Source: Acidobacteriota bacterium | GTDB lineage: Bacteria > Acidobacteriota > CAIWXX01 | Assembly: GCA_016191015.1 (NCBI GenBank) | Contig: JACPPM010000200.1 | Span: 21,954 to 85,953, forward strand | Length of the DNA stretch: 64,000 nt | Direction of reading: 5' to 3' | In this document: positions 1 through 64,000 of the stretch, one piece after another | Layout: each line of letters opens with the position of its first letter | Numbering within the stretch: position 1 is the first letter of the stretch | The notes under the pieces: generated by a model | What the model was told of the DNA's origin: nothing | Database searches by the model: none | What the model saw: the letters and a program-made list of their open reading frames with translations, nothing else | Position numbers and translations under genes: made by a program

Positions 1-36
1 AGACCGAGGCCCGGGGCAGACTACAAATCCAGGCTC

Positions 37-378
37 TCAATAGCTGGTGAGCGCCTCTTGCTCAGTGTCGAACACCTCGAACACCGTCAGGAGCTTCGTC
101 ATCGCCATCAGATCCTTGATCCGTGCCGTCAGGCTCAGCAGCTTCAGCTTGCCACCCTTGTCGATGACGGTCTTGTAGTTGCGGATGACCTCACCCAGGC
201 CGGTGCTGTCCATGTACGACACTCCAGCCAGATTCAGCAGAATCTTGTTGTTGCCATCGTCAAGAGACTTGCATATGGCATCCCGCAGCTCCTGGCAGCC
301 GTCACCGATAAGGATTTTCCCCTCAAGGTCCAGTACGACCACATTCCCGGCCTTCCTCGTCGCAATTTTCATGTGCAC
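37..378 (-). CDS. STAS-domain anti-sigma-factor antagonist (SpoIIAA-like)
   Basis: 113-aa ORF with a STAS-fold signature (VVVLDLEG...LDSTGLGEVI), including the conserved phospho-acceptor region. Confidence 0.75.
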   Translation of the reverse strand: MHMKIATRKAGNVVVLDLEGKILIGDGCQELRDAICKSLDDGNNKILLNLAGVSYMDSTGLGEVIRNYKTVIDKGGKLKLLSLTARIKDLMAMTKLLTVFEVFDTEQEALTSY

Positions 379-625
379 AGGCTCCTTTCTCGGAAGCTCT
401 ACCTGAGAGGTAGTTTGCCCGCGTTAGAGACCCGCCAAAAGTACCACAGCAGCCGCAGGGTGTCAACGCAGAGATCGCCTCATCGCCTCATGTCCGCGGC
501 AAAGTCGAGGCGGCTAGATCTTCCGAACTCCTCTCAGGAAAGCAGGAGGGGAGGAATGCAGGAACGGAGCGGTCGTCTCGGCCGATCGGGGTGGCTCGGA
601 AGAACGCTCTCACGCGCGGCTCCGC

Positions 626-795
626 CGCGTTAGGGTGAGGCCGTCCCGTCCGAAACCGCAGATGGCGCAGATCTCCGCGCAGATTACACGGATTTTTCCA
701 GCGCTCAACCGACGAGCGAATTCCTCCTCGCTCTCGGGTCGGCGCGAAGCAATCTGCGACATCTGAGAGTCAATCGGTGGAACTGCGGTATCCGG
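626..795 (+). repeat. Dispersed ~170-bp intergenic repeat, copy A, containing three phased CGCAGAT motifs
   Basis: About 85% identical to 11163-11342 by direct comparison. Core reads gaaaccgcagatggcgcagatctccgcgcagattacacggatttttccagc...gggtcggcgcgaagcaatctgcgacatctgagagtcaatc. An in-frame stop rules out conserved coding. Confidence 0.7.
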
Positions 796-875
796 TACTT
801 TCCGTAGCCAGTAAGATCGCCTACATGGCGGTGCGTTTCTACGAGGTTTGTAGTATAATCCCGGCAGTTTGGCAC

Positions 876-1547
876 ATGGGAAGCATACGCGCGAATGTCG
901 AAGCTGTCCGTGAACGCATGCGGCATGCGGAGAGGCGTGCCGGGCGAACCGAGGGTGCCACGGTCCTGCTCGCGGCTACCAAATCCGTCGATCCGGCATC
1001 GATCGCTGAAGCGGTCTCGGCCGGGGTGAAGGTCATCGGGGAGAACCGGGTGCAGGAGGCCGAGTCGAAGATGAGCGGCCTGCCGGAAGGGGTCGAATAC
1101 CACATGATCGGACACCTTCAGAGCAACAAGGTGAGGACGGCCATGAAGCTCTTCGACTGCATCCAGTCGGTCGATTCCAAAAAGATCGCCCAGCTGGTCG
1201 CCACCGAGGCTCTGCGCCTCGGTCATGCCCGGCGCGTGATGCTCGAAGTCAACGTGGCCGGCGAGGCCAGCAAGGGAGGCTTCGCGCCCGACGATCTCCG
1301 CCGAGACTTCGATGAGATCTCGGAGATGAAAGGGCTGATGGTCGAGGGTCTGATGACGATCCCACCGGCGGACGATCCTCTGGCGGCCCGCCCCTACTTC
1401 AAACAAATCGCCGGGCTCGCCCGGGAGCTTTTCGTCGACCGCCCTGCCCAGCTTTCGATGGGAATGAGCCATGATCTCGAGGTCGCGATCGAAGAAGGGG
1501 CCACGATCGTGCGAGTCGGGACCGCGATCTTCGGCGTGCGTAACTGA
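876..1547 (+). CDS. yggS: YggS-family pyridoxal-phosphate homeostasis protein (alanine-racemase-N fold)
   Basis: Conserved YggS motifs (LLAATKSV, VIGENRVQE, HMIGHLQSNK, EVAIEEGATIVRVGTAIFG). Start set at the internal ATG at 876. A TATAAT hexamer lies at 854-859 just upstream. Confidence 0.85.
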   Translation: MGSIRANVEAVRERMRHAERRAGRTEGATVLLAATKSVDPASIAEAVSAGVKVIGENRVQEAESKMSGLPEGVEYHMIGHLQSNKVRTAMKLFDCIQSVDSKKIAQLVATEALRLGHARRVMLEVNVAGEASKGGFAPDDLRRDFDEISEMKGLMVEGLMTIPPADDPLAARPYFKQIAGLARELFVDRPAQLSMGMSHDLEVAIEEGATIVRVGTAIFGVRN

Positions 1548-1867
1548 TGACCATCCTCGGCGCGAATTTTCTGTCGGCAATGGCTCAGATCCTCGACATG
1601 ATCCTCCAGTTCATGATCGTGCTGATCGTCGTGCGGGCCTTCATCTCCTGGGTCAACCCTGACCCCTACAATCCCATCGTCCGTTTCCTGCATAGCTCCA
1701 CCGAGCCGATGCTGCGCCCGTTCCGCCGCTTCATCTCGCCGTGGAAGACGGGCGGGATCGACTTCTCACCCCTCATCGTCATCGTGCTTCTCGTCTTCAT
1801 CCGCATTCTCATCGTACAATCTCTCGTGGACTGGGCCTTTCGCATCCGCGGCGGAAGGCCACTCTGA
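1547..1867 (+). CDS. yggT: YggT-family membrane protein
   Basis: 106 aa with two hydrophobic segments and a YggT-like motif (VRAFISWVNPDPYNP). Start overlaps the yggS stop by 1 nt (TGATG). Confidence 0.8.
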   Translation: MTILGANFLSAMAQILDMILQFMIVLIVVRAFISWVNPDPYNPIVRFLHSSTEPMLRPFRRFISPWKTGGIDFSPLIVIVLLVFIRILIVQSLVDWAFRIRGGRPL

Positions 1868-1883
1868 ATCCGGAGGGCGTCTC

Positions 1884-2390
1884 ATGAAGATCACACCATC
1901 GGATCTCCAGCATCAGTCGTTCAACGTGAAGTTCCGCGGATACGACCGCGAAGAGGTTCGCGCGTTCCTCAATTTTGTCTCGGAAGAGTACGAGATGCTC
2001 GTCAGCGAGGGCACCAGGTCACGCGAGGAGACCGTACGGCTGCGCGAGAAGCTGTCGGACCTCGAGGAGCGCGAACGGATCCTCAAAGATACGCTCCTGA
2101 GCGCCCAGCGCATGGCTGACGACCTGAAAGAGACGGCCAAGAAGGAAGCGGCGCTGATTGTGAAGGAGGCTGAGCTCCGGGCTGACGCGGTGATCGAACA
2201 GGCGCAACACCGTCTGAGGAAGCTGCAAGAAGAGGCCGCCGAGGTCCGTCTCCTGCGCACAACGCTCGAGGAGAAGCTCCAGCTCTACATCAACAACCTC
2301 CAGAAGATGCTCGACATGCATCAGGAAGAGGACTCCTCGCAGGACCGCCTTTCGCTCTTCTCGCGGCTGCAGCGGAGAGAAAAGAGCTAG
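1884..2390 (+). CDS. divIVA: DivIVA-domain cell-division protein
   Basis: N-terminal DivIVA motif (ITPSDLQHQSFNVKFRGYDREEVRAFL) followed by coiled coil. GGAGGG ribosome-binding site upstream. Sits in the yggS-yggT-divIVA order typical of the tail of a cell-division gene cluster. Confidence 0.85.
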   Translation: MKITPSDLQHQSFNVKFRGYDREEVRAFLNFVSEEYEMLVSEGTRSREETVRLREKLSDLEERERILKDTLLSAQRMADDLKETAKKEAALIVKEAELRADAVIEQAQHRLRKLQEEAAEVRLLRTTLEEKLQLYINNLQKMLDMHQEEDSSQDRLSLFSRLQRREKS

Positions 2391-2413
2391 ACCCCCGGGT
2401 GCCTCCCGACGCG

Positions 2414-3562
2414 TCAGCGCGAGACGAGCAAGCCGAGCCGATCCGAGAGCGCCTGGCAGTGCGCACGCCATGAAAATGCCTTGACGCGCTCCCGTGCCGT
2501 CCGCCCCATCGCCTCACGAAGCCCGGCATCGGAGGCCGCTTGCGTGATGGCCGCCGTGAGAGCCGTGCAATCTCCCTCGTCGTAGTAAAGCCCCCCGTCC
2601 CCCACGATCCCCACGATCTCCGGTACACGGATCGTCACAACCGGAAGTCCGACAGCCATCGCTTCGAAAATCTTCAACGGAGACCAGTAGAAGCCGAGCT
2701 GCAGATGCTTGTGGGCCGATGTGTCGAAGGGGGCGACCGCAAAATCGGCCGCCTCCATATAGGCCGGCATCTCTTCGTAGGCGACGCGGCCGGTGGAGAT
2801 GATGCGGCCGGCCGGCGCATGCTCTGACGCGTACTGCATGGCGCGGCCGAGGGTCGGGCCCTCGCCGATCAGCATCACATACAGCTGCACACCCGATCTC
2901 TGCATCACATCGCACGAGGCACGCACCAGCGTCTCCGCGCCGTGCCATCGTCGGAATGACCCCGTGAAAAGTGCGACGGCCGCATGCGGCGGGATACACA
3001 GCTTCTCGCGGATCATCGCCTTCTTCCCATCAGGCTGGAACCGGTCGGTGTTCGCTCCCCACGGGAGCCGGAGCACTTTCTGTGGATCGGTACCAGGGGG
3101 GAGGATCTGCGGCAACGGCGTCACGATCAGATCCGCGCACTCCCCGATCCAATTTCGATACCGTTCGAGCGGTCTGAAGAGGAGCAACCGATCAAGCCAT
3201 TCCTTTGGGGAGCCTCTGTAGTCGATCATCGGGGAGTTCACTTCGAGCACGAAGGGGACCGCAGTTTCGCGCTTCAACAGCGCTCCCTCACCACCGAAAT
3301 TGTAGTACCGTTCGATCACTACGTCGGGACGCAAGTTTCTCAGTTCCCTCCGAAGCCACATCCAGTTCAGCACTCGCGCCTGACGTGGCACGCGACGCGA
3401 TGAAGAGTGGTAGGCCGGGTTGCTTCCACTCGCTCGACACCTCGCCACAACATGCACATCGTGGCCCAGCGCCGCGAGATTCTCAGCGACCTCGCGCACG
3501 TGCGTGGCACCACCGTGCCCCATCCCGAGATCGACGTCGCACGCCAGGTAACACACTCTCAT
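2414..3562 (-). CDS. Glycosyltransferase family 4 (GT-B fold)
   Basis: N-terminal MRVCYLACDVDLGMGHGGATHVREVAENLAALGHDV and a C-terminal GT1/GT4 sugar-donor-binding region. Start trimmed to the ATG at 3562, since the extended ORF reaching 3748 has no homology. Confidence 0.8.
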   Translation of the reverse strand: MRVCYLACDVDLGMGHGGATHVREVAENLAALGHDVHVVARCRASGSNPAYHSSSRRVPRQARVLNWMWLRRELRNLRPDVVIERYYNFGGEGALLKRETAVPFVLEVNSPMIDYRGSPKEWLDRLLLFRPLERYRNWIGECADLIVTPLPQILPPGTDPQKVLRLPWGANTDRFQPDGKKAMIREKLCIPPHAAVALFTGSFRRWHGAETLVRASCDVMQRSGVQLYVMLIGEGPTLGRAMQYASEHAPAGRIISTGRVAYEEMPAYMEAADFAVAPFDTSAHKHLQLGFYWSPLKIFEAMAVGLPVVTIRVPEIVGIVGDGGLYYDEGDCTALTAAITQAASDAGLREAMGRTARERVKAFSWRAHCQALSDRLGLLVSR

Positions 3563-3662
3563 GAGGAATCGCCCACGGCCCGTGATCCATGGCTCACCGG
3601 GCCGCGCTGTGCCGGTCCGGCTGAAGACCCGGACCTCCGACCTCCAACCCTCGACCTCACCG

Positions 3663-6173
3663 TCACGCGCCGGGCAGGAGCACTCGGACTCGCTCGACCA
3701 GCTCCTTAAGAGTATACGGTTTCTGGAGGAATCCCAGGGCACCGGCATGCAGGAGCTGTCCGATCGAGGCGTCCATGCTATACCCGCTCGAGAGCAGAAC
3801 CCGACAGGCCGGGTATTTGGCCAGCAGGGCCGCCAAGACCTCGCCGCCGCTCATGCCGGGCATCGTGAGATCGAGGATCACGAGGCCTATCTCGTGATGA
3901 TGCTGTGCATAAACCTCCAGGGCCCCGGCGCCATCTGAGGCCTGGAAAACACGATATCCAACCTCTTCGAGCATCGTCCCCGCAGGGTCGCGGACGACGT
4001 CTTCGTCGTCAACCACGAGGATTGCACGACCTGTCGCCGCGCTTGGCGCACTGGCGGATGTCGGCTGTTGGACGCTCGCGATCGGAATATAGATGGTGCA
4101 CATCGTTCCCATACCGACACTGGTGCCGATGTCGATCAGACCGTTGTGCGCTTTCGCGATGCCGTAAACGGTGACGAGCCCAAGCCCCCGCGCCGGCAAA
4201 TCGTGCTTGGTGGTGAAGAACGGCTCGAACAGATGTGCCCGCGTGCTCTCATCCATGCCGCTCCCGGTGTCCGAGACGCGGACGAAAACATACTGACCTC
4301 CGCCGGCCCATGGACGCGTCCTGAGGAAGTCCGAGTCGAGCCACTCGGACCCGGTCTCAATCAGGATCCGCCCGCCGGTCGGCATCGCGTCGCGCGCGTT
4401 GTTGACGAGGTTCAAGAGGCCGACACGGATCTGCGCGGAATCGAGATCCACCTCAGGGAGCGCCTCCTCGAGCCTGGATTCCAGACTCACCGACGGGTCC
4501 AAAGTCCTGCCCACCTCACGCAGGAGCTCACGGACCAGAGCGTTCAGATCCGCGATGGCGAGTTGAACCATCGGGCGTCTGGAAATGGCGATCAGCTTCT
4601 GCGTCAGCCCCGCTCCTCGTTCCGCCGTCCTCAACACGTTCTCGAGGTTGCCACGGAGCTCGTGCTGAAGGCCGGCGCGGTTCAAAACCAGCGTCGTGTA
4701 GCCGATGATACCGGTGAGCAGGTTATTGAAGTCGTGGGCAAGGCCTCCGGCGAGCTGCGCGACGGTCTCCATCTTCTGCACCTGGACCAGCTGCCGTTCG
4801 AGCTCCTTTTTGTGCGTCACGTCCACAAGCGTGCCCTCAAAGTGCAGCGGTCGTCCGTCCGGGTCCCGGACGACTCTGGCGGATTCCTGCACGGTGACAA
4901 CCCGGCCGTCCTTTCGCCGCAGCACCAGATCCTCGGCTCGGAAGGCCCCCTCCTCCAGCAGTTTCGCCACATACTTCTTGCGCTCCTCCGGATTGGGGTA
5001 CAGAGCCTGGGCGATCTTGAGGGACTGCATTTCCTCGATCGAGTCGTATCCGAGCATCCGATAGAGAGCGGGGTTGCCCGTGATCAGCGTCCCATCGATC
5101 GTGGTCTGGTATATGGCCTCGATGGCATTTTCGAAAATCGAGCGGTATTTGAGCTCGGAGAGAGCCAGGCGAGCCTGCAGCGCCTCCAGCTCATTCAGCC
5201 TCCGCCGCTCCTCCTGCCGCCGCTGCACGTGGTCGATGCCGATCGCGGCAATCCGGCCGACACGACCCAGAAGCTCCACTTCCTGTGGTGTCCACACGCG
5301 CTGGCGGGAGCACTGGTGAACGAGCACGAGCCAGGTGGCGCCGGAGAGCGTGTGAATGCCGAGTCCCAGCGTCGAGCGAATGGAAAGAGCCGGGAAGGCC
5401 TCGACGAGGGCCGCGACCACCGCCGCGTGCTCGTCCAGCTCCACAGGCCCCGCCCCGTTCGCAACGCATGCGAAGAGCGCATCCAGAAGCGGTGTGTTGC
5501 GATCGGTGCAAATCTCGCCGGCGGGCGCAAGTCCCGATTCCGAGTCCTCGTACCGGGCCCCGGCGGCAGCCGATCCAGACGGCAGCACCGGTACCAGCCA
5601 GCACCGGTCGGCGCCGAATCCTGCCCGCAGACGGCCGGCCAGAATCTGCAGAAACTCGCCGGTGCCGCGCGCACTGTCCATGAGAGTGAGAATCCCATCG
5701 GTCATCGCTTCGTGGGAGACCTTCGCGGAGTACTCCTCGAGAAGCCGCTTCTGGGTCGTCACGTCCCGCTGCACGGCGAGGAACCACGCACCGGCACCGC
5801 TCGGGTTGGGAATAGGAAAAATCGATAGCTCGACCGTGAACAGATACCCCTTCTTGTGCCGGTTCACGACCTCGCCTCTCCACAAATGCCCGGCCAGAAC
5901 CGTCTCGAACATCTCTCTGTAGAAGCCCGATGGGTAGAGTCCGCTCTTCAGAAAGCGAGGGGTCTTTCCGATCGACTCCGCGAGCGTGTAGCCGGTCAGC
6001 TCCTCGAAGGCACGATTCGTGTAGCGAATCGTCCCCGCGGTGTCCGTGATGAAGACGGCATCGGAGATGAGGGCCAGTGCCTCGTCCAGCGGGATCCGCT
6101 CCCCGCGCGCCGGGCGCCGGTCGAGATACTCCCGGATGATGCGCGGCAGGAGCCGCCGCATGGACTCTTTCAT
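3663..6173 (-). CDS. Hybrid sensor histidine kinase (PAS-GAF-PAS-HisKA-HATPase_c-receiver)
   Basis: PAS signature ITDTAGTIRYTNRAFEELTGY. H-box HDFNNLLTGIIGY. G-box DTGSGMD...FEPFFTTK. C-terminal receiver ILVVDDEDVV...ILDLTMPGMSG. Confidence 0.85.
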   Translation of the reverse strand: MKESMRRLLPRIIREYLDRRPARGERIPLDEALALISDAVFITDTAGTIRYTNRAFEELTGYTLAESIGKTPRFLKSGLYPSGFYREMFETVLAGHLWRGEVVNRHKKGYLFTVELSIFPIPNPSGAGAWFLAVQRDVTTQKRLLEEYSAKVSHEAMTDGILTLMDSARGTGEFLQILAGRLRAGFGADRCWLVPVLPSGSAAAGARYEDSESGLAPAGEICTDRNTPLLDALFACVANGAGPVELDEHAAVVAALVEAFPALSIRSTLGLGIHTLSGATWLVLVHQCSRQRVWTPQEVELLGRVGRIAAIGIDHVQRRQEERRRLNELEALQARLALSELKYRSIFENAIEAIYQTTIDGTLITGNPALYRMLGYDSIEEMQSLKIAQALYPNPEERKKYVAKLLEEGAFRAEDLVLRRKDGRVVTVQESARVVRDPDGRPLHFEGTLVDVTHKKELERQLVQVQKMETVAQLAGGLAHDFNNLLTGIIGYTTLVLNRAGLQHELRGNLENVLRTAERGAGLTQKLIAISRRPMVQLAIADLNALVRELLREVGRTLDPSVSLESRLEEALPEVDLDSAQIRVGLLNLVNNARDAMPTGGRILIETGSEWLDSDFLRTRPWAGGGQYVFVRVSDTGSGMDESTRAHLFEPFFTTKHDLPARGLGLVTVYGIAKAHNGLIDIGTSVGMGTMCTIYIPIASVQQPTSASAPSAATGRAILVVDDEDVVRDPAGTMLEEVGYRVFQASDGAGALEVYAQHHHEIGLVILDLTMPGMSGGEVLAALLAKYPACRVLLSSGYSMDASIGQLLHAGALGFLQKPYTLKELVERVRVLLPGA

Positions 6174-6356
6174 CGCACGTCACCGACCGAAGTCATCTCC
6201 GGATGCCGAACGTGATCTCCGACGTCGCCCCCCGTCCAGTCGGAAGATTGGCCCGTGAACCTCGGGCCCGGGACTTCCGCCATTCTCACACTCCCTATGC
6301 TACGTCAGCCGCCTTCACTTGTCGCCTAGTTTGCGTCATCGCTGCCGTGACCACAG

Positions 6357-6385
6357 TTGCAATTCCACGGCGTCTTTTGTAGAAT
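6357..6385 (+). promoter_or_regulatory. Sigma70-like promoter upstream of yjbQ (TTGCAA, 17-bp spacer, TAGAAT)
   Basis: TTGCAA at 6357-6362, a 17-nt spacer, then TAGAAT at 6380-6385, about 85 nt upstream of the yjbQ start. Confidence 0.4.
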
Positions 6386-6470
6386 GTCAAGTTCCATGTT
6401 ATGGGAAGCACGATCGGACTGCCGACGATTTGAAACAAAAGGCCCATTGCGGGCTTGAGAAAAGGAGCCC

Positions 6471-6971
6471 ATGATGCATCTGACCGCAGTGTCTGAACTC
6501 CCTGTCGAGAAAGCCGAGGACCGCGCTCCACTAGTCAAATTCTTCTCGAAAACTTTCAAGTTCACGACCGAGAAGAGGCTCGAACTCTACAACATCACTT
6601 CCATCGTCGCCGACATCGTCAAGGAATTCAAGATAAAAGAAGGATTCATCAACATCGGTACTCTGCATACGACCACCGCTATGTTCGTCAACGAGTTCCA
6701 GAAGGCACTGCTTGACGACATCAAGGTGTTCATGAATAAGATCATCAATCCGGAGGAGGCCTGGAAGCACAACTGCCCGGATTGCTCCGACTGCGACCGC
6801 AAGAACGCCGATTCGCACTTGCGCGCACTGCTGTTCGGCCACAACCTCCAGATCCCGATCGTCAACGGCAACCTGGCACTCGGGCAGTGGCAGTCAATTA
6901 TCCTGGCCGAGCTTGACGGCCCGCGCGAGCGGACGCTGACCGCGCATGTCTTCGGAGCAGCGTCCGCCTAA
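6471..6971 (+). CDS. yjbQ: YjbQ/UPF0047 family protein (secondary thiamine-phosphate-synthase-like)
   Basis: Family motifs FINIGTLHTTTAMFVNE and LLFGHNLQIPIVNGNLALGQWQSI. Carries an unusual Cys-rich insert, CPDCSDCD. Confidence 0.8.
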   Translation: MMHLTAVSELPVEKAEDRAPLVKFFSKTFKFTTEKRLELYNITSIVADIVKEFKIKEGFINIGTLHTTTAMFVNEFQKALLDDIKVFMNKIINPEEAWKHNCPDCSDCDRKNADSHLRALLFGHNLQIPIVNGNLALGQWQSIILAELDGPRERTLTAHVFGAASA

Positions 6972-6974
6972 CGA

Positions 6975-7056
6975 GTTCAAAGTTCCAAGTTCAAAGTTCC
7001 AAGACCAACGAGTGGCGCGTTCGGGATTCTTGAACTTTGAACTTTAAACTTTGAAC
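6975..7056. terminator. Long AT-rich hairpin between convergent yjbQ and maeB (candidate bidirectional terminator)
   Basis: Left arm gttcaaagttccaagttcaaagttccaag (6975-7003) pairs imperfectly with right arm cttgaactttgaactttaaactttgaac (7029-7056). Each arm also contains a tandem repeat of its own. Confidence 0.5.
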
Positions 7057-9318
7057 TTACTTGGCCGCCGCGGCGCTCTCCTGCGCGTCCACGACCGCGA
7101 TGGCGCACATGTTGACGATGTCGCCCACCTCGGCCCCCCGCTGCAGCACGTGCACCGGCTTGCTCAGGCCCATCAGGATCGGCCCGATCGCCTCCGCACC
7201 GCCGATCCGTGCCAATAGCTTGTAAGCGATGTTCCCGGATTGGAGGTCCGGGAAAATCAGGACATTCGCCCGCTCCTTCAGTCGCGAGAAAGGGTAGGTC
7301 GATGTCAGGATGTCCGAGACGACCGCCGTGTCTGCTTGCATCTCGCCGTCGACCATGAGGGACGGGTCTTTACGCCGCACGAGATCCACCGCTCTGGCCA
7401 CGCGCTCGGTATGCGGGTGGCGCGTCGAGCCGAAGTTCGAGAAGCTGAGCATCGCCACCTTGGGCTCGACGTCGAACCGGCGAGCCGTTTCCGCGGCGCA
7501 GATCGCGATCTCGGCCAGATCTTCAGCCGACGGATCGATGTTCACCGTGGCGTCGGCAAAGAAGAAGACGTCCTTCTTGAAGACCATCATGTAGAGACCC
7601 GACACTTTCGAGAGCCCCTCGCGGATCTTGATGATCTGGAGCGCCGGGCGAATCGTGTCGGGGTAATGTTGCGTCAATCCGGCGATGACACCGTCGGCGT
7701 CTCCGAGGTGGACCATCATCGAACCGTAGTAGTTCGGATCGTGCATCAGAGTCGCCGCTTCGGCAAGTGTCACGCCGCGGCGCTGGCGGATCGCGTAGAG
7801 CGCCTGCACGTACTCGTTGAACTTGGGGGACGCCGCCGGCTCGATCGTCTCGGCGCCATCGAGCTCGAGTGCCAGCTCCTGCACCTTCGCGCGGATCGCC
7901 TCCCGGTTGCCCAGCAGGATCGGCTTTGCGATACCTTCGTCCACGATGATTTCGCACGCCCGCAGGATCTTCTCCTCCTCACCCTCGGGAAACACGATGC
8001 GTTTGGGCGTGTTCTGGGCCTTGTGAATCACCATCCGCATGATCTCGCGGCTCTTGCCCAGCCGCGCTTCAAGCTCGTCACGATACCGCTCGAGATCGAT
8101 CTTGATGCGCGCCACGCCCGACTCCATCGCCGCGCGCGCCACCGCAGGTGCCTCGCGCAAAAGGACGCGGGGATCGAGCGGCTTCGGAATGATGTAGGTC
8201 GGGCCGAACTTGAACTTCGTGTTACCGTAGGCGCGGCAGACCGAATCCGGCACGTCCTCTTTTGCCAGGTCCCGCAGCGCGTACACGGCTGCTATCTTCA
8301 TCTCTTCATTGATGGCCCGGGCCCGCACGTCGAGCGCCCCGCGGAAGATGAAGGGGAAGCCGAGAACGTTGTTGACTTGGTTTGGAAAATCACTCCTGCC
8401 CGTGGCCATGATCACGTCCGGTCGCGCCGCAACCGCATCGTCATACATGATCTCCGGGTCGGGGTTCGCCATCGCGAACACGATCGGGTTCTTGGCCATG
8501 GCCTTGACCATCTTCTGGCTCACAGCCCCCTTCACCGACACGCCGATGAAGGCGTCCGCCCCGATCATCGCCTCCTCCAGGGTCCTCAGCTTGGTCTCCT
8601 GAGCGTACTTCTCCTTATACGGATTCATCCCCTCGGTGCGGCCTTTGTAAATCACCCCATGGCTGTCACACATGGTGAGATTCCCAATCTCCACCCCGAG
8701 ACTCAGGTAGAGATTCGCACACGCGATGCCCGCGGCCCCAGCCCCGTTGAACACGACCTTCACCTTGTCGATGTCTTTCCCGACGATTTCCAAAGCATTC
8801 AGAAACGCTGCGCCCGAGATGATCGCCGTTCCATGCTGGTCATCATGAAAAACCGGGATCTGACACTCGCGCTTCAGCGTCTCCTCGATATAGAAGCACT
8901 CGGGAGCTTTGATGTCCTCCAGGTTCACCCCGCCAAATGTCGGTTCGAGCAGCTTCACCGCCTTGATGACGTCGTCCGGATCCAGCGTGTTCAGCTCGAT
9001 GTCAAAGACGTCGATGTCGGCGAAGCGCTTGAACAGGATCCCCTTCCCCTCCATCACCGGCTTCCCGGCCAGGGGGCCGATGTTGCCCAGGCCCAGAACC
9101 GCAGTGCCGTTACTCACCACCGCCACCAGGTTGCCTTTGGCCGTGTACGAGTAGACGTCATCGGGGTTCCGGTAGATCTCCATGCAGGGATCTGCAACCC
9201 CGGGCGTGTATGCCAACGAGAGGTCGCGCTGGGTTGAGCACGGCTTGCTCGAGATGACCTCGATCTTCCCCTTGCGCCCCTGAGAGTGATAATCCAGAGC
9301 GTCTTGCTTGCGTATCAT
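7057..9318 (-). CDS. maeB: NADP-dependent malic enzyme (malic-enzyme plus phosphotransacetylase-like domains)
   Basis: 753 aa. N-terminal malic-enzyme motifs ([33 protein letters not shown]) and a C-terminal PTA-like domain. GAGGAGG ribosome-binding site and an AT-rich -10-like stretch upstream on the minus strand. Confidence 0.9.
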
Positions 9319-9539
9319 GAATGCGTCCTCCTCATAACAGACGAAAATATAATACGGTTAAACGATAACCCAAAACGAGCCAGGCCACAAGCGGCGTAGA
9401 GCCGAAGCCCTGAGCGGAGGGGTAGATCGTGGAGCGAGACGTAAACCGGCGCAGGCAGCTACGGACACCCCGCGGAGCGGCAGGCAGGAACCAACCGGTC
9501 ACCTCCGGTCGTTGAGACTGGCACGAATCGCTCTACGCT

Positions 9540-11075
9540 TTACGCTCCACGCTCTCCAGGCTCGAACTCGATGTTGTTTCTCCTTAGAAGCGCCAGAAAA
9601 CCGTCCTTGTCAACGGCGCTCTTGAATGCATCAGCCGCCTCCACCGTCCCGCCCTTCACCAGCTCGAAGAGGGCATCGTTGAGTGTCACCATCCCGACAC
9701 CCTTGGAAGTCTGCATCACAGAGGGGATTTGGAATGTCTTTCCTTCCCGAACCAGATTGCTGATCGATGGGATGCCGATCATTACCTCCATGGCGGCGAC
9801 TCGTCCCCCGCCTTTCTTCTTCAGGAGCACCTGCGAAATGACCCCTTTCAAGGAGTCCGAGAGCATGACCCGGATCTGCGATTGCTGGTTCGGCGGGAAC
9901 TGGTCGATGATGCGGTCGATGGTCTGAGCGGCGCCGGAGGTGTGGAGGGTGCCGAAGACGAGGTGGCCCGTGACGGCCGTCTCGATGGCGATGGCTATGG
10001 TCTCCAGGTCTCTCAGCTCGCCGACAAGGACGATGTCGGGGTCTTCCCGGAGGGCAGCTCGAAGAGCGCGCTTGAACGATTCGGTGTGGACACCAACCTC
10101 GCGCTGGTTGACCAGACATCCCTTGTTCTCGTGAACAAATTCGATCGGATCCTCGATCGTGATGATGTGGTCCTCTCGCTTGCGGTTCACCAGGTCGATC
10201 ATCGCCGAAAGCGTGGTGGATTTGCCCGATCCCGTCGGTCCGGTCACCAGGACGAGCCCCTTGGGGAGGAAACACAGATTCTGAACCTTCGGCGAAAGGT
10301 TCAGGTCTTCGACCGTCACGATCTTCTCCGGGATGATCCGGAAGGCCGCGCCGGTCCCCTTGCGGTCCCGATAGAGATTCGATCGGAATCGGCCCACTCC
10401 CTTCAATTCATACGCAAAGTCCGTATCCCCACACTCCTGGAACTCCTTCGCATTGCGGGCCGGAACGATCTCCTTCAGGAGCTCCATGATCATCGCCTCG
10501 TGCAAGAGGGGCAGCTTGCCGAGCGCGACCATTTCGCCATCCTTCCGCAACATCGGACGCGAATCACTCGCCAAGTGCAGATCGGAGGCGCCGAGGTCAT
10601 GCATTGCGTGAAAGAGGAAGCTCATTGTCACCCGATCGATCGGCTGAAGATCGAGCGTTCTGGGCGCCGGTTCGGGCGACAACGGGAGGGGCGTCTCTTG
10701 CGGCTCACGTACCGGAGACGGCACCTCAACCTCAATCCGGGGCCTCCGCACCGGCACCTCCATCGGAGGAGCTGCCTGCGGGCGGCAGCTGACGAAGAAG
10801 GTATCCTGCTCGCGCTTGGTCATGATCAGGAAACGGTCTCCACCCGCCGGCGAATACGGAAAAGTGAACTCACGCAAGAACTGCTCGTCGAGACGGTCAT
10901 GTTCCGTGAGGATCTCATTGAGCAGGTGCAGGATCTCCCGGGCTGACAGCCCACGGCCGAAAGAATGCTGGCTGCCATCGGGCAGCTTGAAGTGTGGTTT
11001 GTGCCCGGGTCGCAGGACCAGTTCCGATGCGTCCCGCTTGGCCATGGCCGCCAATAGCTGGTCCATGAGAGGCAT
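9540..11075 (-). CDS. PilT-family type IV pilus retraction ATPase with a duplicated N-terminal domain
   Basis: Walker A LVTGPTGSGKSTT, Asp box and His box (GHLVFGTLHT). An extra N-terminal PilT-N-like domain is joined through a Pro-rich linker. The ORF extension to 11291 was rejected. Confidence 0.8.
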   Translation of the reverse strand: MPLMDQLLAAMAKRDASELVLRPGHKPHFKLPDGSQHSFGRGLSAREILHLLNEILTEHDRLDEQFLREFTFPYSPAGGDRFLIMTKREQDTFFVSCRPQAAPPMEVPVRRPRIEVEVPSPVREPQETPLPLSPEPAPRTLDLQPIDRVTMSFLFHAMHDLGASDLHLASDSRPMLRKDGEMVALGKLPLLHEAMIMELLKEIVPARNAKEFQECGDTDFAYELKGVGRFRSNLYRDRKGTGAAFRIIPEKIVTVEDLNLSPKVQNLCFLPKGLVLVTGPTGSGKSTTLSAMIDLVNRKREDHIITIEDPIEFVHENKGCLVNQREVGVHTESFKRALRAALREDPDIVLVGELRDLETIAIAIETAVTGHLVFGTLHTSGAAQTIDRIIDQFPPNQQSQIRVMLSDSLKGVISQVLLKKKGGGRVAAMEVMIGIPSISNLVREGKTFQIPSVMQTSKGVGMVTLNDALFELVKGGTVEAADAFKSAVDKDGFLALLRRNNIEFEPGERGA

Positions 11076-11162
11076 GTCAAGAATCTTATTCCCCCGGTTC
11101 GACCTCGTCAATCCGGCACGCCGGCGATCCCAGGGCTGCGGCAAAGTCGAGGCGCCGACTCG

Positions 11163-11342
11163 GGCGAGGCCGTTCCGTGCGAAACCGCAGATGGCGCAGA
11201 TTTCCGCGCAGATTACGCAGATTTTTCCAGCATTCAACCGACGAGCAACTTGCACCTCACTTTCGGGTCGGCCCGAAGCAATCGGCGACATCTGCGAGTC
11301 AATCTGCGAAATCTCCGGTTTCCGGGACTTTGCCGTAGCCTT
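11163..11342 (+). repeat. Dispersed ~170-bp intergenic repeat, copy B
   Basis: Same orientation as copy A and about 85% identical to it. Lies immediately upstream of the radical SAM gene, with a TAGAAT hexamer at 11389-11394. Confidence 0.7.
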
Positions 11343-11408
11343 GCCGGCGATCCGGCACCGTTTCCCTGCGACTCGCGGGCCGACCTGCTAGAATACAGGA
11401 GAGGATAG

Positions 11409-12479
11409 GTGTCGATGGCGGTCTCGCTCGCGCAGGCCCTCGAGGCCAGAACCCGCGAAGCGGTGCTGTATCAGCCCGAGGGGCATCGCCCCGAGGGGCA
11501 GGATAAAAAAGTCCGGTGCTTCGCATGCGGCCACCGCTGCGTCGTGCCGCCGGGCAGACAGGGCATCTGCAAGGTCCGCTTCAACCGCGACGGAGTGCTG
11601 TATGCGCCGGCCGGCTACGTGGCGGGGCTCCAGTGCGATCCGATCGAGAAGAAGCCGTTCTTCCACGCCTATCCGGGAGCGAGCGCGATGAGCTTCGGCA
11701 TGCTGGGCTGCGACTTCCACTGCGGTTACTGCCAGAATTGGATCACGTCCCAGGCTCTGCGCGACCCCGACGCCGTCTCGTCGATCCGTGAGATGACGCC
11801 GGCAGACATCGTTCGCGCCGCGATACGGTACGGAGCCAAAGTCGTGACGAGCACCTACAACGAACCGCTCATCACCAGCGAATGGGCCGTGGATGTGTTC
11901 AAGGAGGCCAAGCGCCATGGCCTTGTCACCTCCTATGTCTCCAACGGGAATGGGACGAAGGAGGTCATCGAGTTCCTCAGGCCGTGGCTCGACCTCTACA
12001 AGGTGGATCTCAAAGGGTTCAACGATGCCCAGTACCGGAGGCTTGGGGGCGTGCTGAAAAACGTCCTGGACACGATCACGCTGCTGTGGGCGGACGGTTT
12101 CTGGCTGGAAATCGTGACTCTGGTTGTGCCCGGATTCAACGACTCAGACGCGGAGCTTCGGGATATCGCCCGTTTCATCGGGGGCGTCTCCTTCGATATC
12201 CCCTGGCACGTCACCGCCTTCCACCAGGATTACAAGATGAACGATACGGACAACACCGGCGTCGCCGCGCTGCTTCGTGCGGCCGAGATCGGCAGGGCGG
12301 AAGGCCTGCGATTCGTCTACGCCGGCAATCGCCCCGGACAGACGGGCGATCTCGAAAACACCTATTGCCCGGGATGCCATGCCCTGCTTGTCGAGCGGTG
12401 GGGGTTCGAGGTCCTGCAAAACCGCGTCAAGGGCGGCCTGTGCCCGAACTGTTCGATCGCCATCCCCGGTCGGTGGTAG
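11409..12479 (+). CDS. Radical SAM enzyme, AmmeMemoRadiSam-type (PFL-activase-like)
   Basis: Radical SAM CX3CX2C motif (CDFHCGYC), with an additional N-terminal Cys cluster (CFACGHRC...C). An alternative ATG start at 11415 is possible. Confidence 0.7.
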   Translation: MSMAVSLAQALEARTREAVLYQPEGHRPEGQDKKVRCFACGHRCVVPPGRQGICKVRFNRDGVLYAPAGYVAGLQCDPIEKKPFFHAYPGASAMSFGMLGCDFHCGYCQNWITSQALRDPDAVSSIREMTPADIVRAAIRYGAKVVTSTYNEPLITSEWAVDVFKEAKRHGLVTSYVSNGNGTKEVIEFLRPWLDLYKVDLKGFNDAQYRRLGGVLKNVLDTITLLWADGFWLEIVTLVVPGFNDSDAELRDIARFIGGVSFDIPWHVTAFHQDYKMNDTDNTGVAALLRAAEIGRAEGLRFVYAGNRPGQTGDLENTYCPGCHALLVERWGFEVLQNRVKGGLCPNCSIAIPGRW

Positions 12480-12516
12480 GACCGATCCTTGACAGCGTTG
12501 GAAGCTGAGGACATAT

Positions 12517-13455
12517 TTGGTGGCCATGGACTATATCGAAGAGATACGACGGCTCAAGCGCGACAGGGGCGCGGTGATTCTCGCCCACTACTATCAGGAA
12601 TCTGAGATCCAAGACCTGGCCGACTTCGTTGGCGACAGTTTGCAACTCGCGCGCGTCGCGAAGGGAACGGATGCGGAGGTGATCGCCTTCTGCGGCGTCC
12701 ACTTCATGGCGGAGACGGCGAAGATCCTCAACCCGAGCAAACGGGTCGTCCTGCCGGATCTCGAGGCGGGCTGTTCGCTTTCGGAAAGCTGCCCGCCCGA
12801 CGCCTTCGCCGCCTACAAGCGACTCCATCCGGATCATGTTGTCATCTCGTACATCAACACGAGCGCGGCGATCAAGGCCATGAGCGATGTGATCTGCACC
12901 TCCAGTAATGCGAAGACGATCGTCGACCGCCTCCCGAAAGAGCGGCCGATTCTGTTTGCTCCGGATCGAAACCTTGGCGCGTATCTGGTGAAAGTCACCG
13001 GCAGGGAAATGCTGCTCTGGCAGGGCACGTGCATCGTCCACGAAATCTTCAGTGAGAAAAAGCTGGTCCAGTTGAAGGAGCAGCATCCTGGATCCCGCGT
13101 CCTTGCACATCCGGAATGTGAGGAGAGCATCCTGCGTCACGCGGACTACGTTGGATCGACCACGGGCATCCTGAAGTATGCCGAGAAGAGCGCCGACAGG
13201 GAGTTCATCGTCGTCACGGAACCCGGCATCATCCATCAGATGGAGCGGGCCTGCCCCGGAAAGGTCTTCATCCCCGCTCCACCCGACAACACGTGCGCGT
13301 GCAATATCTGTCCACACATGAAGAAAAACACTCTCGAAAAGCTGTACCTCTGTCTCCGCGATCTGTCGCCCGAGATCCTGATGGATGAGGCGCTCCGCCT
13401 ACAGGCGCTGCGGCCGATCGAGAGAATGTTCGAGCTGACCGATGCAGGCGCCTGA
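12517..13455 (+). CDS. nadA: Quinolinate synthase
   Basis: NadA signature regions ([18 protein letters not shown], three conserved Cys). Length 312 aa. Confidence 0.9.
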
Positions 13456-14896
13456 GAAGGCGCATCCGACCCCCTTCATGCCGCCGCCTGACTCGTCGCT
13501 TGAGCTGACGCCCGAGCAGATGCGGGTGCTCCTTGAGCAGGCCGCAAGACGCGTCTTCTCGCACATCGCCTCGCTCCCCACACAACCTTCGGCCGACACG
13601 GACCGCGGGGCTGAGCTCGCCAAATCCCTGATCGAACCGCTTCCCGTGCAGCCAACGGACGCCGCGGAACTTCTCGATCTCCTCTTCGAACGCTTGGTGC
13701 CGAAGAGTTTTACCGCGTCGGGCCCTGGCTATCTCGCTTACATCCCAGGAGGCGGGCTCTTCCATTCGGCGATCGCCGACTTCATCTCCGATTCGGTGAA
13801 CCGATACGTGGGCGTATGGGCGGCGGCACCGGCCCTGGTCCAGCTCGAAGCCAACGTCATCCGGTGGTTCTGTGAGATTGTGGGCTACCCATCGGGGGCC
13901 CGCGGGGTTCTCACGAGCGGCGGGTCACTCGCGAATTTCTCAGGCGTCGTGACGGCCAGGAGCGCTCTGCTGCCCGAGAACTTTCTTCAGGGCACAATCT
14001 ACACCTCCGACCAGGCACATCATTCGGTGCAGAAGGCAGCGGCCCTCGCCGGCTTTCCTGGGAGGAATGTTCGCGTCGTCCTGTGTGACGAGCGGTTCCG
14101 CGTCGACGTCGCGGAGATGCAGAAGATGATCTCGAACGATCGAAAGGCCGGAACGAGCCCCTTCATGATCGTTGGACACGCGGGGACGACGAATACCGGA
14201 GCAGTCGATGATCTGGTTGCGCTGGCGGATCTTGCGGGTCGGGAGCGCCTCTGGTTCCATGTCGACGCCGCTTACGGAGGGTTCTTCATGCTGACCGAGC
14301 ACGGCAGGCGTGCCATGGCCGGGCTCGACCGGGCGGATTCGCTCGTCCTCGATCCGCACAAGGGACTCTTCCTTCCTTACGGCACCGGGTGTCTGCTCGT
14401 CCGGGACGGTGACGCGTTGCGTCGTGCCCATTCACACACGGCTTCGTACATGCCCGAGTACCAGGAGGATCCGGACCTGGTCGATTTTTGCGAGCTTTCC
14501 CCCGAGCTCTCCCGGGGGTTCCGTGGACTCCGGGTTTGGCTGCCTCTGAAAATGCACGGCGTCGAGCCATTCCGGCGCAATCTCGACGAGAAGCTGCGGC
14601 TCGCCCAATGGGCCGCGGACAATGTGCGGGCGATCGATGGGATCGAGATTCTCGCCGAACCACAACTCTCGGTTGTGGCCTTCAGGCTGGTCAAGCCCGG
14701 GCTCGACGAGGCCGAGCTGAACCGGATCAACATCGACCTGCTCCGCCGCATCACCGGACGCAAGCGCGTTCATCTGAGCGGTGCGATGCTCGGCCAGCGC
14801 TTCGCCCTCCGGATCTGCGTGCTCTCGTTTCGCACCCACATGGAGCGCATGAAGATGGCGATCGAGGACATCCGCGCCGCCGTCGCGGAGTTGTGA
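13442..14896 (+). CDS. PLP-dependent group II amino-acid decarboxylase
   Basis: Lysine pocket [20 protein letters not shown] and a fold-type I aminotransferase-like core. Overlaps the 3' end of nadA by 14 nt. Confidence 0.8.
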
Positions 14897-15129
14897 TCGG
14901 TTCAGCTGCCACCGAGTAGGCAGGTTGTGCCCTGGAGACCGGTGCCACCCTCGTGAGTATAGCGATCGTGGCTGCGCTGCTGAGAGGGGATGTCAGACAT
15001 CGCGTCGACGAATGGGTTCGCGAGTCCCGTTCGCTGCGACCCCGGACGAATGTCCTTTTCGTGACTTATTGCACGATACGCGCTGATGCCTGGGAACCGT
15101 ACGGCGGACCGATCGTTGTCGTCGCTCGG

Positions 15130-15849
15130 CTATCTCCCGTATCCTGCCGATCGCCGCAACACGAAGATAAACTGCTGCGCACCGAAACCGGGCAGGATTC
15201 GACACAGCGCGTAGTCAAGCCATTTGAGCGGATAGACCCGATAAAGCCTGTAGGGCAGGATGCTAGGCGTGACCATCATCCTCTCGATCCGGAGTCCGAG
15301 CCGGGACATCATTCGCTCGGCCGTCCGGCGAGTGAAAAATCGAAGGTGCGATTCGTCGAGGATGCCGACCGATGTGTAGTCGAATCGGCCGAGCAGGAGC
15401 GAGAGGCGAACGCGCCAGTTGGCGATGTTGGGAAGCGAGCAGATCACGCGACCACCCTCCCGCAGGTAGGGGAGCAGCTTCTTCAGGTTGCCTTCAGGGT
15501 CGCGCGTGTGTTCGAGAATGTCGGCGAAAACCATGACGTCGAATATGCGACCGCAATCGAGGGCCTCCAGGCGATCCAGGTCAGCCGTCCAGACGCGATC
15601 GCAATACCTTGCCGCCTCGCTCGCAGCGTCCGGCGCGGCCTCGATGCCATAAACGCTGTACCCGCAGCTCCTCAGTTCCGCCGCGAGATACCCGGTCGAA
15701 CACCCGACATCGAGGACCACCCCGGCCACATCCGGAGACTTCGGACCTGGCCCTGGTCCCCGGACCCGGGACCCCGCCCCCAACAACTCGAGGATTCGCT
15801 GGTTGGCCGAGAACGGGCTGGGATCGATGGCCCCGTATTTGTGAGGCAT
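15130..15849 (-). CDS. Class I SAM-dependent methyltransferase
   Basis: Motif I VLDVGCSTGYLAAEL and a post-I acidic residue. Start set to the ATG at 15849. Confidence 0.8.
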   Translation of the reverse strand: MPHKYGAIDPSPFSANQRILELLGAGSRVRGPGPGPKSPDVAGVVLDVGCSTGYLAAELRSCGYSVYGIEAAPDAASEAARYCDRVWTADLDRLEALDCGRIFDVMVFADILEHTRDPEGNLKKLLPYLREGGRVICSLPNIANWRVRLSLLLGRFDYTSVGILDESHLRFFTRRTAERMMSRLGLRIERMMVTPSILPYRLYRVYPLKWLDYALCRILPGFGAQQFIFVLRRSAGYGR

Positions 15850-15908
15850 CCAGCATTGACTATACGGGAACGCGGCATCTAGAATCAACGCCACAGCAGG
15901 AGGCAGGC

Positions 15909-17480
15909 ATGACGGAAACCATCAAAGACAAACTCAGAAAGTTCGCGCCGGTTCAGATCGGGAAGCACACGGAGAGTCTGACTACGGAGGAGAATGCGAT
16001 CGTCGAGAAACTCGTAGATGCCTGCCGGCAGCTCGAGTCGGTCTTCTGGAAGCAATGCTGGAGCGGGAGCTTGGCACTGAGGGAGCGTCTATCCAAGAAA
16101 AAGTCGGACCGGGACAAGTTGCATTACGTCATGATCAATGCCGGGCCGTTCGAGAGAGTTCGGGAGAACCGGCCCTTTGTCGGGAAGACGCCCAAGCCGC
16201 TGGGTGCAGGCTTCTATCCCGAAGATCTCACCAAGAAGCAGTTCGAGAATTACGTGACCAGGAACCCTGACGTGAAGGAGGCCTTCATGAGCCCCTTCAC
16301 GGTGATCCGGCGCGAAGGTAAGAAGCTCGTGGCCGTGCCCTACCACGTGGCCTACGCGGAGCATGTCGAACCGGCGGCGGCGCTGCTTCGTGAGGCAGCC
16401 GGCATGACGCGGAATCCGAGCCTGACGAAATACCTGAACAGCCGCGCCGCCGGGCTTCTCAGCGATGACTACTTCCAGAGCGACTGCGACTGGATAGATC
16501 TGCAGGGAACGCCGATCGACGTCGTGATCGGTCCCTACGAAGTATACGAAGATCATCTGCTCTCGATCAAGGCGACGTACGAAGGCGTCGTGATGGTGAC
16601 CGACCAGACAGAAAGCCGCAAGCTCGACGTCTACGTCAGCCATCTCGAACAGATGGAACAGAACCTGCCGATACCGGAGCGCTACAAGAGCCGGCAGAAG
16701 GGACTGGCCGCGCCCATGACCGTCGTCAACGATCTGTATCGGAGCGGCGACATCCGACACGGCTACCAGGCGGTCGCCTTCTCGCTCCCGAACGATCCGA
16801 AGGTGCATGAGCTGAAGGGGGCGAAGAAGGTCATGCACAAGAACTTCATGGATGCCCGCCTCGAGAAGGTCATCGTGCCGCTGGCTTCGAGACTGCTTGA
16901 TCGCGGCCAGCTCGAGTTGGTGACGCCACAGGGCTATTTCGATTTCGTCGTGCTCCATGAGATCTCTCACACGCTTGGCCCTCGGCAGATCCGGGTGAAC
17001 GGCTCCGCCACGACTGTCAATGAAGCGCTGAAGGAGTGCTATCCGGCCATCGAGGAGGCCAAGGCCGACGTCTGCTCGCTCCACACGCTCCCCTACCTGA
17101 TCCAGCAAGGCGTTCTGCCGGCGGCGATGGAGCATCAGTACCCGGCATCCTACCTCGGGGGACTATTCCGGTCCGTCCGGTTCGGCACCGCGGAAGCGCA
17201 TGGGAAGGCCGAGATGATGATCTTCAACTTCCTGGTGGAAGCCGGCGGCGTCAGATGCGACCCCCGGGCCAAACGCTTCGTGATCGATGAGGCCAGGTTC
17301 AAACAGGGAATCGAGAAGCTCGCCGGCCGGCTCCTCACGATCGAAGCCGAGGGCGATTACGCCGGCGCACGGGCTATGTTGGATGGGCTCGGCGTCCTGC
17401 GCAAGGACCTCGGCGGGCCGCTCTCAGCGCTCAAGAGAATTCCGATCGATTTCGAACCCTTCTTTGCGTGGGCTGACTGA
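15909..17480 (+). CDS. Putative zinc-dependent hydrolase/peptidase (HExxH, DPP-III-like)
   Basis: HEISHTLG zinc motif. GGAGG ribosome-binding site directly upstream of the ATG at 15909. The 5' ORF extension that would overlap the methyltransferase was rejected. Confidence 0.55.
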   Translation: MTETIKDKLRKFAPVQIGKHTESLTTEENAIVEKLVDACRQLESVFWKQCWSGSLALRERLSKKKSDRDKLHYVMINAGPFERVRENRPFVGKTPKPLGAGFYPEDLTKKQFENYVTRNPDVKEAFMSPFTVIRREGKKLVAVPYHVAYAEHVEPAAALLREAAGMTRNPSLTKYLNSRAAGLLSDDYFQSDCDWIDLQGTPIDVVIGPYEVYEDHLLSIKATYEGVVMVTDQTESRKLDVYVSHLEQMEQNLPIPERYKSRQKGLAAPMTVVNDLYRSGDIRHGYQAVAFSLPNDPKVHELKGAKKVMHKNFMDARLEKVIVPLASRLLDRGQLELVTPQGYFDFVVLHEISHTLGPRQIRVNGSATTVNEALKECYPAIEEAKADVCSLHTLPYLIQQGVLPAAMEHQYPASYLGGLFRSVRFGTAEAHGKAEMMIFNFLVEAGGVRCDPRAKRFVIDEARFKQGIEKLAGRLLTIEAEGDYAGARAMLDGLGVLRKDLGGPLSALKRIPIDFEPFFAWAD

Positions 17481-17556
17481 GAGGAGACATCGGGAGACCT
17501 CCACGATCAGGCCGTTTCCGCGCGGCCACTCCTGAGGTCGGATTCCTGGATTTCTG

Positions 17557-18864
17557 ATGGAAAGGTACCTCTCGAGCGACCAGTTCGTTCTTGTCACGAT
17601 CCTCGTGAAGCTTGTCGTCATCGCCTCGGTTGCCGCCGTCCTCGTTCGCTATGGTACGTTCAAGCGCTTGCTGTTTTCGGATTTCAAGACCTGGCGCGAC
17701 AAAGGCACCTTGCTCCTGTTCCTCGGCATTCCCATCATCCTCTCGACGGCGGTCCGCGTTCTGCTCGGGTACAAAGCGGCGGATATCAGCCTCGAGGGCA
17801 CGCTCCTGGGCGCTCTAATCGGCGGACGGATCGTCGGGGCCGTGCTCGGCACCTGCGGCAACCTGCCGTGTCTTCTCAACGGCGAGTACCTCGCGCCCCC
17901 GTTCGGACTGGTGGTCGGGCTTGCGGGAGGCTTCCTGCACGTGCTCTCCGGACGCCGTGAGGACCTCTGGAATTTTTCGCCGCTTTTCTTTCTGCGCTCC
18001 CCTTCGAGCATCCGGCAGATGTTCTCTACCCGTCACCTCGACCGATCGCTCCTCATCTTCCTGACGGCCGTCGCGCTCGAGCTCACACGGATTCTGGCCG
18101 GAAAGCGGCTGGGCCACCTCTTCTACCTCTACTCCACCCGCCCTGTCGTCATCGTCGCCATCTTCGCATCGACCCTCGTCACTGTCGGCATCTCAATAAA
18201 GATGTTCAGCAGCACGCGGAACGAGATCAAGTTGAAGGAACAGGAGGCGCTCCTCATCCGCGCACGGCTCGAAGCGCTGATCTCACAGATCAAGCCACAC
18301 TTCCTGTTCAATACTCTCAACTCGATCGCCTCCGCCATCCGAAGCGATCCCGACAAGGCGCGTCACCTCATCTTCAAGCTCTCCCATATCCTTCGGCGAC
18401 TCATCGACAGCCGGCAGGAGTTCGTGCCGCTGAGAGAGGAGCTCGAGCTCATCGACTCGTACCTCGACATCGAAGTCGCCCGGTTCGGCACCGAAAAACT
18501 CCGGGTCGCCAAGATCATCGACTCGGCCGCCATGGACATCATGGTCCCGGCCATGCTGCTCCAGCCTCTGGTCGAAAACGCCGTCGGCCACGGCCTCTCG
18601 CCCAAGATCGAAGGTGGGACGATTCACCTGGAGGCGGCTCTCCGCGACGGAAAACTCGCCATCGAGGTGAGCGACGATGGAGTCGGGATCCCTTCATCCA
18701 GGCTGGCCATCGTCTTCCGCGATGGAGTCGGGATCAATAATACAGCCGAACGACTCAAGGTCATCTACGGAGACGACCACACATTCGACATCGAAAGCCG
18801 CCCCGAGCATGGGACCGTCTGCAGGATCACAATTCCGCAGATGCTCCCTTCACGGATCACATAG
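17557..18864 (+). CDS. LytS/YehU-type sensor histidine kinase
   Basis: N-terminal multi-TM 5TMR-LYT-like region. His_kinase motif KPHFLFNTLNSIAS. C-terminal HATPase region. Confidence 0.85.
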   Translation: MERYLSSDQFVLVTILVKLVVIASVAAVLVRYGTFKRLLFSDFKTWRDKGTLLLFLGIPIILSTAVRVLLGYKAADISLEGTLLGALIGGRIVGAVLGTCGNLPCLLNGEYLAPPFGLVVGLAGGFLHVLSGRREDLWNFSPLFFLRSPSSIRQMFSTRHLDRSLLIFLTAVALELTRILAGKRLGHLFYLYSTRPVVIVAIFASTLVTVGISIKMFSSTRNEIKLKEQEALLIRARLEALISQIKPHFLFNTLNSIASAIRSDPDKARHLIFKLSHILRRLIDSRQEFVPLREELELIDSYLDIEVARFGTEKLRVAKIIDSAAMDIMVPAMLLQPLVENAVGHGLSPKIEGGTIHLEAALRDGKLAIEVSDDGVGIPSSRLAIVFRDGVGINNTAERLKVIYGDDHTFDIESRPEHGTVCRITIPQMLPSRIT

Positions 18865-18878
18865 AAAGCAGGAATCTC

Positions 18879-19670
18879 ATGGAAATAAAAACCGTTATCG
18901 TCGACGACGAACCACTGGCCCTGGAGGAGATGGACTTTCTCCTCAAAGAGCTCAGCGACGTGCGGGTCGTCGGGCGCGCCAGAAACGGCCTCGAAGCCGT
19001 CGATGTCGTGAAGAAGACAGGTCCGGACCTGCTCCTCCTGGACATCCAAATGCCCGGTATGGACGGCTTCGGCGTCCTGAAACAGATCCTCAAGAAGGGC
19101 CGAGCACCTCACGTCGTCTTTGTGACCGCCTTCGACGAGTACGCCATCAAGGCCTTCGAATTCAACGCCGTCGACTACCTGCTCAAACCCGTGGAAAAAC
19201 GCCGTCTCGCACAGGCGCTCGAGAAGGCCCGGCGCGTGTTGGCCGGCTCCGGCGATCGCGATCGCGATCGCGAGGGCGGCGGCGACGGCCGGCTCGAACG
19301 ACTCCTCGCAACCCTCGAACGCAAGCTCGAACCCCCACGGAAGCTGACAATCAAAGTCGGCGGCCGGTATATGCTCATCGACGCCCGCGAAATCATCTAT
19401 GCCACCGTCGAGGAAGGCGCAATCGTGGTCGTCACCGATTCGCTTGCCGGCTCCTCCAACTGCAGGACCCTCGACGAGCTCCAGCAGACTCTCCCGGGCG
19501 ACCTCTTCTGGCGCGCTCACCGATCCCACATCGTCAACATCAACAGGGTCCGTGAAGTCCTTCCCATGTTCAAGCGGACCTACTACCTCAAGATGGCCGA
19601 TCCGAAGGCGGCAGAGCTTCCTGTGAGTCGCGCACAGATCTCCCGATTGAAGGAGCTGTTCAGATTCTAG
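18879..19670 (+). CDS. LytTR-family response regulator
   Basis: Receiver domain (VDDEPLALEE...LLLDIQMPGMDG) plus a C-terminal LytTR DNA-binding domain. A low-complexity DRDRDREGGGDG insert sits in the linker. Confidence 0.9.
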   Translation: MEIKTVIVDDEPLALEEMDFLLKELSDVRVVGRARNGLEAVDVVKKTGPDLLLLDIQMPGMDGFGVLKQILKKGRAPHVVFVTAFDEYAIKAFEFNAVDYLLKPVEKRRLAQALEKARRVLAGSGDRDRDREGGGDGRLERLLATLERKLEPPRKLTIKVGGRYMLIDAREIIYATVEEGAIVVVTDSLAGSSNCRTLDELQQTLPGDLFWRAHRSHIVNINRVREVLPMFKRTYYLKMADPKAAELPVSRAQISRLKELFRF

Positions 19671-20224
19671 CCTCGTCGCATGACAGCGCCTGCGACGAGA
19701 GGCCGCGTTGCGGCAGCCCCAACGCGGCTGAGGCGCAACCAAAAAGGTTGCGTCTCAGCCGCGCGTGAGAGCGTCCGGCCCGCTTCGCGGGCCTGGAGCG
19801 TGGAGCGTGAGAGCGTTCTTCCGAGCCACTCTGGTAGGTTCGAGGCGACTGCTCCGTTCCTGCATTCCTCTCCTCCTGCTTTCCTTAGAGCGATCGGGAG
19901 GATTCAGCATTGTCAAGAATCTTGCCATTTCGTGTCAACACGCAACTTGTAAGACACTAAGACCGGAAGGGAAACCGCAGATTGCACTGATGACGCAGAT
20001 TCCCCCGGGCGACGATCTCGCCTGACAACATGTTGGAGAGAACCGGCGCTGAGGCGCCTGGAGCCGGCTCCCCAAAACAATCGGATATTCGATGACATTC
20101 GCGAGCGACGTGAGACCGGCTGCCAAGCCCGGCGCAGCCTGGATTGACTCGCGCGGCTGCGGTGTTCCTTGGATCTCAGGCTGCGAATCAGGGCTGTTGA
20201 CAGGGTGACAACCGAGTGCCATAC

Positions 20225-20247
20225 TGGTCAGTGGTCAGACCACTGAC
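20225..20247. promoter_or_regulatory. Perfect 23-bp palindrome, candidate GntR operator
   Basis: ggtcagtggtc-a-gaccactgacc, 24 nt upstream of the GntR start. Has the GT-N-AC architecture typical of GntR/FadR sites. Confidence 0.55.
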
Positions 20248-20270
20248 CAGGAGGAGGGGAATCGTCACCG

Positions 20271-21026
20271 ATGCCGACGATGACGCGACGTTGGGTGCCG
20301 CCTCGCAAGCCATCGGTGCACGCCGAGCAGGCTCTGTTGGGAGCGATCCTGGACGGGACACACCCGCCGGGCTCGACGCTGCCGGGAGAGCGCGATTTGG
20401 CGAAGCGGATCGGCGTCACGCGGCCGACGCTGCGCGAAACCCTGCGCCGACTGGAACGGGACGGTTGGCTTACGGTTCGTCACGGCAAGCCGACACGCGT
20501 GAACGACTTCTGGCGCGAGGGTGGGCTGAATGTGCTGAGCGCCCTGGTGCGACACCCGGAGCATCTGCCTGCCGAGTTCGTTCTGCGCCTTCTCGAAGTC
20601 CGGCTGGTGATGGCACCAGCCTACGCGCGTGCGGCCGTCGAACGCGACCCTCGATCTCTGGTTGCGCATCTCGCGCGGCGGACCGCACTGGATGACCACC
20701 CAGACATGTATCCGGACTACGATTGGAACCTCCACCACATCCTGACGATCGCCAGCGGCAATCCAGTCTATACGCTGATTCTCAACGGATTCGCCGGGTT
20801 TTACCAGGAGATGGCGCGCGCATATTTCGCGATTCCGGCCTCTCGAGCATCGTCACGGCAATTTTATCGCAGACTCCTGGACGCGGCCCGTCGAGCGGAC
20901 GGGGCGGAGGCCGAACGCGTGACGCGGACCGTCATGAGGCACAGCATCGATCTTTGGAAAGCGGCGTCACGATCAAGCCCGCCGGCACGGAGTAAACGAG
21001 GCGCTACCTTAGGAGGGGCACAATGA
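20271..21026 (+). CDS. GntR-family transcriptional regulator (FCD/FadR-type C-domain)
   Basis: Winged-HTH signature LPGERDLAKRIGVTRPTLRETLRRLERDGWL, then an all-helical C-terminal domain. Confidence 0.85.
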   Translation: MPTMTRRWVPPRKPSVHAEQALLGAILDGTHPPGSTLPGERDLAKRIGVTRPTLRETLRRLERDGWLTVRHGKPTRVNDFWREGGLNVLSALVRHPEHLPAEFVLRLLEVRLVMAPAYARAAVERDPRSLVAHLARRTALDDHPDMYPDYDWNLHHILTIASGNPVYTLILNGFAGFYQEMARAYFAIPASRASSRQFYRRLLDAARRADGAEAERVTRTVMRHSIDLWKAASRSSPPARSKRGATLGGAQ

Positions 21027-22627
21027 GAAGATGGAACGGGTGGGGTGAAGAGAGCGTGAGCTATCCGCTGCCTTCCTCGGCGGCACAGTTCCTCGAGACC
21101 GCCCTCGGGCCCGGCTCACCCCCTCGTGACGCGACCTTCGCGAGCGTCGTCGGCACGGTGCCCCGGTCCCGCCTGCCGCAACACGACGTACGCGTCCTCT
21201 CCGATGCGGCGCCGCGCCTGCTCCATGCGAGAGGCCAGAGCCTTCCGGACTGGATCGCCTTGCGCACCGGACGGGTCGGTTCCTTGCCCGATGGCGTGGC
21301 GAATCCAGAGACGCCGGCCGATGTCCGTGGCCTCATCCGTTTCGCTCACGACGCGGGGGCGCACATCATCCCGTACGGTGGGGGAACGAGCGTCGTCGGT
21401 CACATCAGTCCGCAGCCCGGCGATGCTCCCGTTCTCACGATCGACATGGGCCGCCTGAGCCGTCTGCAGGAGCTCGATCAGAAGAGCCATCTGGCGGTCT
21501 TCGGGGCCGGAGTATACGGACCGGATCTGGAAGCGCAGCTCCGGGCCCTCGGCTTCACACTCGGCCATTTCCCGCAGTCATTCGAGTTCTCGACATTGGG
21601 CGGATGGATTGCGACGCGATCAAGCGGCCAGCAGTCCATGGGATACGGGAGGATCGAACGGCTGTTCGCGGGCGGGAAGCTGGAGTCGCCCACCGGTCCG
21701 CTCGATCTCCCCGCCTTCCCGGCCTCGGCGGCCGGCCCGGATCTCCGCGAGATCGTTCTGGGATCCGAAGGCCGCCTCGGGGTCATCACGGAAGCGACGG
21801 TGCGAGTGCGACCGCTGCCAGAGCGCGAGGACTTCCACGCCCTGTTCCTCCCGGACTGGGAATCCGCCCAGGCGGCCGCTCGAGAAATCGCCCAATCGGC
21901 CGTGCCGCTGTCGATGCTGCGAATCAGCACGCCAGTCGAGACGAGGACATCACTGCTTCTTGCAGGGCGTCCGCGCCTTATCGGCGCACTCGAACGGCTC
22001 CTTGCGGCTCGCGGAGCCGGCGAGGCGAAATGCATGCTGCTCCTCGGCCTGACCGGCCGGGAGTCGATCGTGAGTGCCGCGAGGCGAGAAGTTCTGGCCA
22101 TGTCGCGCCATCACGGGGGCATCCACGTGGGGAGGGCCTTCGGACGGCATTGGCAGAAGAACCGTTTCCGAGCTCCGTATCTGCGCAATTCGCTCTGGGA
22201 AGCAGGCTACGCTGTCGACACGCTGGAAACCGCCACCTCGTGGGCCAACGTGCCGGTCATAGTGAGCAGCATCGAAGCCGGGCTGGCCGAGGCGATCGCT
22301 CAGTGCAACGAAAAGGCCCACATCTTCACCCATCTTTCGCACAGCTACCCACACGGGTCGAGCGTCTACACAACATACATATTCCGGCTTGCCCCCGACC
22401 CCGACGAGACACTCGAGAGATGGCGCCGGCTCAAGTCAGCGGCCAGTGCAGCCATCGTCGCGTGCGGCGGGACGATCAGTCACCAACATGGAGTCGGCAT
22501 CGACCACGCCCCGTACCTCCACCACGAAAAAGGCGTCCTCGGGATGCAGGCCCTCGCCCGGATCTGCAGCTGTTTCGATCCCGATGGACTGATGAACCCG
22601 GGCAAGCTCGTCGGTCCATCCGCCTGA
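21023..22627 (+). CDS. FAD-linked oxidase (alkyl-DHAP-synthase/GlcD-like)
   Basis: N-terminal RWNGWG motif and an FAD_binding_4-type region (IIPYGGGTSVVG). Start overlaps the GntR stop by 4 nt. Confidence 0.75.
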   Translation: MRRWNGWGEESVSYPLPSSAAQFLETALGPGSPPRDATFASVVGTVPRSRLPQHDVRVLSDAAPRLLHARGQSLPDWIALRTGRVGSLPDGVANPETPADVRGLIRFAHDAGAHIIPYGGGTSVVGHISPQPGDAPVLTIDMGRLSRLQELDQKSHLAVFGAGVYGPDLEAQLRALGFTLGHFPQSFEFSTLGGWIATRSSGQQSMGYGRIERLFAGGKLESPTGPLDLPAFPASAAGPDLREIVLGSEGRLGVITEATVRVRPLPEREDFHALFLPDWESAQAAAREIAQSAVPLSMLRISTPVETRTSLLLAGRPRLIGALERLLAARGAGEAKCMLLLGLTGRESIVSAARREVLAMSRHHGGIHVGRAFGRHWQKNRFRAPYLRNSLWEAGYAVDTLETATSWANVPVIVSSIEAGLAEAIAQCNEKAHIFTHLSHSYPHGSSVYTTYIFRLAPDPDETLERWRRLKSAASAAIVACGGTISHQHGVGIDHAPYLHHEKGVLGMQALARICSCFDPDGLMNPGKLVGPSA

Positions 22628-22636
22628 GGAGGGGAC

Positions 22637-24250
22637 ATGGAGAGCTGGAGGGACGGGATCTGGAGACAGCTCGCACAGCCGTGGGACATGATCGTGGTCG
22701 GTGGTGGGATCACCGGAGCCGGCGTGCTTCGCGAGGCCACTCGGGCCGGTCTGCGGGTCCTGCTCCTCGAGCAGCGCGATTTCGCCTGGGGGACCTCCAG
22801 CCGATCTTCGAAGCTGGTCCACGGCGGGCTGCGCTACCTCAAAGAGGGGAAGATCGCGCTGACCCGTGCATCGGTCCGCGAGCGCGAACGGCTGATCGGC
22901 GAAGCCCCCGGCCTGATCGACCCCCTCGGATTCCTGCTGCCCACCTATGAGGGGGACCATCCGGGACGCTGGACCTACCGCGCGGGATTGACCGTCTACG
23001 ATCTGCTGGCGCTGCACTGGAGCCACCAGCATTACAACGTCGCTGATTTCCAGATGCTCCTGCCACGCCTATCGCCAGACGGCCTCGAGGGCGGGTTCCG
23101 GTACGGCGATGCGCAGACCGACGATGCGCGCCTCGTCCTGCGCGTCATCCACGAAGCCGTGGCCGCCGGTGGCACGGCCCTGAACTACGCAGCCGTCGAA
23201 GATCTACTACGCGAAGCCGGGAAAGTTGCGGGCGTCCGGATCCGCGACACCGTGGCGGACAAATCGATCGTGCTGCGGGCACCCGTCGTCGTGAACGCCA
23301 CGGGGGCCTGGGCCGATCGCCTCACCGGGGAGAACAAGCTGCCCGGGAAGATCCGCCCCCTTCGCGGCAGCCACCTCATCTTCCCCTTTTGGCGCCTCCG
23401 CGTACCCCAGGCGGTGAGCTTCCTCCATCCGATCGACAGACGGCCGGTCTTCGTCTTTCCGTGGGAGGGCGTGACGGTGGTCGGCACGACCGATGTCGAT
23501 CACGATCGCCCGCTGGATGAGGAACCACGGATCAGCGCGGAGGAATGCGCGTATCTGATGGCGGCAGTCGAGGCGCGATTCCCATCCCTGGCGATCACGC
23601 TCGACGACGTGCAGGCGAGTTTCGCCGGAGTGCGGCCCGTGGTGAGCAGCGGTGAGACCGATCCGTCGAAGGAATCGCGAGACCACGTCGTCATCGAGGA
23701 CCAGGGACTCGTCACCGTGACCGGCGGCAAGCTCACGACCTTTCGCCTCATCGCACTCGATGCGATCAACGCAGTGCGTCATTCTCTTCCGTCCGTCCGG
23801 AAGCTCGATGACCGCACGCCCGTTCTGGACCCGGTCGACCAGGAGCTGCCAGGATGTGCCCATCTGAGCGATTCAGTGCGTCGTCGCCTTCTGGGACGAC
23901 ATGGGAAGGACGCCGCGCGCCTGGTCGGATGCGCCTCCAGAGATGAGCTGAAGCCGCTTCCCGGGACGCTGGCACTCTGGGCCGAGCTTCGCTGGGCCGC
24001 GCGATCCGAATGGGTCGTGCACCTGGAGGATCTGTTGCTGCGCCGGGTGCGATTGGGCCTGCTGCTGCGGCAGGCAGGTCGGGAGGTGATGCCTGAGATC
24101 CGCGCGATCTGCCAGCCGGAGCTCCTCTGGGATGACGCGAGATGGGAGTCCGAGGAGGCAGCGTACGTCGATTTGTGTCGGACGAGGTACAGCCTCCCCG
24201 ATCGGGCCTCGATCCCGGACTGGAAGGAGATGCTCCGTGGCTCGCGATGA
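22637..24250 (+). CDS. glpD: FAD-dependent glycerol-3-phosphate dehydrogenase
   Basis: Dinucleotide-binding DMIVVGGGITGAGV plus a GlpD family-specific region (SSRSSKLVHGGLRYL). Confidence 0.85.
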   Translation: MESWRDGIWRQLAQPWDMIVVGGGITGAGVLREATRAGLRVLLLEQRDFAWGTSSRSSKLVHGGLRYLKEGKIALTRASVRERERLIGEAPGLIDPLGFLLPTYEGDHPGRWTYRAGLTVYDLLALHWSHQHYNVADFQMLLPRLSPDGLEGGFRYGDAQTDDARLVLRVIHEAVAAGGTALNYAAVEDLLREAGKVAGVRIRDTVADKSIVLRAPVVVNATGAWADRLTGENKLPGKIRPLRGSHLIFPFWRLRVPQAVSFLHPIDRRPVFVFPWEGVTVVGTTDVDHDRPLDEEPRISAEECAYLMAAVEARFPSLAITLDDVQASFAGVRPVVSSGETDPSKESRDHVVIEDQGLVTVTGGKLTTFRLIALDAINAVRHSLPSVRKLDDRTPVLDPVDQELPGCAHLSDSVRRRLLGRHGKDAARLVGCASRDELKPLPGTLALWAELRWAARSEWVVHLEDLLLRRVRLGLLLRQAGREVMPEIRAICQPELLWDDARWESEEAAYVDLCRTRYSLPDRASIPDWKEMLRGSR

Positions 24251-24335
24251 ATGAGCGCCTCATCGCAGTCACCCCGGCCCGCATCTATCGGCCTTCCAAA
24301 CTGTTGTAGACTGGGCGCGCGGTGGAGGCGATCCG

Positions 24336-25904
24336 ATGAGTGCAGATCATCTCTTGGCGATCGACTGCGGGACGCAGAGCGTTCGCGCGCTGCTGTTCGA
24401 TCTGAGGGGGAATCTTGTTTGCAAGGCACGGGTGCCGATCGAGCCGTACTACTCTCAGAAGCCCGGATGGGCCGAGCAGAGGCCGGAGTACTACTGGGAG
24501 TCACTCAGTCAGGCCTGCCAGAAGCTGTGGCTGAGCTCGCCGGTCCCCAAGGAGGCAGTGGCAGGGGTGGCGCTCACGACCCAGCGCGCGACCATGATCT
24601 GCGTCGATCGCGACGGGCGGCCGCTGCGCCCGGCCATCGTCTGGCTCGACCAGCGGCGCACAACAGGGCTCGACCCCGTGGGTGGGCTCTGGGGTCTCGC
24701 CTTCAAGCTTGCCCGCGCCTCCGAGACCGTGGCCTACTTCCAGGCGGAGGCGGAAGCCAATTGGATTCGCACTCATCAGCCTGATCTCTGGGCTCGGACG
24801 CACAAGTACCTCTTCCTCTCGGGCTACCTGACCAGGATGCTCACCGGCCGATACGTCGATTCCGTTGCGTGCCAGGTGGGCTACGTGCCTTTCGACTACA
24901 AGCATCTTGGATGGGCAGGCCGGCGTGACTGGAAGTGGCAGGCGGTCGCCGTGGATTCGGACCGGCTCCCGCAGCTTGTCCCGCCGGCCGGTCTCCTGGG
25001 CGAGGTGACTCGAGAGGCAGCCGAATTTACCGGCATACCCGCGGGGCTGCCCGTTGTTGCCGCGGCGGCCGACAAGGCGTGCGAGGTGATCGGGGCCGGA
25101 TGTCTCGAGCCTCACGTCGCCTGCTTGAGCTACGGCACGACAGCCACGATCAATACGACGCATAGGAAATACGTGGAGCCGATCCCGCTGATTCCGCCGT
25201 ACCCCGCAGCCGTGCCGGGCGCGTACAGCCTCGAGATCCAGATCTACCGCGGGTACTGGATGGTGAGTTGGTTCAAGCAGGAGTTCGGGCATCGCGAGAT
25301 GCGGATCGCGGAGGAGCGAGGGGTCGAGCCGGAGACGCTCTTCGATGAGCTCGTGAACCAGGTTCCGCCGGGTTCCATGGGGCTCGTCCTGCAGCCCTAC
25401 TGGTCGCCGGGCGTGAAGGTGCCAGGCCCCGAGGCGAAGGGGGCGGTGATCGGGTTCGGCGATGTTCACACGAGGGCGCATCTCTACCGTGCGATTCTCG
25501 AAGGGCTGGCATATGCGCTGCGGGAGGGTCGGGAGCGGACCGAGAAACGCAGCGGGGTGCCGATTGTCGAGCTGCGTGTGGCAGGGGGTGGCTCGCAGAG
25601 CGACGCTGCGTTGCAGATCACCGCCGATATCTTCGGTCTGCCTGCGGCCCGGCCTCACACGTACGAGGCCAGTGGTCTGGGTGCCTCCATCGACATCGCT
25701 GTCGGCCTGAAGCTGCAACCGGATTTCCGGACCGCCGTGGGTGAGATGACGCGTATTGGACGTGTGTTTGAGCCGAACCCGAGCACCTCGGCCGTGTATG
25801 ATCAGCTCTACCGCCTCGTCTACAAGAAAATGTACGCACGCCTCCAGCCGCTCTACGAACAGATCCGCCGGATCACCGGCTATCCGGCCATACCCTCGGC
25901 CTGA
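24336..25904 (+). CDS. FGGY-family carbohydrate kinase
   Basis: N-terminal [16 protein letters not shown], a C-terminal FGGY domain ([12 protein letters not shown]), and a good ribosome-binding site. Confidence 0.85.
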
Positions 25905-26063
25905 GGCGAAGAGGTCTCTCCGGCCCCCGACTCCGCGGAGGTGTGACGCAGCCCCTTACCCGACATTTATGTGCCAGGCATCACTGATTTTTTCGAGGAA
26001 ACTGCCGATATCATAGACAGATGGCGAAAAGGGAAATGATGACACAGACGAGGAAATGGGAAA

Positions 26064-26795
26064 ATGCGAAACCACTCGGTAGCACTCCTCTTCCTCGCCC
26101 TCTTCGCGTCATCGACTGAAGCCGCGCGTCATCCGGACGAATCGAAGATCGGGGAGCGCGACATCAATCGCGGCATCTACGGCTTTCCCAATTTCTACAA
26201 CACCGAAGAGGAACGCTCGACCGGTGCGGACATCGACCAGGTCCTCCAACGGTCCAACACGATCGTGGTGGGGGCAACCTTCCTGCCGCGTCTCCAGGAG
26301 ATCGCAGAAAGAATCGTGGCCAGCAGCGACTACCATGGCACGCTGGTGATTCGCGTCACTCTCGGGATCGACCGCAATGCGTTCGCGGTGATGGGAGGGT
26401 ACGTCTTCATCGATACTTCGATTGTGGCACTGGCCGATTCCGACGACGAGATCGCCGCGGTCCTCGCCCACGAAGTCGCTCACCTCGCGGCCCGCCACGG
26501 TGCTGAGCTGCTCTCGTACCAGCGCTTCCTGCAGAGTCGGCTCCCGAACCGCCAGGCCGTTACTGATGCCGTCCTCGACCGCGCCCACGATAGCGAGTTT
26601 GAGGCGGATGAGCTGGCGGTCCAGTATTTGCGCAGAGCGGCCTATCGGCCGGAGGCCCTGGCTTCGGTTCTCGTCAAAATCGCCCCCGCCCGGCAGCGAT
26701 CCGGTGATGGCACTCATACAGCGCACTTCGGGCAGAACAAGGACATTGAGGCTCGGGTCAGGCAGATTCGCAAGGCGCTCGATTCCACCAAATAG
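26064..26795 (+). CDS. M48-family zinc metallopeptidase (secreted)
   Basis: Signal peptide and an HEVAHLAARH (HExxH) motif. Confidence 0.75.
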   Translation: MRNHSVALLFLALFASSTEAARHPDESKIGERDINRGIYGFPNFYNTEEERSTGADIDQVLQRSNTIVVGATFLPRLQEIAERIVASSDYHGTLVIRVTLGIDRNAFAVMGGYVFIDTSIVALADSDDEIAAVLAHEVAHLAARHGAELLSYQRFLQSRLPNRQAVTDAVLDRAHDSEFEADELAVQYLRRAAYRPEALASVLVKIAPARQRSGDGTHTAHFGQNKDIEARVRQIRKALDSTK

Positions 26796-27129
26796 GGCGC
26801 TCGGGTGCCGGGAATCCTCCGTCCGAGCGCAGAGACACGGAGGGCGCGGAGAAGCACGGAGAGGGCTCCTCAACCGCCAGTGCGAAGACCAAAAAGCACG
26901 AGGTGTTTCACTTCTCGGAGAAGAGCCCGGGAACCCCTCACGAGACTTCTCTCCGTGTCTGCGCGGTGAACGGTAACGATCTCAAATCGCCTCACGTTTT
27001 CCTCCACACGCGAGAACGATTCTCGCGGCCTCTTGAACGCCGGGGTGAGCTATGACGCGAGGCCCTGATCTGGTAGACTGGCCGCCAGGACCGACACATC
27101 CCGTCGAGGTGGTTGCCGTGGGGAACCCC

Positions 27130-29139
27130 ATGAAATTCCGGACAAAGCTCGCGATTTGGATGAGCGGCGTCCTTATCTGCATCTCCGCGGCGACCGTCAT
27201 GGTCTTCTTCAGCCGCGCCCATCACGAGCAGCGGGAAAGCCTCCGGAACAGGCTGATCGGGATTGCCACCACTGGCGCGATGATGGTCGATAGCTCAAAG
27301 CTGGACCGCCTCCGCACCGCCATGGACGAAATGCGGCCCGAGTACGCGGAGGTCAAGGCAACCCTCCGCACGATCATGAACAGCTCGGGGGTGCGCGGGA
27401 TCTATACAATGCGCCGAGGGGCGGCACCCGACGTCTATGAGTTCATCGTGGATCCACAGGAGGACGTGGACCGCAACAACAATGGCGTCCTCGAGCCCAG
27501 CGAGCGGTACCCGCGGATCGGTGAGCGATACTCGACTGAACGATATCCGGAGATGCAGAAGGCCTTTGAGGCTCCCACGGCGGACCGCGAGATCAGCAGC
27601 GACCGATGGGGCACATGGCTCAGCGGTTACGCGCCCATCTACGATTCCGGCCATCAGCCGATAGCGATTCTGGGCGTGGATATGGCCGCCGACGACGTGA
27701 AGAAGGAGGAGCGCACGCTCGAGGTGATGGCCGTCGCCACCATCGCTCTGGCCGCGTTCCTCTCAATCGCGTCGAGCTTCTTCCTGGCGCACCGTCTCAC
27801 GCGACCCCTGGGCCAACTGAGCCACGCCCTGGCTGAGGTCGCCCGAGGGAACCTGCAGACCAAACTGCCGCGCAAGGGAGCAGACGAATTCGCGCAGCTT
27901 GCGCTCTCCTTCAACGACATGTCTGCCGCTCTCGTTCAGGCACGGGACGAAATCGATGCGCAACAACGGCTGCTCGAACAGCGAATCGCCGAGAAGACCG
28001 ATGAGCTGGCGAGAACTCGGGAAGCGGCCATCGAGTCCGAGAAACTGGCCGCCCTCGGCACCTTCGCCGGAGGCATCGCCCATGAGTTCAACAACATCAT
28101 CTGCGCGGTCCGCGGCCAGGTGGACCTCGCCGCGATGGCCCCAACCCCCGAGCGGATCCGTCAGGCGGCCGAGACGGTCTCCGCGTGTGCGGAGAGATCA
28201 CGCAGAATCACAGATGCCCTGCAAACATTCTCACGGCGCGGGCCACTCCGCGTCTTTCCGACCGATATCCAAAAAGCCGTCGAAACCGCGCTGGACCTCT
28301 TCAAACACGATCTCAATACCCTCAATATTACCGTCTTCAGAAAATTCTCGGACGTCGACACGATCGGGGCTGAGCCGGAACGCCTCGTGCAGGCATTCGG
28401 CAGCGTCATCGGCAACGCTCGGGAGGCCATGCGCGGGAAAGGCGGTAGGCTGACTGTCATCATCCGGCCCATCGACCAGGATATCGAGATTTCGTTCCGC
28501 GATACGGGGCCGGGGATCAGACTCGACAGCCTGCCACACCTTTTCGAACCCTTCTTCACGACCAAGGGGCCGCTCGGATCCGATCTGACCACGGGGACGG
28601 GCCTGGGGCTCGCCGTGGCGCAGGGAGTCGTGAAGAACCACGGGGGGGCAATCACCGCGGAGAACAACGACGAGGGCGGTGCGACGATCAGGATCCGGCT
28701 GCCGGTGAGACCTTGGCCTGGAAAAGGGACTCGCCCCACGCTCAAACGCCGGCCTCTCCTGGCAAAAAGAAAGCTGCTGGTTGTCGACGACGAACCGGAC
28801 ATTCTCTCGGCAGTCCGCGATATCCTCCTCATGCGCGGCTGGGAGGTAACTACGGCCTCGAGCGGCGACGAGGCGCTCGAGCTGGCCGCACGGTCGGAGT
28901 TCCCGCTTTTCCTGGTCGACATCGCGATCCCCGGCATCAGTGGGATTGACCTCATTCGCCGACTGCGTGAGATGAATGAGGATGCTGTGTTTGTCGTGAT
29001 CTCGGGCTTCGCGCTCGATCAGCTCGCGGCGCGGTTTACCAACGACGAGGTCGCCGCATTTGTCTCGAAGCCATTCCGCGTGGCCGAGTTGATCGCCACC
29101 CTGGACTCCATGGCCACTCCCCCCGAGGCCTCCTCCTGA
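27130..29139 (+). CDS. Hybrid sensor histidine kinase with periplasmic sensor domain and C-terminal receiver
   Basis: TM, periplasmic domain, TM, HAMP. H-box HEFNNIICAVRG. G-box DTGPGI...FEPFFTTK. Receiver LLVVDDEPDIL...LVDIAIPGISG. Confidence 0.85.
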   Translation: MKFRTKLAIWMSGVLICISAATVMVFFSRAHHEQRESLRNRLIGIATTGAMMVDSSKLDRLRTAMDEMRPEYAEVKATLRTIMNSSGVRGIYTMRRGAAPDVYEFIVDPQEDVDRNNNGVLEPSERYPRIGERYSTERYPEMQKAFEAPTADREISSDRWGTWLSGYAPIYDSGHQPIAILGVDMAADDVKKEERTLEVMAVATIALAAFLSIASSFFLAHRLTRPLGQLSHALAEVARGNLQTKLPRKGADEFAQLALSFNDMSAALVQARDEIDAQQRLLEQRIAEKTDELARTREAAIESEKLAALGTFAGGIAHEFNNIICAVRGQVDLAAMAPTPERIRQAAETVSACAERSRRITDALQTFSRRGPLRVFPTDIQKAVETALDLFKHDLNTLNITVFRKFSDVDTIGAEPERLVQAFGSVIGNAREAMRGKGGRLTVIIRPIDQDIEISFRDTGPGIRLDSLPHLFEPFFTTKGPLGSDLTTGTGLGLAVAQGVVKNHGGAITAENNDEGGATIRIRLPVRPWPGKGTRPTLKRRPLLAKRKLLVVDDEPDILSAVRDILLMRGWEVTTASSGDEALELAARSEFPLFLVDIAIPGISGIDLIRRLREMNEDAVFVVISGFALDQLAARFTNDEVAAFVSKPFRVAELIATLDSMATPPEASS

Positions 29140-29284
29140 GAGGTCCGTTCAAACGGCCGTTGACCAAGGCCGCGAGGCAGATGAGCCCTCGTTCGTGGAT
29201 CTGCGCGGATTCCCCACGCTTGCGCCTTCCCCGCGTTGGGGTAGACTGGACCAGGTGGCCTGTAACGACGTGGTGACAGAGAGC

Positions 29285-30586
29285 ATGGGAGCCGTGGTTC
29301 TCCCGAGACGGGAGCACGGCATCTCCCGATCGCGCATCGATCCCGACGCGCTCAAGGTGCTCTACCGCCTCCACAACAGCGGCTTCAAGGCCTATCTCGT
29401 CGGCGGCAGCGTGCGGGACCTGCTCCTGGGCAAAGTCCCAAGAGACTTCGACATCGGGACCGACGCGCATCCGAACCAGGTCCGGCGGCTATTTCGGAAC
29501 TGCCGGGTCATCGGGCGGAGGTTCCGCCTCGCACACATCTTGTTCGCGGGTGGCAAGATCGTCGAAGTGGCCACATTCAGGCGGCTCGCCGATCCATCCG
29601 AAGATCTCACGCCCGATCAGAAGATCAACTTCAACACCTTCGGGACCCCGGCCGAAGATGCCCGCCGCCGCGATCTCACAATCAATGGCCTCTTTTACGA
29701 TATCGCGACCTTCTCGGTCATCGACTATGTCGGCGGGCTTCAGGATTTGAAGCACCGTGTCATCCGAACGATCAAGGGGCCGGCCGCGAGCTTCCAGGAG
29801 GACCCGGTGAGGATCATCCGCGTGATCCGGCACGCGGCGCGGAATGATTTTCGCGTCGAGCCGGTGACGTGGCGTGAGGTGATGGCGAGGCAGAGCAGCG
29901 TCATGGGATGTTCCATGGATCGGGTGCGCGAGGAGTTTTATAAAGACCTGAAAAGCGGAAGTCTCGCCGCCGTGCTGGAGCTCTTCCACGCCTCCGGGTT
30001 TCTGTACAGCCTCTTCCCCGAATTTGAAATGCCCGGCCGCGGGCGATTTGCCGACAGGATCGATTTTCTGCACCGCCTGATGGAGGCCGCGTCGACCATC
30101 GATCGACAGTGTGAGGGAGGTGCGACCGCGCCTGATGTGGACCTGCTTCTAGCGCAGCTCTTCTTGCCCTATTTCAGCCTGCACGCCTGGCGGGCCCACC
30201 CCCGGGCGGAGCAGTCTCTGGTCACGTATCTGCTCGAGCGCATGGATACTTTGCTCGAGCCTGTCTTCCAGCGCATCAAGATTCCTGGAGACACCCGGAA
30301 GCGAATCCGAAGCAGGATCCTCCTCTGCGAGCGAATCCGCCAGGCGATCCACAGCCTGGGTTCCATTCCGGCTCCTCTTCGGGCGAGGCCGTTCTTCGAA
30401 GAGGGGCTTGCCCTCTATCGGGCCGATCTCGAGCGCAGGGGCGAGGCGTTCAGAGAGGAGCTGTTGGCGGGCGAAACAGAAGGGAAACAGGAGCATCCCA
30501 GGAAACGACGGCGCCGGTTCCACCGAGGCCGCGGAAGGGGCGCCCCTGTGCCCTCAGCCGCCCGCCCGCCACGAAACGCGGGTTGA
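29285..30586 (+). CDS. pcnB: Poly(A) polymerase I (NTase/CCA-adding family)
   Basis: NTase motif [22 protein letters not shown] and the PcnB-specific FRLAHILF...VATFRR region. An alternative GTG start at 29195 is possible. Confidence 0.8.
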
Positions 30587-30624
30587 CACCCTTTCAATCG
30601 CTATGCTATTTTGCCCTCCTCTAC

Positions 30625-30701
30625 GCGCCCGTAGCTCAGTTGGATAGAGCGACTGACTACGAATCAGTAGGTCGGGGGTTCGAGCCCCTCCGGGCGCTCC
30701 A
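30625..30701 (+). tRNA. tRNA-Arg (anticodon ACG)
   Basis: Manual cloverleaf fold. Acceptor stem GCGCCCG/CGGGCGC, D-arm GCTC..GAGC, anticodon stem ACTGA/TCAGT with loop CTACGAA, T-loop TTCGAGC, 3' CCA. Confidence 0.9.
30653..30701 (+). repeat. attL: 49-bp direct repeat, the 3' half of tRNA-Arg
   Basis: ctgactacgaatcagtaggtcgggggttcgagcccctccgggcgctcca is repeated at 54382-54430 with 3 mismatches. Confidence 0.85.
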
Positions 30702-30747
30702 TTCCCCTCAATAACTTAGCGGTCTCAGCGGGACGGCGAGATTTCTC

Positions 30748-30768
30748 GGGTACCACCCGGGTACCACC
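30748..30768 (+). promoter_or_regulatory. Tandem GGGTACCACC arm-type repeat, left end of element
   Basis: gggtaccacc-c-gggtaccacc, 47 bp inside attL. The same tandem sits near attR. A 15-bp palindrome tgacgcactgcgtca follows at 30789-30803. Confidence 0.6.
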
Positions 30769-31001
30769 GTCGCGTGATTTCGCCGTCATGACGCACTGCG
30801 TCACAGGTCGAATTGGTGCCATCGAATTCACCAGCCGCGGGTTGCCTCCGTGCTCTGTCGCGTGATCGTAAATAATTGATTCTTCGACATACATAAAATA
30901 AATTTGTGATAAAGAGAGTGGCCTGAAATCCCCTTTATAGGGGATTCTTTGGTGGGCGGGCGCTATTTGACCGGCGTCGGCCGACGTCCTATGTAGGTGG
31001 C

Positions 31002-31307
31002 ATGCGACGCGATACGCACGCTGCTACCCCGCACCGCAGGACTGAGCCGCGCGACGCGGACCGCCTCGTCTCGACGGCCGAAGCCGCCGCATACCTGGGT
31101 ATCAGCGCACAACACATGCGCGCCATGCGGTCCGCCGGCACAGGGCCCGAGTACCACCGGTACTGCGCCGTCGGGACCCGTGGCCGGGCGTATTATCGGT
31201 TGAGTGCCATCGAGTCATGGCTCGCGGCCAGGCGCCACCACTCGACGGCCGACGAGGAGGCCCTGGCGGCGCCCGCCCCACCCTCAAATAACTATCCGGA
31301 GGATTGA
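31002..31307 (+). CDS. Excisionase/AlpA-like HTH DNA-binding protein
   Basis: Signature LVSTAEAAAYLGISAQHMRAMRSAG. First gene inside attL, preceded by an AT-rich region. Confidence 0.6.
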   Translation: MRRDTHAATPHRRTEPRDADRLVSTAEAAAYLGISAQHMRAMRSAGTGPEYHRYCAVGTRGRAYYRLSAIESWLAARRHHSTADEEALAAPAPPSNNYPED

Positions 31308-31308
31308 G

Positions 31309-31407
31309 ATGCCGACACAGAGACACAGCGAGTACGTGCTGATCGGGGCACTCCCCGACGACCCCACCGACTACGACCACGAGACCGTGGATTGCTGGGA
31401 CCGATGA
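31309..31407 (+). CDS. Small ORF (32 aa), translationally coupled to the helicase gene
   Basis: GGAGG ribosome-binding site upstream. Its stop overlaps the next gene's start (ATGA). No homology was assessed. Confidence 0.35.
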   Translation: MPTQRHSEYVLIGALPDDPTDYDHETVDCWDR

Positions 31408-32294
31408 CCACGGACCCCCTCGATGGCAGCCTCGCGAGACGTGTCCCGATCTCGCTGCGGGCCCTCGTCGACGCGTCGCTGCCCCCACTCGATTACGTCT
31501 TGCCCGGTATGCTTGCTGGGACCGTTGGCGCACTGATCTCGCCGGGCGGCGTCGGGAAGAGCTGGTGGGCTCTCCAGGCGTCCGTCTATCTCGCCGGCGG
31601 CCCCGACATACTTGGACTGGACGATCCCAGAGCCCGGCAGCTTCGCCCGGGTCCCGTCGTCTATCTCGCAGCCGAAGACCCCGAGCTGCCCTTGCTGTAC
31701 CGTCTCCAGGCCCTCGCGCGGATGATGGACGATGCCACTCTCGACCGCGTGGATCGCAACCTCCACGTCATCCCGCTCCTTGGGGAATCGCTCGATGTGA
31801 TGACGCCACCTTATCGGCAGGCACTCACCCACTATGCGAAGGGCACGCGGCTCATTGTGATCGACACCCTCCGCCGCGCGCACACCCTCGACGAAAATTC
31901 GAGTGGCGACATGGCCCGTCTCCTGGCTGTCCTAGACCAGGTCGCCGTCACAAGCAACTCGGGTGTGCTCTATCTGCACCACACCACGAAGAGCGCGGCC
32001 CTGTCGGGCCAGGGCGACCTGCAGCAGGCCGCACGCGGATCGTCCGTCCTCGTCGACAACATTAGATGGCAGGCATACGTCTCGGGGATGTCCGAGGCAG
32101 AGGCCGACCGGTACGGGATCACCGACGAGGATCGACGGCTCTACGTCCGAGCCGGCGTAGCCAAGATCAACTACGGTGCTCCTCTACCTGAGCGGTGGTA
32201 CCGTCGTGATGAGAGAGGCATCCTGCGGCCAGCCGATCTCCGTCCGATAGCTACTCGGACGAGGAGGACGCGGCAGGAGGCCCTCTCCGTATGA
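31404..32294 (+). CDS. RecA-like AAA_25 ATPase (RepA-helicase-like replication protein)
   Basis: Walker A SPGGVGKSWWAL and Walker B LIVIDTL. Resembles phage/plasmid RepA-like helicases. Confidence 0.7.
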   Translation: MTTDPLDGSLARRVPISLRALVDASLPPLDYVLPGMLAGTVGALISPGGVGKSWWALQASVYLAGGPDILGLDDPRARQLRPGPVVYLAAEDPELPLLYRLQALARMMDDATLDRVDRNLHVIPLLGESLDVMTPPYRQALTHYAKGTRLIVIDTLRRAHTLDENSSGDMARLLAVLDQVAVTSNSGVLYLHHTTKSAALSGQGDLQQAARGSSVLVDNIRWQAYVSGMSEAEADRYGITDEDRRLYVRAGVAKINYGAPLPERWYRRDERGILRPADLRPIATRTRRTRQEALSV

Positions 32295-32298
32295 CGCG

Positions 32299-33423
32299 GT
32301 GCGGCACGGAGACGGGAGGCCAGACATGAGCGGACGCCCCACAACGCAAACCGATCACGCCCGGCACCACCCCGCGCACTGCATGGCGCCAGGGTTGTTT
32401 CGATCACTGAAGGGCCGGAGTCGCACGGACCGCCCCGCCCTCGACATCAGATACACCTGGGGCGACGCTGAGTACCACTTCCTTGGCGTGGCACTTGGGG
32501 TCGAGGACATGCGTGTCTTACAGGCGCTGACCGCGATCGCGGGTGTGCGCGGTCTACAGCTCCCGCACGAGTCGACTCGGCCGCGAGACCCGCACTGGGA
32601 GCGTCTGCGCCGCACACTCGAGGATACGCCTGCCGACGGCAGTCCGCGGGACCACCGCTCCGCTACCGCTGCGGCTCTCGTGACGAGTCGCTATCGTCTA
32701 GCGGTCGAGGCCGGCTGGGAACCGCACTCCGCCCGCCGCATGCACCTCCTGCTGGAGGCGCTGGAGCGCCTTGGCGCGATCTCGCTCTACGTCACGCACG
32801 GCGCCAAGATCACGGGTCCGTACCGGCTGCTCGCCTTTTTGCTTGATCGAGACACCGACAGACTGCTGATCGCTCTCAACCCGCACATCGCCGCCACAAT
32901 CCTCGGCACCATACCCAGCGTGGCCTATGTCTCGCTCGTCGAGGCACGCGCGCTCACAACCGACCCCAGCCGCCTGCTGCACCAGTGGCTATCCGCGTGG
33001 ATCGGACCCGGCCAAGCGCGCCTCATCTCTATCGACGCAATCTGCTCGCATATCTGGCCCGACAGGGCCACGGACCGGAAGCTACGTGATCGGCGTCTCA
33101 AGGCCCGGGCCAGTCTCGACGAGATCGCCGCACTACCGTACTGGCAGGTCACCCCCCTCCGTCCTGACACCTGGCGCATTTCGCGCCGACGGGGCCTCCC
33201 CTCCGTCGGGGTGTACCGACATCGTCGTTGGGGTGTACCGGCATCGACGTTGGGGTGTACCGGCATCGACGCCCCCCCAGATGCCCATCCGCATCACAGC
33301 CGCTACCAGCGCGGGTCCCAGCCACCAGCGTCACTACCGGACGAAACCGCTCTAGTAGATACTAGAGAGTATCTAGGGCGCGAGGCCCTGGATGACCTCG
33401 CGCCCTCTGGGCCATGGAGATGA
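32299..33423 (+). CDS. Putative replication initiator-like protein holding internal iterons
   Basis: No recognizable catalytic motif. Placed between helicase-like and primase-like genes, and its 3' end holds three 22-bp direct repeats. Confidence 0.4.
   Translation: MRHGDGRPDMSGRPTTQTDHARHHPAHCMAPGLFRSLKGRSRTDRPALDIRYTWGDAEYHFLGVALGVEDMRVLQALTAIAGVRGLQLPHESTRPRDPHWERLRRTLEDTPADGSPRDHRSATAAALVTSRYRLAVEAGWEPHSARRMHLLLEALERLGAISLYVTHGAKITGPYRLLAFLLDRDTDRLLIALNPHIAATILGTIPSVAYVSLVEARALTTDPSRLLHQWLSAWIGPGQARLISIDAICSHIWPDRATDRKLRDRRLKARASLDEIAALPYWQVTPLRPDTWRISRRRGLPSVGVYRHRRWGVPASTLGCTGIDAPPDAHPHHSRYQRGSQPPASLPDETALVDTREYLGREALDDLAPSGPWR
33208..33273 (+). repeat. Three tandem 22-bp iteron-like repeats (ggggtgtaccgRcatcgWcgYY)
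   Basis: Units at 33208-33229, 33230-33251 and 33252-33273. The 22-bp period is not a multiple of 3, so this is a DNA-level repeat. Followed by a C7 run. Confidence 0.7.
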
Positions 33424-34220
33424 GGCGTCAGCTCGCGTGGTACGACTCCGTGGGCGTGGACCGGTTCGATATCGCCGTCTCTCTGAGCGCCGACAACAGC
33501 GACGGCATGATCTGGCACCGCGACATCACCGCCGATCGAGTCATCGCGCTCAGACCCTTCGCCGCGGCGCGCAACGCCGCTGGCGCGAACATCTACGTCC
33601 GGCCGGCTCGTGGTCACGACTGGCCGGTTCTCCTGCTCGATGACATCACTCGCTCTTGGGCGGATCGGATCCAGCGCGCCCGCGCCTGCTGCCTGGTCGA
33701 GACCAGTGCCGCCAATCACCAGGCGTGGATCCACTGCGCTCGTTCCCTGGATGAGCCGGAGCGGTGCGCGTGCCAGCGCGCGATCGCAACCAAGATCGGT
33801 GCGGATATCGGCTCGGTCAGTGGGGAGCACCTCGGCCGCCTCGCAGGCTACCGGAACAACAAACCCGGGCGCGGAGGGCACTGGGTACGCATCCATGCGA
33901 TCGGCGCCGGCCCAGCGTGGGATCCGTCGCGCGTCCTCGCCGCTCAGAGTCCCGGCGATCTCCCGCAGCCGACTCCACCCCCAGGGGGGGCTGTGGTTCA
34001 CGGCGGCGGCGGACCGGATGAGAGCGCCGACGAGTGGGGCTATGTATGCGGCCGGCTGACGTGGCTACGCGACTCGCACGCCTCGGACTCACGCATCACG
34101 GCCGAGCTCGCGGCGATGTCGGCGCAGCTGGAGCGACGCGCGGTCGCACGCCACAAAGCAAAGCCGGCACAGTACGCGGCCCGCACCGTCGCCAACGCAC
34201 GCCGGAGGATCGGGGTGTGA
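33414..34220 (+). CDS. Putative primase/replication protein (RepB'-like)
   Basis: Motifs NIYVRPARGHDWPVLLLDDI and QAWIH. Start overlaps the upstream stop. Assignment is tentative. Confidence 0.4.
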   Translation: MEMRRQLAWYDSVGVDRFDIAVSLSADNSDGMIWHRDITADRVIALRPFAAARNAAGANIYVRPARGHDWPVLLLDDITRSWADRIQRARACCLVETSAANHQAWIHCARSLDEPERCACQRAIATKIGADIGSVSGEHLGRLAGYRNNKPGRGGHWVRIHAIGAGPAWDPSRVLAAQSPGDLPQPTPPPGGAVVHGGGGPDESADEWGYVCGRLTWLRDSHASDSRITAELAAMSAQLERRAVARHKAKPAQYAARTVANARRRIGV

Positions 34221-34287
34221 CCCAGATGTAATCACGATCGACTTGCGCTTCTTTGCACATCATCATCAACGTCGGAGGGCAGCTCTA

Positions 34288-34500
34288 ATGGGATTCGAGT
34301 TCGAGGAAGAGACGAAGGAAACCACCAAAGCAATCAACGTCCGCGTGCCCCTGAGCCTATGCGCTGACTACGAGTCGGAGGCAACAGCTCGTAATACAAC
34401 TGTGAGCAATCTGATCGTCCAGGCGATGCGGTTTGCAATACGAGAGGCACAACGGCACAGACGACAGACTGCGAAGCCTGCGGCACACCGGGAGAGCTAA
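34288..34500 (+). CDS. Ribbon-helix-helix (CopG/Arc-like) DNA-binding protein
   Basis: About 70 aa with a beta-strand and two helices (KAINVRVPLSLCADYESEATARNTTVSNLIVQAMRFAI). GGAGGG ribosome-binding site upstream. Confidence 0.5.
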   Translation: MGFEFEEETKETTKAINVRVPLSLCADYESEATARNTTVSNLIVQAMRFAIREAQRHRRQTAKPAAHRES

Positions 34501-34687
34501 CCGATGACTCCGGAATTCCGGACCGGGAAGGACCCGCTTTGCGGGGGCAAGTTATCGTGTCCACTGCGTGTCCACATCACTGTTGTTTTTGCTTGGCGCT
34601 ACAGCACAAATCGCGTGGACAAATCCGGCCGCAGCATGCGGCGGAATGCGGAAGAGCTAAGTAGCTGATCCCAGGAAAGGGGACAAA

Positions 34688-35221
34688 GTGTCCACAAACA
34701 AGACAGTGCGGCGTCACGAGGTCCGGGCGCGTCTCACGGACGAGGAGTACGGCGCGGTAGCGCATCTCGCGCAGGAGTCCGGGCTCTCGCAGGCGGATGT
34801 CTTGCGGAGGCTCGTCCTCACGCACTCAAAGCGAAAGTGGGAGCGCGCCGCAGCGGGCGAAATAGAGCAGATGACAACCGATGTTGAGGCGCTGAGCAAG
34901 CGCGTCGAAGCGCTCCACAGCAGGCTCGGCGGTGTGGAGCATGGACTCATGGCAGGCATCGAGACCTTGTCAAAGGACATCGTCATCGCGCGGAACGCCG
35001 CCCTCGAAGTCCAGGCGGCGCGCGGAGGAAGCGGCAAGACTGCCCAAGCAATCGAGGCCGGCATCCAGGATCTCTCCGCAGCGGTCCGGGAGCTGATACG
35101 CATTGACTCCCTGACCGCTCTCCGCGTCCAGGCGGTGGTCGATCTACACCCGAGTGAGACGGTCCGCCAGCGATTCGGGCAGTTGGTCGAGCAGGTCCGC
35201 GCCCAGGGAGGCGAAGTCTGA
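34688..35221 (+). CDS. mobC: MobC-family mobilization (relaxosome accessory) protein
   Basis: N-terminal RHH (VRARLTDEEYGAVAHLAQESGLSQADVLRRLV) followed by a helical C-terminus. GTG start. Confidence 0.65.
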   Translation: MSTNKTVRRHEVRARLTDEEYGAVAHLAQESGLSQADVLRRLVLTHSKRKWERAAAGEIEQMTTDVEALSKRVEALHSRLGGVEHGLMAGIETLSKDIVIARNAALEVQAARGGSGKTAQAIEAGIQDLSAAVRELIRIDSLTALRVQAVVDLHPSETVRQRFGQLVEQVRAQGGEV

Positions 35222-36570
35222 TGCCGATCGTTAAGGCCGGATTTTCGGCCGGCTTGCACGGCCGGGCATCGCCGGCATCCTGGGGTCGCCGCGTAGCATA
35301 TCTCGGCCGCGATCAGGATCAGGCCGCACTGCTCCTGGCGCGAGACGGCACGATCTCCAAGACCGGGGCGCTAGCAGAGCTGGGCGGTAAGCAGGCCGAG
35401 TATCACGAGGCGATCGTCGCGTGGACCCCAAATGAATGCCGCGCACTGGCCGAGCGATTCGGATCAGCCGAAGCGGCGAAGGAGGGGATCGCGAGGAGTA
35501 TCGCGCGCAACCTCGCGGGTGAAGACGGCCATTATGTCGTCGCGATCCACGCCAAACGCCTCAGCACCGGCGAGCAGGCGTGGCATCTCCACGTCGCCAT
35601 CCAGGGACGGGAGCCCGCGCAGTTTCTGGGCGCGAGAGGCCGGGCCCAGCGTGCCGTCGATGCCGCATGGCGCGAATGCGCCCCGAAGCTGCCGATCAAC
35701 GACTGGACCAAGCACGCCCAGTTTGTCTGCATTCGTGCGGAGCTTTGCGCTCTGCAGACCCAGCAGAATAAGCTCTCCGGCGAGCGACGCAACGCACTCC
35801 GGCGAGCGCGCGGGCCGGCAAAGCTCGAGGTCGACAAGGAGTATGCCAGCAAGATGCAGGCGCTTGTCGAGCGTCGCCATGCCCTCGAGCTTGCGGCCGC
35901 CCAAGCCCGGTACGATGCTCGCGGGATCGGCGGGGGCGCGGAGCACCTTGTGGAGATCGAGCGCGCCGACATGCGTCGAGCGCAGGCGCTCTCGGTCATC
36001 GAGCGCAGATCGGAGGCGGTCCGGGCGCGGGGTGGTGCACTGACCCGTACGGATCGCCTGTGGCGCTCCGCACGCGCACAGGACGCCGGCGTCGGCCGAG
36101 GTATCGCGGCCGCCCTACGGGGCGTCCAGCGCGCCCAGCGGGGCATATCTGCCGGGATATCAGGCATGGCCGCGTCGGCGGCGATGTCGGCTCTGCCTGC
36201 GCCCATGCGGGCGATGGTCACGCCATTCCGCCTGGCCGGCCGTCTGATGGCCACCACGACACAGCCGGCACAGCGGGACGTCGAGAGTCCGCTTGCGCCG
36301 CTCCGCGCGCTGCGCCCCGTCATGGCAGGACTACGGTGTGTCGTGCACCTGGGGTCCGCTGTGCTCGGGCCTGCTCTCGCGCCCGCCAAGATTCCAACGG
36401 AGGTCGTCAGCTCCCCACGCAGCGCGATCACCAATGCTGCCGAGCACGCCGCCGGAGCGGCCGTGGGAGTCGTCGGCGGACCCATAGCTGGTGGCGCTGC
36501 CAAGGCGCTGACCGCTGTTCTGCGGGTCCTGAGTTCCGCCCCCCAAGTCATCCAAGAAGTCGAGATATAA
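35221..36570 (+). CDS. Relaxase/mobilization nuclease
   Basis: Follows mobC with a TGATG overlap. His-rich motif HLHVAIQGRE plus an Ala-rich C-terminal tail. Family assignment is tentative. Confidence 0.55.
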   Translation: MPIVKAGFSAGLHGRASPASWGRRVAYLGRDQDQAALLLARDGTISKTGALAELGGKQAEYHEAIVAWTPNECRALAERFGSAEAAKEGIARSIARNLAGEDGHYVVAIHAKRLSTGEQAWHLHVAIQGREPAQFLGARGRAQRAVDAAWRECAPKLPINDWTKHAQFVCIRAELCALQTQQNKLSGERRNALRRARGPAKLEVDKEYASKMQALVERRHALELAAAQARYDARGIGGGAEHLVEIERADMRRAQALSVIERRSEAVRARGGALTRTDRLWRSARAQDAGVGRGIAAALRGVQRAQRGISAGISGMAASAAMSALPAPMRAMVTPFRLAGRLMATTTQPAQRDVESPLAPLRALRPVMAGLRCVVHLGSAVLGPALAPAKIPTEVVSSPRSAITNAAEHAAGAAVGVVGGPIAGGAAKALTAVLRVLSSAPQVIQEVEI

Positions 36571-36592
36571 CGTCACGGAAAAGGAGTCACCA

Positions 36593-37117
36593 ATGAGCAC
36601 CCATGACCCGAATCCACCCCAAGGGGGGGCTGTGGTTCATCCGCGCGACAACATGTCGCCCCCATCGCCTCAGGCACTGGCTGCAGAAGAGAGGCGTTTG
36701 CGTCGATGGATCGATCAATGGTACCGAGATCGCGCGCCCGGCCGGTGCGCCCGATACGGATCCCAGATGCTGGATCCGGTGTGGCTGGAGATCGAGGCCA
36801 CGGACTGGGGCTGGTGCTCAGTGCCTCTCATCTCCGTGGCGGAGTCATGGCGTAGGCACGGCCTCACGCGGCGTCTCCTCCAGTACCTGGAGTCGTTGCG
36901 AGGGATGCGGACGATCATGGTGAGGAATGTTCACTCTGACCATCTCCGAGAGGCTCTGGCGCGCTACGGTTACACAGATCTCGGCGGCGGCACGCACTGG
37001 CGGCGAGATTTGAGGTCGCCGGCGTCTTGGCTGCGTGGTCTCGCCATGCTCCGTTCTTGGTCGCGCCAGGTGTCATCGCCAGGACTCAGGGCAGGCGATG
37101 TTGCGCGGCGTGACTGA
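36593..37117 (+). CDS. Hypothetical protein (possible GNAT-like fold)
   Basis: AAGGAG ribosome-binding site. Weak motif-A-like RRHGLTRRLLQYL. Confidence 0.35.
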   Translation: MSTHDPNPPQGGAVVHPRDNMSPPSPQALAAEERRLRRWIDQWYRDRAPGRCARYGSQMLDPVWLEIEATDWGWCSVPLISVAESWRRHGLTRRLLQYLESLRGMRTIMVRNVHSDHLREALARYGYTDLGGGTHWRRDLRSPASWLRGLAMLRSWSRQVSSPGLRAGDVARRD

Positions 37118-37182
37118 CCGCGGCCGGCGGCAGAGACGTGGGTAGTCCGGTCCGAACAACATTGCAGCAAGGAGGAGCACAG

Positions 37183-37788
37183 GTGGCGTCAGAAGAGATG
37201 AATCAATCAGCGGTTCGCTGTCCGAAATGCAACGAAGGAGAGATCGTCGAGCGCGACAAATTCTGGGGGTGCTCCCGATGGGGCCGAGACGCGGATGGTG
37301 CCGTGACGGGGTGCGACTTCAAAGTGTGGAAGGAAGTCGCACATGGAAAGATCACGGAAAAGGACCTGAGGGAACTGGTTGCGGGCGAAATAACGCGCAA
37401 GATCAAGATGCGCAACAAAGCTGGCAAGGATTTCGAGGCGCCGTTGCACCTGAACCAGGAGACGTGGCGGGTCGATTTCCTGTTTGGGGAGGATGTGAGC
37501 ACGACCAACGGCGGCCCGACGCCTGGGGCCGCGATCGGCGCTTGCCCTCAGTGCCATGAGGGGAGCGTGATCGCCTTCGGGGCCGGCTGGCAGTGCAGCC
37601 AATGCAGCTGGAAGCTGTGGCGGCGCAAGTGCGATGCGGAGCTCAGCGAGGATATGGCAAAGACCCTGATCTCCGGGGGCGTGACGCCGGTGCTCGCGAT
37701 GACGAGTCGCGAAGGAAAGAAATTCAAGGCGGCGATGTCCCTTAAAGAAGACGGATCGGTGGAGTTGCGATTCGAGGACGATCACTAG
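37183..37788 (+). CDS. Stand-alone tandem topoisomerase-type C4 zinc-ribbon protein (YrdD-like)
   Basis: Two CxxC..CxxC ribbons (CPKCNEGEIV...WGCSRW and CPQCHEGSVI...WQCSQCSW). AGGAGGA ribosome-binding site before the GTG at 37183. Confidence 0.55.
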   Translation: MASEEMNQSAVRCPKCNEGEIVERDKFWGCSRWGRDADGAVTGCDFKVWKEVAHGKITEKDLRELVAGEITRKIKMRNKAGKDFEAPLHLNQETWRVDFLFGEDVSTTNGGPTPGAAIGACPQCHEGSVIAFGAGWQCSQCSWKLWRRKCDAELSEDMAKTLISGGVTPVLAMTSREGKKFKAAMSLKEDGSVELRFEDDH

Positions 37789-37815
37789 CGCGCCGTGCCA
37801 GGACAAGGAGAAGTA

Positions 37816-38019
37816 ATGCTAATCCGCATCGAAGTCAATACAGCCGCCGAGGCAGACGAGGTCCTTGACGCGTTGCGTCATCGCTTCTGGGGCCGCATCC
37901 GGGAAGTCGCCCACACACCAGTGTGCCGAGATGTGTATCTGATGCCTCAAAGTGTCGAGGTGCCAGGCCGGGAGGGACGCACATGCAGAGCGGACAGGCA
38001 GGACGAATCGCAATCATGA
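37816..38019 (+). CDS. Small hypothetical protein
   Basis: 67 aa. Its stop overlaps the metzincin start (ATGA). Confidence 0.3.
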   Translation: MLIRIEVNTAAEADEVLDALRHRFWGRIREVAHTPVCRDVYLMPQSVEVPGREGRTCRADRQDESQS

Positions 38020-40646
38020 CTACGCGCGGAAGGATGGCGAGTAGGAAGGGATTACCCTGGAGGGTACTCATGGGATGCGTATTGGTGTTGTTGGCGCTAT
38101 TGGGTGCTAGTTGCGTCGAGGGTGTGGGGGCTGAACTCTTCCCCTCGAGTGCGGCGTCCGTGATTGGCGAGCCGCTTCGGGTATCCCGCGTGGAGGTCGT
38201 CACCGTCAATCCCGATGTACTGACGGAACAAGGGCCGACGCGCATCGGCCTGCGGATTTTCGGCGTGGAGCGCGTCGCCGAGCGCACCAAGATGGAACGG
38301 CGATCACGCACCAATTGGAGTTGGTTCGGGCACCTCGAGGGGGATAGCAGCAGTTCGGTGATCCTGGTCAACTGGGACGGGGATCTGTACGGCACGATCT
38401 CTGGATCGGCCGGCCGCTTCGCGGTCCTGCCGGGGTGGGAGGCCGGAACTTGCCGGTTGCTCGAGCCGGTGGTATCCCCCGGCCCGCAGTGCGCTGCCAT
38501 CGAGTTCGGGGACATCCTCCCCGCGGAATACACGGCGATCGGCCCGGAGCCGATCACGCCGGCCGCTCCGGATGTGGTGACGGTCAACGTCCTAGTGATG
38601 TATACACAAGGCGCCGAAGACCGCGCCACCCAACTCGGTGTCACGATCCCAGCTGTGATTCAGGTGCAGGTCGACTCTACGAACCAGGCTTATGCTCAGA
38701 GCCAGGTTAGCCACCGGATTGCTCACACATTGGCGAAGGTGAGCTACGCCGACAGCGGATCGCTCTACACAGATCTGACGCGCATGGTGGTTTATGGCGA
38801 TGGCTACTTCGACGACCTGCTCGTACAGAAGCAGGCGGTGGCAGCGGACATCCCTGTGTTGGTCGTGGGATTGTCGAGTGACGCCGGCGGCCTCGGCTCG
38901 CTCATGACGGTGGTGAGCGAGGCCTTCGCGCAGGACGCCGCAGCAGTCCTCAACACTGACAACGTGGCATTTGCCTGGGCATTTTCATTCGCGCATGAGA
39001 TCGGCCACGTGATGGGAGTGCGGCACAACTGGGAGGACGATCCACAGACCACCCCATACATCTACGCGCACGGCTACGGCAAACAAGAAGCCGATTTCCG
39101 GGATATCATGAGTTATCCCAACGCATGTCCATCGGGATGCGTTGCGAGGAACTACTTCAGTAACCCGAATCTCAATTTCAACGGCTATCCGATGGGGATC
39201 GCGGAGGGAGCGGGCCCTCAGCCAGCGGATGCCGTGCGAGCACTGAACAATACAGCCCCCACGGTCGCAACGTTCCGGAACTATCTTGCCACCTGCACCT
39301 ACGCTCTCAACGCTTACTCGCGCAGCGTGAGCTCTGCGGCGGGCAGCGGGTCATATGGTGTAACGACCACCGATGGGTGCCGGTGGTCAGTCAACACCAG
39401 CGACTCCTGGATCACGATCACATCGGCGCCATCTGCCTATGGCACCAGCGTAGTAACCTATACGTACGGGGAGCACGGCAGCCAGTCGAGCCGCGCCGGC
39501 ACGATTACCGTGACCCCGGTTGATGGTAGCAGCGGCACCATCAGCTATATCCTCACTCAGTCCCCGGCCGGTGCATGCACCGTGTCAACCAATCCGACAG
39601 GCAGCGTGTTCTTCGCGACAGCTGGTGGCATCGGCAGCTTCGCGATCAACGTGAACAGCCAAGGCTGCGCCTGGACCGTAAGCAACGGCCTGCCGTGGGT
39701 CACGATCACGAGCGCCACCAGCGGGACGGGGAACGCCACGGTGACGTACACCGTGGCGCCGAACGCGAACTCAATGCGGAGCGGATACATCCAGGTGAAC
39801 GCCGGCGGCTTTCAGGCGCAGTACGCTGTAGCGCAGCAGGGCAGGAGCTGCCCTGTTGTGCTCACACCGGGATCGGCCAGCTATGCGTCCGGTGGTGGAA
39901 GCGGATCATTCGGCATCACCGAAACGAGCGGGTGTGGCTGGACCGCGACGAGTTACGATTTGTGGCTCACGATCACTGGCGGAGCGTCCGGCACCGTGAG
40001 CTACTCCGTGGCCTCCACGAGCTCCACCACCGGACGCACCGGCTCGATCGTGGTTGATACGGGGGCGGGGAATCAGACTTTCATCGCCATGCAAAATGGG
40101 GTGGGCCAGACATGCGCTTACGCCGTGACTCCGTTCTCAGAGACATGGGATGACGACGGGGGATCGACATCGGTGTCGATCACCACAACCACCGGCTGCG
40201 CATGGAACTCCGTGAGTAACGATGCCTGGATCTCGTTCTCGGCTGGCTCCGGGAGCGGCAGCGGCTCGGTCACGATGAGCGTGGATGCCAACCTGGCGCC
40301 GGCTGCGCGCACGGGGTCGGTGGCGATCGCGGGCACCACGTATGCGATCGCGCAGGAAGCCTACGACAGCGGCGGGGGCGGCGGTGGCACGACCCCTGTG
40401 ATCAACACGATCAGCAGCAAGAAGGCGAAGCCGAAGACGAGCGCAAAGCTCGTCGGCACGAACTTCTCTGCAACCAAGACGCAGAACACGGTTTACTTCG
40501 GCAAATACACAGCCACCATCAAGAGCGCCGGCACGAGCCAGCTCAAGGTCACGATCCCATCGCAGTGCAAGTCCGGGAAGACGTATCAGGTCTCCGTCAA
40601 TACCAATGACGTCCGCAGCAACACGATCCCCTTTCAGGTCAAGTAG
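38016..40646 (+). CDS. Secreted metzincin zinc protease with four BACON-like repeats and a C-terminal IPT/TIG domain
   Basis: Signal peptide. Metzincin motif HEIGHVMGVRH (HExxHxxGxxH). Repeated GC[AGR]W..W[IL]T[IF] modules. C-terminal TIG-like beta domain. Confidence 0.75.
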   Translation: MTTRGRMASRKGLPWRVLMGCVLVLLALLGASCVEGVGAELFPSSAASVIGEPLRVSRVEVVTVNPDVLTEQGPTRIGLRIFGVERVAERTKMERRSRTNWSWFGHLEGDSSSSVILVNWDGDLYGTISGSAGRFAVLPGWEAGTCRLLEPVVSPGPQCAAIEFGDILPAEYTAIGPEPITPAAPDVVTVNVLVMYTQGAEDRATQLGVTIPAVIQVQVDSTNQAYAQSQVSHRIAHTLAKVSYADSGSLYTDLTRMVVYGDGYFDDLLVQKQAVAADIPVLVVGLSSDAGGLGSLMTVVSEAFAQDAAAVLNTDNVAFAWAFSFAHEIGHVMGVRHNWEDDPQTTPYIYAHGYGKQEADFRDIMSYPNACPSGCVARNYFSNPNLNFNGYPMGIAEGAGPQPADAVRALNNTAPTVATFRNYLATCTYALNAYSRSVSSAAGSGSYGVTTTDGCRWSVNTSDSWITITSAPSAYGTSVVTYTYGEHGSQSSRAGTITVTPVDGSSGTISYILTQSPAGACTVSTNPTGSVFFATAGGIGSFAINVNSQGCAWTVSNGLPWVTITSATSGTGNATVTYTVAPNANSMRSGYIQVNAGGFQAQYAVAQQGRSCPVVLTPGSASYASGGGSGSFGITETSGCGWTATSYDLWLTITGGASGTVSYSVASTSSTTGRTGSIVVDTGAGNQTFIAMQNGVGQTCAYAVTPFSETWDDDGGSTSVSITTTTGCAWNSVSNDAWISFSAGSGSGSGSVTMSVDANLAPAARTGSVAIAGTTYAIAQEAYDSGGGGGGTTPVINTISSKKAKPKTSAKLVGTNFSATKTQNTVYFGKYTATIKSAGTSQLKVTIPSQCKSGKTYQVSVNTNDVRSNTIPFQVK

Positions 40647-40655
40647 GAGCAAGTG

Positions 40656-43508
40656 ATGAAACGATTGGTTTTCGCATTCTGTGTTTTCGGGCTAGGGATT
40701 TCGGCGCACAGGGCAGGCGCGCAAAGCGGTACGATCGCGATCACGGGTGTGGTGCCGGATGCGAATGGCCATACCGCGACCGTGAACTACAGTTGGAGCC
40801 AGACCGGGCCGGGGTCCAACAAACTCATGACGGGCGACCTCTACGTGCGCATCCTACAGGGTGTGTCACTAGCGCCTGACATCTACAATGATGGGTTCGG
40901 CACCATGTGTACCCAAGCCGCGTCCATGACGTGCGCTGGCACAACCGCGTACTTGGTGGGCTACGGCCGCTTCGGGGTGTGTGTGAACAGCGCCAGCAGC
41001 ACAGGTTCCTTCACCATGGACGGCCTCCTCCCGGGCGTTGGCTACACAGTACAGTTGATCGGGTACCTCGAATGGACAGCAGATTGTGCGAGCCCTGTGC
41101 CCGTGGCTACGCTCTGCATCACGAGTGGTGTCAGCGCCTTGACGATGGGCGCTGGTCAGCCTCCTGTCGTCACAACGCTCGCTGCTTCCAGCGTCACTGG
41201 AACCACCGCAACGCTGAACGGAACGGTCAACCCGAACAACCTCAGCACAAGCCACTACTTCGAATGGGGCACAACTGTTGCGTATGGTAATACCACGTCT
41301 GTCGGACTCCTGTCCCCAGGCCCTCTCAACGGGGCCTGTACCACTCTAGCCACCGCCGGAGGATGGATAGCGAACGCGGTATCAGCGGGGCTGACCGGCT
41401 TGACGGGCGGGCAGACGTACCATTTCCGGGTCGTGGCCACCAACGCACAGGGCACGACCTACGGCGGCGACCAGCAGTTTGCGGCCGCCCAAGTTCCTTC
41501 TCTCACAACCAACCCTGCAACGGGCGTTGGCAGCACCACAGCCACCCTTAACGGTGTCGTCACGACCAACGGCTTAACCGCGAGCTGGTGGTACGAGTAC
41601 GGCACCGGCAGCGGTGTCTATCCCAACAGCACACCAGGCGGGACCGTGCCGGGCGGCACGCCCAGCGCGGCAGTCAGCGTGACTCTCAGTGGGCTACTGC
41701 CCAACAGCACATACTATTTCCGTCTCGCTGGTGCGAATGCGAACGGGACGGGATACGGGATCGAGCGCAGCTACACGACTGGCAGCGCCGCTCCTCCTAC
41801 GGCTATCACGGGTGCAGCATCGGGGGTGAGTACCGTGTCGGCGATACTGACAGGGACCGTCAATCCCGCAGGATCCGCAACCATGTATTGGTTCGAGTGG
41901 GGGACATCGGTCGGCTACGGCAACACGACCCCATCGCAATCCGCTGGCAATGGCACGAGCAACGCGTACGGCAGCTATCCGCTGAGCGGACTCACGAGCG
42001 GCCAAACCTATCACTATCGGGTCGTCGCGCAGAACGCATCAGGTACCGGGTACGGCTCGGATGTCGCCTTCACGACAGGCGCGACTAATCCCCCGGCCGT
42101 GACGACCGGCTCCGCATCGAGTGTGGGCACGACGTCCGCAACCCTTGGAGCCACCATCAATCCGAATAGCTCCGCCACGAGCTGGTACGTCGAGTATGGT
42201 CCGACCACCAGCTACGGGCAGACCGCCTACGGCGGCACAGTCCCGCCAGGCTCCTCGAACGTCTCAGTCAACGTTACCATAACAGGACTGACCCCAGGCA
42301 CTCTCTACCACTGGAGGCCCGTCGGCACGAACGGCATTGGCGGACGCAGCTTCGCGCCGATGGCGTATGGCACGACGTACGGCGCCGACTCGACGTTCAG
42401 CACGACGAGCGTGAGCTATCCCGGGCCTACGGTGACGACGGAAGCAGCGTCGAACGTGGGTTACACAGGCGTGGTTTGCAACGCGACCGTGAATTTCCAA
42501 GGCGACAGTGGCACCTACTGGTTCGAGCTGAGCACATCACCGGGCGGTCCATACACGATCACCTCATCCACCGGCTCCGGTGCGGGAGCGACGGACGTGT
42601 ACGTAAGCCGCGCTGTCTCCACGCTCTCCCAGGGGACGACTTACTACGCTCGCGCCGGTGCACAGAATTCGGGAGGAACTACGTACGGTGCGGATGTCTC
42701 CTTCGTCACAGACACTGCCGGCGTGGGCGTACCCATTGCGAACACGCTCGACGCCAGCAACATCACGACTACGGGTGCTGTGCTCAACGGCACGTACCAG
42801 CCGAACGGGGCGTCGTCGAGCCAGGTGTGGTTCGAATGGGGCACCAGCGCATCGAGTCTCTCAAACGCCACGAGCATCCAAAACGGAGTTGGTGGATCCA
42901 CCGAAACCAGCTACAGCCGGAGCCTCACCACTCTCACCGCGGGAGGCACCTACTACTTCAGGCTGGCGTGCAGCACGCCTACGGGAGGCACTGCCTACGG
43001 CGCCACGCTCACTTTCACCACCAGTACCACGCCGGTCACGTATCTCGAATTCAGCAACTTCAAGTGCAAGTGGAAGGATGTAGCCAACTCCAATCTGCTT
43101 GGTGGTAGCGGAAAGCGTGGTCTCGCTCGCAAGAGCCGGGCCTCGCTCACGTTCACCGGCACCGGCATCGATCTCTACTCGATGCTCGACAAGACACTCG
43201 GCAAGATGAAAATCACGATCGACGGTGCCGCGCTTCGGCATCCCGTCACAATTAGACGGCTCACCGCCGACCGTGGGCTCGTCACGGACATCATCAATCC
43301 CACGAAGCTCGGTCGGAAATCCGGGAAGGGATCTCCGCTCTCCACCACGGTGGATCTTTACACACCGGGAGCGACACAGTTCCAAGAGATTCTCTACTCG
43401 ATCTCCGGGCTATCCAGCGGACAGCACACACTGCGAGTCGACGCGGTCGCGCCCAAGGGGACGAAGCGCTACCACATTTTCGTGGACGCGGTGCGAGTGC
43501 GTGAGTGA
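40656..43508 (+). CDS. Secreted protein with about nine FN3-like repeats and a C-terminal beta-sandwich domain
   Basis: Signal peptide (MKRLVFAFCVFGLGISAHRAGAQ). Repeated ~90-aa modules (T.TL.GTVNPN...YWFEWGT...YG.TT...GQTYH[FY]RVVA.N..G). AGGAGC ribosome-binding site. Confidence 0.75.
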   Translation: MKRLVFAFCVFGLGISAHRAGAQSGTIAITGVVPDANGHTATVNYSWSQTGPGSNKLMTGDLYVRILQGVSLAPDIYNDGFGTMCTQAASMTCAGTTAYLVGYGRFGVCVNSASSTGSFTMDGLLPGVGYTVQLIGYLEWTADCASPVPVATLCITSGVSALTMGAGQPPVVTTLAASSVTGTTATLNGTVNPNNLSTSHYFEWGTTVAYGNTTSVGLLSPGPLNGACTTLATAGGWIANAVSAGLTGLTGGQTYHFRVVATNAQGTTYGGDQQFAAAQVPSLTTNPATGVGSTTATLNGVVTTNGLTASWWYEYGTGSGVYPNSTPGGTVPGGTPSAAVSVTLSGLLPNSTYYFRLAGANANGTGYGIERSYTTGSAAPPTAITGAASGVSTVSAILTGTVNPAGSATMYWFEWGTSVGYGNTTPSQSAGNGTSNAYGSYPLSGLTSGQTYHYRVVAQNASGTGYGSDVAFTTGATNPPAVTTGSASSVGTTSATLGATINPNSSATSWYVEYGPTTSYGQTAYGGTVPPGSSNVSVNVTITGLTPGTLYHWRPVGTNGIGGRSFAPMAYGTTYGADSTFSTTSVSYPGPTVTTEAASNVGYTGVVCNATVNFQGDSGTYWFELSTSPGGPYTITSSTGSGAGATDVYVSRAVSTLSQGTTYYARAGAQNSGGTTYGADVSFVTDTAGVGVPIANTLDASNITTTGAVLNGTYQPNGASSSQVWFEWGTSASSLSNATSIQNGVGGSTETSYSRSLTTLTAGGTYYFRLACSTPTGGTAYGATLTFTTSTTPVTYLEFSNFKCKWKDVANSNLLGGSGKRGLARKSRASLTFTGTGIDLYSMLDKTLGKMKITIDGAALRHPVTIRRLTADRGLVTDIINPTKLGRKSGKGSPLSTTVDLYTPGATQFQEILYSISGLSSGQHTLRVDAVAPKGTKRYHIFVDAVRVRE

Positions 43509-43598
43509 GTCAAACGACGCGCCAGGATGGCCCAGGACGCGTCCGGAGAGGCGAGGTAGGGGTCTAGGCATCCCCCCGAACAACGAAGGAGGACGGGC

Positions 43599-44060
43599 AT
43601 GAAGAATGAGTTGGACGACCAGATTGCGCGGACCGCGGAGCGGCTGTCGCGGCGTGGGGCCTGCCGCCGGCGACGCATGCGGCACCAGAAGAAGTCCATG
43701 CGCGCTGACCGCTGGGCGATTCGAGCTCGCGAAATTGTCCCGCCAGAGCATGGGCGCATGGCGTGGGCATCCGATGCGGCGCGTGAGATCCTGCAGGACC
43801 TCTTGCGTGTGGGTAAGGTGCCAACGCAGATCTTCGGCGTCTTGGAGCGTGAGTTGGGTGTGTGCAAGAGGCGCGGAGCAAATTCGGCATTATTGCTGAA
43901 TGAGCCGCTCGCGGTAACGATCCTCGAGGCGGCTGCGCAGCGCGTAAATGGACGGGATCGCCTCGCGCGTGTCGTTGCCGTCCTGTTCCTCTCACTCGAG
44001 GAGTGCCTGCTGGCGACGGGGACGCGGAAGGTAGTCTCTGGCGCAGCGGTGGAGCGCTAG
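43599..44060 (+). CDS. Hypothetical protein
   Basis: 153 aa, basic N-terminus, no recognizable motif. Confidence 0.35.
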   Translation: MKNELDDQIARTAERLSRRGACRRRRMRHQKKSMRADRWAIRAREIVPPEHGRMAWASDAAREILQDLLRVGKVPTQIFGVLERELGVCKRRGANSALLLNEPLAVTILEAAAQRVNGRDRLARVVAVLFLSLEECLLATGTRKVVSGAAVER

Positions 44061-44061
44061 G

Positions 44062-45876
44062 ATGAGTGCTGGCGTTATGCTGGAGCAGGTGTGGCCATGG
44101 ATCGCGGCGTGGCCCTTCCGCCTCGTGGCTGCCGTCGTCGCGCGCAAGCCCGAGGTCCTCGCAGTGGTGCCGCACCTGCCAGCCGTTGCGCTGGCGTGCT
44201 GGGGACTCTGGTTGTGGGCTCGTCTCACGCGCAGGCAGCTACTCCATACGTGGCCGCGCCTCTCGAATTTCCTGGGCTCGGGATGGCTCGCGCCTATCGC
44301 GACATGGTTCACTGCGCTCACTCTGATGCTCATTCGCGGCACCTGGCTCGTGCGAGTCCTGCCAGGCCACGAGGTCGGTGCAGTATCGCACGCCGGCGCC
44401 CTCATGCTCTATCCGGCCGCGGCGTTCTGCGCATGGCGGATTCTGCCGCCGCTGGCGCGCAAGGGCAACCTCGGATCGGCCGTGTGGGCCGCGGTGAGGA
44501 ATGTTCGGGTGCGGTCCGGCGCTCCCTTCCTTCTGCCGGTGCGCATACCTCTTCGGCCGTGCAGAAGGCCCCGAGCGTGGGACATGGGACCCGCTGTGCT
44601 GGCACCTGACCGCGGCACCGTCTGCCGGCACACGCTGGTCCTTGGAGGGTCCGGAGCCGGAAAGGGTGCGTCGGTGCTCGGTCACATCATACAGAGCACG
44701 CACCTGCCGCTCATCTATCAGGACGTCAAGGCGGAGTGCCCGCTCCTTGTTGACCGGTGGCAGCGCCGCGGCAAGCCGCCGATTGTGTGGGGCGCGTCGC
44801 GTCCGGGCGGCTGGCCGTCGCTCAGCTGGAATCCTCTCCAGGAGGCATACGACGACCCAGATTTCGAGGATGCGTGCGGCGGGCTGGCAGGTGCGCTGCT
44901 ACCAGTGGTCAAGGGCGAGAACGCATGGGTCACCGACACGGCCCGTCTGCTCCTCACGCACATTTTTTCGCAACGCGTGTACAGAGCCCTCAGCGAGATT
45001 CGCGACGAGCTGAAGGGGCACGGAATCGCGGCGGTTCTCACGAGAGTCGGTTCGGCGGCTGGGCTCGACGAGCAGCTCGCCGGAAAGAACGCGAAAGAGT
45101 ACGCGTCGAACGCCCTCCAGACGACCCTTGATCACTTTGGGGTCGGGTGGGCGCGCGCCGCCACGACTCTGCACAACTTCAGTCTGTCAGATGTCCTGAC
45201 CACCGACTGCTACGTGCTATCGAATGAGTCCGATGAGAAGCGGCGTCTTCCCCTGCAGGTCTTCTGGCGGATGTTGTTCCGCAGAATGCTCAAGGCGTCC
45301 GAGCTGGGAAATATGCTATTGCTGGATGAGGGGCTCGCCGCAGGCTACATCCCGGGCTTGGCAGATGCGCTGAATACGATCCGCAGCAAGGGTGGTGCGA
45401 TCGTCTTCGCGATTCAGAATAGCGGGGGACTCAAGGCCGTCTACCGGGACGAGGCGGAGGCCGTGTCGGAGGCTTTCGCCTCAAAGATTGTCCTGCTCAG
45501 CGGGCTTAATCCGGAGGACCTCCAAGCACTCACGAAGCAGATGGGCGAGTTCACAGTGGTCCGCGGACGGCCGCTGCTCCCAGTCAAAGGTGAGCAGATT
45601 GCATCCTTGCTGCCGATCGAGTACGCGAGCAAGCTCGCGCTCCTCCCGAAGCAGTGGTGGGGCGTCATTCGAATCCCGGGTGTGGTGCGGACGGGCCGGC
45701 CCATCCTGGCGCGGATGATGGCGAGTAGTTTCGCCGTCCAGGAGCCGCACCCACACCTGGCGGAGGCGATGCAGCGGGCCTATCCCGCCCGACCATTCGC
45801 AGGCACAGCTGTGAATATCGTCCCGGAGGCTACTCCGGCCGAGCCAGACTCCACACCGCAGGCATTCGGACTATAG
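44062..45876 (+). CDS. Type IV secretion coupling protein (VirD4/TraG/TrwB-like)
   Basis: N-terminal TM helices. Walker A LVLGGSGAGKGASVL and Walker B MLLLDEG. Confidence 0.7.
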   Translation: MSAGVMLEQVWPWIAAWPFRLVAAVVARKPEVLAVVPHLPAVALACWGLWLWARLTRRQLLHTWPRLSNFLGSGWLAPIATWFTALTLMLIRGTWLVRVLPGHEVGAVSHAGALMLYPAAAFCAWRILPPLARKGNLGSAVWAAVRNVRVRSGAPFLLPVRIPLRPCRRPRAWDMGPAVLAPDRGTVCRHTLVLGGSGAGKGASVLGHIIQSTHLPLIYQDVKAECPLLVDRWQRRGKPPIVWGASRPGGWPSLSWNPLQEAYDDPDFEDACGGLAGALLPVVKGENAWVTDTARLLLTHIFSQRVYRALSEIRDELKGHGIAAVLTRVGSAAGLDEQLAGKNAKEYASNALQTTLDHFGVGWARAATTLHNFSLSDVLTTDCYVLSNESDEKRRLPLQVFWRMLFRRMLKASELGNMLLLDEGLAAGYIPGLADALNTIRSKGGAIVFAIQNSGGLKAVYRDEAEAVSEAFASKIVLLSGLNPEDLQALTKQMGEFTVVRGRPLLPVKGEQIASLLPIEYASKLALLPKQWWGVIRIPGVVRTGRPILARMMASSFAVQEPHPHLAEAMQRAYPARPFAGTAVNIVPEATPAEPDSTPQAFGL

Positions 45877-45886
45877 AGGAGGACAG

Positions 45887-46849
45887 ATGAGACAGAGAAT
45901 CGAAACACTGATCGTGCAATTGCGCCTTCGGGCAGGTTGGCGCGCACCGCTCGTTGTCGCTTGCGTATTGGCCGCTTGGATGTTTCTGCTGCCAACCACG
46001 GCTTATGCCCAGGAGACTATTGGCAGCAAGTTTATGGAGGACACGATGCGCAAAGCGCTCGTGCCCGTCGTCATGGCGTTCATGACCAAGGTCAGTAACT
46101 TCGTGACCCCATTGCTGGCGGGGTTGGCTACAATCTTCGTAATCTGGACCGCGATCAAGAACTTCCTCGCAGACAGGCCCTTCCAAGAGACCTTCGCAGA
46201 GATTCTGATGACACTGCTCATCGTCACGGCCCTCACGAACACGGACAACTACAGGTGGCTCTTCTGGGACATGATGTATGGTGGGCTCTACACGGAGCTT
46301 GTTGTCCCTGCCGGCGAAGGGGATACGGGCTTCCCGGCGGCTGTGCAAGAGCTGGCTCACCAGCAAGCGGAACGCTCCGCGAAGTGGAACCTCAGCACCG
46401 GCATGACGATCATCCAGCGCATCGGCGAATCCATCAACACACTCGAGACAGGAGGCGTTGCTTGGCTCATGCAAATCGGCGCACTCTTTGTCGAGCCCCT
46501 CATGACGTCCGCCACCATCTTTGCGATAATGTCGATCGCTTTCTTCGGGGCGATCGGCCAGATATTTCTCTCCATGTGGCTACTCGACTTCACGAAGGAC
46601 TATACGAAGAAGTGGTTCGGCTGCTATATGGGCGCGATATTCTCGTTGGTAGCAATCAGCTTCTTCGCGCCATTTCTGAGCGGGTGGTGGAGTGATGTTG
46701 TGGCCGAAGCGGTACAACTCGAGAACGCGAACAAGGGCATCACGGAAAAAATGCTTACTCCTGGCCTCATGAAGCAGTTCGTGTGGAGTTTCTTCGGCAT
46801 CATGGCAGCCCTCAAGGCGCCCAGTTTGGGGAAGGAGCTGTTCCGGTGA
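45887..46849 (+). CDS. Polytopic membrane protein (VirB6/TrbL-like candidate)
   Basis: GAGGAGG ribosome-binding site. At least five hydrophobic helices. This region is visibly AT-richer than the rest. Confidence 0.45.
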   Translation: MRQRIETLIVQLRLRAGWRAPLVVACVLAAWMFLLPTTAYAQETIGSKFMEDTMRKALVPVVMAFMTKVSNFVTPLLAGLATIFVIWTAIKNFLADRPFQETFAEILMTLLIVTALTNTDNYRWLFWDMMYGGLYTELVVPAGEGDTGFPAAVQELAHQQAERSAKWNLSTGMTIIQRIGESINTLETGGVAWLMQIGALFVEPLMTSATIFAIMSIAFFGAIGQIFLSMWLLDFTKDYTKKWFGCYMGAIFSLVAISFFAPFLSGWWSDVVAEAVQLENANKGITEKMLTPGLMKQFVWSFFGIMAALKAPSLGKELFR

Positions 46850-47796
46850 GTGTGATGATGATGGATGCGACGCGACAGCGGTTGGTAGCAGCGCTCATCG
46901 CTCTCGCAATCATGATGGCAATTGTCGTTCCGTGCGCGAGCGCAATGCCTCCGGTCTTCATGAACGAAGTCATCGACATGGCTCAAGACAACCAGAAGGT
47001 AGCGAGAATTCTGAGCGAGCTCGGGAGCTGGCACGCCACGGTGTCATCCGCTATTCAAACCTACCAGATGATGCGTCGGATGACCGAGACACTCACATCG
47101 GTTGTGGGGTCACTCGACAATCTCAGTCTGCGGGTAGTCCCACGTATCAAGTTGACGAGCCTCCTTGGGCTCGCATTCAACAACACAGAAATGCAGAAGT
47201 TTTTCGAGCTGATGGAAGGTGGGGCTAAGCTCAGCGATCTAGCGGAACTCTCCGGTTTCATGCAGAACCACTTTCTCACGCAGTACGACACTATTTTCCC
47301 TGACAGCTACAATCCGGTCAGCACAGACCCCGAGACCCCTCCCTTGCGTGCGAAGGATTGGGAGTTTGTGTGGGGGTGGGGGACGCTGAACCCGACCGAC
47401 GCGGAGCGCGGCATGCTAACTGCCGCCGAAGGTCGGATGGCTTGGCGCAAGATGCTCGCCGTCCGTAACCAGGCCAACCTCGCATCCATGCGCGGCATGG
47501 CGGAAGACAACACAACCGCGCTCTCTGCCTTGGCGGACAAGGTCAGGGAGGCCGAGAAGAGCGGAAAAGCTTACGACGCGATCATAGCGCAGGTCGGTGC
47601 CATGCTCGGCGACGTGCAATTGCAGACCGAACTCATCACCGGCCAGCTCGAGATGCTGGTCCAGGCAGGGGGCGAGGAAGTTGACCACATCGGCGCGGTT
47701 CGCAACGCCACACCAGAGGCTGTTGAGGCGATTTGCAAAGACGCCGGTGACGGATTGAATGGCTCGGCCTCGCTCTACTTCAGGCTGGGGTGGTGA
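46846..47796 (+). CDS. Hypothetical exported protein (possible VirB5/TrbJ-like)
   Basis: GTG start overlaps the upstream stop, 8 nt after AAGGAG. N-terminal hydrophobic segment, helical/coiled-coil rest. Confidence 0.4.
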   Translation: MSVMMMDATRQRLVAALIALAIMMAIVVPCASAMPPVFMNEVIDMAQDNQKVARILSELGSWHATVSSAIQTYQMMRRMTETLTSVVGSLDNLSLRVVPRIKLTSLLGLAFNNTEMQKFFELMEGGAKLSDLAELSGFMQNHFLTQYDTIFPDSYNPVSTDPETPPLRAKDWEFVWGWGTLNPTDAERGMLTAAEGRMAWRKMLAVRNQANLASMRGMAEDNTTALSALADKVREAEKSGKAYDAIIAQVGAMLGDVQLQTELITGQLEMLVQAGGEEVDHIGAVRNATPEAVEAICKDAGDGLNGSASLYFRLGW

Positions 47797-48093
47797 TCGC
47801 CGCCATGCCCCGGTGCGAAGACGGAGTGCCGGCAGTCACGACGAGTCCTTCGCCGTCGCTCGCCTGGGCCCGCTCTCACGCCCCGCGTCTCGGGCACGCT
47901 TCGCTCTCCGGCTCCGTTGCAGACGGGTCCCCTCCCGCCTTCGGCGGGAACCCTCCCCATCTTCACTCCGCCTCCGGCCTGAGAAGCGGGGACGCGGGCC
48001 TTTAGGGCGAGGCGACGGCGAAGGACTCATCGTGAGACAGGCGGCGGCAGACAATACACAGTAATGCGTGTATTGCCGCCAAAGCCGCACGAG

Positions 48094-48120
48094 GCGCCGG
48101 CTCAGGATCTATCGTGAGAC
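48094..48120 (+). repeat. Element-internal repeat family B, partial copy (…caggatctatcgtgagac)
   Basis: Matches the 3' part of the copies at 48967-49034 and 50277-50335. Confidence 0.55.
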
Positions 48121-48135
48121 AACCGTAAGAACTCC

Positions 48136-48330
48136 ATGAAGACGATTATCTGTCCGAATCCGAACTGCGGATACCGAGGTACGCCACGAAGAGAAGCGCG
48201 GGGGAGCGCCTTACTGGGGTGCTTTCTGATGTTCCTGTTTCTGCTTCCAGGCATCTTCTATTTCATGCTCAAGAGCGGGTGGCGCTACTACTGCCCGCGA
48301 TGCGGCCTGCAGATGGGCGTGCAGAACTGA
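48136..48330 (+). CDS. Small zinc-ribbon membrane protein
   Basis: CPNPNC...CPRC ribbon flanking a central TM helix (LLGCFLMFLFLLPGIFYFML). Confidence 0.45.
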   Translation: MKTIICPNPNCGYRGTPRREARGSALLGCFLMFLFLLPGIFYFMLKSGWRYYCPRCGLQMGVQN

Positions 48331-48468
48331 GGTGATGCCGCCAAGCCTGGCACCCCGAGTTGGCGAAATGCGTCAGCTGCGTCGGGCGGAGTATAATACA
48401 CATGTGACCGCAGCCCTCGGGAATTGCAAACGATTTGGCATCTTAAACCCCTATCGAGGTTGGCGCAC

Positions 48469-48948
48469 ATGAAGATTCGCCTAAATTCCACTCCATCGTC
48501 CAAGGAGCCGAGTCCGATCACTCCGCCAGTCATTCTTCATCTCAGCCCAGAAGTTATCGCATGCGCTGAGAAACAGCGGGAGGACTGCCTGAGAGAGCAG
48601 CGACGGAAAGAAGACGCTCTGAGAGCGGACGAAGAAGAAGAGGCACAACGAGAGGAACAGCGCCAATCGGGCGCGCGCCTCCATGAGTCTGTAGCTTTGC
48701 GGCAGCTGGCAAATGCTCGAATCGAAGAAGAAAGGGCGGCCCGAACGAAGGCGGACGAGGCGCACACAAGGGAAGAAGAAATCCGAAGGCAACGACTCGG
48801 TGAAAGGGAATCTGTCTCCGTCGGAGCCGGAGGTAAAACCGGAGGCTCCAAGGCCAAGGAGAATGCGGAGGATGAGGATGAGAAAGGCGGCTCAACCCCT
48901 TCGACCTTCATCAGCTTCTTCCGTCGTTTCTTCGCGCCCCGGGGATGA
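48469..48948 (+). CDS. Hypothetical highly charged (E/R-rich) protein
   Basis: Coiled-coil-like EEEEAQREEQR composition. Confidence 0.3.
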   Translation: MKIRLNSTPSSKEPSPITPPVILHLSPEVIACAEKQREDCLREQRRKEDALRADEEEEAQREEQRQSGARLHESVALRQLANARIEEERAARTKADEAHTREEEIRRQRLGERESVSVGAGGKTGGSKAKENAEDEDEKGGSTPSTFISFFRRFFAPRG

Positions 48949-48966
48949 CCGTTGGAACTGTAGGTC

Positions 48967-49034
48967 CCCCTATCCCCCGCCCGGGGTAACGCGGAACGGA
49001 GGCTCGGGCGCCGGCGCAGGATCTATGGTGAGAC
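48967..49034 (+). repeat. Element-internal repeat family B, full copy 1
   Basis: cccctatcccccgcccggggtaacgcggaacggaggctcgggcgccggcgcaggatctatggtgagac. Confidence 0.6.
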
Positions 49035-49063
49035 GGGGGAACGGAACAGCCGGCGAATGAAGT

Positions 49064-49315
49064 TTATAGTTGGCGCTCCTTTAGGTACTGCGCAAGTGCC
49101 TCGATCACAATATCGACCATTTCGCGTCGGGTGCTCGCTGCGGCCACCTTCAGGCGATAGTGGAGCTCTTCCGGCAAATTGAACGTAGCCTTTTTCATCG
49201 CCGCTTTTCCGAATGGCGACTGCGCCTCTATACGCTGTATAGCTGTAGCCTGTATGCCTGTATGTCCAGCCTGCCTTTGTCCGGTGACTCCTGCCAATCC
49301 TACGCGCTTAGACAT
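49064..49315 (-). CDS. RHH/ParG-like partition DNA-binding protein
   Basis: C-terminal RHH (KKATFNLPEELHYRLKVAAASTRREMVDIVIEALAQYL). Lies immediately downstream of parA on the same strand. The start could instead be the internal ATG at 49198. Confidence 0.5.
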   Translation of the reverse strand: MSKRVGLAGVTGQRQAGHTGIQATAIQRIEAQSPFGKAAMKKATFNLPEELHYRLKVAAASTRREMVDIVIEALAQYLKERQL

Positions 49316-49953
49316 TTTCTCAACTCCTTTACGAGTAGTCGCAATTCCTTGGTCGCCGCTGAGTGTGGCGCAAGACCGGAAACGGTCCGCCCCGCGACAG
49401 ATGCCTCTGCTAGGGCCACCCGTTGTGCTATTTCGGCACGGCAGACAGGCAGTCCGATGCTTCTGGCAGCTTCGCGAGCCTCATCGCCGATTGCCGTGCC
49501 GACGATCCGCCGGCTGATCACGATGTAAGCACGCAACCCCGCATTGCTGCTCCGGGCGCGTGCGATCATCTCCGCCATCCCTTCGCCGCTCCACAGGTCG
49601 AACGCAGACGGCTGGATCGGAACAAGAACGAGATCCGCGACAGCCAGGGCCGACCGCGTAATGCTCTCGGCGCCCGCTGGTCCCCCAGGGGGGCAGTCAA
49701 TCAGGATCATGTCGTACTTGTGGCGGAGTTTGGGCACCTCAGCATGGAGGATTGGCGCCGGCATAGCGACGACATGGAAAGGGATTGAACCCTCCGATCG
49801 AACGCCACGCCAGCGAACAACGGATCCCTGCGGATCGGCGTCAACGAGAAGTGCCTCAAGCCCTTCTTCCCCCAGGATCCCAGCCAATCCGAGCGCGATC
49901 GTGGTCTTGCCACATCCGCCCTTCTGGTTGGCAATCACAATAACGTGACCCAT
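49300..49953 (-). CDS. parA: ParA/ParF-family partition ATPase
   Basis: Deviant Walker A NQKGGCGKTT. ParA motifs VDADPQGS and ILIDCPP. 217 aa, small plasmid-type. Confidence 0.85.
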   Translation of the reverse strand: MGHVIVIANQKGGCGKTTIALGLAGILGEEGLEALLVDADPQGSVVRWRGVRSEGSIPFHVVAMPAPILHAEVPKLRHKYDMILIDCPPGGPAGAESITRSALAVADLVLVPIQPSAFDLWSGEGMAEMIARARSSNAGLRAYIVISRRIVGTAIGDEAREAARSIGLPVCRAEIAQRVALAEASVAGRTVSGLAPHSAATKELRLLVKELRKCLSA

Positions 49954-49990
49954 ATGTCTGTAGATACAGACTACAGCGATACAGCGATCT
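49954..49990. promoter_or_regulatory. CTGTAG/CTACAG repeat cluster directly upstream of parA (candidate operator or centromere)
   Basis: tgtctgtagatacagactacagcgatacagcgatc. Related CTGTAT repeats lie at 49225-49270. Confidence 0.5.
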
Positions 49991-50276
49991 TGTCAAGTCG
50001 CGCCGTGCGTCGCCGGCGCGAGAGAGCGACAGCGGAGTTCGGACCGCCGCTCGCCCAGAGTCCCTGGGCTCCCTCCTCAACCCCGCTGGGCGGGGACCCG
50101 ATGCCCCCTAGCCCCGTCGGGGAACCCGGACCCAGCGAGGGCGATGGACGACGAGGTGTCAGGACCTTCGCGCAGATCCACCAGGACCGTGGCTTCGAGG
50201 AGCCGCGGAATTCCGGACCTGCGCGCGGCCGGGCGGCCGTGCTACTCCAGGGGCAAGCCCCTGGACCCATGTCCCA

Positions 50277-50335
50277 CCTATCCCCCGAAGGGGGTAACGC
50301 GGACGGAGGCTCCGGCTCAGGATCTATCGTGAGAC
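50277..50335 (+). repeat. Element-internal repeat family B, full copy 2
   Basis: cctatcccccgaagggggtaacgcggacggaggctccggctcaggatctatcgtgagac. Confidence 0.6.
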
Positions 50336-50600
50336 ACGATCGATCGATCGACATAGCCCCGGCCGCGGGATCGGAAAGGAGTTGACTTTTGACCCCACAA
50401 GTGCCAACCTTCGCCTATGGGTACCCGTAGGGCAGACAGGACCGCGTTAGATCTGCGCGAAGCACTCGGCGCGTCGCAAGAGACATCGGATTTCTCCACC
50501 GCCTCGGGCCGGAAACGAATCAAGGCGAGGTCGTTGTGGAGTTCGATGGGCGGTTTTACCGCATTACGAAATTCGATTCAGCGTGAATTAGGAGGATCTC

Positions 50601-50978
50601 ATGGCTAGAATCCACGACACCAGCAAGAGCCTGCCGCGTGTGCGCGATACGAGCACGGCCCTCGCGTGTATACCAGCCAAGAAAGTGACGACGACCCTGG
50701 GCGCTAATCGTACGCCTCACTTGAGGCAGGGTGCAAAGGGGCCCATCAGCTTGCTCGCGTTAGCGGAGCTCCTGAGCCAACAGTTGGCGTCCACAGGCGG
50801 CCGACCAGGTCTCGCAAACGCAGAGCGGCGCCAAAAGATCCCTACGTTGAAGGGGGACTGGCAAAGGCTCAAGCATATCGCGTCCCAGCTGCAGCAACGA
50901 GGCGTTCCCTGCACACCGGGGCAGGTGGCGGGCATATTGCTCCACGAAGACATTAATTGGCTCGAGGCCGCGATATAG
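50601..50978 (+). CDS. Hypothetical protein
   Basis: Strong AGGAGGA ribosome-binding site. No recognizable domain. Confidence 0.4.
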   Translation: MARIHDTSKSLPRVRDTSTALACIPAKKVTTTLGANRTPHLRQGAKGPISLLALAELLSQQLASTGGRPGLANAERRQKIPTLKGDWQRLKHIASQLQQRGVPCTPGQVAGILLHEDINWLEAAI

Positions 50979-51325
50979 AGAGAGAAGCCGGAAGGACGCT
51001 CTCCGGGAAAAGCAACCTGAAGAAGAACGCCAGAGGAACTACGATCGCTAGACCGTTGACGGCGAAGCAGCGGCGGGAGGTTGCGGCGCTCGCTCAGCGA
51101 CCCGACGGCGAGATCGACTACTCCGACATTCCACCGCTCGAAGACAAGTTCTGGAGGGACGCCGTCCGGAATCCTTTTTATCGTCCGGTCAAGCGACAGC
51201 TCACCGTGCGGTTGGACGTGGATGTGCTCGTGTGGCTGCGCAGCCAGGGCAGGGGATACCAGACGAGAATCAACGCCCTGCTGCGTGAGGAGATGCTCAA
51301 GAGGATGGGCAAGAAAACAGCGTAG
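50957..51325 (+). CDS. BrnA/DUF4415-family antitoxin-like protein
   Basis: Family motif DYSDIPPLEDKFWRDAV...LDVDVL.WLRSQGRGYQTRINALLR. Start codon uncertain (possibly TTG). Confidence 0.5.
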   Translation: MARGRDIEREAGRTLSGKSNLKKNARGTTIARPLTAKQRREVAALAQRPDGEIDYSDIPPLEDKFWRDAVRNPFYRPVKRQLTVRLDVDVLVWLRSQGRGYQTRINALLREEMLKRMGKKTA

Positions 51326-51404
51326 CAAATCCCCCCAGACCCCCCTCCTAATACTAATATGCGCTGTCTCCGCAGCGCATCTATCTGATGCGGCTCAGAG
51401 TGAT

Positions 51405-51442
51405 GTTACCTGGGAGGTAACATTTGTTACCTCCCAGGTAAC
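51405..51442. other. Perfect 17-bp-stem hairpin (gttacctgggaggtaac-attt-gttacctcccaggtaac)
   Basis: Inverted repeat read directly. Lies between the brnA-like gene and brnT. Confidence 0.6.
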
Positions 51443-51480
51443 ATCCCTTCTCCTCGTGCCCGTCCTGCCATCCGGGCCAC

Positions 51481-51545
51481 GGTGAACCACTGCCCCCCCC
51501 CTGGGGGTGGAGTCGGCGGCAGAGAGCTTCCGGGATTCCTGCCGT
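51481..51545. repeat. Element-internal repeat family C, copy 1, with a C9 homopolymer
   Basis: gtgaaccactgccccccccctgggggtggag...gagagcttccgggattcctg. Related to 52225-52290, and the core recurs at 33970 and 36620. Confidence 0.6.
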
Positions 51546-51619
51546 GGGACGGTGGCGCTAAGAAGGAGCCCTCGCGCACAGCCCTGCAATTGTAGCTACA
51601 GAAGGAGTTATAATGGTTC

Positions 51620-51903
51620 GTGAGGTTCGCGTGGGATGAAACTAAGAATACGGAGAACATTCGGAACCACGGCTTCGACTTTGCCGATGTGTGGGAGCTC
51701 TTCGAAAATGCACTCCTCGTGGACCTGGATACTCGCGAGATTATGGCGAGGACCGGTGGATAGGGATCGGACTGCTCAAGAGTGTGGCGGTCGTGGCCGT
51801 CGTCGTGTTTGCCGAGAGAGGACCGGAAACCGTGCGAGTCATCTCGCTCACGAAGGCAACGAAGCATGAAAAAGAAAGATACGAAAACGCCGTCAAGGAC
51901 TGA
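51620..51903 (+). pseudogene. brnT: brnT (DUF497 RNase toxin) disrupted by a -1 frameshift
   Basis: The N-terminal part (VRFAWDETKNTENIRNHGFDF...) stops at 51748. The C-terminal part (DYGEDRWIGIGLLKSVAVVAVVVFAERGPETVRVISLTKAT) continues in the -1 frame. Confidence 0.6.
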
Positions 51904-52141
51904 CTGGAAGCGAGTCAAGGCCATGTCCGATCCTGAGATTGATTGCTCCGATGTCCCTGAGCTCGGCGAGGATTTCTTTGCGCGAGCGGTTCTCTGGCCC
52001 GGGCCCAAGAAGCAAATCACTCTACGGCTTGACCCTGACGTCTTGGATTTCTTCAAGCACCAGGGCCGTGGCTATCAACGGAACATCAACACCGTGCTGC
52101 GGCGATACGTCGAGCTCCAAAGGCAGCGACACGCCAGCTAA
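51866..52141 (+). CDS. brnA: BrnA antitoxin
   Basis: MKKKDTKTPSRTDWKRVKAMSDPEID...ITLRLDPDVLDFFKHQGRGYQRNINTVLRRYV. Overlaps the 3' end of brnT. Confidence 0.7.
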   Translation: MKKKDTKTPSRTDWKRVKAMSDPEIDCSDVPELGEDFFARAVLWPGPKKQITLRLDPDVLDFFKHQGRGYQRNINTVLRRYVELQRQRHAS

Positions 52142-52224
52142 AGCCGATTCCTCACAAACGATGGCACGCCCCAGCGTGCCATCGCCTCACCTCGTGACTT
52201 TCTCGGTGGGGCCGGAATGGATGT

Positions 52225-52290
52225 GAACCACAGCCCCCCCCTGAGGGTGGAGGGGGCTGCGGAGAGCTTCCGGGATTCCTGGAGTGGGGC
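52225..52290. repeat. Element-internal repeat family C, copy 2, with a C8 homopolymer
   Basis: gtgaaccacagccccccccctgagggtggagggggctgcggagagcttccgggattcctgg. Confidence 0.6.
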
Positions 52291-52340
52291 GGCAAAGACC
52301 AATCGTCCGGCTCGCCGCGTGAGACAGCTTGAAGACAAGG

Positions 52341-52691
52341 CTAGCGCAGTGGCAGGTACTGGACGCGCTGTGCCAGTTCGCCCGGTTCGGCGAGCACGGC
52401 CAGCAGGTGGAGATCGGCGACGAACTGCCCGATTGTCATGCGCAATTGGTGGGCATAGATCACGCCGGTGAACGGGCGTCCTGCATTCTGCCACGCGTGA
52501 GCATGCCTAAGGAAGTCCTCGTCTTGGGTCACCACCACCCTCTCGAGCTCGCAAGCTCTGGCAAGCACGGCAGCGTCGCTCTCGCCAACGTGTCCGTCCT
52601 GCTGGACACTCAAAACATCTATGCCAGCCATGCTCAGAGCCGCGGTGACCGCGGCCGGCACGTGCTCGTCCATGTAGAGCCGCAGGCCCAC
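52341..52691 (-). CDS. DUF5615-family (PIN-like) putative toxin
   Basis: About 116 aa with a conserved acidic/His core. Paired with an upstream DUF433 gene through an ATGA overlap. Confidence 0.55.
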   Translation of the reverse strand: MGLRLYMDEHVPAAVTAALSMAGIDVLSVQQDGHVGESDAAVLARACELERVVVTQDEDFLRHAHAWQNAGRPFTGVIYAHQLRMTIGQFVADLHLLAVLAEPGELAQRVQYLPLR

Positions 52692-53050
52692 TACAAGCGG
52701 CCCTCAGCCTTCATGCGAGCAAGGAATGGAGATTCGCCTTCTCGCGCGCGAAGATCCTCCACGCGTCGGACCTGGGCACCGATTTCTACATCCATCTCAG
52801 GCTTGTGATCGTAGTAGTACGAGAGCGCGGCATGAATCTGCGCCAGGCTGATCTGCCGATAGTGCTGAATGAAGATCTCCTCGGGGCTCCATCCGTGGGC
52901 GAGGTGATCGAGCGCGATCTCCACAACTTTGCAGGAGGTTCCCTCGATCGTGGCTCGTCCCTCCGCGTCGAGCCGGATATGTGGAACTGACGTGACAGCT
53001 TTGGACAACTTGCTTTCCTCCTCCCTCGAATATACTACGTGCTCTCTCAT
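52691..53050 (-). CDS. DUF433-family putative antitoxin
   Basis: DUF433-like region IRLDAEGRATIEGTSCKVVEIALDHLAHGWSPEEIFIQHYRQISLAQIHAALSYY. Confidence 0.55.
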   Translation of the reverse strand: MREHVVYSREEESKLSKAVTSVPHIRLDAEGRATIEGTSCKVVEIALDHLAHGWSPEEIFIQHYRQISLAQIHAALSYYYDHKPEMDVEIGAQVRRVEDLRAREGESPFLARMKAEGRL

Positions 53051-54204
53051 CCAGCTTTGCTGATCGGCACAATTTTCTCGGTCGTTCGTCTCTCAACGGC
53101 CTCGCGCCGTTCCTTGATATCCATCGGAGAGTAATGCAGCTCCGCAATCCGGACGTCGGTCCGCAGCACGCGTGCCGCCATAAGCAACCCAGCTTGCTGC
53201 GTGATGTCACGGCCGAAGGTTCTCCGGAGGTCGTGGATGTTAACATTCGGGATGTGTGCTGTCGTCCGGATCCAGTTCCAGTGGTTCTTCAAGTCTTGTC
53301 TCCCGCGATCCGGATCTTGACCGGGAAACACGAAAAGAGAACGCCTGGGTACTTGCCTGAGCTTCCCGATCGTATACGCCGGGAGTGGGACTTCCTGGGA
53401 TTTGCCGGCCTTTGTTTGCGGAAGTGTCCAGATTGCTCGCTCGAAGTTGATGTCATCCCACTTCGCCCTCAGTACTTCGCTCTTGCGAGCTCCCGTCGTC
53501 ACAAGCATGAGGAACGCGGTGCGTACGAAGGGTTCGGGAATTTGCTCGATCGCGATGAGGACGCGCTCGAGCTCCTCTTCAGTCAACGCCCGCTTGCGAG
53601 GGGGCGGCTCGGGGTACCGACGGACCTTTCTCGCCCGATTCTCCATGATCAAGCTGCGCCTCCATGCCTCTTGCAGGCATCCGCTCACACTGGCCAGAAA
53701 CCTGTTGGCCGCGGCGTTGTGACCTTCAGCAGCCAGCCTCGCTGCCGGCTTCTCGATGTCTTCCACGCTCACTTGGTCGAGTCTCTTCTCTCCGAATTCT
53801 GCCGATGCCTTGCGGAGATAATTACGGTCCTCTGATGGCCTTTTCTTCCGCAAAGCTATTCGCTCGAGGTACTCGGTGATCCATTCGCGCATCAGGGGTA
53901 TCGCCTGACGGCGTTGCTTATCAGCGAGAGGGTCGCCGCCCTTGATCACGCACGCGAGCTTTTCGATCGCCATCTGACGTGCGGCTTCAACCGTGAGGGG
54001 ACCGTAAAGACCGAGAGTGATTCTGCGCCTCGTCTTGCGACCGCCGTACCGCAGCACGAATGCCTTACGACCACGCGGAGCCTCCTTGCTCCCGGGATAG
54101 GCAACGACACCGAGACCGGGGATCTCGTTGTCCCAGACGTAAGCACGATCGCCCGCGTTTGTCTCGAGAGAGTCAATCAGGCGCTTAGTGAGTCGACCTT
54201 TCAT
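53047..54204 (-). CDS. int: Tyrosine-type site-specific integrase (P4-like)
   Basis: N-terminal arm-binding domain (LTKRLIDSL...AYVWDNEIPGLGVVAYPGS), a core-binding domain, and a C-terminal catalytic domain with a conserved H..R...Y region. Confidence 0.9.
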   Translation of the reverse strand: MKGRLTKRLIDSLETNAGDRAYVWDNEIPGLGVVAYPGSKEAPRGRKAFVLRYGGRKTRRRITLGLYGPLTVEAARQMAIEKLACVIKGGDPLADKQRRQAIPLMREWITEYLERIALRKKRPSEDRNYLRKASAEFGEKRLDQVSVEDIEKPAARLAAEGHNAAANRFLASVSGCLQEAWRRSLIMENRARKVRRYPEPPPRKRALTEEELERVLIAIEQIPEPFVRTAFLMLVTTGARKSEVLRAKWDDINFERAIWTLPQTKAGKSQEVPLPAYTIGKLRQVPRRSLFVFPGQDPDRGRQDLKNHWNWIRTTAHIPNVNIHDLRRTFGRDITQQAGLLMAARVLRTDVRIAELHYSPMDIKERREAVERRTTEKIVPISKAG

Positions 54205-54245
54205 CCTACTCCTCCTGTGTCAGTGCGCTGGTCAGTAGGTTGCTC

Positions 54246-54266
54246 GGGTACCACCAGGGTACCACG
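54246..54266 (+). promoter_or_regulatory. Tandem GGGTACCACC arm-type repeat, right end of element
   Basis: gggtaccacc-a-gggtaccacg, in the same orientation as the left-end copy at 30748-30768. Confidence 0.6.
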
Positions 54267-54381
54267 CACTCATAGTAACCCGCCGACACCAGAATACGCT
54301 TCACACGACTAAGTGTAACATAACTATGAATGTCGTCAACACCCAAATACGCCCGGCAACGTATAAAACGTTTACAGCCTA

Positions 54382-54430
54382 CTGACTACGAATCAGTAGG
54401 TCGGGAGTTCGAGCCTCTCCGGGCGCGCCA
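54382..54430 (+). repeat. attR: partial tRNA-Arg 3' half
   Basis: ctgactacgaatcagtaggtcgggagttcgagcctctccgggcgcgcca, with 3 mismatches to the intact tRNA. Confidence 0.85.
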
Positions 54431-54564
54431 TGTTTTCAATATTTTGCGAGAGATCGACCGGTTCGATGCTTCGGCTGGCGACCGCCGGGCAACCAGTGGG
54501 GTGGCAACGGCCACGGATGGCGCGCTTCACCAGCTCTCGCGACGCGATCTCCTCGCACACAATG

Positions 54565-54836
54565 GGTAGGTCCCGCCCCGGCAGCGGGAGACTGCGGCCC
54601 TCGCCCAGAGACCCGACAGCGACATCGACTATTCCGACATTCCCCCGCTCGAAGGCAAATTCTGGAGGACCGCCGCCCGAAATCATTTTTACCGCCCGAT
54701 CAAATGACAGCTCACCGTACGGTCGGACGCGGATGTGCACGTGTGGCCGCGCAGCCAGGATGGGGGTAACAGACCGGTATCAACGCCCTGCCGCCTGAGG
54801 AGATGCTCAAGAGCATGGGCAAGAAGACAGCATAGC
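54565..54836 (+). pseudogene. Decayed brnA-like (DUF4415) antitoxin copy
   Basis: About 85% nucleotide identity to 51040-51325. Contains an in-frame TGA and an indel. Lies outside attR. Confidence 0.6.
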
Positions 54837-54890
54837 GAGGACTCGAAATCCCCCCACAGCCCCCGTTGGGGTCGAGTCCGTCGCGCGCGT

Positions 54891-55526
54891 CTATGATCGT
54901 GCGGCCTGTGCCACCAATTGATCGAATCTGGCGATCAATCTCTTCGGAGCGTGCTTGAGCAAGTAGTCACGAACGCGCTGCGCGTCGATCCCTACGAGGA
55001 TAAGCTGCGACACATCCCGGTGATCATCCGGCCGGGGCGATTTGAGTTTCAGATAGACCACAACCTCAACGGGGGCCACCGCGATGCCCTCGCTACTGGG
55101 CGCGCTGGCGAACGCTTCCGCGAGGTGCTCTTCGCCCGGTCCGATCGAGAGATAGTCGATCGGCACGTCACCGACCATGAGGGGCACCTCCGGGTGCATC
55201 GTCACGACGCCGCCCTCGTGCTTGATGAATGCTTCCTCGCCCACAAGGTAGTCGACGTCTTTCGTCGTCCGGGGGTGACCGTAAGCTCCAACCGCCATCC
55301 CCCCGACGAGAATGTGTCGCACCCCGGCCTTCTTGAGCAGCTCGTTGGAAGTTCTGGCAGCGTTGACTATGCGCGGCGCGACCAGGTCGAAGACTCGGTT
55401 GAGGTCAACCTCGGCATCCTCGGTTGGCGGATTGATCTGGATCCGAGCAGAAGGGCCAGACGCGTCGGTATCGTCGGGGGGCTCTCCGCCGGGATCTTGC
55501 GGAGCTCCGAATCGTATGCTGGGCAT
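54891..55526 (-). CDS. Hypothetical nucleotidyltransferase-fold protein
   Basis: GG.A...G..R.T.D.D-like motif (LVGGMAVGAYGHPRTTKDVDYLV). Confidence 0.4.
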   Translation of the reverse strand: MPSIRFGAPQDPGGEPPDDTDASGPSARIQINPPTEDAEVDLNRVFDLVAPRIVNAARTSNELLKKAGVRHILVGGMAVGAYGHPRTTKDVDYLVGEEAFIKHEGGVVTMHPEVPLMVGDVPIDYLSIGPGEEHLAEAFASAPSSEGIAVAPVEVVVYLKLKSPRPDDHRDVSQLILVGIDAQRVRDYLLKHAPKRLIARFDQLVAQAARS

Positions 55527-55566
55527 GCTCTCACTTTACCACCAATCCAGCTCGCTGATCGGCGCG

Positions 55567-55757
55567 ATCTTCACTGTCGTGCGTTTCTCTGCCGCCTTGG
55601 GCGGTCCTCTGGCCTGGCCCAAAGAAGCAGATCACCTTGCGACTTGACCCCGACGTCTTGAAGTTCTTCGAGCGCCGGGGCCGTGGCTATCAACGGAACA
55701 TCAATACAGTGCTCAGGCGGTACGTCGAGCTCCAAGAGCACCGATGCGCCGGCTGAG
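55567..55757 (+). pseudogene. 5'-truncated brnA remnant
   Basis: About 88% identical to the 3' part of brnA at 51960-52141. Encodes ...PKKQITLRLDPDVLKFFERRGRGYQRNINTVLRRYVELQE. Confidence 0.6.
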
Positions 55758-55773
55758 ACGGCGCGCCCTGGCT

Positions 55774-56343
55774 TCAAACCTGTGCAATTCCAGGATGCTC
55801 CCGCGACAGAAAATTCAAGCCCGCGTACACCTTCAGGTCGATCAGGGCGCCGTCGCGCCGTTTCTGATCGAGCCACTCCGGGATCCCGGCCAGCGGAACC
55901 GCGTGAACGGCGATGTCCTCGTGCTGATCGCCGCCGCCCTCGCCGGACCTGACCAGGCCGCTCGCTCGAAAGACCGCAATCACCTCACTCGAAACCCCCG
56001 CCGAGACGACACCTTCCGTCAACAGGGTCAACGACCGCGCCTGGTAGCCCGTCTCTTCGAACAACTCCCGCGCGGCTGCCGCCGCCAGGTCCTCCTGGCC
56101 GCCGGGGTGTTGATCACCAGCCAGACCGGCCGGGAGCTCGACGACCCGCTTCTGAACCGGCGGGCGGTACTGTTCGACCAGGATTAGCTTGTTGTCATCG
56201 GTGACCGCGATGATACCGACAATGCCGCAGATCTTCTGTCGTTCGACGTACTCCCAGGCGCCTCTGCGGACAAACCGCAGGTGCTTGCCCTCGGCGATGA
56301 GGATTTTTTCCCTGGAATCCAGATGACGCGGGGTGTGCCTCAC
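55774..56343 (-). CDS. NUDIX hydrolase (ADP-ribose pyrophosphatase-like)
   Basis: Nudix box GLAGDQHPGGQEDLAAAAARELFEETGY. GTG start at 56343 preceded by GGAGG. Longer ORF extensions were rejected. Confidence 0.8.
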   Translation of the reverse strand: MRHTPRHLDSREKILIAEGKHLRFVRRGAWEYVERQKICGIVGIIAVTDDNKLILVEQYRPPVQKRVVELPAGLAGDQHPGGQEDLAAAAARELFEETGYQARSLTLLTEGVVSAGVSSEVIAVFRASGLVRSGEGGGDQHEDIAVHAVPLAGIPEWLDQKRRDGALIDLKVYAGLNFLSREHPGIAQV

Positions 56344-56371
56344 AGTACCTCCAACTGCCTCTCCGTGGGCC

Positions 56372-57508
56372 TCAACCAGCCGCCGATCGCAGCGGCTCGT
56401 CGGGCGAGTAAGGCAGAATGCCGCGGACGGCCTCGCCCTCGGACAACCGCACCAGCACGAAGCCGTGCGACCGTGGCGCCGGTGCGTCATAGTTCGCCAC
56501 GAAACGGTAGAGATGTCCCTCAAACTCGATCGTGCGCGCATTCGTCCATGTGGATTTTGGACGGCACGACTCCACCTTGAGTTGCCAGCCGTCCGCTCCA
56601 TCGCCGTGGATGACACGATCGACGACCAGAGGCGAGGCTGGCGTCAGCCGTTGTTTCCGCCACGACCGCACGAACACGGGGAGGAACCCCTCTCCGCCTG
56701 CATCATGCAGCAGCACGTCCTCCGGATCATAGTCGATGACTCCACGGAACGCCTCACCTTCTGCAGGGCGTCGAAGCAGGAACACATAGGGCCGCTTCGA
56801 CGGGCGCCTCTTCTTCCCCCCACGCACCACCGTGAAGAACTCCCCCTCGAAGCGAACGGTCCTCGGTGGCGTCCAGTCGGGCTTCGTCCTGCACGAAGCG
56901 ACTCGCAGGTCCCACCCACGCGAACCGATCGCTCTGGTGACGTGGTCACGCACGAGAGGGATCCTGAGGTCATGACTGAGCCGCTTCAGACGGGCGGCGG
57001 CGCGATCCAGGAGGGCCAGCGGTAGTGTCCCGGGAGTTTGCCCGGCGTGCCCGGCGGCTAGCGCCCGCACCAACCCCTCGATCACAAAGAAGCTCAAGAT
57101 CCATGTAACGGGATGGAAGACGAACGCGACGAACCCCGAGAAGCCCGAGCTGACGGCAGCAAACTCGACCGGAATGTCTTGTCCCTTATCCACGGCGGCC
57201 GCGAGCAGCGGGTCCATCTGGCTGTCCACCGCGATATGGATCACCCTCATGTACCAGTCAAAGAGCACGAAGAATCCAACGAGGAATTCAACCAGCCCCG
57301 ACGTCACCGTGGCCGGACCCCACTCGACGGCAAGATCGCGAAAGACCCGACGACGCCACTGGCCGGGCAAGAGGGCGAGGAAGGGACCCGCCAGGAAGGT
57401 CCACGCCGCTGATCTCCGATCCACCGAGAAACCCTTCAGGCCGGATATTTTCCCGAGATGTAATCGGTGAGCATCCGGATTTCGAACTCCTGGTTTCTGC
57501 TGGCCCAT
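56372..57508 (-). CDS. Membrane protein with two tandem ~65-aa C-terminal repeats
   Basis: N-terminal TM helices. The repeats W[DQ]L[RK]V[AE]SCR.K..WT..RT[VI][RE]FEG share pattern. Confidence 0.45.
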   Translation of the reverse strand: MGQQKPGVRNPDAHRLHLGKISGLKGFSVDRRSAAWTFLAGPFLALLPGQWRRRVFRDLAVEWGPATVTSGLVEFLVGFFVLFDWYMRVIHIAVDSQMDPLLAAAVDKGQDIPVEFAAVSSGFSGFVAFVFHPVTWILSFFVIEGLVRALAAGHAGQTPGTLPLALLDRAAARLKRLSHDLRIPLVRDHVTRAIGSRGWDLRVASCRTKPDWTPPRTVRFEGEFFTVVRGGKKRRPSKRPYVFLLRRPAEGEAFRGVIDYDPEDVLLHDAGGEGFLPVFVRSWRKQRLTPASPLVVDRVIHGDGADGWQLKVESCRPKSTWTNARTIEFEGHLYRFVANYDAPAPRSHGFVLVRLSEGEAVRGILPYSPDEPLRSAAG

Positions 57509-57876
57509 CGCACCAAGTCGCCAATCGAGATCATCCCCACTACTTTGCCCTCATTCACGACAGGCAAGTGCCGGCACCGCCTCTGCGTCATGATGGCCAT
57601 CGCTTCGGCTGCGGCCGTTCCAGGCTCGATGCAGACCAGTTCCCTGGTCATCACATCGGCCACTTTGGTTGTCGATGGGTCCTTTCGTGTCAGGATCACT
57701 CGTGACATCACGTCCCGCTCGCTGAATATCCCCGCGGGCGCCCCGTCCCTTTCGACCAGCACAGCCCCGATCTTGTGTGCGCACATTGCCTCGACCGCCT
57801 GCAAAACAGTCGCCTCCGCTGGTGTCGTGAGCACAGACGATCCCTTTTCGCGAAGAAGGGTTCCGACGGTATCCAT
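57436..57876 (-). CDS. CBS-domain pair protein
   Basis: Two CBS motifs. GGGAGG ribosome-binding site 7 nt before the ATG at 57876. Confidence 0.8.
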   Translation of the reverse strand: MDTVGTLLREKGSSVLTTPAEATVLQAVEAMCAHKIGAVLVERDGAPAGIFSERDVMSRVILTRKDPSTTKVADVMTRELVCIEPGTAAAEAMAIMTQRRCRHLPVVNEGKVVGMISIGDLVRWASRNQEFEIRMLTDYISGKYPA

Positions 57877-57947
57877 CGCATTGCCTCCCGATGTGTTCTG
57901 ATGCTTAGAGTATGAAAGAAAGGGAGCCTCGTTTGCAAGGGGCTGAG

Positions 57948-58811
57948 TCATTTGCCGCGGTCTCGAGCCCGCCGCTTCCTGGTCCCTCGGCGCGGCTTTC
58001 GCTCCTCCCTGATTCCCTCGACCGCATCGGCCGCCTGTCCCGCCTGCTCGCCATACCTCTGCTTGAGATAATAGAGATGGTCCATCGTGAAAAGATAGAG
58101 ATCCGTCTCGGTGTCGTCGGGAAAATCCGCCATGATCTCGCTCGTCCGAATCGTCTCGACCACCGGGCCGTATACCGTGTCCCTCCATGAAGCCACGGCC
58201 TCCTCCCATGTAACATCCCGGCCCAGCTCGATCCCACGGAAATACCGATGGACGCTGATGTGATCCAGGAGACGCTCGTATCCATTGCCTTGGGTCGTTC
58301 TGTAATCATCCACACGATCGGCCACGAGTCCTGTCGTCTCCAGGAAATCCGCCTGCCCCTCACGCAACACCACATCCTGGACCGTGGCATCTGCCGGCAG
58401 TGGCACGGGGGTAAGAAACTCCTTCACGCGCGCCTCGATCGAGGGCGCCGCATTGACTCGCGCCACCGACACCCGATGATGGCCATCGACCACGAAGTAT
58501 GCCTCACCAACCAGATACAGCTCGACCGGCGGAAACCCTCGCTGTCCCTCAGCAAGCTCGCTGATCTCCTCCCACCGCTCACGCAGCGACTCCTCGCGCG
58601 GGAGAAACGCCCGGCTGAACTCGCGCTCGCGTCCGATCGTCCCGACAATCCGGTCGATGGGCACCTCCTGCGTTCCGCGATCGACCACATGCTTGAGGCG
58701 CAGCCGCTCCCGCACATCGTCGAACCTCAAAAGGTCCTCGGGGCGGCGCAGCAGGCGGGCCAGAAGGTCGCGCATCAGGGCGGCGAGGCGTGCGGAGTCG
58801 AACCGGCTCAT
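57948..58811 (-). CDS. ParB-like nuclease domain protein
   Basis: ParB/Srx motif YFVVDGHHRVSVAR. Confidence 0.55.
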   Translation of the reverse strand: MSRFDSARLAALMRDLLARLLRRPEDLLRFDDVRERLRLKHVVDRGTQEVPIDRIVGTIGREREFSRAFLPREESLRERWEEISELAEGQRGFPPVELYLVGEAYFVVDGHHRVSVARVNAAPSIEARVKEFLTPVPLPADATVQDVVLREGQADFLETTGLVADRVDDYRTTQGNGYERLLDHISVHRYFRGIELGRDVTWEEAVASWRDTVYGPVVETIRTSEIMADFPDDTETDLYLFTMDHLYYLKQRYGEQAGQAADAVEGIREERKPRRGTRKRRARDRGK

Positions 58812-58861
58812 GATAACATCCTCGTGCGGCGCTGCGATGCCGCGCACAGGAGGCGCCTGTC

Positions 58862-60526
58862 ATGTCTCGCCATCATGCATTCATCATCCTCTGGCTCGCC
58901 CTTATTCTTAACACATGCACGCCGGCCACGACCGGCGAACATCCCGCTCGGCCAGCGCTCGCGCCGGATGCCGGCGGCGTCCCCCAGTGGAACAACGGCT
59001 GGTCTCGAGGAGGCGTCTTCTATGAGCTCTTCGTCAGAAGTTTTGCCGATTCCAACGGAGATGGGATCGGCGATCTGCGCGGGCTCATCTCGAAGCTGGA
59101 CTACCTCAACGACGGCAATGCCACGAGCACAACCGACCTGGGCGTCGACGCTCTGTGGCTCATGCCGATCTTCAAGTCTCCGAGCTACCATGGCTACGAC
59201 GTGACCGACTACGAGACGATCAATCCCGAGTACGGGACCAACGATGATTTCGTGAAGCTTTGTCAGGAGGCACACAAACGCGGGATCCGGATTATCATCG
59301 ACTATGTGATCAACCACTCGGCCGCGGATCATCCCTGGTTTATCGACTCTGCGTCGTCGCCGAATTCGGCTCGCCGCAACTGGTACGTGTGGAGCCCCAC
59401 GGATTTGGGATGGAAACAGCCCTGGGGCGGGAACTACCCGACGTGGCACCCGATGAATGGAGCCTATTTCTACGGCGTCTTCTGGAGCGGGATGCCGGAC
59501 CTGAACTTCACGACCCTTGCGGTCCGCAAGGAGATCAAGCGCGTGGCCAAGGTGTGGCTCACACGCGGAGCCGATGGGTTCAGGCTGGATGCGACCCGCT
59601 ACCTGATCGAAACGGGCCCCGGCCCCGGACAGGCGGACGTCGTCGACACTCACAACTTCCTGAAGGAGCTCTCCAGACACGTTCGCATCGTCAAGCCTGA
59701 AGCGACGCTGGTCGGCGAGAACTGGACCGAGACGCCGATCATAGCGACATATTTCGGCAGCACCTCCGTTGTGGCCGGTGGCGACGAGCTGCCGATGAAT
59801 TTCAATTTCCCGCTCTCCGACAGGATGATCGAGGGGGTCAGTGAGGCGAACGCGACGGGGATCGCGGAAAAAATCGCCGAGGTGAAGGCGCTCTACCCGG
59901 CCGGAGCCACCGACGCTCCGTTCCTCACCAATCACGATCACGTCCGTATCGCGACGCAGCTCGCCAGCGACGCTGGCAAACTCCGCAACGCGGCAGCCGT
60001 CCTGCTGACCATGCCAGGCTCCCCCTTCCTCTACTATGGCGAAGAGATCGGATTGCAGAACGGCACGACGGGCAATGATGAGGCGAAGCGGACGCCGATG
60101 CCGTGGAACGGGAGCCCGGGCGGCGGGTTCACGACCGGGACGCCGTGGTTTCCGTTTGCGCACGGCCATGAGGTGACCAACGTGGGCGCGCAGACCGGGG
60201 ACCCGAAATCGCTGCTGTCGCGGTATCGGTCCCTCATCCGTGCTCGAAAAAAATCCCCGGCCCTGACGAGCGGCAGCATCGATCTCCTGACCTCCACGAC
60301 CGGCACATCCCCGGTCCTGGCCTTCATGAGATCAGGATCGGGAGAGCGCGTCCTGGTCGTGCACAACCTCAGCGATGGCTTCGCCATCGGTGGCCCGCTT
60401 GCCGTGACAATGACCTCCGCAGAAAAGCTCTTCGCCGATGCGAACGTCGGCGATCCGTCCGGGTCTCCGAACAACATCCGTGTGACTCTCCCGCCGCGAT
60501 CATCGGGCGTCTGGCGGTTGAAGTGA
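58862..60526 (+). CDS. GH13 alpha-amylase-family glycoside hydrolase (secreted)
   Basis: Signal peptide. GH13 regions (DGIGDL.GL..KLDYL, GVDALWLMPIF, GFRLDATRY, EVKAL catalytic region). Confidence 0.9.
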   Translation: MSRHHAFIILWLALILNTCTPATTGEHPARPALAPDAGGVPQWNNGWSRGGVFYELFVRSFADSNGDGIGDLRGLISKLDYLNDGNATSTTDLGVDALWLMPIFKSPSYHGYDVTDYETINPEYGTNDDFVKLCQEAHKRGIRIIIDYVINHSAADHPWFIDSASSPNSARRNWYVWSPTDLGWKQPWGGNYPTWHPMNGAYFYGVFWSGMPDLNFTTLAVRKEIKRVAKVWLTRGADGFRLDATRYLIETGPGPGQADVVDTHNFLKELSRHVRIVKPEATLVGENWTETPIIATYFGSTSVVAGGDELPMNFNFPLSDRMIEGVSEANATGIAEKIAEVKALYPAGATDAPFLTNHDHVRIATQLASDAGKLRNAAAVLLTMPGSPFLYYGEEIGLQNGTTGNDEAKRTPMPWNGSPGGGFTTGTPWFPFAHGHEVTNVGAQTGDPKSLLSRYRSLIRARKKSPALTSGSIDLLTSTTGTSPVLAFMRSGSGERVLVVHNLSDGFAIGGPLAVTMTSAEKLFADANVGDPSGSPNNIRVTLPPRSSGVWRLK

Positions 60527-60553
60527 GCGGCGCCGCGAGGGGAAAGCAATACG

Positions 60554-61501
60554 TCAGTGGCTCGGGATGGGGACAACTCCTGGTAGTTTCACCCGCCGCC
60601 CGTTGCGGAGATCGTAATCCTTCAAAACCTCTTCCTGCTTCTTTCCTTCCGGCACGATGATGTCGATGAGCGGCGGGAGGAGGTTGTCGTCCTCGTAGCC
60701 GCCACCGAAGCGGTCACGCCATGTGCCGGGTGAAACCGGCAATATCATGAGGCTTTCCGGGGCAGCCTCGGCCAGGCCCAAAGTGGCCGGGATGTCGAGG
60801 CGCTGCTGGATGTCGGCTCCGGAGATCGCGACGACATAGCTCCACGAAAGCTTCGCCTGCCCGCCCAGGAACGCCGCCGGCACGAGGAAACGGATCTTCG
60901 GGCCGATGACGCGGATGCGCGTCGGAAAGAAATAGCGGACCTTCACGTCGCGATCGATGGAGGCTTCGATGATCGTGAGCTGGTCGTCGTCGATGGACCC
61001 TCGCTTCTCTTTCATCTCCCGTTTGGCACGCGCTTTCAGGATGCGCCGCAGAGCGTCCTCGGTTTCGAAAGGTCGTGGCGTCAAGCATATGACCTTCTCC
61101 CACGCATGTGCCGGATCGATCTCAGCGCGGCGCCCGGGGAGCGCCTCAACCGAGCCCATGCCGGCTTCGCGATCCGTGTCGATGTAGATGTCGAGATTGA
61201 ATGTATAGAAACCGAAGCGGGCGACGGTGTCGAGAGACGTGCCGGTCGAGTCGATGGTTCGGCGCGCCGTCGGCACGACCGGGCTGGCGAACACAGCCTC
61301 GAACATCGTGCCTTCACCATCGGGGTAAGCGGAGAGCGAGATGAGATCGAGGCTGCCCGGGTGCAAGTCATCCCGGAGCGGATAAGTCATCTTCCCCCAG
61401 CCGTGGTCGTCGCCACGAGGATCGGTGAGCGTGAAGATAGCGTCGCTTGCGAAAGCGACGGGTGATACCGAAAGCATGAGGGTGCAGATGATGATTCTCA
61501 C
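60554..61501 (-). CDS. Secreted glucodextranase-like C-domain protein
   Basis: Signal peptide from the GTG at 61501, with AAAGGA ribosome-binding site. Family placement is tentative. Confidence 0.5.
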   Translation of the reverse strand: MRIIICTLMLSVSPVAFASDAIFTLTDPRGDDHGWGKMTYPLRDDLHPGSLDLISLSAYPDGEGTMFEAVFASPVVPTARRTIDSTGTSLDTVARFGFYTFNLDIYIDTDREAGMGSVEALPGRRAEIDPAHAWEKVICLTPRPFETEDALRRILKARAKREMKEKRGSIDDDQLTIIEASIDRDVKVRYFFPTRIRVIGPKIRFLVPAAFLGGQAKLSWSYVVAISGADIQQRLDIPATLGLAEAAPESLMILPVSPGTWRDRFGGGYEDDNLLPPLIDIIVPEGKKQEEVLKDYDLRNGRRVKLPGVVPIPSH

Positions 61502-61616
61502 GGATGGTCCTTTAATGGCGAGGCCTGATGGCCGGATTGAATGCAAAGTGCAAAATGAAAGAGGGGAGTAGGAGCCTGTGCGCCTACTCCCCTGGAGAGC
61601 ATGTCCCGAATTTCTC

Positions 61617-63947
61617 CTAGAACTGGACCTTCATGAAGGCCTTGAGTCTGTTCTGGGTGAAATCACGTGACTCGAGGCTGTTCCAGCCGCCGAACCGGCC
61701 TTCGAAACCGAGCGAGCCGACGGGAACATTGTGATCGGCCGCGATCTGCTCACTGGCAACTTGCGGCACGAATCCGCCGCCGAAATCAGGATCGAAAGTC
61801 CCGAAGTTGTACTGCCACTCGAGGCCGAACTCGGCGCCGGCCAGAATGTACCGGAACTTCGCCATGAGCTTGTTCTTCGTATGCTTGCCGGACGCCATCT
61901 CGTGCAACTGATAGGCCTGGAAGGCCGTGTTGCCGTCCTTCAGATCCGCGTTGTAGTACTCGTACGTGAGCGATCCGTAGAGATCGCTCGAGAGCTGGTA
62001 GCCGGCCCCGATCTGGAGCATCGTGTAGCTCAGATCGCGATCGTCATCCGAGATGCTGTCGAACGGTTTCCACTTGTTGCCGGTCACACCATTGACCGTG
62101 ATCTCGGGAGGGGCGCCGTACAGATCGGCCGTCGTATTACTACCGAAGTAGTAATGCTTCGATCCATCTGCATTGTACGGCAGGTAGTTCGGATTGTTCA
62201 TGCGCAGGTCGGTCTCGCTGATCCGCTTGATCTTCCCGAACAGGTCGACGCCCTTGCCGACGTTCGCGACGTACTTGAACCTGGCCAGTGCAATGTGGGT
62301 CGTCTTGTCCTGGAACGGCGCGTAGGCCGACCGGAAGTTGTGACCGACGCCCGAATCCACTTCCATAGTCGGATAGTAGCTGTCGAGGATCGGTCGGGTG
62401 TCGTCGCCGAACGCTTGCCAATTGGTGTTGTAGGTAAGGTACGTGTATTCGGCCGCCAGATCGAACGCTCCGGTACCGTAAACCGGGGCCACGGTGACCC
62501 CCTTCCATCCGATGGCGGTTTCGGCCATCGGCTCATCGAAGTCGGTGAACTCGTTGTCGACGTTGATCGTGGCCACCTGCTGAGCGTTCCCGTCCCAACC
62601 GCCGTAGCCGATCCGGGTCGGGTTGCCCTTGAACACGCCGAAGGCCGCGTTCGACGGCCCCGGGAAGGCAAACGCTGAATCGTGTCCTTCGGTCAGGAGC
62701 ACGTCCGCTTCACGCCGTGATGCCATCATCGAGGCGTAATCGGCACCGAAGCTGAACGCTTCGATATTGAGCGACAGACCCGCGCCCATCGGGTCGTTGA
62801 GGTCGAGATTGACCTTCCAAATGTTGTCGTCGTGCTTGCCCTGAATCACGGGCGAGAATCCCGCGATCCCGAACATCCCGGGTTCGGGTTTCGTGTCATC
62901 CTGGTCGACGTCGGTTTCAGAGTTCGAGTGATAGATGGCGGCCCGAATGTCGAACTGCGCACTCGGGTGGATCCCGACCTTCGCGCCGATGACCGCGTTC
63001 TTGAACCGGAACCGTAGATCCCGGCCGTCGTCGAGGTTGAGATCGCGCGCATCGACCTCCTGGTCATTCACGTACTGGAAGATCGCCCCGACGTCGAAAG
63101 TCCGGTTCGGTGTGGCCTTCGCCTGCAGACCATAGGCGGCGTCGGACGCGTGGAGGATGCCAGTGTTGAAATTAGGTCCGGCCCAGAGACGCGGCAGCGA
63201 AATGCGCGTTGCATCCCACGTGAACTTGCGTTCGGCGGCCGAGCCTTGGAAAAGCAGCCCGGCGGCGTTGTCGCGGTCGATATAGCGGAGACGCCCGATG
63301 ACGAACGGATCGAACTGCCCAAAATCGTTCGCGCCGATCGTCGCGGAATCGAGCCAGCTATACCCGGGGGTCAGCGTCACGGCGACACCGCGAAGCTTCA
63401 CATACTGGTTCGAACGCGGATCATACTCACCGCAATCTCCCGATGTGCATCCCTTCGTGATGTCGTTGCGGCCGCCGAACCCGCCGAAATTCGTCCAGAA
63501 GTTCTGGTTGAACCGGCTGTGCAGGCGTGCCTTCACGTCGACCTGCTTGCTCATCTTCGCGCTCAGAAGCAGCTCGACCTCGGATCCCTGCCCGTTGTCG
63601 CTGTAGCCCTCGCCCGGCACTGTTGTGAAGTTGTAGATCGACCCCGAGTCGCGCTGTGTGCCCCAGAGCCACTTGGTGTAGGTGGTGCCGCCCATGACCA
63701 GCTTGGTCGCCGGCGCGGGCGCCGCGGGCCTCATGACCGGCGCTGCCATTGCGGGCGCAGCCTCGGCCGCCGGTGCCACTTCGGCGGCCGCCGCTTCCGC
63801 GGCCGGCGCGTGCCCGGAGAGGTAGACCATCTTCAGCATGGCCTGGCGAACCGGCGTCCCGTCGGGTGCGGCCTCGTAGCCGAGCATCGTGTGCTGCGCA
63901 TCGGCCTCGGCTGCCTCGCCGGCGCCGTTCCCCGCCAGGATGTCCAC
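61617..63947 (-). CDS. Putative outer-membrane beta-barrel protein (porin-like); N-terminal start uncertain
   Basis: C-terminal ...KAFMKVQF ending in Phe. Alternating aromatic/hydrophilic strands. Ala/Pro-rich N-region. Candidate ATG starts at 63887, 63839 and 63830. Confidence 0.55.
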   Translation of the reverse strand: MDILAGNGAGEAAEADAQHTMLGYEAAPDGTPVRQAMLKMVYLSGHAPAAEAAAAEVAPAAEAAPAMAAPVMRPAAPAPATKLVMGGTTYTKWLWGTQRDSGSIYNFTTVPGEGYSDNGQGSEVELLLSAKMSKQVDVKARLHSRFNQNFWTNFGGFGGRNDITKGCTSGDCGEYDPRSNQYVKLRGVAVTLTPGYSWLDSATIGANDFGQFDPFVIGRLRYIDRDNAAGLLFQGSAAERKFTWDATRISLPRLWAGPNFNTGILHASDAAYGLQAKATPNRTFDVGAIFQYVNDQEVDARDLNLDDGRDLRFRFKNAVIGAKVGIHPSAQFDIRAAIYHSNSETDVDQDDTKPEPGMFGIAGFSPVIQGKHDDNIWKVNLDLNDPMGAGLSLNIEAFSFGADYASMMASRREADVLLTEGHDSAFAFPGPSNAAFGVFKGNPTRIGYGGWDGNAQQVATINVDNEFTDFDEPMAETAIGWKGVTVAPVYGTGAFDLAAEYTYLTYNTNWQAFGDDTRPILDSYYPTMEVDSGVGHNFRSAYAPFQDKTTHIALARFKYVANVGKGVDLFGKIKRISETDLRMNNPNYLPYNADGSKHYYFGSNTTADLYGAPPEITVNGVTGNKWKPFDSISDDDRDLSYTMLQIGAGYQLSSDLYGSLTYEYYNADLKDGNTAFQAYQLHEMASGKHTKNKLMAKFRYILAGAEFGLEWQYNFGTFDPDFGGGFVPQVASEQIAADHNVPVGSLGFEGRFGGWNSLESRDFTQNRLKAFMKVQF

Positions 63948-64000
63948 GACATGCGGGTCTGCGTCGCCATCGGTGCCGCCCCCGAACCTGTGCTGACCCT

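What the first reader, a model, noticed from the sequence alone, without database searches (positions are those of the whole stretch)
50957..52141. BrnT/BrnA region with a frameshifted toxin and surplus antitoxins
- The brnT (DUF497) reading frame breaks around 51730-51745 with a single-nt shift. The N-terminal part (FAWDETKNTENIRNHGFDF) and C-terminal part (DYGEDRWIGIGLL...ISLTKAT) are in different frames.
- The downstream brnA is intact, and a second brnA-like (DUF4415) gene lies just upstream at 50957-51325.

This could be a genuinely inactivated toxin that leaves orphan antitoxins able to neutralise related toxins. It could also be a sequencing error at a homopolymer.
Basis: seen in the sequence. 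Interest (0 to 1): 0.5.

Follow-up and report, generated by a model that had tools for sequence, protein, structure and literature searches.

The report
Decayed BrnT/BrnA toxin-antitoxin pair
Two side-by-side BrnT/BrnA toxin-antitoxin modules on an integrated mobile element of an Acidobacteria genome have both lost their toxin genes but kept their antitoxin genes, which is an ordinary way for such modules to decay.

Summary
brnT (51620-51903) is split by the loss of one G from GAG-GAT after base 51739, which gives a stop at 51761-63. brnA (51866-52141) is intact. A second BrnA gene lies at 50957-51325.

The lesion is not in a homopolymer. The same sequence appears, 100% identical, in separate assemblies of two other sequencing runs, so a sequencing error is unlikely. 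There is no slippery site, and dN/dS against the nearest intact homologue is 0.14, so this is a recent true pseudogene.

New points:
- The upstream BrnA is also the leftover of a brnTA module. About 20 terminal codons of its toxin survive (about 50988-51051), and its usual ATG is CTG.
- The cluster lies at the integrase end of a roughly 23.7-kb element inserted at tRNA-Arg.
- Beyond the element's right attachment repeat (attR) lie two further, degraded brnA copies.
- In relatives, 18 of 78 (genomes) and 13 of 36 (metagenomes) brnA loci lacked a single-frame, full-length brnT match upstream. The 17 genome lesions I aligned all differ.

Verdict: ordinary toxin-first decay of a known type II system. 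A protective role for the surviving antitoxins is possible but untested.

The parts
51620..51903 (+). brnT2 pseudogene. It has a GTG start, as in homologue L001. One G is lost after 51739. The N-terminal frame runs 51620-51763 (40 native codons, then 7 out-of-frame codons, then TAG at 51761-63). The C-terminal frame resumes at 51739 (GAT = D41) and ends at TGA 51901-03.
51866..52141 (+). brnA2, an intact 91-aa BrnA/DUF4415 antitoxin gene. It overlaps the 3' end of brnT2 by 38 nt, as in L001.
51585..51614 (+). Conserved upstream block of the brnT2-brnA2 module. It holds the palindrome TGTAGCTACA (51591-51600), GGAG (51604-07) and TATAAT (51609-14). I take it to be the operator/promoter and ribosome-binding region. 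Homology with L001 begins here.
   Evidence: Most of the upstream sequences printed carry TGTA(G/A)CTACA followed by GGAGTTA(C/T)A just before the start codon.
50957..51325 (+). brnA1, a second BrnA/DUF4415 gene. The ORF is open from TTG 50957 (122 aa). The position of the relatives' ATG start is CTG (51017-19), with a 9-nt insert between the Shine-Dalgarno-like GGAAGGA and that codon. An in-frame TTG lies at 51056.
50988..51051 (+). Stump of brnT1, the cognate toxin gene of brnA1. About its last 20 codons remain (SRKDALREKQPEEERQRNYDR, then TAG at 51049-51), in the frame that overlaps the brnA1 5' end. Everything upstream of it has been replaced.
   Evidence: Relatives end ...ARRANRKEKQRYEKERQKNRN*.
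50601..50978 (+). 125-aa ORF of unknown function that occupies the place of the missing brnT1 body. It belongs to a real family of 53 homologues that is not regularly linked to BrnA.
51482..51555 (+). Left copy of a roughly 75-nt direct repeat that brackets the brnT2-brnA2 cassette. It has a run of 9 C.
52223..52295 (+). Right copy of the roughly 75-nt direct repeat. It is 86% identical to the left copy and has a run of 8 C.
51399..51448 (.). Near-perfect 24-nt-arm palindrome (two GTTACC-N5-GGTAAC units) between brnA1 and the left repeat. It could be a terminator or an operator.
   Evidence: (fold z = -10.35)
52160..52183 (+). Hairpin GATGGCACG-CCCCAG-CGTGCCATC just after the brnA2 stop. It looks like a terminator but has no T run.
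   Evidence: z = -4.7
52341..53050 (-). Neighbouring pair that appears intact: DUF433 (52691-53050) and the PIN-like DUF5615 (52341-52691). It is probably a third toxin-antitoxin-type module.
53047..54204 (-). Tyrosine integrase (Arm-DNA-bind_3 and Phage_integrase domains) of the integrative element.
54381..54431 (+). Right attachment repeat (attR). It copies the 3' 51 nt of tRNA-Arg(ACG) with 48 of 51 bases identical to 30652-30702. The intact tRNA is at 30625-30701.
54570..54893 (+). brnA1', a degraded copy of brnA1 outside the element. DNA homology covers 54581-54864, 82% identical to 51070-51345. It has CGA changed to TGA at 54705-07, a 1-nt deletion, and lacks its 5' part.
55601..55754 (+). 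brnA2', a 5'-truncated copy of the C-terminal half of brnA2 outside the element. It is 83% identical to 51986-52139.

Best explanation
This is a decaying pair of tandem type II BrnT/BrnA (DUF497/DUF4415) toxin-antitoxin modules. They sit in the maintenance region, next to the integrase, of a roughly 23.7-kb integrative element inserted at tRNA-Arg(ACG) in an Acidobacteria metagenome-assembled genome.

Module 2 (brnT2-brnA2) keeps its conserved operator-like palindrome, its start codon and its antitoxin gene. The toxin gene has lost one G after base 51739. Translation therefore stops after 40 native residues plus 7 out-of-frame residues. That product keeps the counterparts of Asp6, Glu7 and Lys9. 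It lacks every residue after position 40, including the counterparts of Arg41 and Glu78 that BrnT needs for RNase activity. It should not be toxic.

Module 1 lost almost all of brnT1 by deletion or replacement. Only about 20 terminal codons remain. brnA1 is still an open frame, but its usual ATG is now CTG.

Shown here: both lesions are real, both antitoxin reading frames are open, the lesion in brnT2 is recent, and toxin loss is common among relatives.

Inferred: the order of decay reflects the well-known asymmetry of these systems. Losing the antitoxin while the toxin works is harmful, whereas losing the toxin is neutral or helpful. The antitoxin genes may then persist by inertia, as autoregulated DNA-binding proteins, or because they still neutralise related BrnT toxins. 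The neighbouring DUF433/DUF5615 pair may make the brnTA modules dispensable for keeping the element in the cell.
For: Position and nature of the lesion.

Reproducibility: the sequence is 100% identical in Logan assemblies of two separate runs. No gene was called across brnT in those assemblies. No intact allele was found in the protein database, where the best hit is 77% identical.

Recent lesion: dN/dS of the repaired brnT2 against L001 is 0.14. The N-terminal part gives 0.18 and the C-terminal part 0.095. brnA2 gives 0.095. Neither half of brnT2 has any other stop or shift.

Residues lost: alignment to B. abortus BrnT (3u97) puts D6, E7 and K9 before the break and the R41 and E78 counterparts (R46, E84) after it. 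The residue roles come from the review PMC5086665, which cites Heaton 2012.

Not programmed: the 0 frame has no X XXY YYZ heptamer and there is no homopolymer of 5 or more near the site. The 17 disrupted homologues I aligned carry different indels, nonsense codons and deletions at different places.

brnT1 stump and the CTG start. Of 36 informative metagenome loci with a brnA1-type gene, 35 show a BrnT match directly upstream, and 23 of those are full-length in one frame.

Base rate in genomes: of 78 informative species-representative genomes with a brnA2-type gene, 60 have an intact brnT upstream, 17 have a disrupted one and 1 has none.

Integrative element: tRNA-Arg and its 3' repeat, integrase, HTH_17, AAA_25, RepB primase, type IV coupling protein, TrbL and ParA.

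Literature: orphan antitoxins are abundant in other bacteria (PMC7192599).
Against: I could not inspect raw reads. The two Logan assemblies may come from the same site and population as the genome in the window. They rule out an assembler artefact, but not a variant fixed in that one population.

I did not verify which sequencing platform produced those runs. The link to the Illumina study PMC7906910 is from my memory, and the run numbers were not found in its supplements.

Nothing here shows whether brnA1 or brnA2 is expressed. Loss of translational coupling after the early stop, and the CTG start of brnA1, could silence them.

The rest of the genome is not visible, so I do not know whether intact brnT paralogues exist for these antitoxins to act on.
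Confidence: 0.85

Rival explanations
1. Sequencing or assembly error: the real DNA has GAGGAT and an intact brnT2.
For: Single-base indels are a common artefact, and I could not inspect reads. All copies I found may come from one sampling project.
Against: The site is a GG pair, not a homopolymer run. Identical sequence comes from separate assemblies of two different runs. No intact allele exists in the protein database that includes those assemblies. Similar toxin lesions, including nonsense codons that indel errors cannot produce, occur in 17 of 78 related genomes.
Confidence: 0.04
2. Programmed -1 ribosomal frameshift or transcriptional slippage: a small amount of full-length BrnT2 is made on purpose, as a way to limit toxin dose.
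For: The shift needed is -1. A slip that re-reads G51739 would restore the exact ancestral protein (my reading).
Against: The overlap region has no X XXY YYZ slippery heptamer and no A or T run. The codons at the site (CGC GAG ATT) do not allow tRNA re-pairing. The closest homologue and 60 of 78 relatives are in one frame. The disrupted relatives are broken at different positions by different lesions.
Confidence: 0.02
3. The toxin-less brnA genes are kept by selection as an anti-addiction or immunity device. The element's BrnA1 and BrnA2 would neutralise BrnT toxins of resident or competing elements, for example the older relative whose remains lie beyond attR, or of chromosomal brnTA copies. 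This rival concerns why the antitoxins persist. It accepts that brnT2 is a true pseudogene.
For: Both brnA frames are open and carry the conserved residues. brnA1 keeps the toxin-binding segment seen in 7vd7 chain B. The operator-like palindrome of module 2 is intact. In related genomes, BrnA next to a broken brnT scores as well as BrnA next to an intact one (median 181.4 against 182.8 bits, p = 0.62). brnTA is very common in Acidobacteriota: 166 relatives matched, and nearly all of the 80 listed are from that phylum. The concept is established in the literature (PMC7192599 and PMC7354431).
Against: brnA1 has lost its usual ATG and has a 9-nt insert after its Shine-Dalgarno-like sequence. The copies outside the element are plainly decaying, with a nonsense codon, a frameshift and a truncation. 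The low dN/dS of brnT2 shows its loss is recent, so simple lag explains an intact brnA2 equally well. The comparison is biased, because the loci were found through BrnA similarity. There is no evidence of expression.
Confidence: 0.2
4. brnA1 is not an orphan but has been re-paired with a new toxin, the 125-aa ORF at 50601-50978 that now sits in the toxin position.
For: The ORF ends 10 nt before the brnT1 stump, and the TTG-started brnA1 frame overlaps it by 22 nt. It belongs to a conserved family found on mobile-looking contigs.
Against: Homologues are not next to BrnA genes. Their neighbours are DUF433/PIN_10 genes or unrelated small ORFs. There is no hit in Pfam, NCBIfam or PADLOC. The AlphaFold model has no significant fold match. 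Its conserved motif (RRQKIP..DW..L..LA...PTPGQVAS.LLH) looks more like a DNA-binding ribbon-helix-helix than a toxin, though that is my inference only.
Confidence: 0.05

Closest known systems
[quoted passage not shown] 2012; PDB 3u97)
   Same: The gene order is the same, toxin first and antitoxin second, with overlapping ends. The repaired BrnT2 covers the whole Pfam profile (76.4 bits) and aligns to 3u97 with the D6, E7, K9, R41 and E78 counterparts present. Both BrnA proteins pass the Pfam threshold. A conserved palindrome lies upstream, which fits autoregulation by the BrnA DNA-binding domain.
   Different: No intact toxin is encoded here. brnT2 is frameshifted and brnT1 is reduced to a stump. 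As it stands the locus is therefore not a working toxin-antitoxin system.
Solved toxin-antitoxin complex PDB 7vd7 (chain A a BrnT-type toxin, chain B an antitoxin fragment)
   Same: The repaired BrnT2 matches chain A (E = 1.1e-12, residues 1-90). BrnA1 residues 34-77 match chain B (E = 2.4e-9). BrnA1 therefore keeps the segment that is bound to the toxin in that structure.
   Different: BrnA2 gives no significant sequence match to chain B. I found no paper describing 7vd7.
Decaying toxin-antitoxin loci and orphan antitoxins. Examples are the orphan antitoxins surveyed in Klebsiella (PMC7192599) and the chromosomal ccd anti-addiction model (Saavedra De Bast et al. 2008 and the ccdO157 decay study by Mine et al. 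2009, both from my own knowledge).
   Same: The toxin is lost first and the antitoxin frame is retained. The same context as a valid pair is still recognisable. Neutralisation of related toxins has been proposed in those cases too.
   Different: Here two adjacent modules of the same family lost their toxins by two different routes on one integrative element. Older copies of both antitoxin genes lie just outside the element.
tRNA-targeting integrative (conjugative or mobilisable) elements with P4-type tyrosine integrases
   Same: There is a 51-nt direct repeat of the tRNA-Arg 3' end, an integrase with an Arm-DNA-binding domain, an HTH_17 excisionase-like gene, a replication/primase gene, a type IV coupling protein, TrbL, ParA and a cluster of toxin-antitoxin genes.
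   Different: I did not identify a complete mating-pore gene set or a relaxase, so whether the element is conjugative or only mobilisable is open. The integrase lies at the end far from the intact tRNA.

Membership tests
BrnT toxin (PF04365 / DUF497) | Sequence match to the family profile above the curated threshold | tested here: met
   The repaired 94-aa sequence scores 76.4 bits against a cut-off of 34.5 and covers profile positions 1-77 of 77. As encoded, the fragments score 31.7 bits (below the cut-off) and 36.9 bits.
BrnT toxin (PF04365 / DUF497) | One uninterrupted reading frame that encodes the whole domain | tested here: not met
   A 1-nt deletion after 51739 gives a stop at 51761-63. 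The gene is a pseudogene of the family, not a working member.
BrnT toxin (PF04365 / DUF497) | Residues needed for RNase activity in B. abortus BrnT (Asp6, Glu7, Lys9, Arg41, Glu78) | tested here: met
Only the first three remain in the product actually encoded. Two nearly invariant positions differ in the window (E4 is A, R78 is T).
BrnT toxin (PF04365 / DUF497) | Ribonuclease activity and growth inhibition | not testable with these tools
   This needs expression of native and repaired clones.
BrnA antitoxin (PF14384 / DUF4415) | Sequence match to the family profile above the curated threshold | tested here: met
   BrnA2 scores 57.4 bits and BrnA1 56.5 bits against a cut-off of 26.1. BrnA1 read from the CTG position scores 57.1 bits.
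BrnA antitoxin (PF14384 / DUF4415) | Gene lies directly downstream of a brnT gene and overlaps it | tested here: met
   brnA2 overlaps brnT2 by 38 nt, as in L001. brnA1 overlaps the brnT1 stump. Relatives show the same arrangement: 35 of 36 and 77 of 78 informative loci have a BrnT match upstream.
BrnA antitoxin (PF14384 / DUF4415) | Usual start codon and ribosome-binding site | tested here: inconclusive
   brnA2 has ATG 51866 with GAAGG upstream. brnA1 has CTG where relatives have ATG, plus a 9-nt insert. In-frame TTG codons exist at 50957 and 51056.
BrnA antitoxin (PF14384 / DUF4415) | Binds and neutralises BrnT and represses its own promoter | not testable with these tools
   Support is indirect only. 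BrnA1 residues 34-77 match the toxin-bound chain of 7vd7, and a conserved TGTAGCTACA palindrome lies upstream of module 2.
Functional type II toxin-antitoxin module | Both an active toxin gene and a cognate antitoxin gene are present | tested here: not met
   A six-frame search of all 64 kb with a BrnT profile found only the two halves of brnT2. Both modules lack an intact toxin.
tRNA-integrated mobile element | Direct repeat of the tRNA 3' end at the far boundary, plus a tyrosine integrase | tested here: met
   tRNA-Arg(ACG) lies at 30625-30701. Bases 54381-54431 are 94% identical to 30652-30702. The integrase is at 53047-54204. The Logan contig ends inside the repeat, at 54412.
Integron gene cassette (considered because a repeat brackets the brnTA cassette) | attC site with RYYYAAC and GTTRRRY cores, plus an IntI integrase nearby | tested here: not met
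   By my reading, the repeats contain no such cores. The only integrase is a P4-type enzyme with an Arm-DNA-binding domain. The repeat shows no significant fold.

The most novel reading that the evidence does not exclude
The integrative element carries two toxin-less BrnA genes on purpose, as portable immunity. On entering a cell, its BrnA1 and BrnA2 would neutralise the BrnT toxins of a resident related element at the same tRNA-Arg site, or of chromosomal brnTA copies. That would cancel the resident's addiction and allow it to be displaced or to decay. The degraded brnA1' and brnA2' copies just beyond attR would be the trace of such a displaced neighbour.
Probability: 0.12. Interest if true: 0.45.

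Novelty: new member of a known kind. Interest (0 to 1): 0.17.

Why it matters
By itself it matters little. It is one more example of a toxin-antitoxin module that decays toxin first.

It has three practical uses.
- For annotation: brnT2 should be marked as a pseudogene, brnA1 as the leftover of a second module, and the region as part of a tRNA-Arg integrative element.
- As a base rate: 18 of 78 species-representative genomes (mostly Acidobacteriota) and 13 of 36 metagenome loci lacked a single-frame, full-length brnT match upstream of a related brnA gene. The 17 disrupted genes I aligned, all from the genome set, were broken by independent lesions.
- As a test case: one small locus offers two toxin-less antitoxins of one family, and the toxin can be rebuilt by adding one base. 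That makes it convenient for testing whether orphan antitoxins still protect against related toxins.

Tried and rejected
- **Programmed frameshift.** I scanned the 0 frame for slippery heptamers and for homopolymers and found none. Lesions in relatives are scattered.
- **Second hidden brnT under the 125-aa ORF.** A six-frame profile search at E up to 10 found nothing upstream of the stump.
- **125-aa ORF as a toxin or as a BrnA relative.**
  - No hit in Pfam, NCBIfam or PADLOC.
  - Gene neighbours vary between homologues.
  - The AlphaFold model has mean pLDDT 74 and no fold match with E below 3.
  - hhalign against BrnA gave a probability of 0.7%.
- **The 75-nt repeat as a structured RNA, a known RNA family, an integron attC site or a widespread repeat.**
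  - Fold z-scores range from -0.3 to +0.6 on three of four strands tested.
  - Rfam returned only a chance microRNA hit on the palindrome.
  - Species-representative genomes and IMG/VR gave no exact matches.
- **Sigma-70 promoter scan of 50300-52400.** It found nothing by its criteria.
- **Confirming the sequencing platform of the runs.** The run numbers were not found in the text or supplements of PMC7906910.
- **Reading Heaton 2012 (PMC3320955).** The paper is not held, so residue roles are cited from the review PMC5086665.
- **L075.** It looked disrupted but is masked with N, so I excluded it.
Full report
**1. What the sequence shows**

- Pfam BrnT_toxin matches two frames. Profile positions 1-35 fall in 51620-51763 and positions 35-77 in 51691-51903.
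- BrnA_antitoxin matches 51782-52141 (57.4 bits) and 50957-51325 (56.5 bits).
- Joining the two BrnT halves with one added base gives a 94-aa protein. It scores 76.4 bits over the entire profile and aligns without gaps to 16 homologues through the consensus LDTREDYGEDRWIGIG.

**2. The exact lesion**

The closest homologue is P0001 (77% identical, 94 aa). It lies on a Logan contig, L001, with an intact brnT followed by brnA.
- The DNA alignment shows CGAGAGGATTATGG in L001 against CGCGA-GATTATGG in the window.
- One G of a GG pair is missing after base 51739. The N-terminal frame then runs into TAG at 51761-63.
- Both loci start brnT with GTG at the same place, and in both brnA overlaps the brnT end by 38 nt.
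- Homology between the two loci begins at TGCAATTGTAGCTACA (about 51585) and ends at the brnA stop. The module is therefore a discrete unit of about 555 bp in unrelated surroundings.

**3. Error or real?**

Several results argue against a sequencing error.
- The site is not a homopolymer. The nearest run of 5 or more bases is at 51869.
- The exact BrnA2 protein, the integrase and the 125-aa ORF product were found on Logan contigs from three runs.
- The contig from SRR12113390 is 100% identical to window 45866-54412. The contig from SRR12113401 is 100% identical to window 50408-51914. Both span the lesion.
- No gene was called across brnT in those assemblies.
- A search of 5.8 billion proteins with the repaired toxin found nothing closer than 77%. 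No intact allele was therefore assembled from these samples.

The 125-aa protein is named by NCBI as a hypothetical protein of an Acidobacteria bacterium MAG, locus tag HYX75_15180. From memory, that tag series belongs to an Illumina groundwater study (PMC7906910). I could not confirm the link. I put the chance of an artefact at about 4%.

**4. Programmed or accidental?**

Restoring the frame needs a -1 shift. The overlap has no X XXY YYZ heptamer and no slippery run.

Among 80 genomes carrying a brnA2-type gene, 78 were informative.
- 60 have brnT in one frame upstream, 17 have a disrupted brnT and 1 has none (L129 re-scored as intact, L075 excluded because it is masked with N, L126 too short).
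- The 17 lesions all differ. They include 1- and 2-nt deletions, insertions, TAG/TGA/TAA nonsense codons, internal deletions and a replaced 5' end.

These are independent accidents, not recoding.

**5. Age of the lesion and what is lost**

- dN/dS of the repaired brnT2 against L001 is 0.14, with dS of about 0.96. brnA2 gives 0.095.
- Neither half of brnT2 has any further defect.
- The gene was therefore under purifying selection for nearly all of its divergence and broke recently.
- Alignment to B. abortus BrnT (3u97) places D6, E7 and K9 before the break. The counterparts of R41 and E78 (R46, E84) fall after it. Those five residues are reported as important for RNase activity (PMC5086665, citing Heaton 2012).
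- The 47-aa product lacks every residue after position 40. On my reading of the fold described in that review, this removes most of the four-stranded sheet. I did not map the strands onto this sequence.
- Two nearly invariant positions already differ in the window (E4 is A, R78 is T). I cannot interpret this further.

**6. The upstream BrnA is the leftover of a second module**

- BrnA1 residues 34-77 match the antitoxin chain of the solved complex 7vd7 (E = 2.4e-9).
- I fetched 43 metagenome loci with brnA1-type genes, of which 36 were informative. 35 show a BrnT match directly upstream, and 23 of those are full-length in one frame. The other 12 are split between frames or only partial. I did not check those 12 one by one, and a few may be divergent intact genes.
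- In the window that position is taken by an unrelated 125-aa ORF (50601-50978).
- Alignment with the three closest relatives shows that the last 20 or so codons of the lost brnT1 survive. The window reads SRKDALREKQPEEERQRNYDR then TAG (51049-51), where relatives read ...RKEKQRYEKERQKNRN*.
- The relatives' brnA start, ATG AAR AAR, is CTG AAG AAG here (51017-19). A 9-nt insert follows the GGAAGGA motif.
- The frame is still open from TTG 50957, so expression is possible but uncertain.

**7. The 125-aa ORF**

- It belongs to a real family of 53 homologues with a strong motif, STGGRPGL..RRQKIP..DW..L..LA...PTPGQVAS.LLH.
- It has no hit in Pfam, NCBIfam or PADLOC.
- Its homologues sit next to DUF433/PIN_10 genes or unknown small ORFs, not next to BrnA genes.
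- An AlphaFold model (mean pLDDT 74) has no significant fold match.
- It is unrelated to BrnA by profile comparison.

I see no reason to call it a replacement toxin.

**8. Genomic setting**

- The only tRNA in the window, tRNA-Arg(ACG), lies at 30625-30701. Its 3' 51 nt recur at 54381-54431 with 48 of 51 bases identical.
- Between the two repeats lie these genes:
  - an HTH_17 gene;
  - an AAA_25 gene;
  - a RepB-type primase;
  - a type IV coupling protein;
  - TrbL;
  - ParA;
  - the toxin-antitoxin cluster;
  - a DUF433/DUF5615 pair;
  - a tyrosine integrase (53047-54204).
- This is an integrative element of about 23.7 kb.
- The Logan contig ends inside the repeat at 54412, as expected where an assembly graph branches.

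**9. More remnants outside the element**

A protein-level scan of the whole window found further BrnA-like pieces beyond the right attachment repeat.
- 54581-54864 is 82% identical to brnA1. It carries CGA changed to TGA at 54705-07 and a 1-nt deletion.
- 55601-55754 is 83% identical to the 3' half of brnA2 and lacks the 5' half.
- A 211-aa ORF on the other strand separates them. It has no Pfam match.

The same pair of antitoxin genes therefore existed in an older, diverged relative at this site and is now plainly decaying. No toxin sequence remains there.

**10. Do orphan antitoxins stay under selection?**

- In the 78 genomes, BrnA next to a broken brnT scores like BrnA next to an intact one against a profile built from the intact set. 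The medians are 181.4 and 182.8 bits, and Mann-Whitney gives p = 0.62.
- This fits either recent toxin loss or continued selection.
- It is biased, because the loci were selected by BrnA similarity.
- Surveys in Klebsiella found a median of nine orphan antitoxins per strain and discuss anti-addiction as one possible role (PMC7192599).

**11. Regulatory signals**

- Upstream of brnT in this clade there is a conserved TGTA(G/A)CTACA palindrome followed by GGAGTTA(C/T)A and the start codon. It is intact in the window (51591-51614).
- I infer that this is the BrnA operator plus the ribosome-binding site. If so, module 2 is probably still transcribed.
- The early stop lies about 100 nt upstream of the brnA2 ATG, so translational coupling is lost. 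brnA2 has its own GAAGG nine to ten bases upstream.

**12. Verdict**

- The best reading is ordinary, recent, toxin-first decay of two adjacent BrnT/BrnA modules on an integrative element (confidence about 0.85).
- A protective role for the surviving antitoxins remains an untested possibility (about 0.2 for selection of any kind, and 0.12 for the specific displacement scenario).
- Nothing lies outside known kinds of system. Interest is low.

Noticed in passing
window 51482-51555 and 52223-52295 (+); partial copies at 33985-34001 (-) and 36624-36640 (-); degenerate copy at about 54845-54885: The motif (G/A)TGAACCAC-N-G-C(7-9)-TKRGGGTGGA occurs four times, where chance would give 0.07. All four copies lie inside the integrative element. 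Two copies extend to about 75 nt at 86% identity and bracket the brnT2-brnA2 cassette. The C run differs between copies (9, 8, 7, 7). Two copies lie inside coding regions on the opposite strand: the end of the RepB-primase ORF and the start of ORF 36593-37117. The motif shows no significant RNA fold and has no exact match in species-representative genomes or IMG/VR. It could be a protein-binding site or a recombination substrate able to delete the cassette. It remains unexplained.
   Followed up: partly
window 51399-51448: A near-perfect palindrome made of two GTTACC-N5-GGTAAC units (fold z = -10.35). It is unique in the window. It lies between brnA1 and the left repeat, next to an unusually AT-rich stretch, TAATACTAATAT. 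Compared with the degraded copy outside the element, the segment at about 51347-51480 looks like an insertion into the sequence that follows brnA1.
   Followed up: partly
window 30625-30702 and 54381-54431: tRNA-Arg(ACG) and a 51-nt copy of its 3' end bound an integrative element of about 23.7 kb. The element carries HTH_17, AAA_25, RepB primase, a type IV coupling protein, TrbL, ParA, toxin-antitoxin genes and an integrase. A further 29-nt match (54237-54265 against 30739-30767, 90%) lies just inside both ends.
   Followed up: partly
window 54570-54893 and 55601-55754: Degraded copies of both brnA genes lie just outside the element's right end. They are 82-83% identical to the inner copies. 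One has a nonsense codon and a frameshift, and the other is 5'-truncated. A 211-aa ORF of unknown function (54891-55526, minus strand) separates them. They are probably the remains of an older related element.
   Followed up: yes
window 50601-50978: A 125-aa protein from an uncharacterised family of 53 homologues. Its invariant motif is STGGRPGL..RRQKIP..DW..L..LA...PTPGQVAS.LLH. Homologues lie on mobile-looking contigs next to varying small genes. No family, defence-system or fold match was found. The motif resembles a ribbon-helix-helix DNA-binding unit, but that is my inference only.
   Followed up: partly
loci L060-L139, about 25 nt upstream of brnT; window 51591-51614: The palindrome TGTA(G/A)CTACA followed by GGAGTTA(C/T)A is strongly conserved directly before the brnT start across Acidobacteriota brnTA modules of this clade. 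It is a likely BrnA operator.
   Followed up: partly
window 52341-53050 (-): A DUF433 gene and a PIN-like DUF5615 gene overlap by one base and appear intact. They are probably the element's remaining working toxin-antitoxin-type pair.
   Followed up: no
window 49953-50600: A 650-nt stretch with no called gene lies between the divergent parA and the 125-aa ORF. It holds short direct repeats (CAGGACCTTCGC three times, at 50160-50224) and a 13-nt perfect inverted pair (50166-78 and 50450-62). It could be a partition or regulatory site.
   Followed up: no

Follow-up and report, generated by a model that had tools for sequence, protein, structure and literature searches.

A short repeat with long G or C homopolymers recurs in the window, i.e. 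the complete stretch of 64,000 nucleotides that was analyzed, and raises the question of what reads it and what it is for. The initial annotation had located four copies of a core sequence, and a pattern scan of the window allowing up to 3 mismatches recovered all of them, at 33980-34001(+), 36619-36640(+), 51482-51503(-) and 52223-52244(-). By chance 0.01 copies are expected, and four matches were obtained in 0 of 100 shuffles. In the window the motif reads CCACCC..A-G(7-9)-CWGTGGTTCA, with two of the four copies on each strand. These copies and one doubtful further candidate are the following:

33945..34001 (core 33969-34001, 5' extension from about 33945), + strand: copy 1, CCGACTCCACCCCCA-G7-CTGTGGTTCAC, in the linker-coding part of the primase gene repB, at about amino acids 186-196 (PTPPPGGAVVH) according to the RepB alignment
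36607..36640, + strand: copy 2, CCCGAATCCACCCCAA-G7-CTGTGGTTCAT, at codons 5-16 of ORF 36593-37117, just past the 449-aa gene that follows a NikA-like gene
51482..51541, - strand: copy 3, C9 tract at 51493-51501 (+ strand letters), in the intergenic DNA that separates the BrnA-1 stop (51325) from the brnT promoter region
52223..52282, - strand: copy 4, C8 tract at 52234-52241 (+ strand letters), in the gap between brnA-2 (stop 52141) and a PIN-like DUF5615 gene (52341-52691, - strand), whose ends converge
33390..33413, - strand: candidate degenerate copy, GGCCCAGAGGGCGCGAGGTCATCC, immediately before the repB ATG, proposed with low confidence from alignment

The degenerate copy was undetected by nhmmer, and foreign loci have an intact copy at the equivalent position. 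The long extension initially ascribed to the last two copies was found again (51494-51552 vs 52234-52292, 59 nt, 86% identical), but most of its 5' extension is present in copy 1 too (26 nt, 96% identical to copy 3). Copies 3 and 4 do bracket brnT and brnA as described, but not as an intact pair: brnT is split over two reading frames and is either a pseudogene or the product of a shared assembly error. Copies 1 and 2 are each part of an ORF, are read in the same frame and both encode ..PP.GGAVVH, and no homologs of the copy-2 ORF were found except itself. The sequence common to the copies is the motif of about 30-60 nt alone, with unrelated flanks, and neither terminal inverted repeats nor target-site duplications, the marks of MITEs and insertion sequences, were seen at the motif copies. 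Furthermore, the motif is asymmetric and without palindrome. A stretch at 49664-49693 that resembles it was discarded as a chance match within ParA coding sequence ('DCPPGG').

The homopolymers had first been described as runs of 7 to 10 nt, with those of 8-10 called rare. Their actual lengths are G7, G7, C9 and C8, so that none reaches 10, and with respect to a first-order Markov model long G/C runs are not over-represented in the window (6 vs about 10.6 expected for runs of at least 7; 2 vs about 2.8 for runs of at least 8). The significance lies in the repeated motif of about 30 nt and not in the homopolymers.

All four copies fall within an integrated element of about 23.7 kb (30.7-54.4 kb), and none was found in the roughly 40 kb of flanking chromosome. 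The element is integrated at tRNA-Arg and carries an IncQ-like replicon made up of repA, repC, three 22-bp iterons and the repB primase gene. Its relevant features are:

30625..30702, + strand: tRNA-Arg(ACG) gene, whose 3' 51 nt (30652-30702) are attL
31392-32294, + strand: repA, AAA_25 helicase (E 2.9e-30)
32299-33423 as ORF, + strand: repC, IncQ-type initiator (RepC, E 1.4e-52)
33204..33271, + strand: presumed oriV iterons, three tandem 22-bp repeats directly after the RepC domain
33414..34220, + strand: repB, RepB'-family (AEP) primase (Pfam RepB_primase, E 1.2e-14)
50957-51325: second BrnA gene (BrnA-1), just before copy 3
53047-54204, - strand: integrase gene, adjoining attR
54381..54431, + strand: attR, a 51-nt copy of the tRNA 3' end, 94% identical

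Independent contigs end inside both att repeats. The motif copies lie 2-6 kb from the att repeats and are not clustered at the att core; the ends of the element hold instead GGGTACCAC, present twice near each att end (30748-30768 and ~54241-54263) and apparently the arm-type repeat of the integrase. A variant of the motif is present outside attR, along with BrnA paralogs. RepC homologs are about 290 aa long and end before the iteron position, and the related replicons L033 and L034 have three 21-22-bp repeats at the equivalent place. An NCBIfam search of the unknown ORFs returned nothing, and Rfam gave only the tRNA at gathering threshold for the window and just noise at E up to 5 for 51200-52400.

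The replicon gene that turned out to matter most is repB, whose product has a catalytic domain joined by a P/G-rich linker to a helical domain at the C-terminus. One search yielded 287 homologs from Acidobacteria, Gammaproteobacteria as well as marine and soil metagenomes, most of them covering 97-99% of the length. The family profile matched RSF1010 RepB' (PDB 3H25/3H20) with E 3.5e-25, and the catalytic DD, D and R positions of RSF1010 RepB' are aligned and invariant in the RepB family alignment. These comparisons identify the element's RepB as a primase of RSF1010 type whose catalytic residues are conserved.

The repeats are a genuine family, linked to RepB genes in contexts that are otherwise unrelated. 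Among foreign RepB-encoding loci of the same RepB lineage the motif was found at or in repB in 9 of 9 that were fetched, usually (7 loci) 10-25 nt upstream of the repB ATG on the opposite strand. Four of these loci (L025, L026, L027 and L028) each have one - strand copy at this distance; the other three (L008, L015 and L019), which likewise have a - strand copy there, were found among 20 metagenome hits by the DNA pattern alone, blind to RepB. As a negative control, a looser pattern in viral contigs gave RepB in 0 of 120 hits. When an HMM was built solely from the 7 foreign repB-upstream copies, its best hits were the four window copies and no others (E 1.6e-4 to 1.2e-2); the hit after them had E 1.8. 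Gene-content comparison unveiled repB as the only gene common to all loci; several RepB loci adjoin IS110-family or tyrosine recombinase genes, and L023 and L027 are without IS110. Against the link to RepB counts one acidobacterial locus (L002), which has a motif copy without a RepB gene within the 8 kb fetched and which shares no extended similarity with the copy-3 region, the core alone aligning.

The contig from Thiodiazotropha (L023) carries an inverted pair of copies. The first, 2301-2321(-), adjoins short direct repeats and an AT-rich stretch, and the second, 3076-3094(+), lies in the repB linker at the same spot as copy 1. This second copy and copy 1 are identical in 16 of 18 bases and both encode GGAVVH; the two host proteins belong to different phyla and are just 40% identical (copy 1 host RepB vs Thiodiazotropha homolog P0003), and their linkers are otherwise unconserved. 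That the motif was kept at the same spot of an unconserved linker points to selection on the DNA itself. Across phyla the motif core is better conserved than its surroundings, and 15 of 15 family members have a CT- or C-rich arm, a G tract, which varies between 6 and 10 nt, and C-N(0-3)-GTG.

This architecture, with sites on both strands, parallels the single-strand initiation sites ssiA and ssiB of RSF1010, which in oriV serve the RepB' primase as priming signals. RSF1010 ssiA reads CCTTTC / CCCCTACCC-GAA-GGGTGGGGG / CGC-GTG-TGCAGCC; its hairpin spans nt 7-27, and T32 is where the primer begins (PMC8567376). The ssiA sequence was confirmed in IncQ plasmids. For the comparison, an IncQ-type ssi unit was taken to span about 40 nt, with the GTG start triplet 4-6 nt past the hairpin. 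In RSF1010/R1162, as in the window, a RepB'-family primase, RepA, RepC and iterons are found on the same element, the sites lie on complementary strands, and a pyrimidine-rich 5' tail is followed by a C arm, a G arm and, a few bases further, GTG; in the window the two arms would form the hairpin. The strand order of RSF1010 (ssiB then ssiA) recurs in the Thiodiazotropha contig, where the - strand site precedes the + strand site. Forms intermediate toward the ssiA layout were found in L026 (CCTCTCTCCCCC-GGA-GGGGGGG-CGTGG), L028 (CCTTTCTCTACCCCC-G7-CGTGG) and L027 (G10-CGCGTGG).

The differences are considerable. The 3' tail of the window motif is GTGGTTCA vs GTGTG(C/T)AGCC in IncQ, the putative hairpin arms are close to homopolymers and leave almost no loop, and the four copies are dispersed 0.7-5.4 kb from the iterons instead of forming one adjacent pair. 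Two of them are embedded in ORFs, one in the linker of repB itself, and the host is an integrated Acidobacteria element vs a small proteobacterial plasmid. Dispersed sites have a precedent, since the related circular IncQ-like plasmid L033 has an ssi-like inverted pair 4.7 kb apart. In an nhmmer search of IncQ plasmids with the HMM of the new family, ssiA was among the top hits, but with an E of 0.6-1 it was not significant; the reverse search of the window with an IncQ ssi HMM gave no match.

Other signals for complementary-strand synthesis are comparable in part. The G4-type and phiX-type sites of plasmids such as ColE1 and F are strand-specific hairpins which start complementary-strand synthesis on single-stranded plasmid DNA and recruit host DnaG or PriA-dependent primosomes. 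The window motif would resemble them as a strand-specific hairpin signal, whereas its reader is likely the element's own RepB-type primase. Single-strand origins (sso) are larger folded structures that are read by host RNA polymerase and act together with relaxase-driven rolling-circle replication. Like those of ICEBs1 and rolling-circle plasmids, the window motif would be a cis-acting site of an integrative element for complementary-strand synthesis after excision or transfer (PMC4595007). Unlike them, the window motif is partnered with an element-encoded AEP primase in an iteron/RepC replicon of theta-like or strand-displacement type.

With respect to these comparisons, the repeats probably serve the RepB primase of the element itself as priming sites of ssi type. 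Of the three functions proposed at the outset, the binding of an element-encoded factor is favored by the association with RepB-type primase genes in unrelated hosts and by the IncQ ssi-like architecture on both strands, whereas recombination sites and phase-variable switches found no support. The locations on the coding strand (copies 1 and 2 and the + copy of L023), antisense to repB leaders and between convergent gene ends fit a DNA-level strand-specific site and not an RNA or promoter element.

From the RSF1010 model we infer hairpin formation, RepB binding, a primer start point and a use in replication or transfer as follows. The element would leave tRNA-Arg as a circle of about 23.7 kb, the three iterons (33204-33271) would be bound by RepC, and the RepA helicase would unwind outward. 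Once single-stranded, the motif would show a pyrimidine-rich 5' tail, a small hairpin of C-rich arm and G tract and a 3' tail of C-N-GTGGTTCA. RepB would dock at the tail and the hairpin and start priming in the GTG triplet, on its T, which lies a few bases past the 3' end of the G tract; this start is modelled on that of RepB' at T32 of ssiA. Copies 1 and 2 (+ strand) would then prime leftward and copies 3 and 4 (- strand) rightward synthesis, so that, as we propose, both strands could be copied continuously without host DnaG. The same sites could also prime complementary-strand synthesis in the recipient after conjugative transfer. The G/C homopolymers would merely be the hairpin arms, loosely constrained in length.

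Several observations speak against such priming sites. Measured from the iterons on the circular form, two copies are 0.7 and 3.4 kb away on the right-hand side and two are 4.7 and 5.4 kb away on the left; they make up no adjacent pair inside oriV, within a few hundred bp of the iterons, and the window has no intact - strand copy next to the iterons or repB, only the doubtful relic mentioned above. The predicted single-stranded hairpins are weak and unlike between copies, and only that of copy 4 is clearly more stable than its shuffles (-14.8 kcal/mol, z -3.2). Since the shuffled folding-energy control does not single out the genuine ssiA either, this test has little power. Finally, in most foreign loci the sole copy found overlaps the repB ribosome-binding region and could equally be a leader or operator.

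The last point leads to a duplex operator or leader as the alternative that survives best, though we consider it unlikely. The motif would act elsewhere as a repB leader over the ribosome-binding site and here serve an element-encoded regulator that coordinates operons, as KorB does in IncP. Consistent with this, the 7 foreign loci place their copy shortly upstream of the repB ATG, the CT-rich tail of these copies is the complement of a purine-rich ribosome-binding site, copy 2 overlaps an ORF start, and the promoter-like TATAAT of brnT follows about 90 nt downstream of copy 3. However, copy 1 and the + copy of L023 are in mid-repB on the coding strand, in opposite orientation to the leader copies, and copy 4 sits between two convergent gene ends with nothing there to regulate. 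The motif also lacks the symmetry of an operator palindrome, and no candidate regulator co-varies with it, repB alone being shared by all loci.

Somewhat less probable still are inert relics, i.e. pieces of an ancestral repB-upstream or linker sequence spread by duplication and recombination, with copies 3 and 4 duplicated together with toxin-antitoxin modules. Both of these copies follow a BrnA gene and share the 59-nt repeat, and the BrnA paralogs and variant motif outside attR suggest repeated accretion of related elements. An alignment of 51000-52400 with 54510-56000, run to see whether copies 3 and 4 are insertions, matched only the BrnA genes. Against relics, the short motif is all that the copies have in common, no RepB remnants were found when looked for beside copies 2-4, the core is conserved across phyla better than its surroundings, and two copies are kept in frame inside ORFs.

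Recombination or cassette-junction sites are very unlikely. According to this explanation the brnTA module would be inserted or removed between the direct copies 3 and 4, or segments inverted between copies 1/2 and 3/4. It could draw on the bracketing of a toxin-antitoxin module by direct copies, the presence of both orientations, and the IS110-family or tyrosine recombinase genes beside several RepB loci. The sole recombinase of the element, however, is the tRNA-targeting integrase, which has a 51-nt att core and apparent arm-type repeats of another sequence, and repB would be cut in two by any inversion between copy 1 and copies 3/4. The Logan assemblies of two sequencing runs, which cover parts of the element, showed no other arrangement, and the motif tracks repB and no particular recombinase, L023 and L027 lacking IS110.

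Equally improbable are phase-variable contingency tracts, in which slipped-strand changes would switch RepB (copy 1) or ORF 36593 (copy 2) or tune promoters. As in the contingency loci of Neisseria, Haemophilus and Bordetella, the G/C runs have 7-9 bases, a slippage-prone length, and two lie inside ORFs, where a one-base change causes a frameshift; tract length also varies, from 6 to 10, among the copies and among the loci. Nevertheless, the tracts (G7, G7, G9 and G8 on the motif strand) are identical at consensus level in the MAG and in the Logan assemblies of SRR12113390, where all four copies are covered, and of SRR12113401, where copies 1 and 2 are, unlike the varying tracts of contingency loci. 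Further differences from these are that two of the four tracts lie in non-coding DNA between gene ends, including convergent ones, that about 10 conserved non-repetitive bases (CWGTGGTTCA), needless for a slippage switch, belong to the unit, and that the motif is associated with a primase gene and not with surface or restriction genes. Homopolymers are moreover not enriched in the window. This tempting but unsupported interpretation of the G/C tracts is set aside.

A generic GC-rich repeat, widespread across genomes, which the initial annotation had named as its refutation, was rejected with 0.01 copies expected from shuffles and only 2 matches in 596 Gb of representative genomes (relaxed-pattern matches in metagenomes were mostly unrelated CCACC/GGTGG hairpins), as was a terminator, since a T run is lacking and two of the copies are within ORFs.

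Only 11 members of the RepB' family, mostly from Proteobacteria, were listed in a 2018 survey (PMC5862659). The distinct and easily recognized motif described here tracks a RepB lineage much larger than that surveyed, from which a single search drew 287 homologs. Should it prove to be a priming signal, it would provide a second, divergent pair of primase and site for dissecting how AEP primases read DNA, it would mean that sites of this kind may be scattered and may lie within coding sequence, and it would be a simple marker by which origins or complementary-strand start sites could be recognized in the integrative elements of little-studied phyla.

More tentatively, and with considerable doubt, RepB and its G-tract hairpin could form a portable, self-contained module, a primase with its own start site, that has been captured by very different mobile elements. 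These may include the IncQ-like integrative element of Acidobacteria, the helicase/MobA replicon of Thiodiazotropha and a long-standing pairing with IS110-family transposases, and the start site may be written into the linker-coding DNA of the primase and kept there across phyla. If so, there would be a large unrecognized class of integrative and transposable elements with primase-dependent, DnaG-independent strand initiation, and the RepB genes linked to IS110 would suggest that the life cycle of these elements includes a replicative or single-strand step.

A search of the whole 64-kb window for the core of the G/C-tract repeat, tolerating up to 3 mismatches, returned exactly four matches, at 33980-34001 (+), 36619-36640 (+), 51482-51503 (-) and 52223-52244 (-), against a chance expectation of 0.01 (dinucleotide-preserving shuffles), bearing out the fourfold core of the initial annotation. 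The tracts, put there at 7-10 nt, read as G7, G7, C9 and C8 in copies 1-4, so that lengths of 7-9 stand and 10 does not. The longer repeat proposed for the last two copies was recovered as 59 nt in common between copies 3 and 4 (86% identity); copies 1 and 3 have 26 nt in common (96%), and copy 1 also has part of the further 5' extension. Long G/C runs, supposed to be rare, are nothing unusual in the window: 6 runs of at least 7 were observed in the window versus ~10.6 expected from first-order composition. Evidently, the non-random component is the ~30-60-nt repeat and not the homopolymers.

The window proteins (Acidobacteria MAG) match NCBI HYX75_151xx. The 3' 51 nt of the tRNA-Arg gene are repeated at 54381-54431 with 94% identity and a tyrosine integrase gene adjoins this repeat, which together delimit an integrated element of ~23.7 kb; all four copies lie inside it, among the following features:

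30625-30701: tRNA-Arg(ACG) gene
31002-31307 (+): HTH protein
31392-32294 (+): RepA (AAA_25)
32299-33423 (+): RepC (Pfam RepC, E 1.4e-52)
33204-33271 (+): three tandem 22-bp repeats, directly 3' of the RepC domain
33414-34220 (+): RepB primase
33969-34001 (+): copy 1, in the P/G-rich linker of RepB (about aa 186-196)
34688-35221 (+): NikA-like protein
35221-36570 (+): 449-aa protein of unknown function
36607-36640 (+): copy 2, in codons 5-16 of an ORFan
37138-37788 (+): protein with topoisomerase C-terminal repeats
37923-43508 (+): two large secreted-type proteins
44062-45876 (+): coupling protein
45887-46849 (+): TrbL/VirB6
49300-49953 (-): ParA
50957-51325 (+): BrnA-1
51482-51541 (-): copy 3, between the BrnA-1 stop and brnT
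about 51620-51903 (+): frameshifted brnT
51866-52141 (+): brnA-2
52223-52282 (-): copy 4, between brnA-2 and the PIN-like gene, whose ends converge
52341-53050 (-): DUF5615/PIN-like and DUF433 pair
53047-54204: tyrosine integrase

From this gene content the element is integrative, probably mobilisable, and carries an IncQ-like replicon. No VirB4-type ATPase was seen in it, though a coupling protein and TrbL/VirB6 are present; its transfer apparatus is incomplete or unconventional. The cargo at 37923-43508 comprises two proteins of ~900-950 aa; BACON, TIG and reprolysin-like metallopeptidase domains occur in one of them and Fn3/PhoD-like domains in the other. The annotated repC ORF (365-374 aa) has a 3' extension that contains the 22-bp repeats (CGTTGGGGTGTACCGGCATCGA); RepC homologs of ~290 aa end 5' of them, and two foreign contigs (L033, L034) have tandem repeats placed as in the window. 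The repeats are probably iterons; as for the repC ORF, it has probably been annotated too long or else runs through its own origin.

Several further sequences were observed in and around the element. Direct repeats of the form GGGTACCACC-N-GGGTACCAC near both att ends (30748-30768 and about 54241-54263) are likely integrase arm-type sites; CCTGGGTACCAC occurs near the tRNA-Thr gene of L002, a contig of another Acidobacteriota MAG. Both 51-nt att repeats are break points of contigs in the Logan assemblies, which are separate assemblies of sequencing runs. Just outside attR, at 54581-54855 and 55601-55754, the element's order of BrnA-1 and BrnA-2 C-terminus is repeated by paralogs of 80-84% identity, suggesting that a second, now decayed element had integrated in tandem at this tRNA. 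The brnT gene occupies two frames (BrnT model of Pfam, positions 1-35 and 35-77), one base apparently missing near 51740. Its sequence is unchanged in the SRR12113390 Logan assembly, for which the reads were probably those of the MAG itself; the BrnT toxin is probably inactivated, whereas brnA is intact. In the interval from the BrnA-1 stop to copy 3, a 24-nt perfect-looking palindrome (51399-51448), each arm itself a hairpin (GTTACCTGGGAGGTAAC), gave only spurious microRNA-model matches in Rfam. Variant G-tract motifs directly past the stops of BrnA-1 (51330-51350 (-), GGGGGGTCTGGGGGGATTTG) and of its outside paralog (54854-54878 (-), GGGGGCTGTGGGGGGATTTCG) resemble a block of L002 (TATTAGTATGAGTGGGGGGTTTGG) ~90 nt from the motif copy of that contig. 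A second repeat family, a hairpin-like CC.CCTATCCCCCG..GGGGTAACGCGGA followed by GGC.CCGGC.CAGGATCTAT.GTGAGAC, flanks the parA region as two composite copies (48966-49035 and 50274-50336), and its second half alone recurs at 48009-48039 and 48091-48121, 5' of a small zinc-ribbon ORF; operators, promoters and centromere-like sites are possible roles. Directly 5' of the repB ATG, 33390-33413 (-) (GGCCCAGAGGGCGCGAGGTCATCC) can be aligned with the intact copies that precede repB at other loci, but without the CT/C arm and with GAGG in place of GTGG, and may be a decayed motif copy.

The 268-aa RepB ORF has 287 homologs at ~40% identity, most covering 97-99% of its length, so that the ORF is real, linker included. 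When 16 homologs were aligned, the linker showed no conservation, the sole exception being P0003, from a Candidatus Thiodiazotropha MAG (contig L023), which has GGAVVH at the same position. This contig has the motif twice, as GGGGGGCGCTGTGGTTCAT on the plus strand in the linker (3076-3094) and as G10-CTGTGGTTCAC on the minus strand (2301-2321), the latter intergenic, upstream of repB and adjoining short direct repeats and an AT-rich stretch. Four further RepB loci (L025-L028) have one minus-strand copy each, 10-25 nt 5' of the repB ATG. Independently, a metagenome scan with a relaxed DNA pattern alone yielded 20 loci, and all three with family-like flanks (L008, L015, L019) encode RepB right by the motif. 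The remaining 17 were rejected as unrelated hairpins, and a looser pattern gave 120 loci in viral contigs, none with RepB. When an HMM was built from the seven foreign repB-upstream copies only, its best matches were exactly the four window copies (E 1.6e-4, 1.9e-4, 1.1e-3 and 1.2e-2; next E 1.8). Consequently, given the RepB co-occurrence and this recovery, the window repeats are real, element-specific members of a motif family whose sole constant companion is a RepB-type primase gene. The other neighbours vary, being RepA/RepC in the window, a DUF5906 helicase and MobA in L023, IS21-type genes in L027, and IS110 transposases at four independent metagenome loci, where the transposase gene is followed by the motif and, directly downstream, a RepB homolog:

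L025, 4913-6816
L026, 278-2252
L028, 4849-6864
L008, 36-1101

Since these transposases are only 33-51% and the RepBs 54-60% identical to each other, the pairing looks old rather than the result of one recent insertion; no mention of it was found in a 2018 survey of AEP primases (PMC5862659). L002 carries a clean motif copy (CTCCACCCACAGGGGGGCCTGTGGTTCAC, 2938-2963 (-)) ~85 nt downstream of its tRNA-Thr gene, with no RepB gene in the 8 kb examined; this copy may be part of a related integrated element or of what is left of one.

The RepB family profile matches RepB' of the IncQ plasmid RSF1010 (PDB 3H25, 3H20) with E 3.5e-25, the catalytic DD, D and R positions being aligned and invariant in the family. 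RepB' has only two start signals, ssiA and ssiB, which are 40 nt long and lie on complementary oriV strands. In each, the catalytic domain binds a 5' tail of 6 nt, which is followed by a hairpin (nt 7-27) and GTG (nt 31-33), and the primer begins at T32 (PMC8567376). The motif family reads, 5' to 3', CT-rich tail, C run of 3-7, G run of 6-10, C plus 0-3 bases, and GTGG(T)TCA; ssiA, found at 100% identity in IncQ plasmids, is CCTTTCCCCCTACCC-GAA-GGGTGGGGG-CGCGTGTG, and its tail CCTTTC is the same in L028 and L008. L026 (CCTCTCTCCCCC-GGA-GGGGGGG-CGTGG) and L027 (G10-CGCGTGG) look intermediate between the window motif and ssiA. When three IncQ plasmids were searched with the pattern G(4+), 0-4 bases, GTG[GT][TG][TC], each matched at two places only, its known or evident ssi sites. 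An nhmmer comparison of the new family with IncQ ssi sites was not significant, with ssiA near the top at E 0.6-1. Predicted hairpins are weak except for copy 4 (z -3.2), genuine ssiA being equally indistinct in this folding test.

The oriV of one IncQ plasmid is ordered iterons, AT-rich region, ssiB (-), ssiA (+), and L023 mirrors RSF1010, its minus site preceding the plus site and adjoining repeats and an AT-rich stretch. In the window, however, the four copies lie 0.7-5.4 kb from the iterons, whereas the IncQ sites form an adjacent pair within oriV. Such dispersal has a precedent in L033 (6864 nt), which owing to its 30-nt terminal overlap is a circular 6834-bp IncQ-like plasmid with repA, repC, 3 x 22-bp iterons (1327-1392), a NikA-like gene and a relaxase-RepB fusion. 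Its RepC is 32% identical to that of the window, its iterons likewise lie 3' of repC, and its ssi-like inverted pair (TCTTTTTTCCGGCGCGCGCG..GGCCGGGGTGTGT; 1542-1584 (-) and 6311-6348 (+)) is 4.7 kb apart.

As a putative mechanism, ssi-type priming by the element's RepB primase is best supported and, in our judgement, somewhat probable. The G/C tracts would then form hairpin arms, and the window sites would probably work like IncQ ssiA/ssiB; the non-significant sequence similarity and the placement apart from the iterons speak against strict ssi membership. The motif occupies four kinds of location, namely the sense strand within repB (copy 1 and the L023 plus copy), the antisense strand of repB leaders, an ORFan start (copy 2) and convergent gene ends (copy 4), all of which fit a site read on single-stranded DNA, while no single RNA or promoter role does. 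Moreover, 16 of 18 bases agree between the linker copies, the encoded proteins being only 40% identical, which indicates selection on the nucleotides themselves. An operator or leader element agrees with the repB-upstream copies but not with copies 1 and 4. Inert relics are at odds with a motif core conserved across phyla, and no RepB remnants were found by copies 2-4. The recombination sites considered in the initial annotation find little room, because the sole recombinase has different apparent arm-type repeats (GGGTACCAC twice at each end) and the Logan contigs of two runs, none of them rearranged, match the window at 100% identity wherever they reach (38334-43046 uncovered). Phase variation of the tracts, also proposed there, finds no support, tract lengths being identical in these assemblies as compared at consensus level only. 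The main import of ssi-type priming would be that sequence-specific AEP priming extends well beyond IncQ plasmids and that the coding sequence of the primase can itself contain the site.

Follow-up and report, generated by a model that had tools for sequence, protein, structure and literature searches.

Elements that decay in tandem with incoming relatives at a common att site are well documented (PMC5704250), and the accretion and decay of ICEs/IMEs and CIMEs have been described before (Pavlovic et al. 2004; Bellanger et al. 2011; reviewed in PMC5704250). Here we describe a comparable arrangement in a window of 64,000 nucleotides (the whole stretch of DNA analysed, all positions referring to it), which is taken from an Acidobacteria metagenome-assembled genome. 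As in the known cases of accretion, the 3’ end of a tRNA gene is the site of an intact element, next to which a decayed member of its family without integrase and transfer genes is found, and the att copy between the two is shared. The locus differs from a CIME in two respects. A CIME keeps both of its att sites, whereas no outer att copy is present here, only the one at positions 54381–54431. In addition the relic measures only 1.2 kb, is rearranged and largely pseudogenised and cannot be mobilised in cis. Probably the stretch from 54581 to 55756 is inert debris of one or more earlier members of this family at tRNA-Arg(ACG).

The integration target is a tRNA-Arg(ACG) gene on the forward strand (30625–30701; ARAGORN; Rfam tRNA, 67.6 bits), the sole match in the Rfam search. 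Its 5’ part carries …GGATAGAGCG and its 3’ part is now supplied by the integrated element. A 51-nt direct repeat that begins at the anticodon stem and extends over the remaining 3’ part of the tRNA is located on the forward strand at 30652–30702 (attL; repeat search and blastn) and again at 54381–54431 (attR; repeat search and reading of the sequence). The two copies are identical at 48 of 51 positions according to repeat search and blastn. Two of the three differences, read from the sequence, together exchange a G-C for an A-T pair in the T-stem; because of this compensatory change both versions represent valid tRNA halves, as is expected for an element that brings along its own copy.

The current element of about 23.7 kb (30703–54380) was delimited using Pfam, NCBIfam and the GGGTACCAC pairs described below. 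According to Pfam and NCBIfam it encodes replication proteins (AAA_25, RepC and a RepB-primase), transfer-type proteins (a T4SS coupling protein and a TrbL/VirB6-like protein), ParA, two BrnA proteins, a DUF433–DUF5615 pair and a tyrosine integrase (53047–54204, minus strand; PF00589, PF13356). In these features it resembles the P4-like tRNA islands with Arm-DNA-bind_3 integrases, which share both integrase domains and likewise restore the tRNA by means of an element copy; in comparison with them nothing is unusual, the integrase being located at the tRNA-distal end. An exact motif search for GGGTACCAC yielded four occurrences in the 64 kb, one tandem pair lying just inside each end of the element (30748/30759 and 54246/54257). 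These pairs are probably the arm sites of the integrase, and the presence of one at either end indicates that the element and attR have been placed correctly.

Two genes of the element belong to the antitoxin family of the BrnT/BrnA type II systems (PF04365/PF14384), known from Brucella BrnTA. The first, brnA1 (51017–51325, plus strand; PF14384, E 4e-15), is an orphan; its maximal ORF begins at 50957, while a start at 51017 follows from the NCBI protein P0042 (102 aa). The second, brnA2 (51866–52141, plus strand; PF14384, E 2e-15; P0046), encodes an antitoxin of 91 aa. Both are intact ORFs and score above the curated PF14384 cut-off. Upstream of brnA2 a brnT pseudogene is located (51620–51903, plus strand), which was recognised by three-frame translation and by a partial match to PF04365 of 31.7 bits, below the cut-off of 34.5; the translation reveals a -1 frameshift near 51740. 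No BrnT toxin gene was found 5’ of brnA1 or in the relic. Unlike described BrnTA systems the region therefore contains no working toxin partner: brnA1 is an orphan, brnT is frameshifted and the relic, whose fragments are homologous to the two element genes, holds a pseudogene and a stub. The element further carries four copies of a repeat of about 70 nt (repeat search, nhmmer), among them one after each brnA gene: a copy at 51479–51557 (plus strand) 3’ of brnA1 and a copy at 52220–52299 (plus strand) 3’ of brnA2, just before the 3’ end of the DUF5615 gene. The same repeat occurs at the end of a sister contig from another metagenome (L047, see below). For a fold of the repeat consensus we found no covariation support.

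Beyond attR a gap of 1.3 kb extends to the stop codon of a NUDIX hydrolase gene (55774–56343, minus strand; PF00293), which is the first chromosomal gene and whose homologues align to residue 185 of 189. This gap holds the relic (54581–55756), composed of broken pieces of what appears to be an older related element and one intact toxin-like gene. The first 150 nt following attR (54432–54580) form a spacer that resembles neither the element nor any of the retrieved loci, and in a direct comparison no homology to the left end of the element was detected (p about 0.27). The relic begins thereafter and ends 17 nt before the NUDIX stop codon. Three pieces of it share 76–83% DNA identity with the element. 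When the element was compared with its flanks (30 kb on the left, 8 kb on the right) at the DNA and protein level, no element-like DNA was found beyond these three pieces.

Since the sequence stems from a metagenome, reads of an element from a second strain might have been mis-joined at attR during assembly or binning. In one sample (SRR12113390) the assembly graph indeed breaks inside attR, where 30 nt are shared by the ends of the contigs L046 and L001. However, the region was reproduced by two independent Logan assemblies from different runs with 100% (L001) and 99.97% (L002) identity, and L002 is uninterrupted between the NUDIX gene and the integrase gene, with the relic and attR in between, so that the chance of such an artefact is close to negligible. 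The same graph break had also been considered as a sign of an empty integration site. This was discarded, since the break point (54383–54412) is misplaced for an empty-site branch and any other tRNA-Arg gene in the metagenome could cause it.

The piece nearest to attR is a brnA1 pseudogene on the plus strand (copy 1, 54581–54835), delimited by blastn and codon table. The initial annotation had described a decayed copy of the gene at 54565–54836 with about 85% identity, an in-frame TGA and an indel. Similarity and lesions hold, with the extent and identity adjusted: blastn, run with 54300–56000 against the window and with the whole element against both flanks, aligns 54581–54864 with 51070–51345 at 82.1% identity (285 columns, 2 gaps; E 3e-78), and the ungapped core (54581–54766) is 84% identical. 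The reading frame is interrupted by the TGA at 54705–54707, a 1-nt deletion at 54758 and an in-frame TAA at 54767–54769; furthermore there is no usable start codon, and a TAG is located at about 54567. Codon changes relative to the element gene comprise 22 non-synonymous and 18 synonymous ones. As the initial annotation had noticed, the similarity continues into a downstream tract of the aaatcccccca type: the alignment extends about 28 nt past the stop codon (54833–54835) into the ‘aaatcccccc’ tract, which occupies 54846–54856 in the relic and 51329–51339 in the element. We assign a non-coding tail at 54836–54888 (plus strand), based on blastn up to 54864 and on nhmmer. Directly after copy 1, positions 54854–54885 give the best match to the 70-nt repeat in the window outside the training copies. 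This match is weak on its own (E 0.24), but by its position it is suggestive of a partial repeat core.

The piece farthest from attR is the 3’ half of a brnA2 gene, likewise on the plus strand (copy 2, 55601–55756; blastn and codon comparison). Here, blastn aligns 55601–55754 with 51986–52139 at 83.1% identity over 154 nt without gaps (E 2e-41). The fragment comprises 51 codons in frame, followed by a TGA at 55754–55756. The 5’ half of brnA2 is absent, and no ATG, GTG or TTG was found upstream in frame. A 3’ half lacking its 5’ half had been annotated initially, yet at 55567–55757 with about 88% identity; positions 55567–55600 turned out not to be brnA at all, but to belong to an integrase fragment, as judged by blastn and by the alignment with L047. 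The left edges of copies 1 and 2 were thus shifted to the right by 16 and 34 nt, respectively. The codon changes of copy 2 are mostly synonymous (14 versus 8 non-synonymous), which indicates divergence while the gene was still functional, with truncation as a later event. Both copies are homologous to the PF14384 family but contain no intact ORF and hence are pseudogenes. With 82.1% and 83.1% identity the similarity resides at the nucleotide level and is not limited to protein motifs.

The third piece is the 3’ end of an integrase gene, corresponding to about the last 20 codons (55545–55605, minus strand; blastn and L047 alignment). This fragment of about 55–60 nt is of the same family and on the same strand as the integrase gene of the element, to which it is 76% identical over 62 nt (element 53049–53110; E 5e-5, blastn). 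The one sister element that we found in the protein database (P0163, encoded on L047) offers an independent comparison. L047 is a contig of 2.2 kb, whose integrase is 87% identical in protein and whose DNA is 86.4% identical to positions 52227–54414 of the window; it ends short of the brnA genes. L047 aligns with the integrase fragment at 79% over 67 nt (E 4e-8). As it matches slightly better than the element itself does, the integrase remnant can be regarded as real, and the 86% DNA identity between the two elements indicates that the family comprises lineages about as divergent as the relic. At the junction between the integrase 3’ end and the 3’ half of brnA2 the alignments exhibit a short GCGGT/GCCGT-TC similarity, which would be compatible with illegitimate recombination.

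BrnA proteins are conserved and widespread, and we therefore considered whether the two brnA copies might be old chromosomal genes without any link to a mobile element. To assess the specificity of the matches, repaired translations of the fragments were searched against 5.8 billion proteins. BrnA1 and BrnA2 of the element share 51% protein identity and no nucleotide similarity, and each relic fragment matches only its own counterpart, one to one. The best relative of copy 1 is BrnA1 of the element (78%), the next one reaching only 60%. For copy 2 the best relative is BrnA2 of the element (86% over 50 residues), with the next ones at 80–81%. BrnA2-type proteins of 70–81% identity are very common, and the closest gene of this type outside the element is located in an ordinary chromosomal brnTA locus, as a purely chromosomal origin would have it. 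At the DNA level, however, this gene is 73% identical to copy 2, compared with 83% for the element. Moreover, the homology reaches into non-coding DNA, an integrase fragment lies between the two copies, and both paralogues keep the order and orientation that they have in the element. Mere family resemblance is thus highly improbable. The one-to-one matches, the nearest relatives, the non-coding similarity, the integrase fragment and the confinement beside attR rather argue for remains left by at least one earlier, related element. This interpretation, already proposed in the initial annotation on account of the decayed brnA copies, is well supported at the sequence level by the DNA homology, the lesions and the integrase stub.

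Between the brnA1 pseudogene and the integrase stub an intact gene for a minimal nucleotidyltransferase similar to MenT1 is located (54891–55526, minus strand), characterised by means of 41 homologues, an AF2 model, Foldseek and a profile. The protein has no match in Pfam (including AbiEii/DUF1814), NCBIfam or PADLOC. An AF2 model built on the homologue alignment has a mean pLDDT of 90.4, and a Foldseek search with this model against the PDB gave MenT1 as best match (8an5/8an4, E 4e-6 to 4e-5, TM 0.47–0.59), followed by other minimal nucleotidyltransferases. In a search with the family profile against the PDB only 8an4 matched (E 8e-8), over the 43 N-terminal positions. The sequence of 211 aa also contains a G-G-x(n)-D-x-D motif, VGGMAVGAYGHPRTTKDVDYLV, with D90 and D92. 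These results support the nucleotidyltransferase fold that had been predicted for this ORF initially. With MenT1 (Rv0078A of M. tuberculosis) and AbiEii-AbiGii the predicted structure shares a minimal nucleotidyltransferase core and a C-terminal helical domain; however, the identity to MenT1 is 19–22% at a TM of about 0.5–0.6. In contrast to MenT/AbiEii systems there is neither a match to the AbiEii Pfam family nor an upstream antitoxin gene: from 55527 to the NUDIX gene no minus-strand ORF with a start codon was found.

The homologues are located among toxin-antitoxin genes (e.g. HicAB, MazE-PIN, AbiEii), but no partner gene is conserved in their neighborhoods, and the contexts examined (L036, L037/L038 and P0032) contain neither an integrase nor brnA. 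The nucleotidyltransferase gene is the sole intact gene of the relic and could still function. One could also imagine that it has been domesticated, i.e. retained by selection after its carrier decayed, and that it represents an unnamed stand-alone family without a linked antitoxin which serves for instance in defence or tRNA modification. We consider this doubtful. If true, the 70-nt repeats and the position following the integrase stop codon would mark a hot spot for the exchange of cassettes.

The alignment with L036, which like L047 derives from the SRR2238xxxx project and whose homologue is 80% identical, shows that the ORF together with a leader of about 25 nt forms a separate cassette (about 54891–55550). 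A TGAGAGAGCA similarity noticed at the junction between integrase and nucleotidyltransferase was discarded, since this alignment assigns the stretch to the leader of the latter. The cassette begins at the position of the would-be integrase stop codon, the very position at which the DUF433–DUF5615 pair starts in the current element. Different cargo starting from the same position indicates that cargo was exchanged at the integrase stop codon.

These observations bear on the idea that the relic is a segmental duplication generated in situ, with pieces of the present element having been copied across attR and having decayed in place. The pieces adjoin the element and have the same orientation as their counterparts, as would be expected in this case. 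On the other hand, the integrase fragment is fused to a nucleotidyltransferase cassette that is missing from the present element, the 14 synonymous versus 8 non-synonymous changes of copy 2 speak for divergence of a working gene in another lineage, and the divergence of about 17% equals that between separate lineages as exemplified by L047. An in situ duplication therefore appears very unlikely.

The initial annotation had gone further and envisaged a series of tandem elements at tRNA-Arg, the current one being the most recent. This is partly supported. A relic of a related element is present, whereas an outer att site, a collinear gene order and homology to the left end of the element are lacking. 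The further copy of the tRNA 3’ half to be expected on the right was not found above chance within 54432–64000 (best local score 13, shuffle maxima 11–15). Likewise, neither att version gave a local alignment with the left flank or the interior of the element that exceeded the level of shuffled sequences. The relic also contains no arm-type sites, as GGGTACCAC occurs only at the ends of the current element. The order of its parts (brnA1 pseudogene, nucleotidyltransferase, integrase 3’ end, 3’ half of brnA2) is not collinear with the element, and to account for it one must postulate either a second older element or no fewer than two or three deletions or rearrangements. In particular, the integrase 3’ end precedes the brnA2 3’ half, whereas in the element it follows brnA2, so that a single simple deletion is insufficient.

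Relatives that might display an empty site or an earlier stage were searched for in several ways. In species-representative genomes the best homologue of the NUDIX protein was 50–54% identical, and no host relative with an empty or otherwise occupied site was detected. Exact look-ups of the NUDIX and nucleotidyltransferase proteins returned only the same locus in two runs. A search for relatives of the element by its integrase in metagenome contigs gave nothing above 28–43% local identity, and BrnA1 had no match in viral contigs. Two integrases of 44–50% identity (L051 and L052) are accompanied by unrelated cargo, with no tRNA on the contig. An intact element combining brnA1, nucleotidyltransferase and integrase was found neither in the contexts of the nucleotidyltransferase homologues nor with these two integrase relatives.

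The missing second attR leaves room for true debris that did not result from an independent earlier integration at tRNA-Arg. In that case the relic could have come with the current element as part of a composite whose outer att site was lost later, or it could have arisen by rearrangement of a single ancestor, namely by a tandem duplication from brnA2 to the integrase followed by deletions. The transfer of whole composites is documented (PMC5704250), the junction between integrase 3’ end and brnA2 3’ half would be the product of a tandem duplication or circular permutation of 51986–53110, and the direct repeats of about 70 nt could mediate the loss of the brnT-brnA2 block. Yet the relic has diverged by 17–24%, as against only 3 differences in 51 positions between the att copies; the cargo following the integrase is different, i.e. 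the nucleotidyltransferase in the relic and DUF433–DUF5615 in the element; and an origin of this kind requires as many events as serial integration. We regard it as unlikely. As the relic lies wholly between attR and the NUDIX stop codon, an earlier integration at tRNA-Arg is the most economical origin, although serial integration is deduced from this position and not observed.

On the basis of serial integration the following history can be proposed. An older relative would have used the same combination of tyrosine integrase and tRNA-Arg site. It would have borne brnA1- and brnA2-type antitoxin genes and, directly after the integrase stop codon, the MenT1-like cassette in the position taken by DUF433–DUF5615 in the present element. 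Deletions could then have stripped the integrase, the att site and the replication and transfer genes, at least one of them joining the end of the integrase gene to the central part of brnA2. This junction might have been created by a deletion between two successive older elements, or by tandem duplication of the segment from brnA2 to the integrase and subsequent deletions; the loss of a block of brnT and brnA2 could be due to the 70-nt direct repeats. After the deletions brnA1 would have decayed by point mutation. Later a new relative presumably entered the restored tRNA gene and pushed the relic beyond the new attR. What we observed are the homologies, the gene lesions, the integrase stub, a nucleotidyltransferase fold and the confinement of the relic next to att; that it arrived by integration at tRNA-Arg, in which sequence the events took place and how many older elements took part we infer from them.

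Accretion and decay at tRNA sites being already known, the locus is an ordinary new example from an uncultivated phylum, and the significance of the relic is modest. For annotation it follows that 54581–55756 should be marked as pseudogenes or remnants and that antisense ORFs, such as the ORF of 115 aa in L002, are spurious. Some interest in its own right attaches only to the intact MenT1-like nucleotidyltransferase, which belongs to a family without a curated model. Our findings indicate that elements of a single integrative, plasmid-like family have very probably settled in tRNA-Arg(ACG) of an uncultivated Acidobacteria lineage on more than one occasion. The region would provide a snapshot of the erosion of such elements, in which the toxin is lost first, the antitoxin genes stay longer while they decay, and only a stub of the integrase remains, and it points to an exchange of cargo exactly at the integrase stop codon.

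Just inside either end of the integrative element we noticed an exact 9-mer, GGGTACCAC, arranged as a tandem pair with 11-nt spacing at 30748-30767 (+) and 54246-54265 (+). No other exact match to it was found anywhere in the 64 kb, and these pairs are likely arm-type binding sites of the integrase. In one sample, SRR12113390, the assembly breaks inside attR at 54383-54412, resulting in two contigs (L046 and L001) whose overlap is exactly 30 nt (k-1). Additional tRNA-Arg genes present in the metagenome may account for this break, as may population heterogeneity at the site.

A repeat of ~70 nt with the core ACCACAGCCCCCCC-TGGGGGTGGAGTCGGC is present in four copies inside the element, two on the minus strand (33935-34003 and 36565-36643) and two on the plus strand (51479-51557 and 52220-52299). 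The sister element L047, from another metagenome, has a further copy at the end of its contig. Within the 38 kb of chromosomal flanks the repeat was not found except for a weak partial copy at 54854-54885, and its consensus fold showed no covariation support. The repeat may represent a recombination or cassette boundary. The repeat search also returned short direct-repeat families (D4 and D12; ~30 nt, 81-97% identical) in intergenic DNA around the element's ParA gene, located at 48009-48121, 49005-49035 and 50306-50336 as well as at 48966-48995/50274-50303; these may be iterons or partition sites.

Between the C-rich tract following the antitoxin gene brnA1 and the first ~70-nt repeat lies a stretch of ~155 nt that includes a near-perfect 50-nt palindrome, GTTACCTGGGAGGTAACATTTGTTACCTCCCAGGTAAC, at 51399-51448 (+). 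The relic past attR lacks a counterpart of this stretch, which may thus have been inserted or may act as an operator. A -1 frameshift near 51740 splits brnT, the toxin gene of the element itself (51620-51903, +): frame 1 ends …DTRE|IMARTGG*, and frame 3 carries on as DYGEDRWIGIG…KERYENAVKD*. An independently assembled contig, L046, carries the same sequence at 100% identity. The antitoxin gene downstream of brnT, brnA2, is intact.

Long antisense ORFs overlap both brnA remnants of the relic, at 54393-54740 (-, 115 aa) and 55571-55876 (-, 101 aa). Both are spurious; the former had received a gene call in Logan contig L002. The nearest homologue of the relic's nucleotidyltransferase (P0002; contig L036 of Logan SRR22388270, 1069-1641) is 80% identical and reads KCVEYLV where the relic's protein and most of the family carry KDVDYLV or KDVDFLV. 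The first putative catalytic aspartate seems to have been lost in this homologue.
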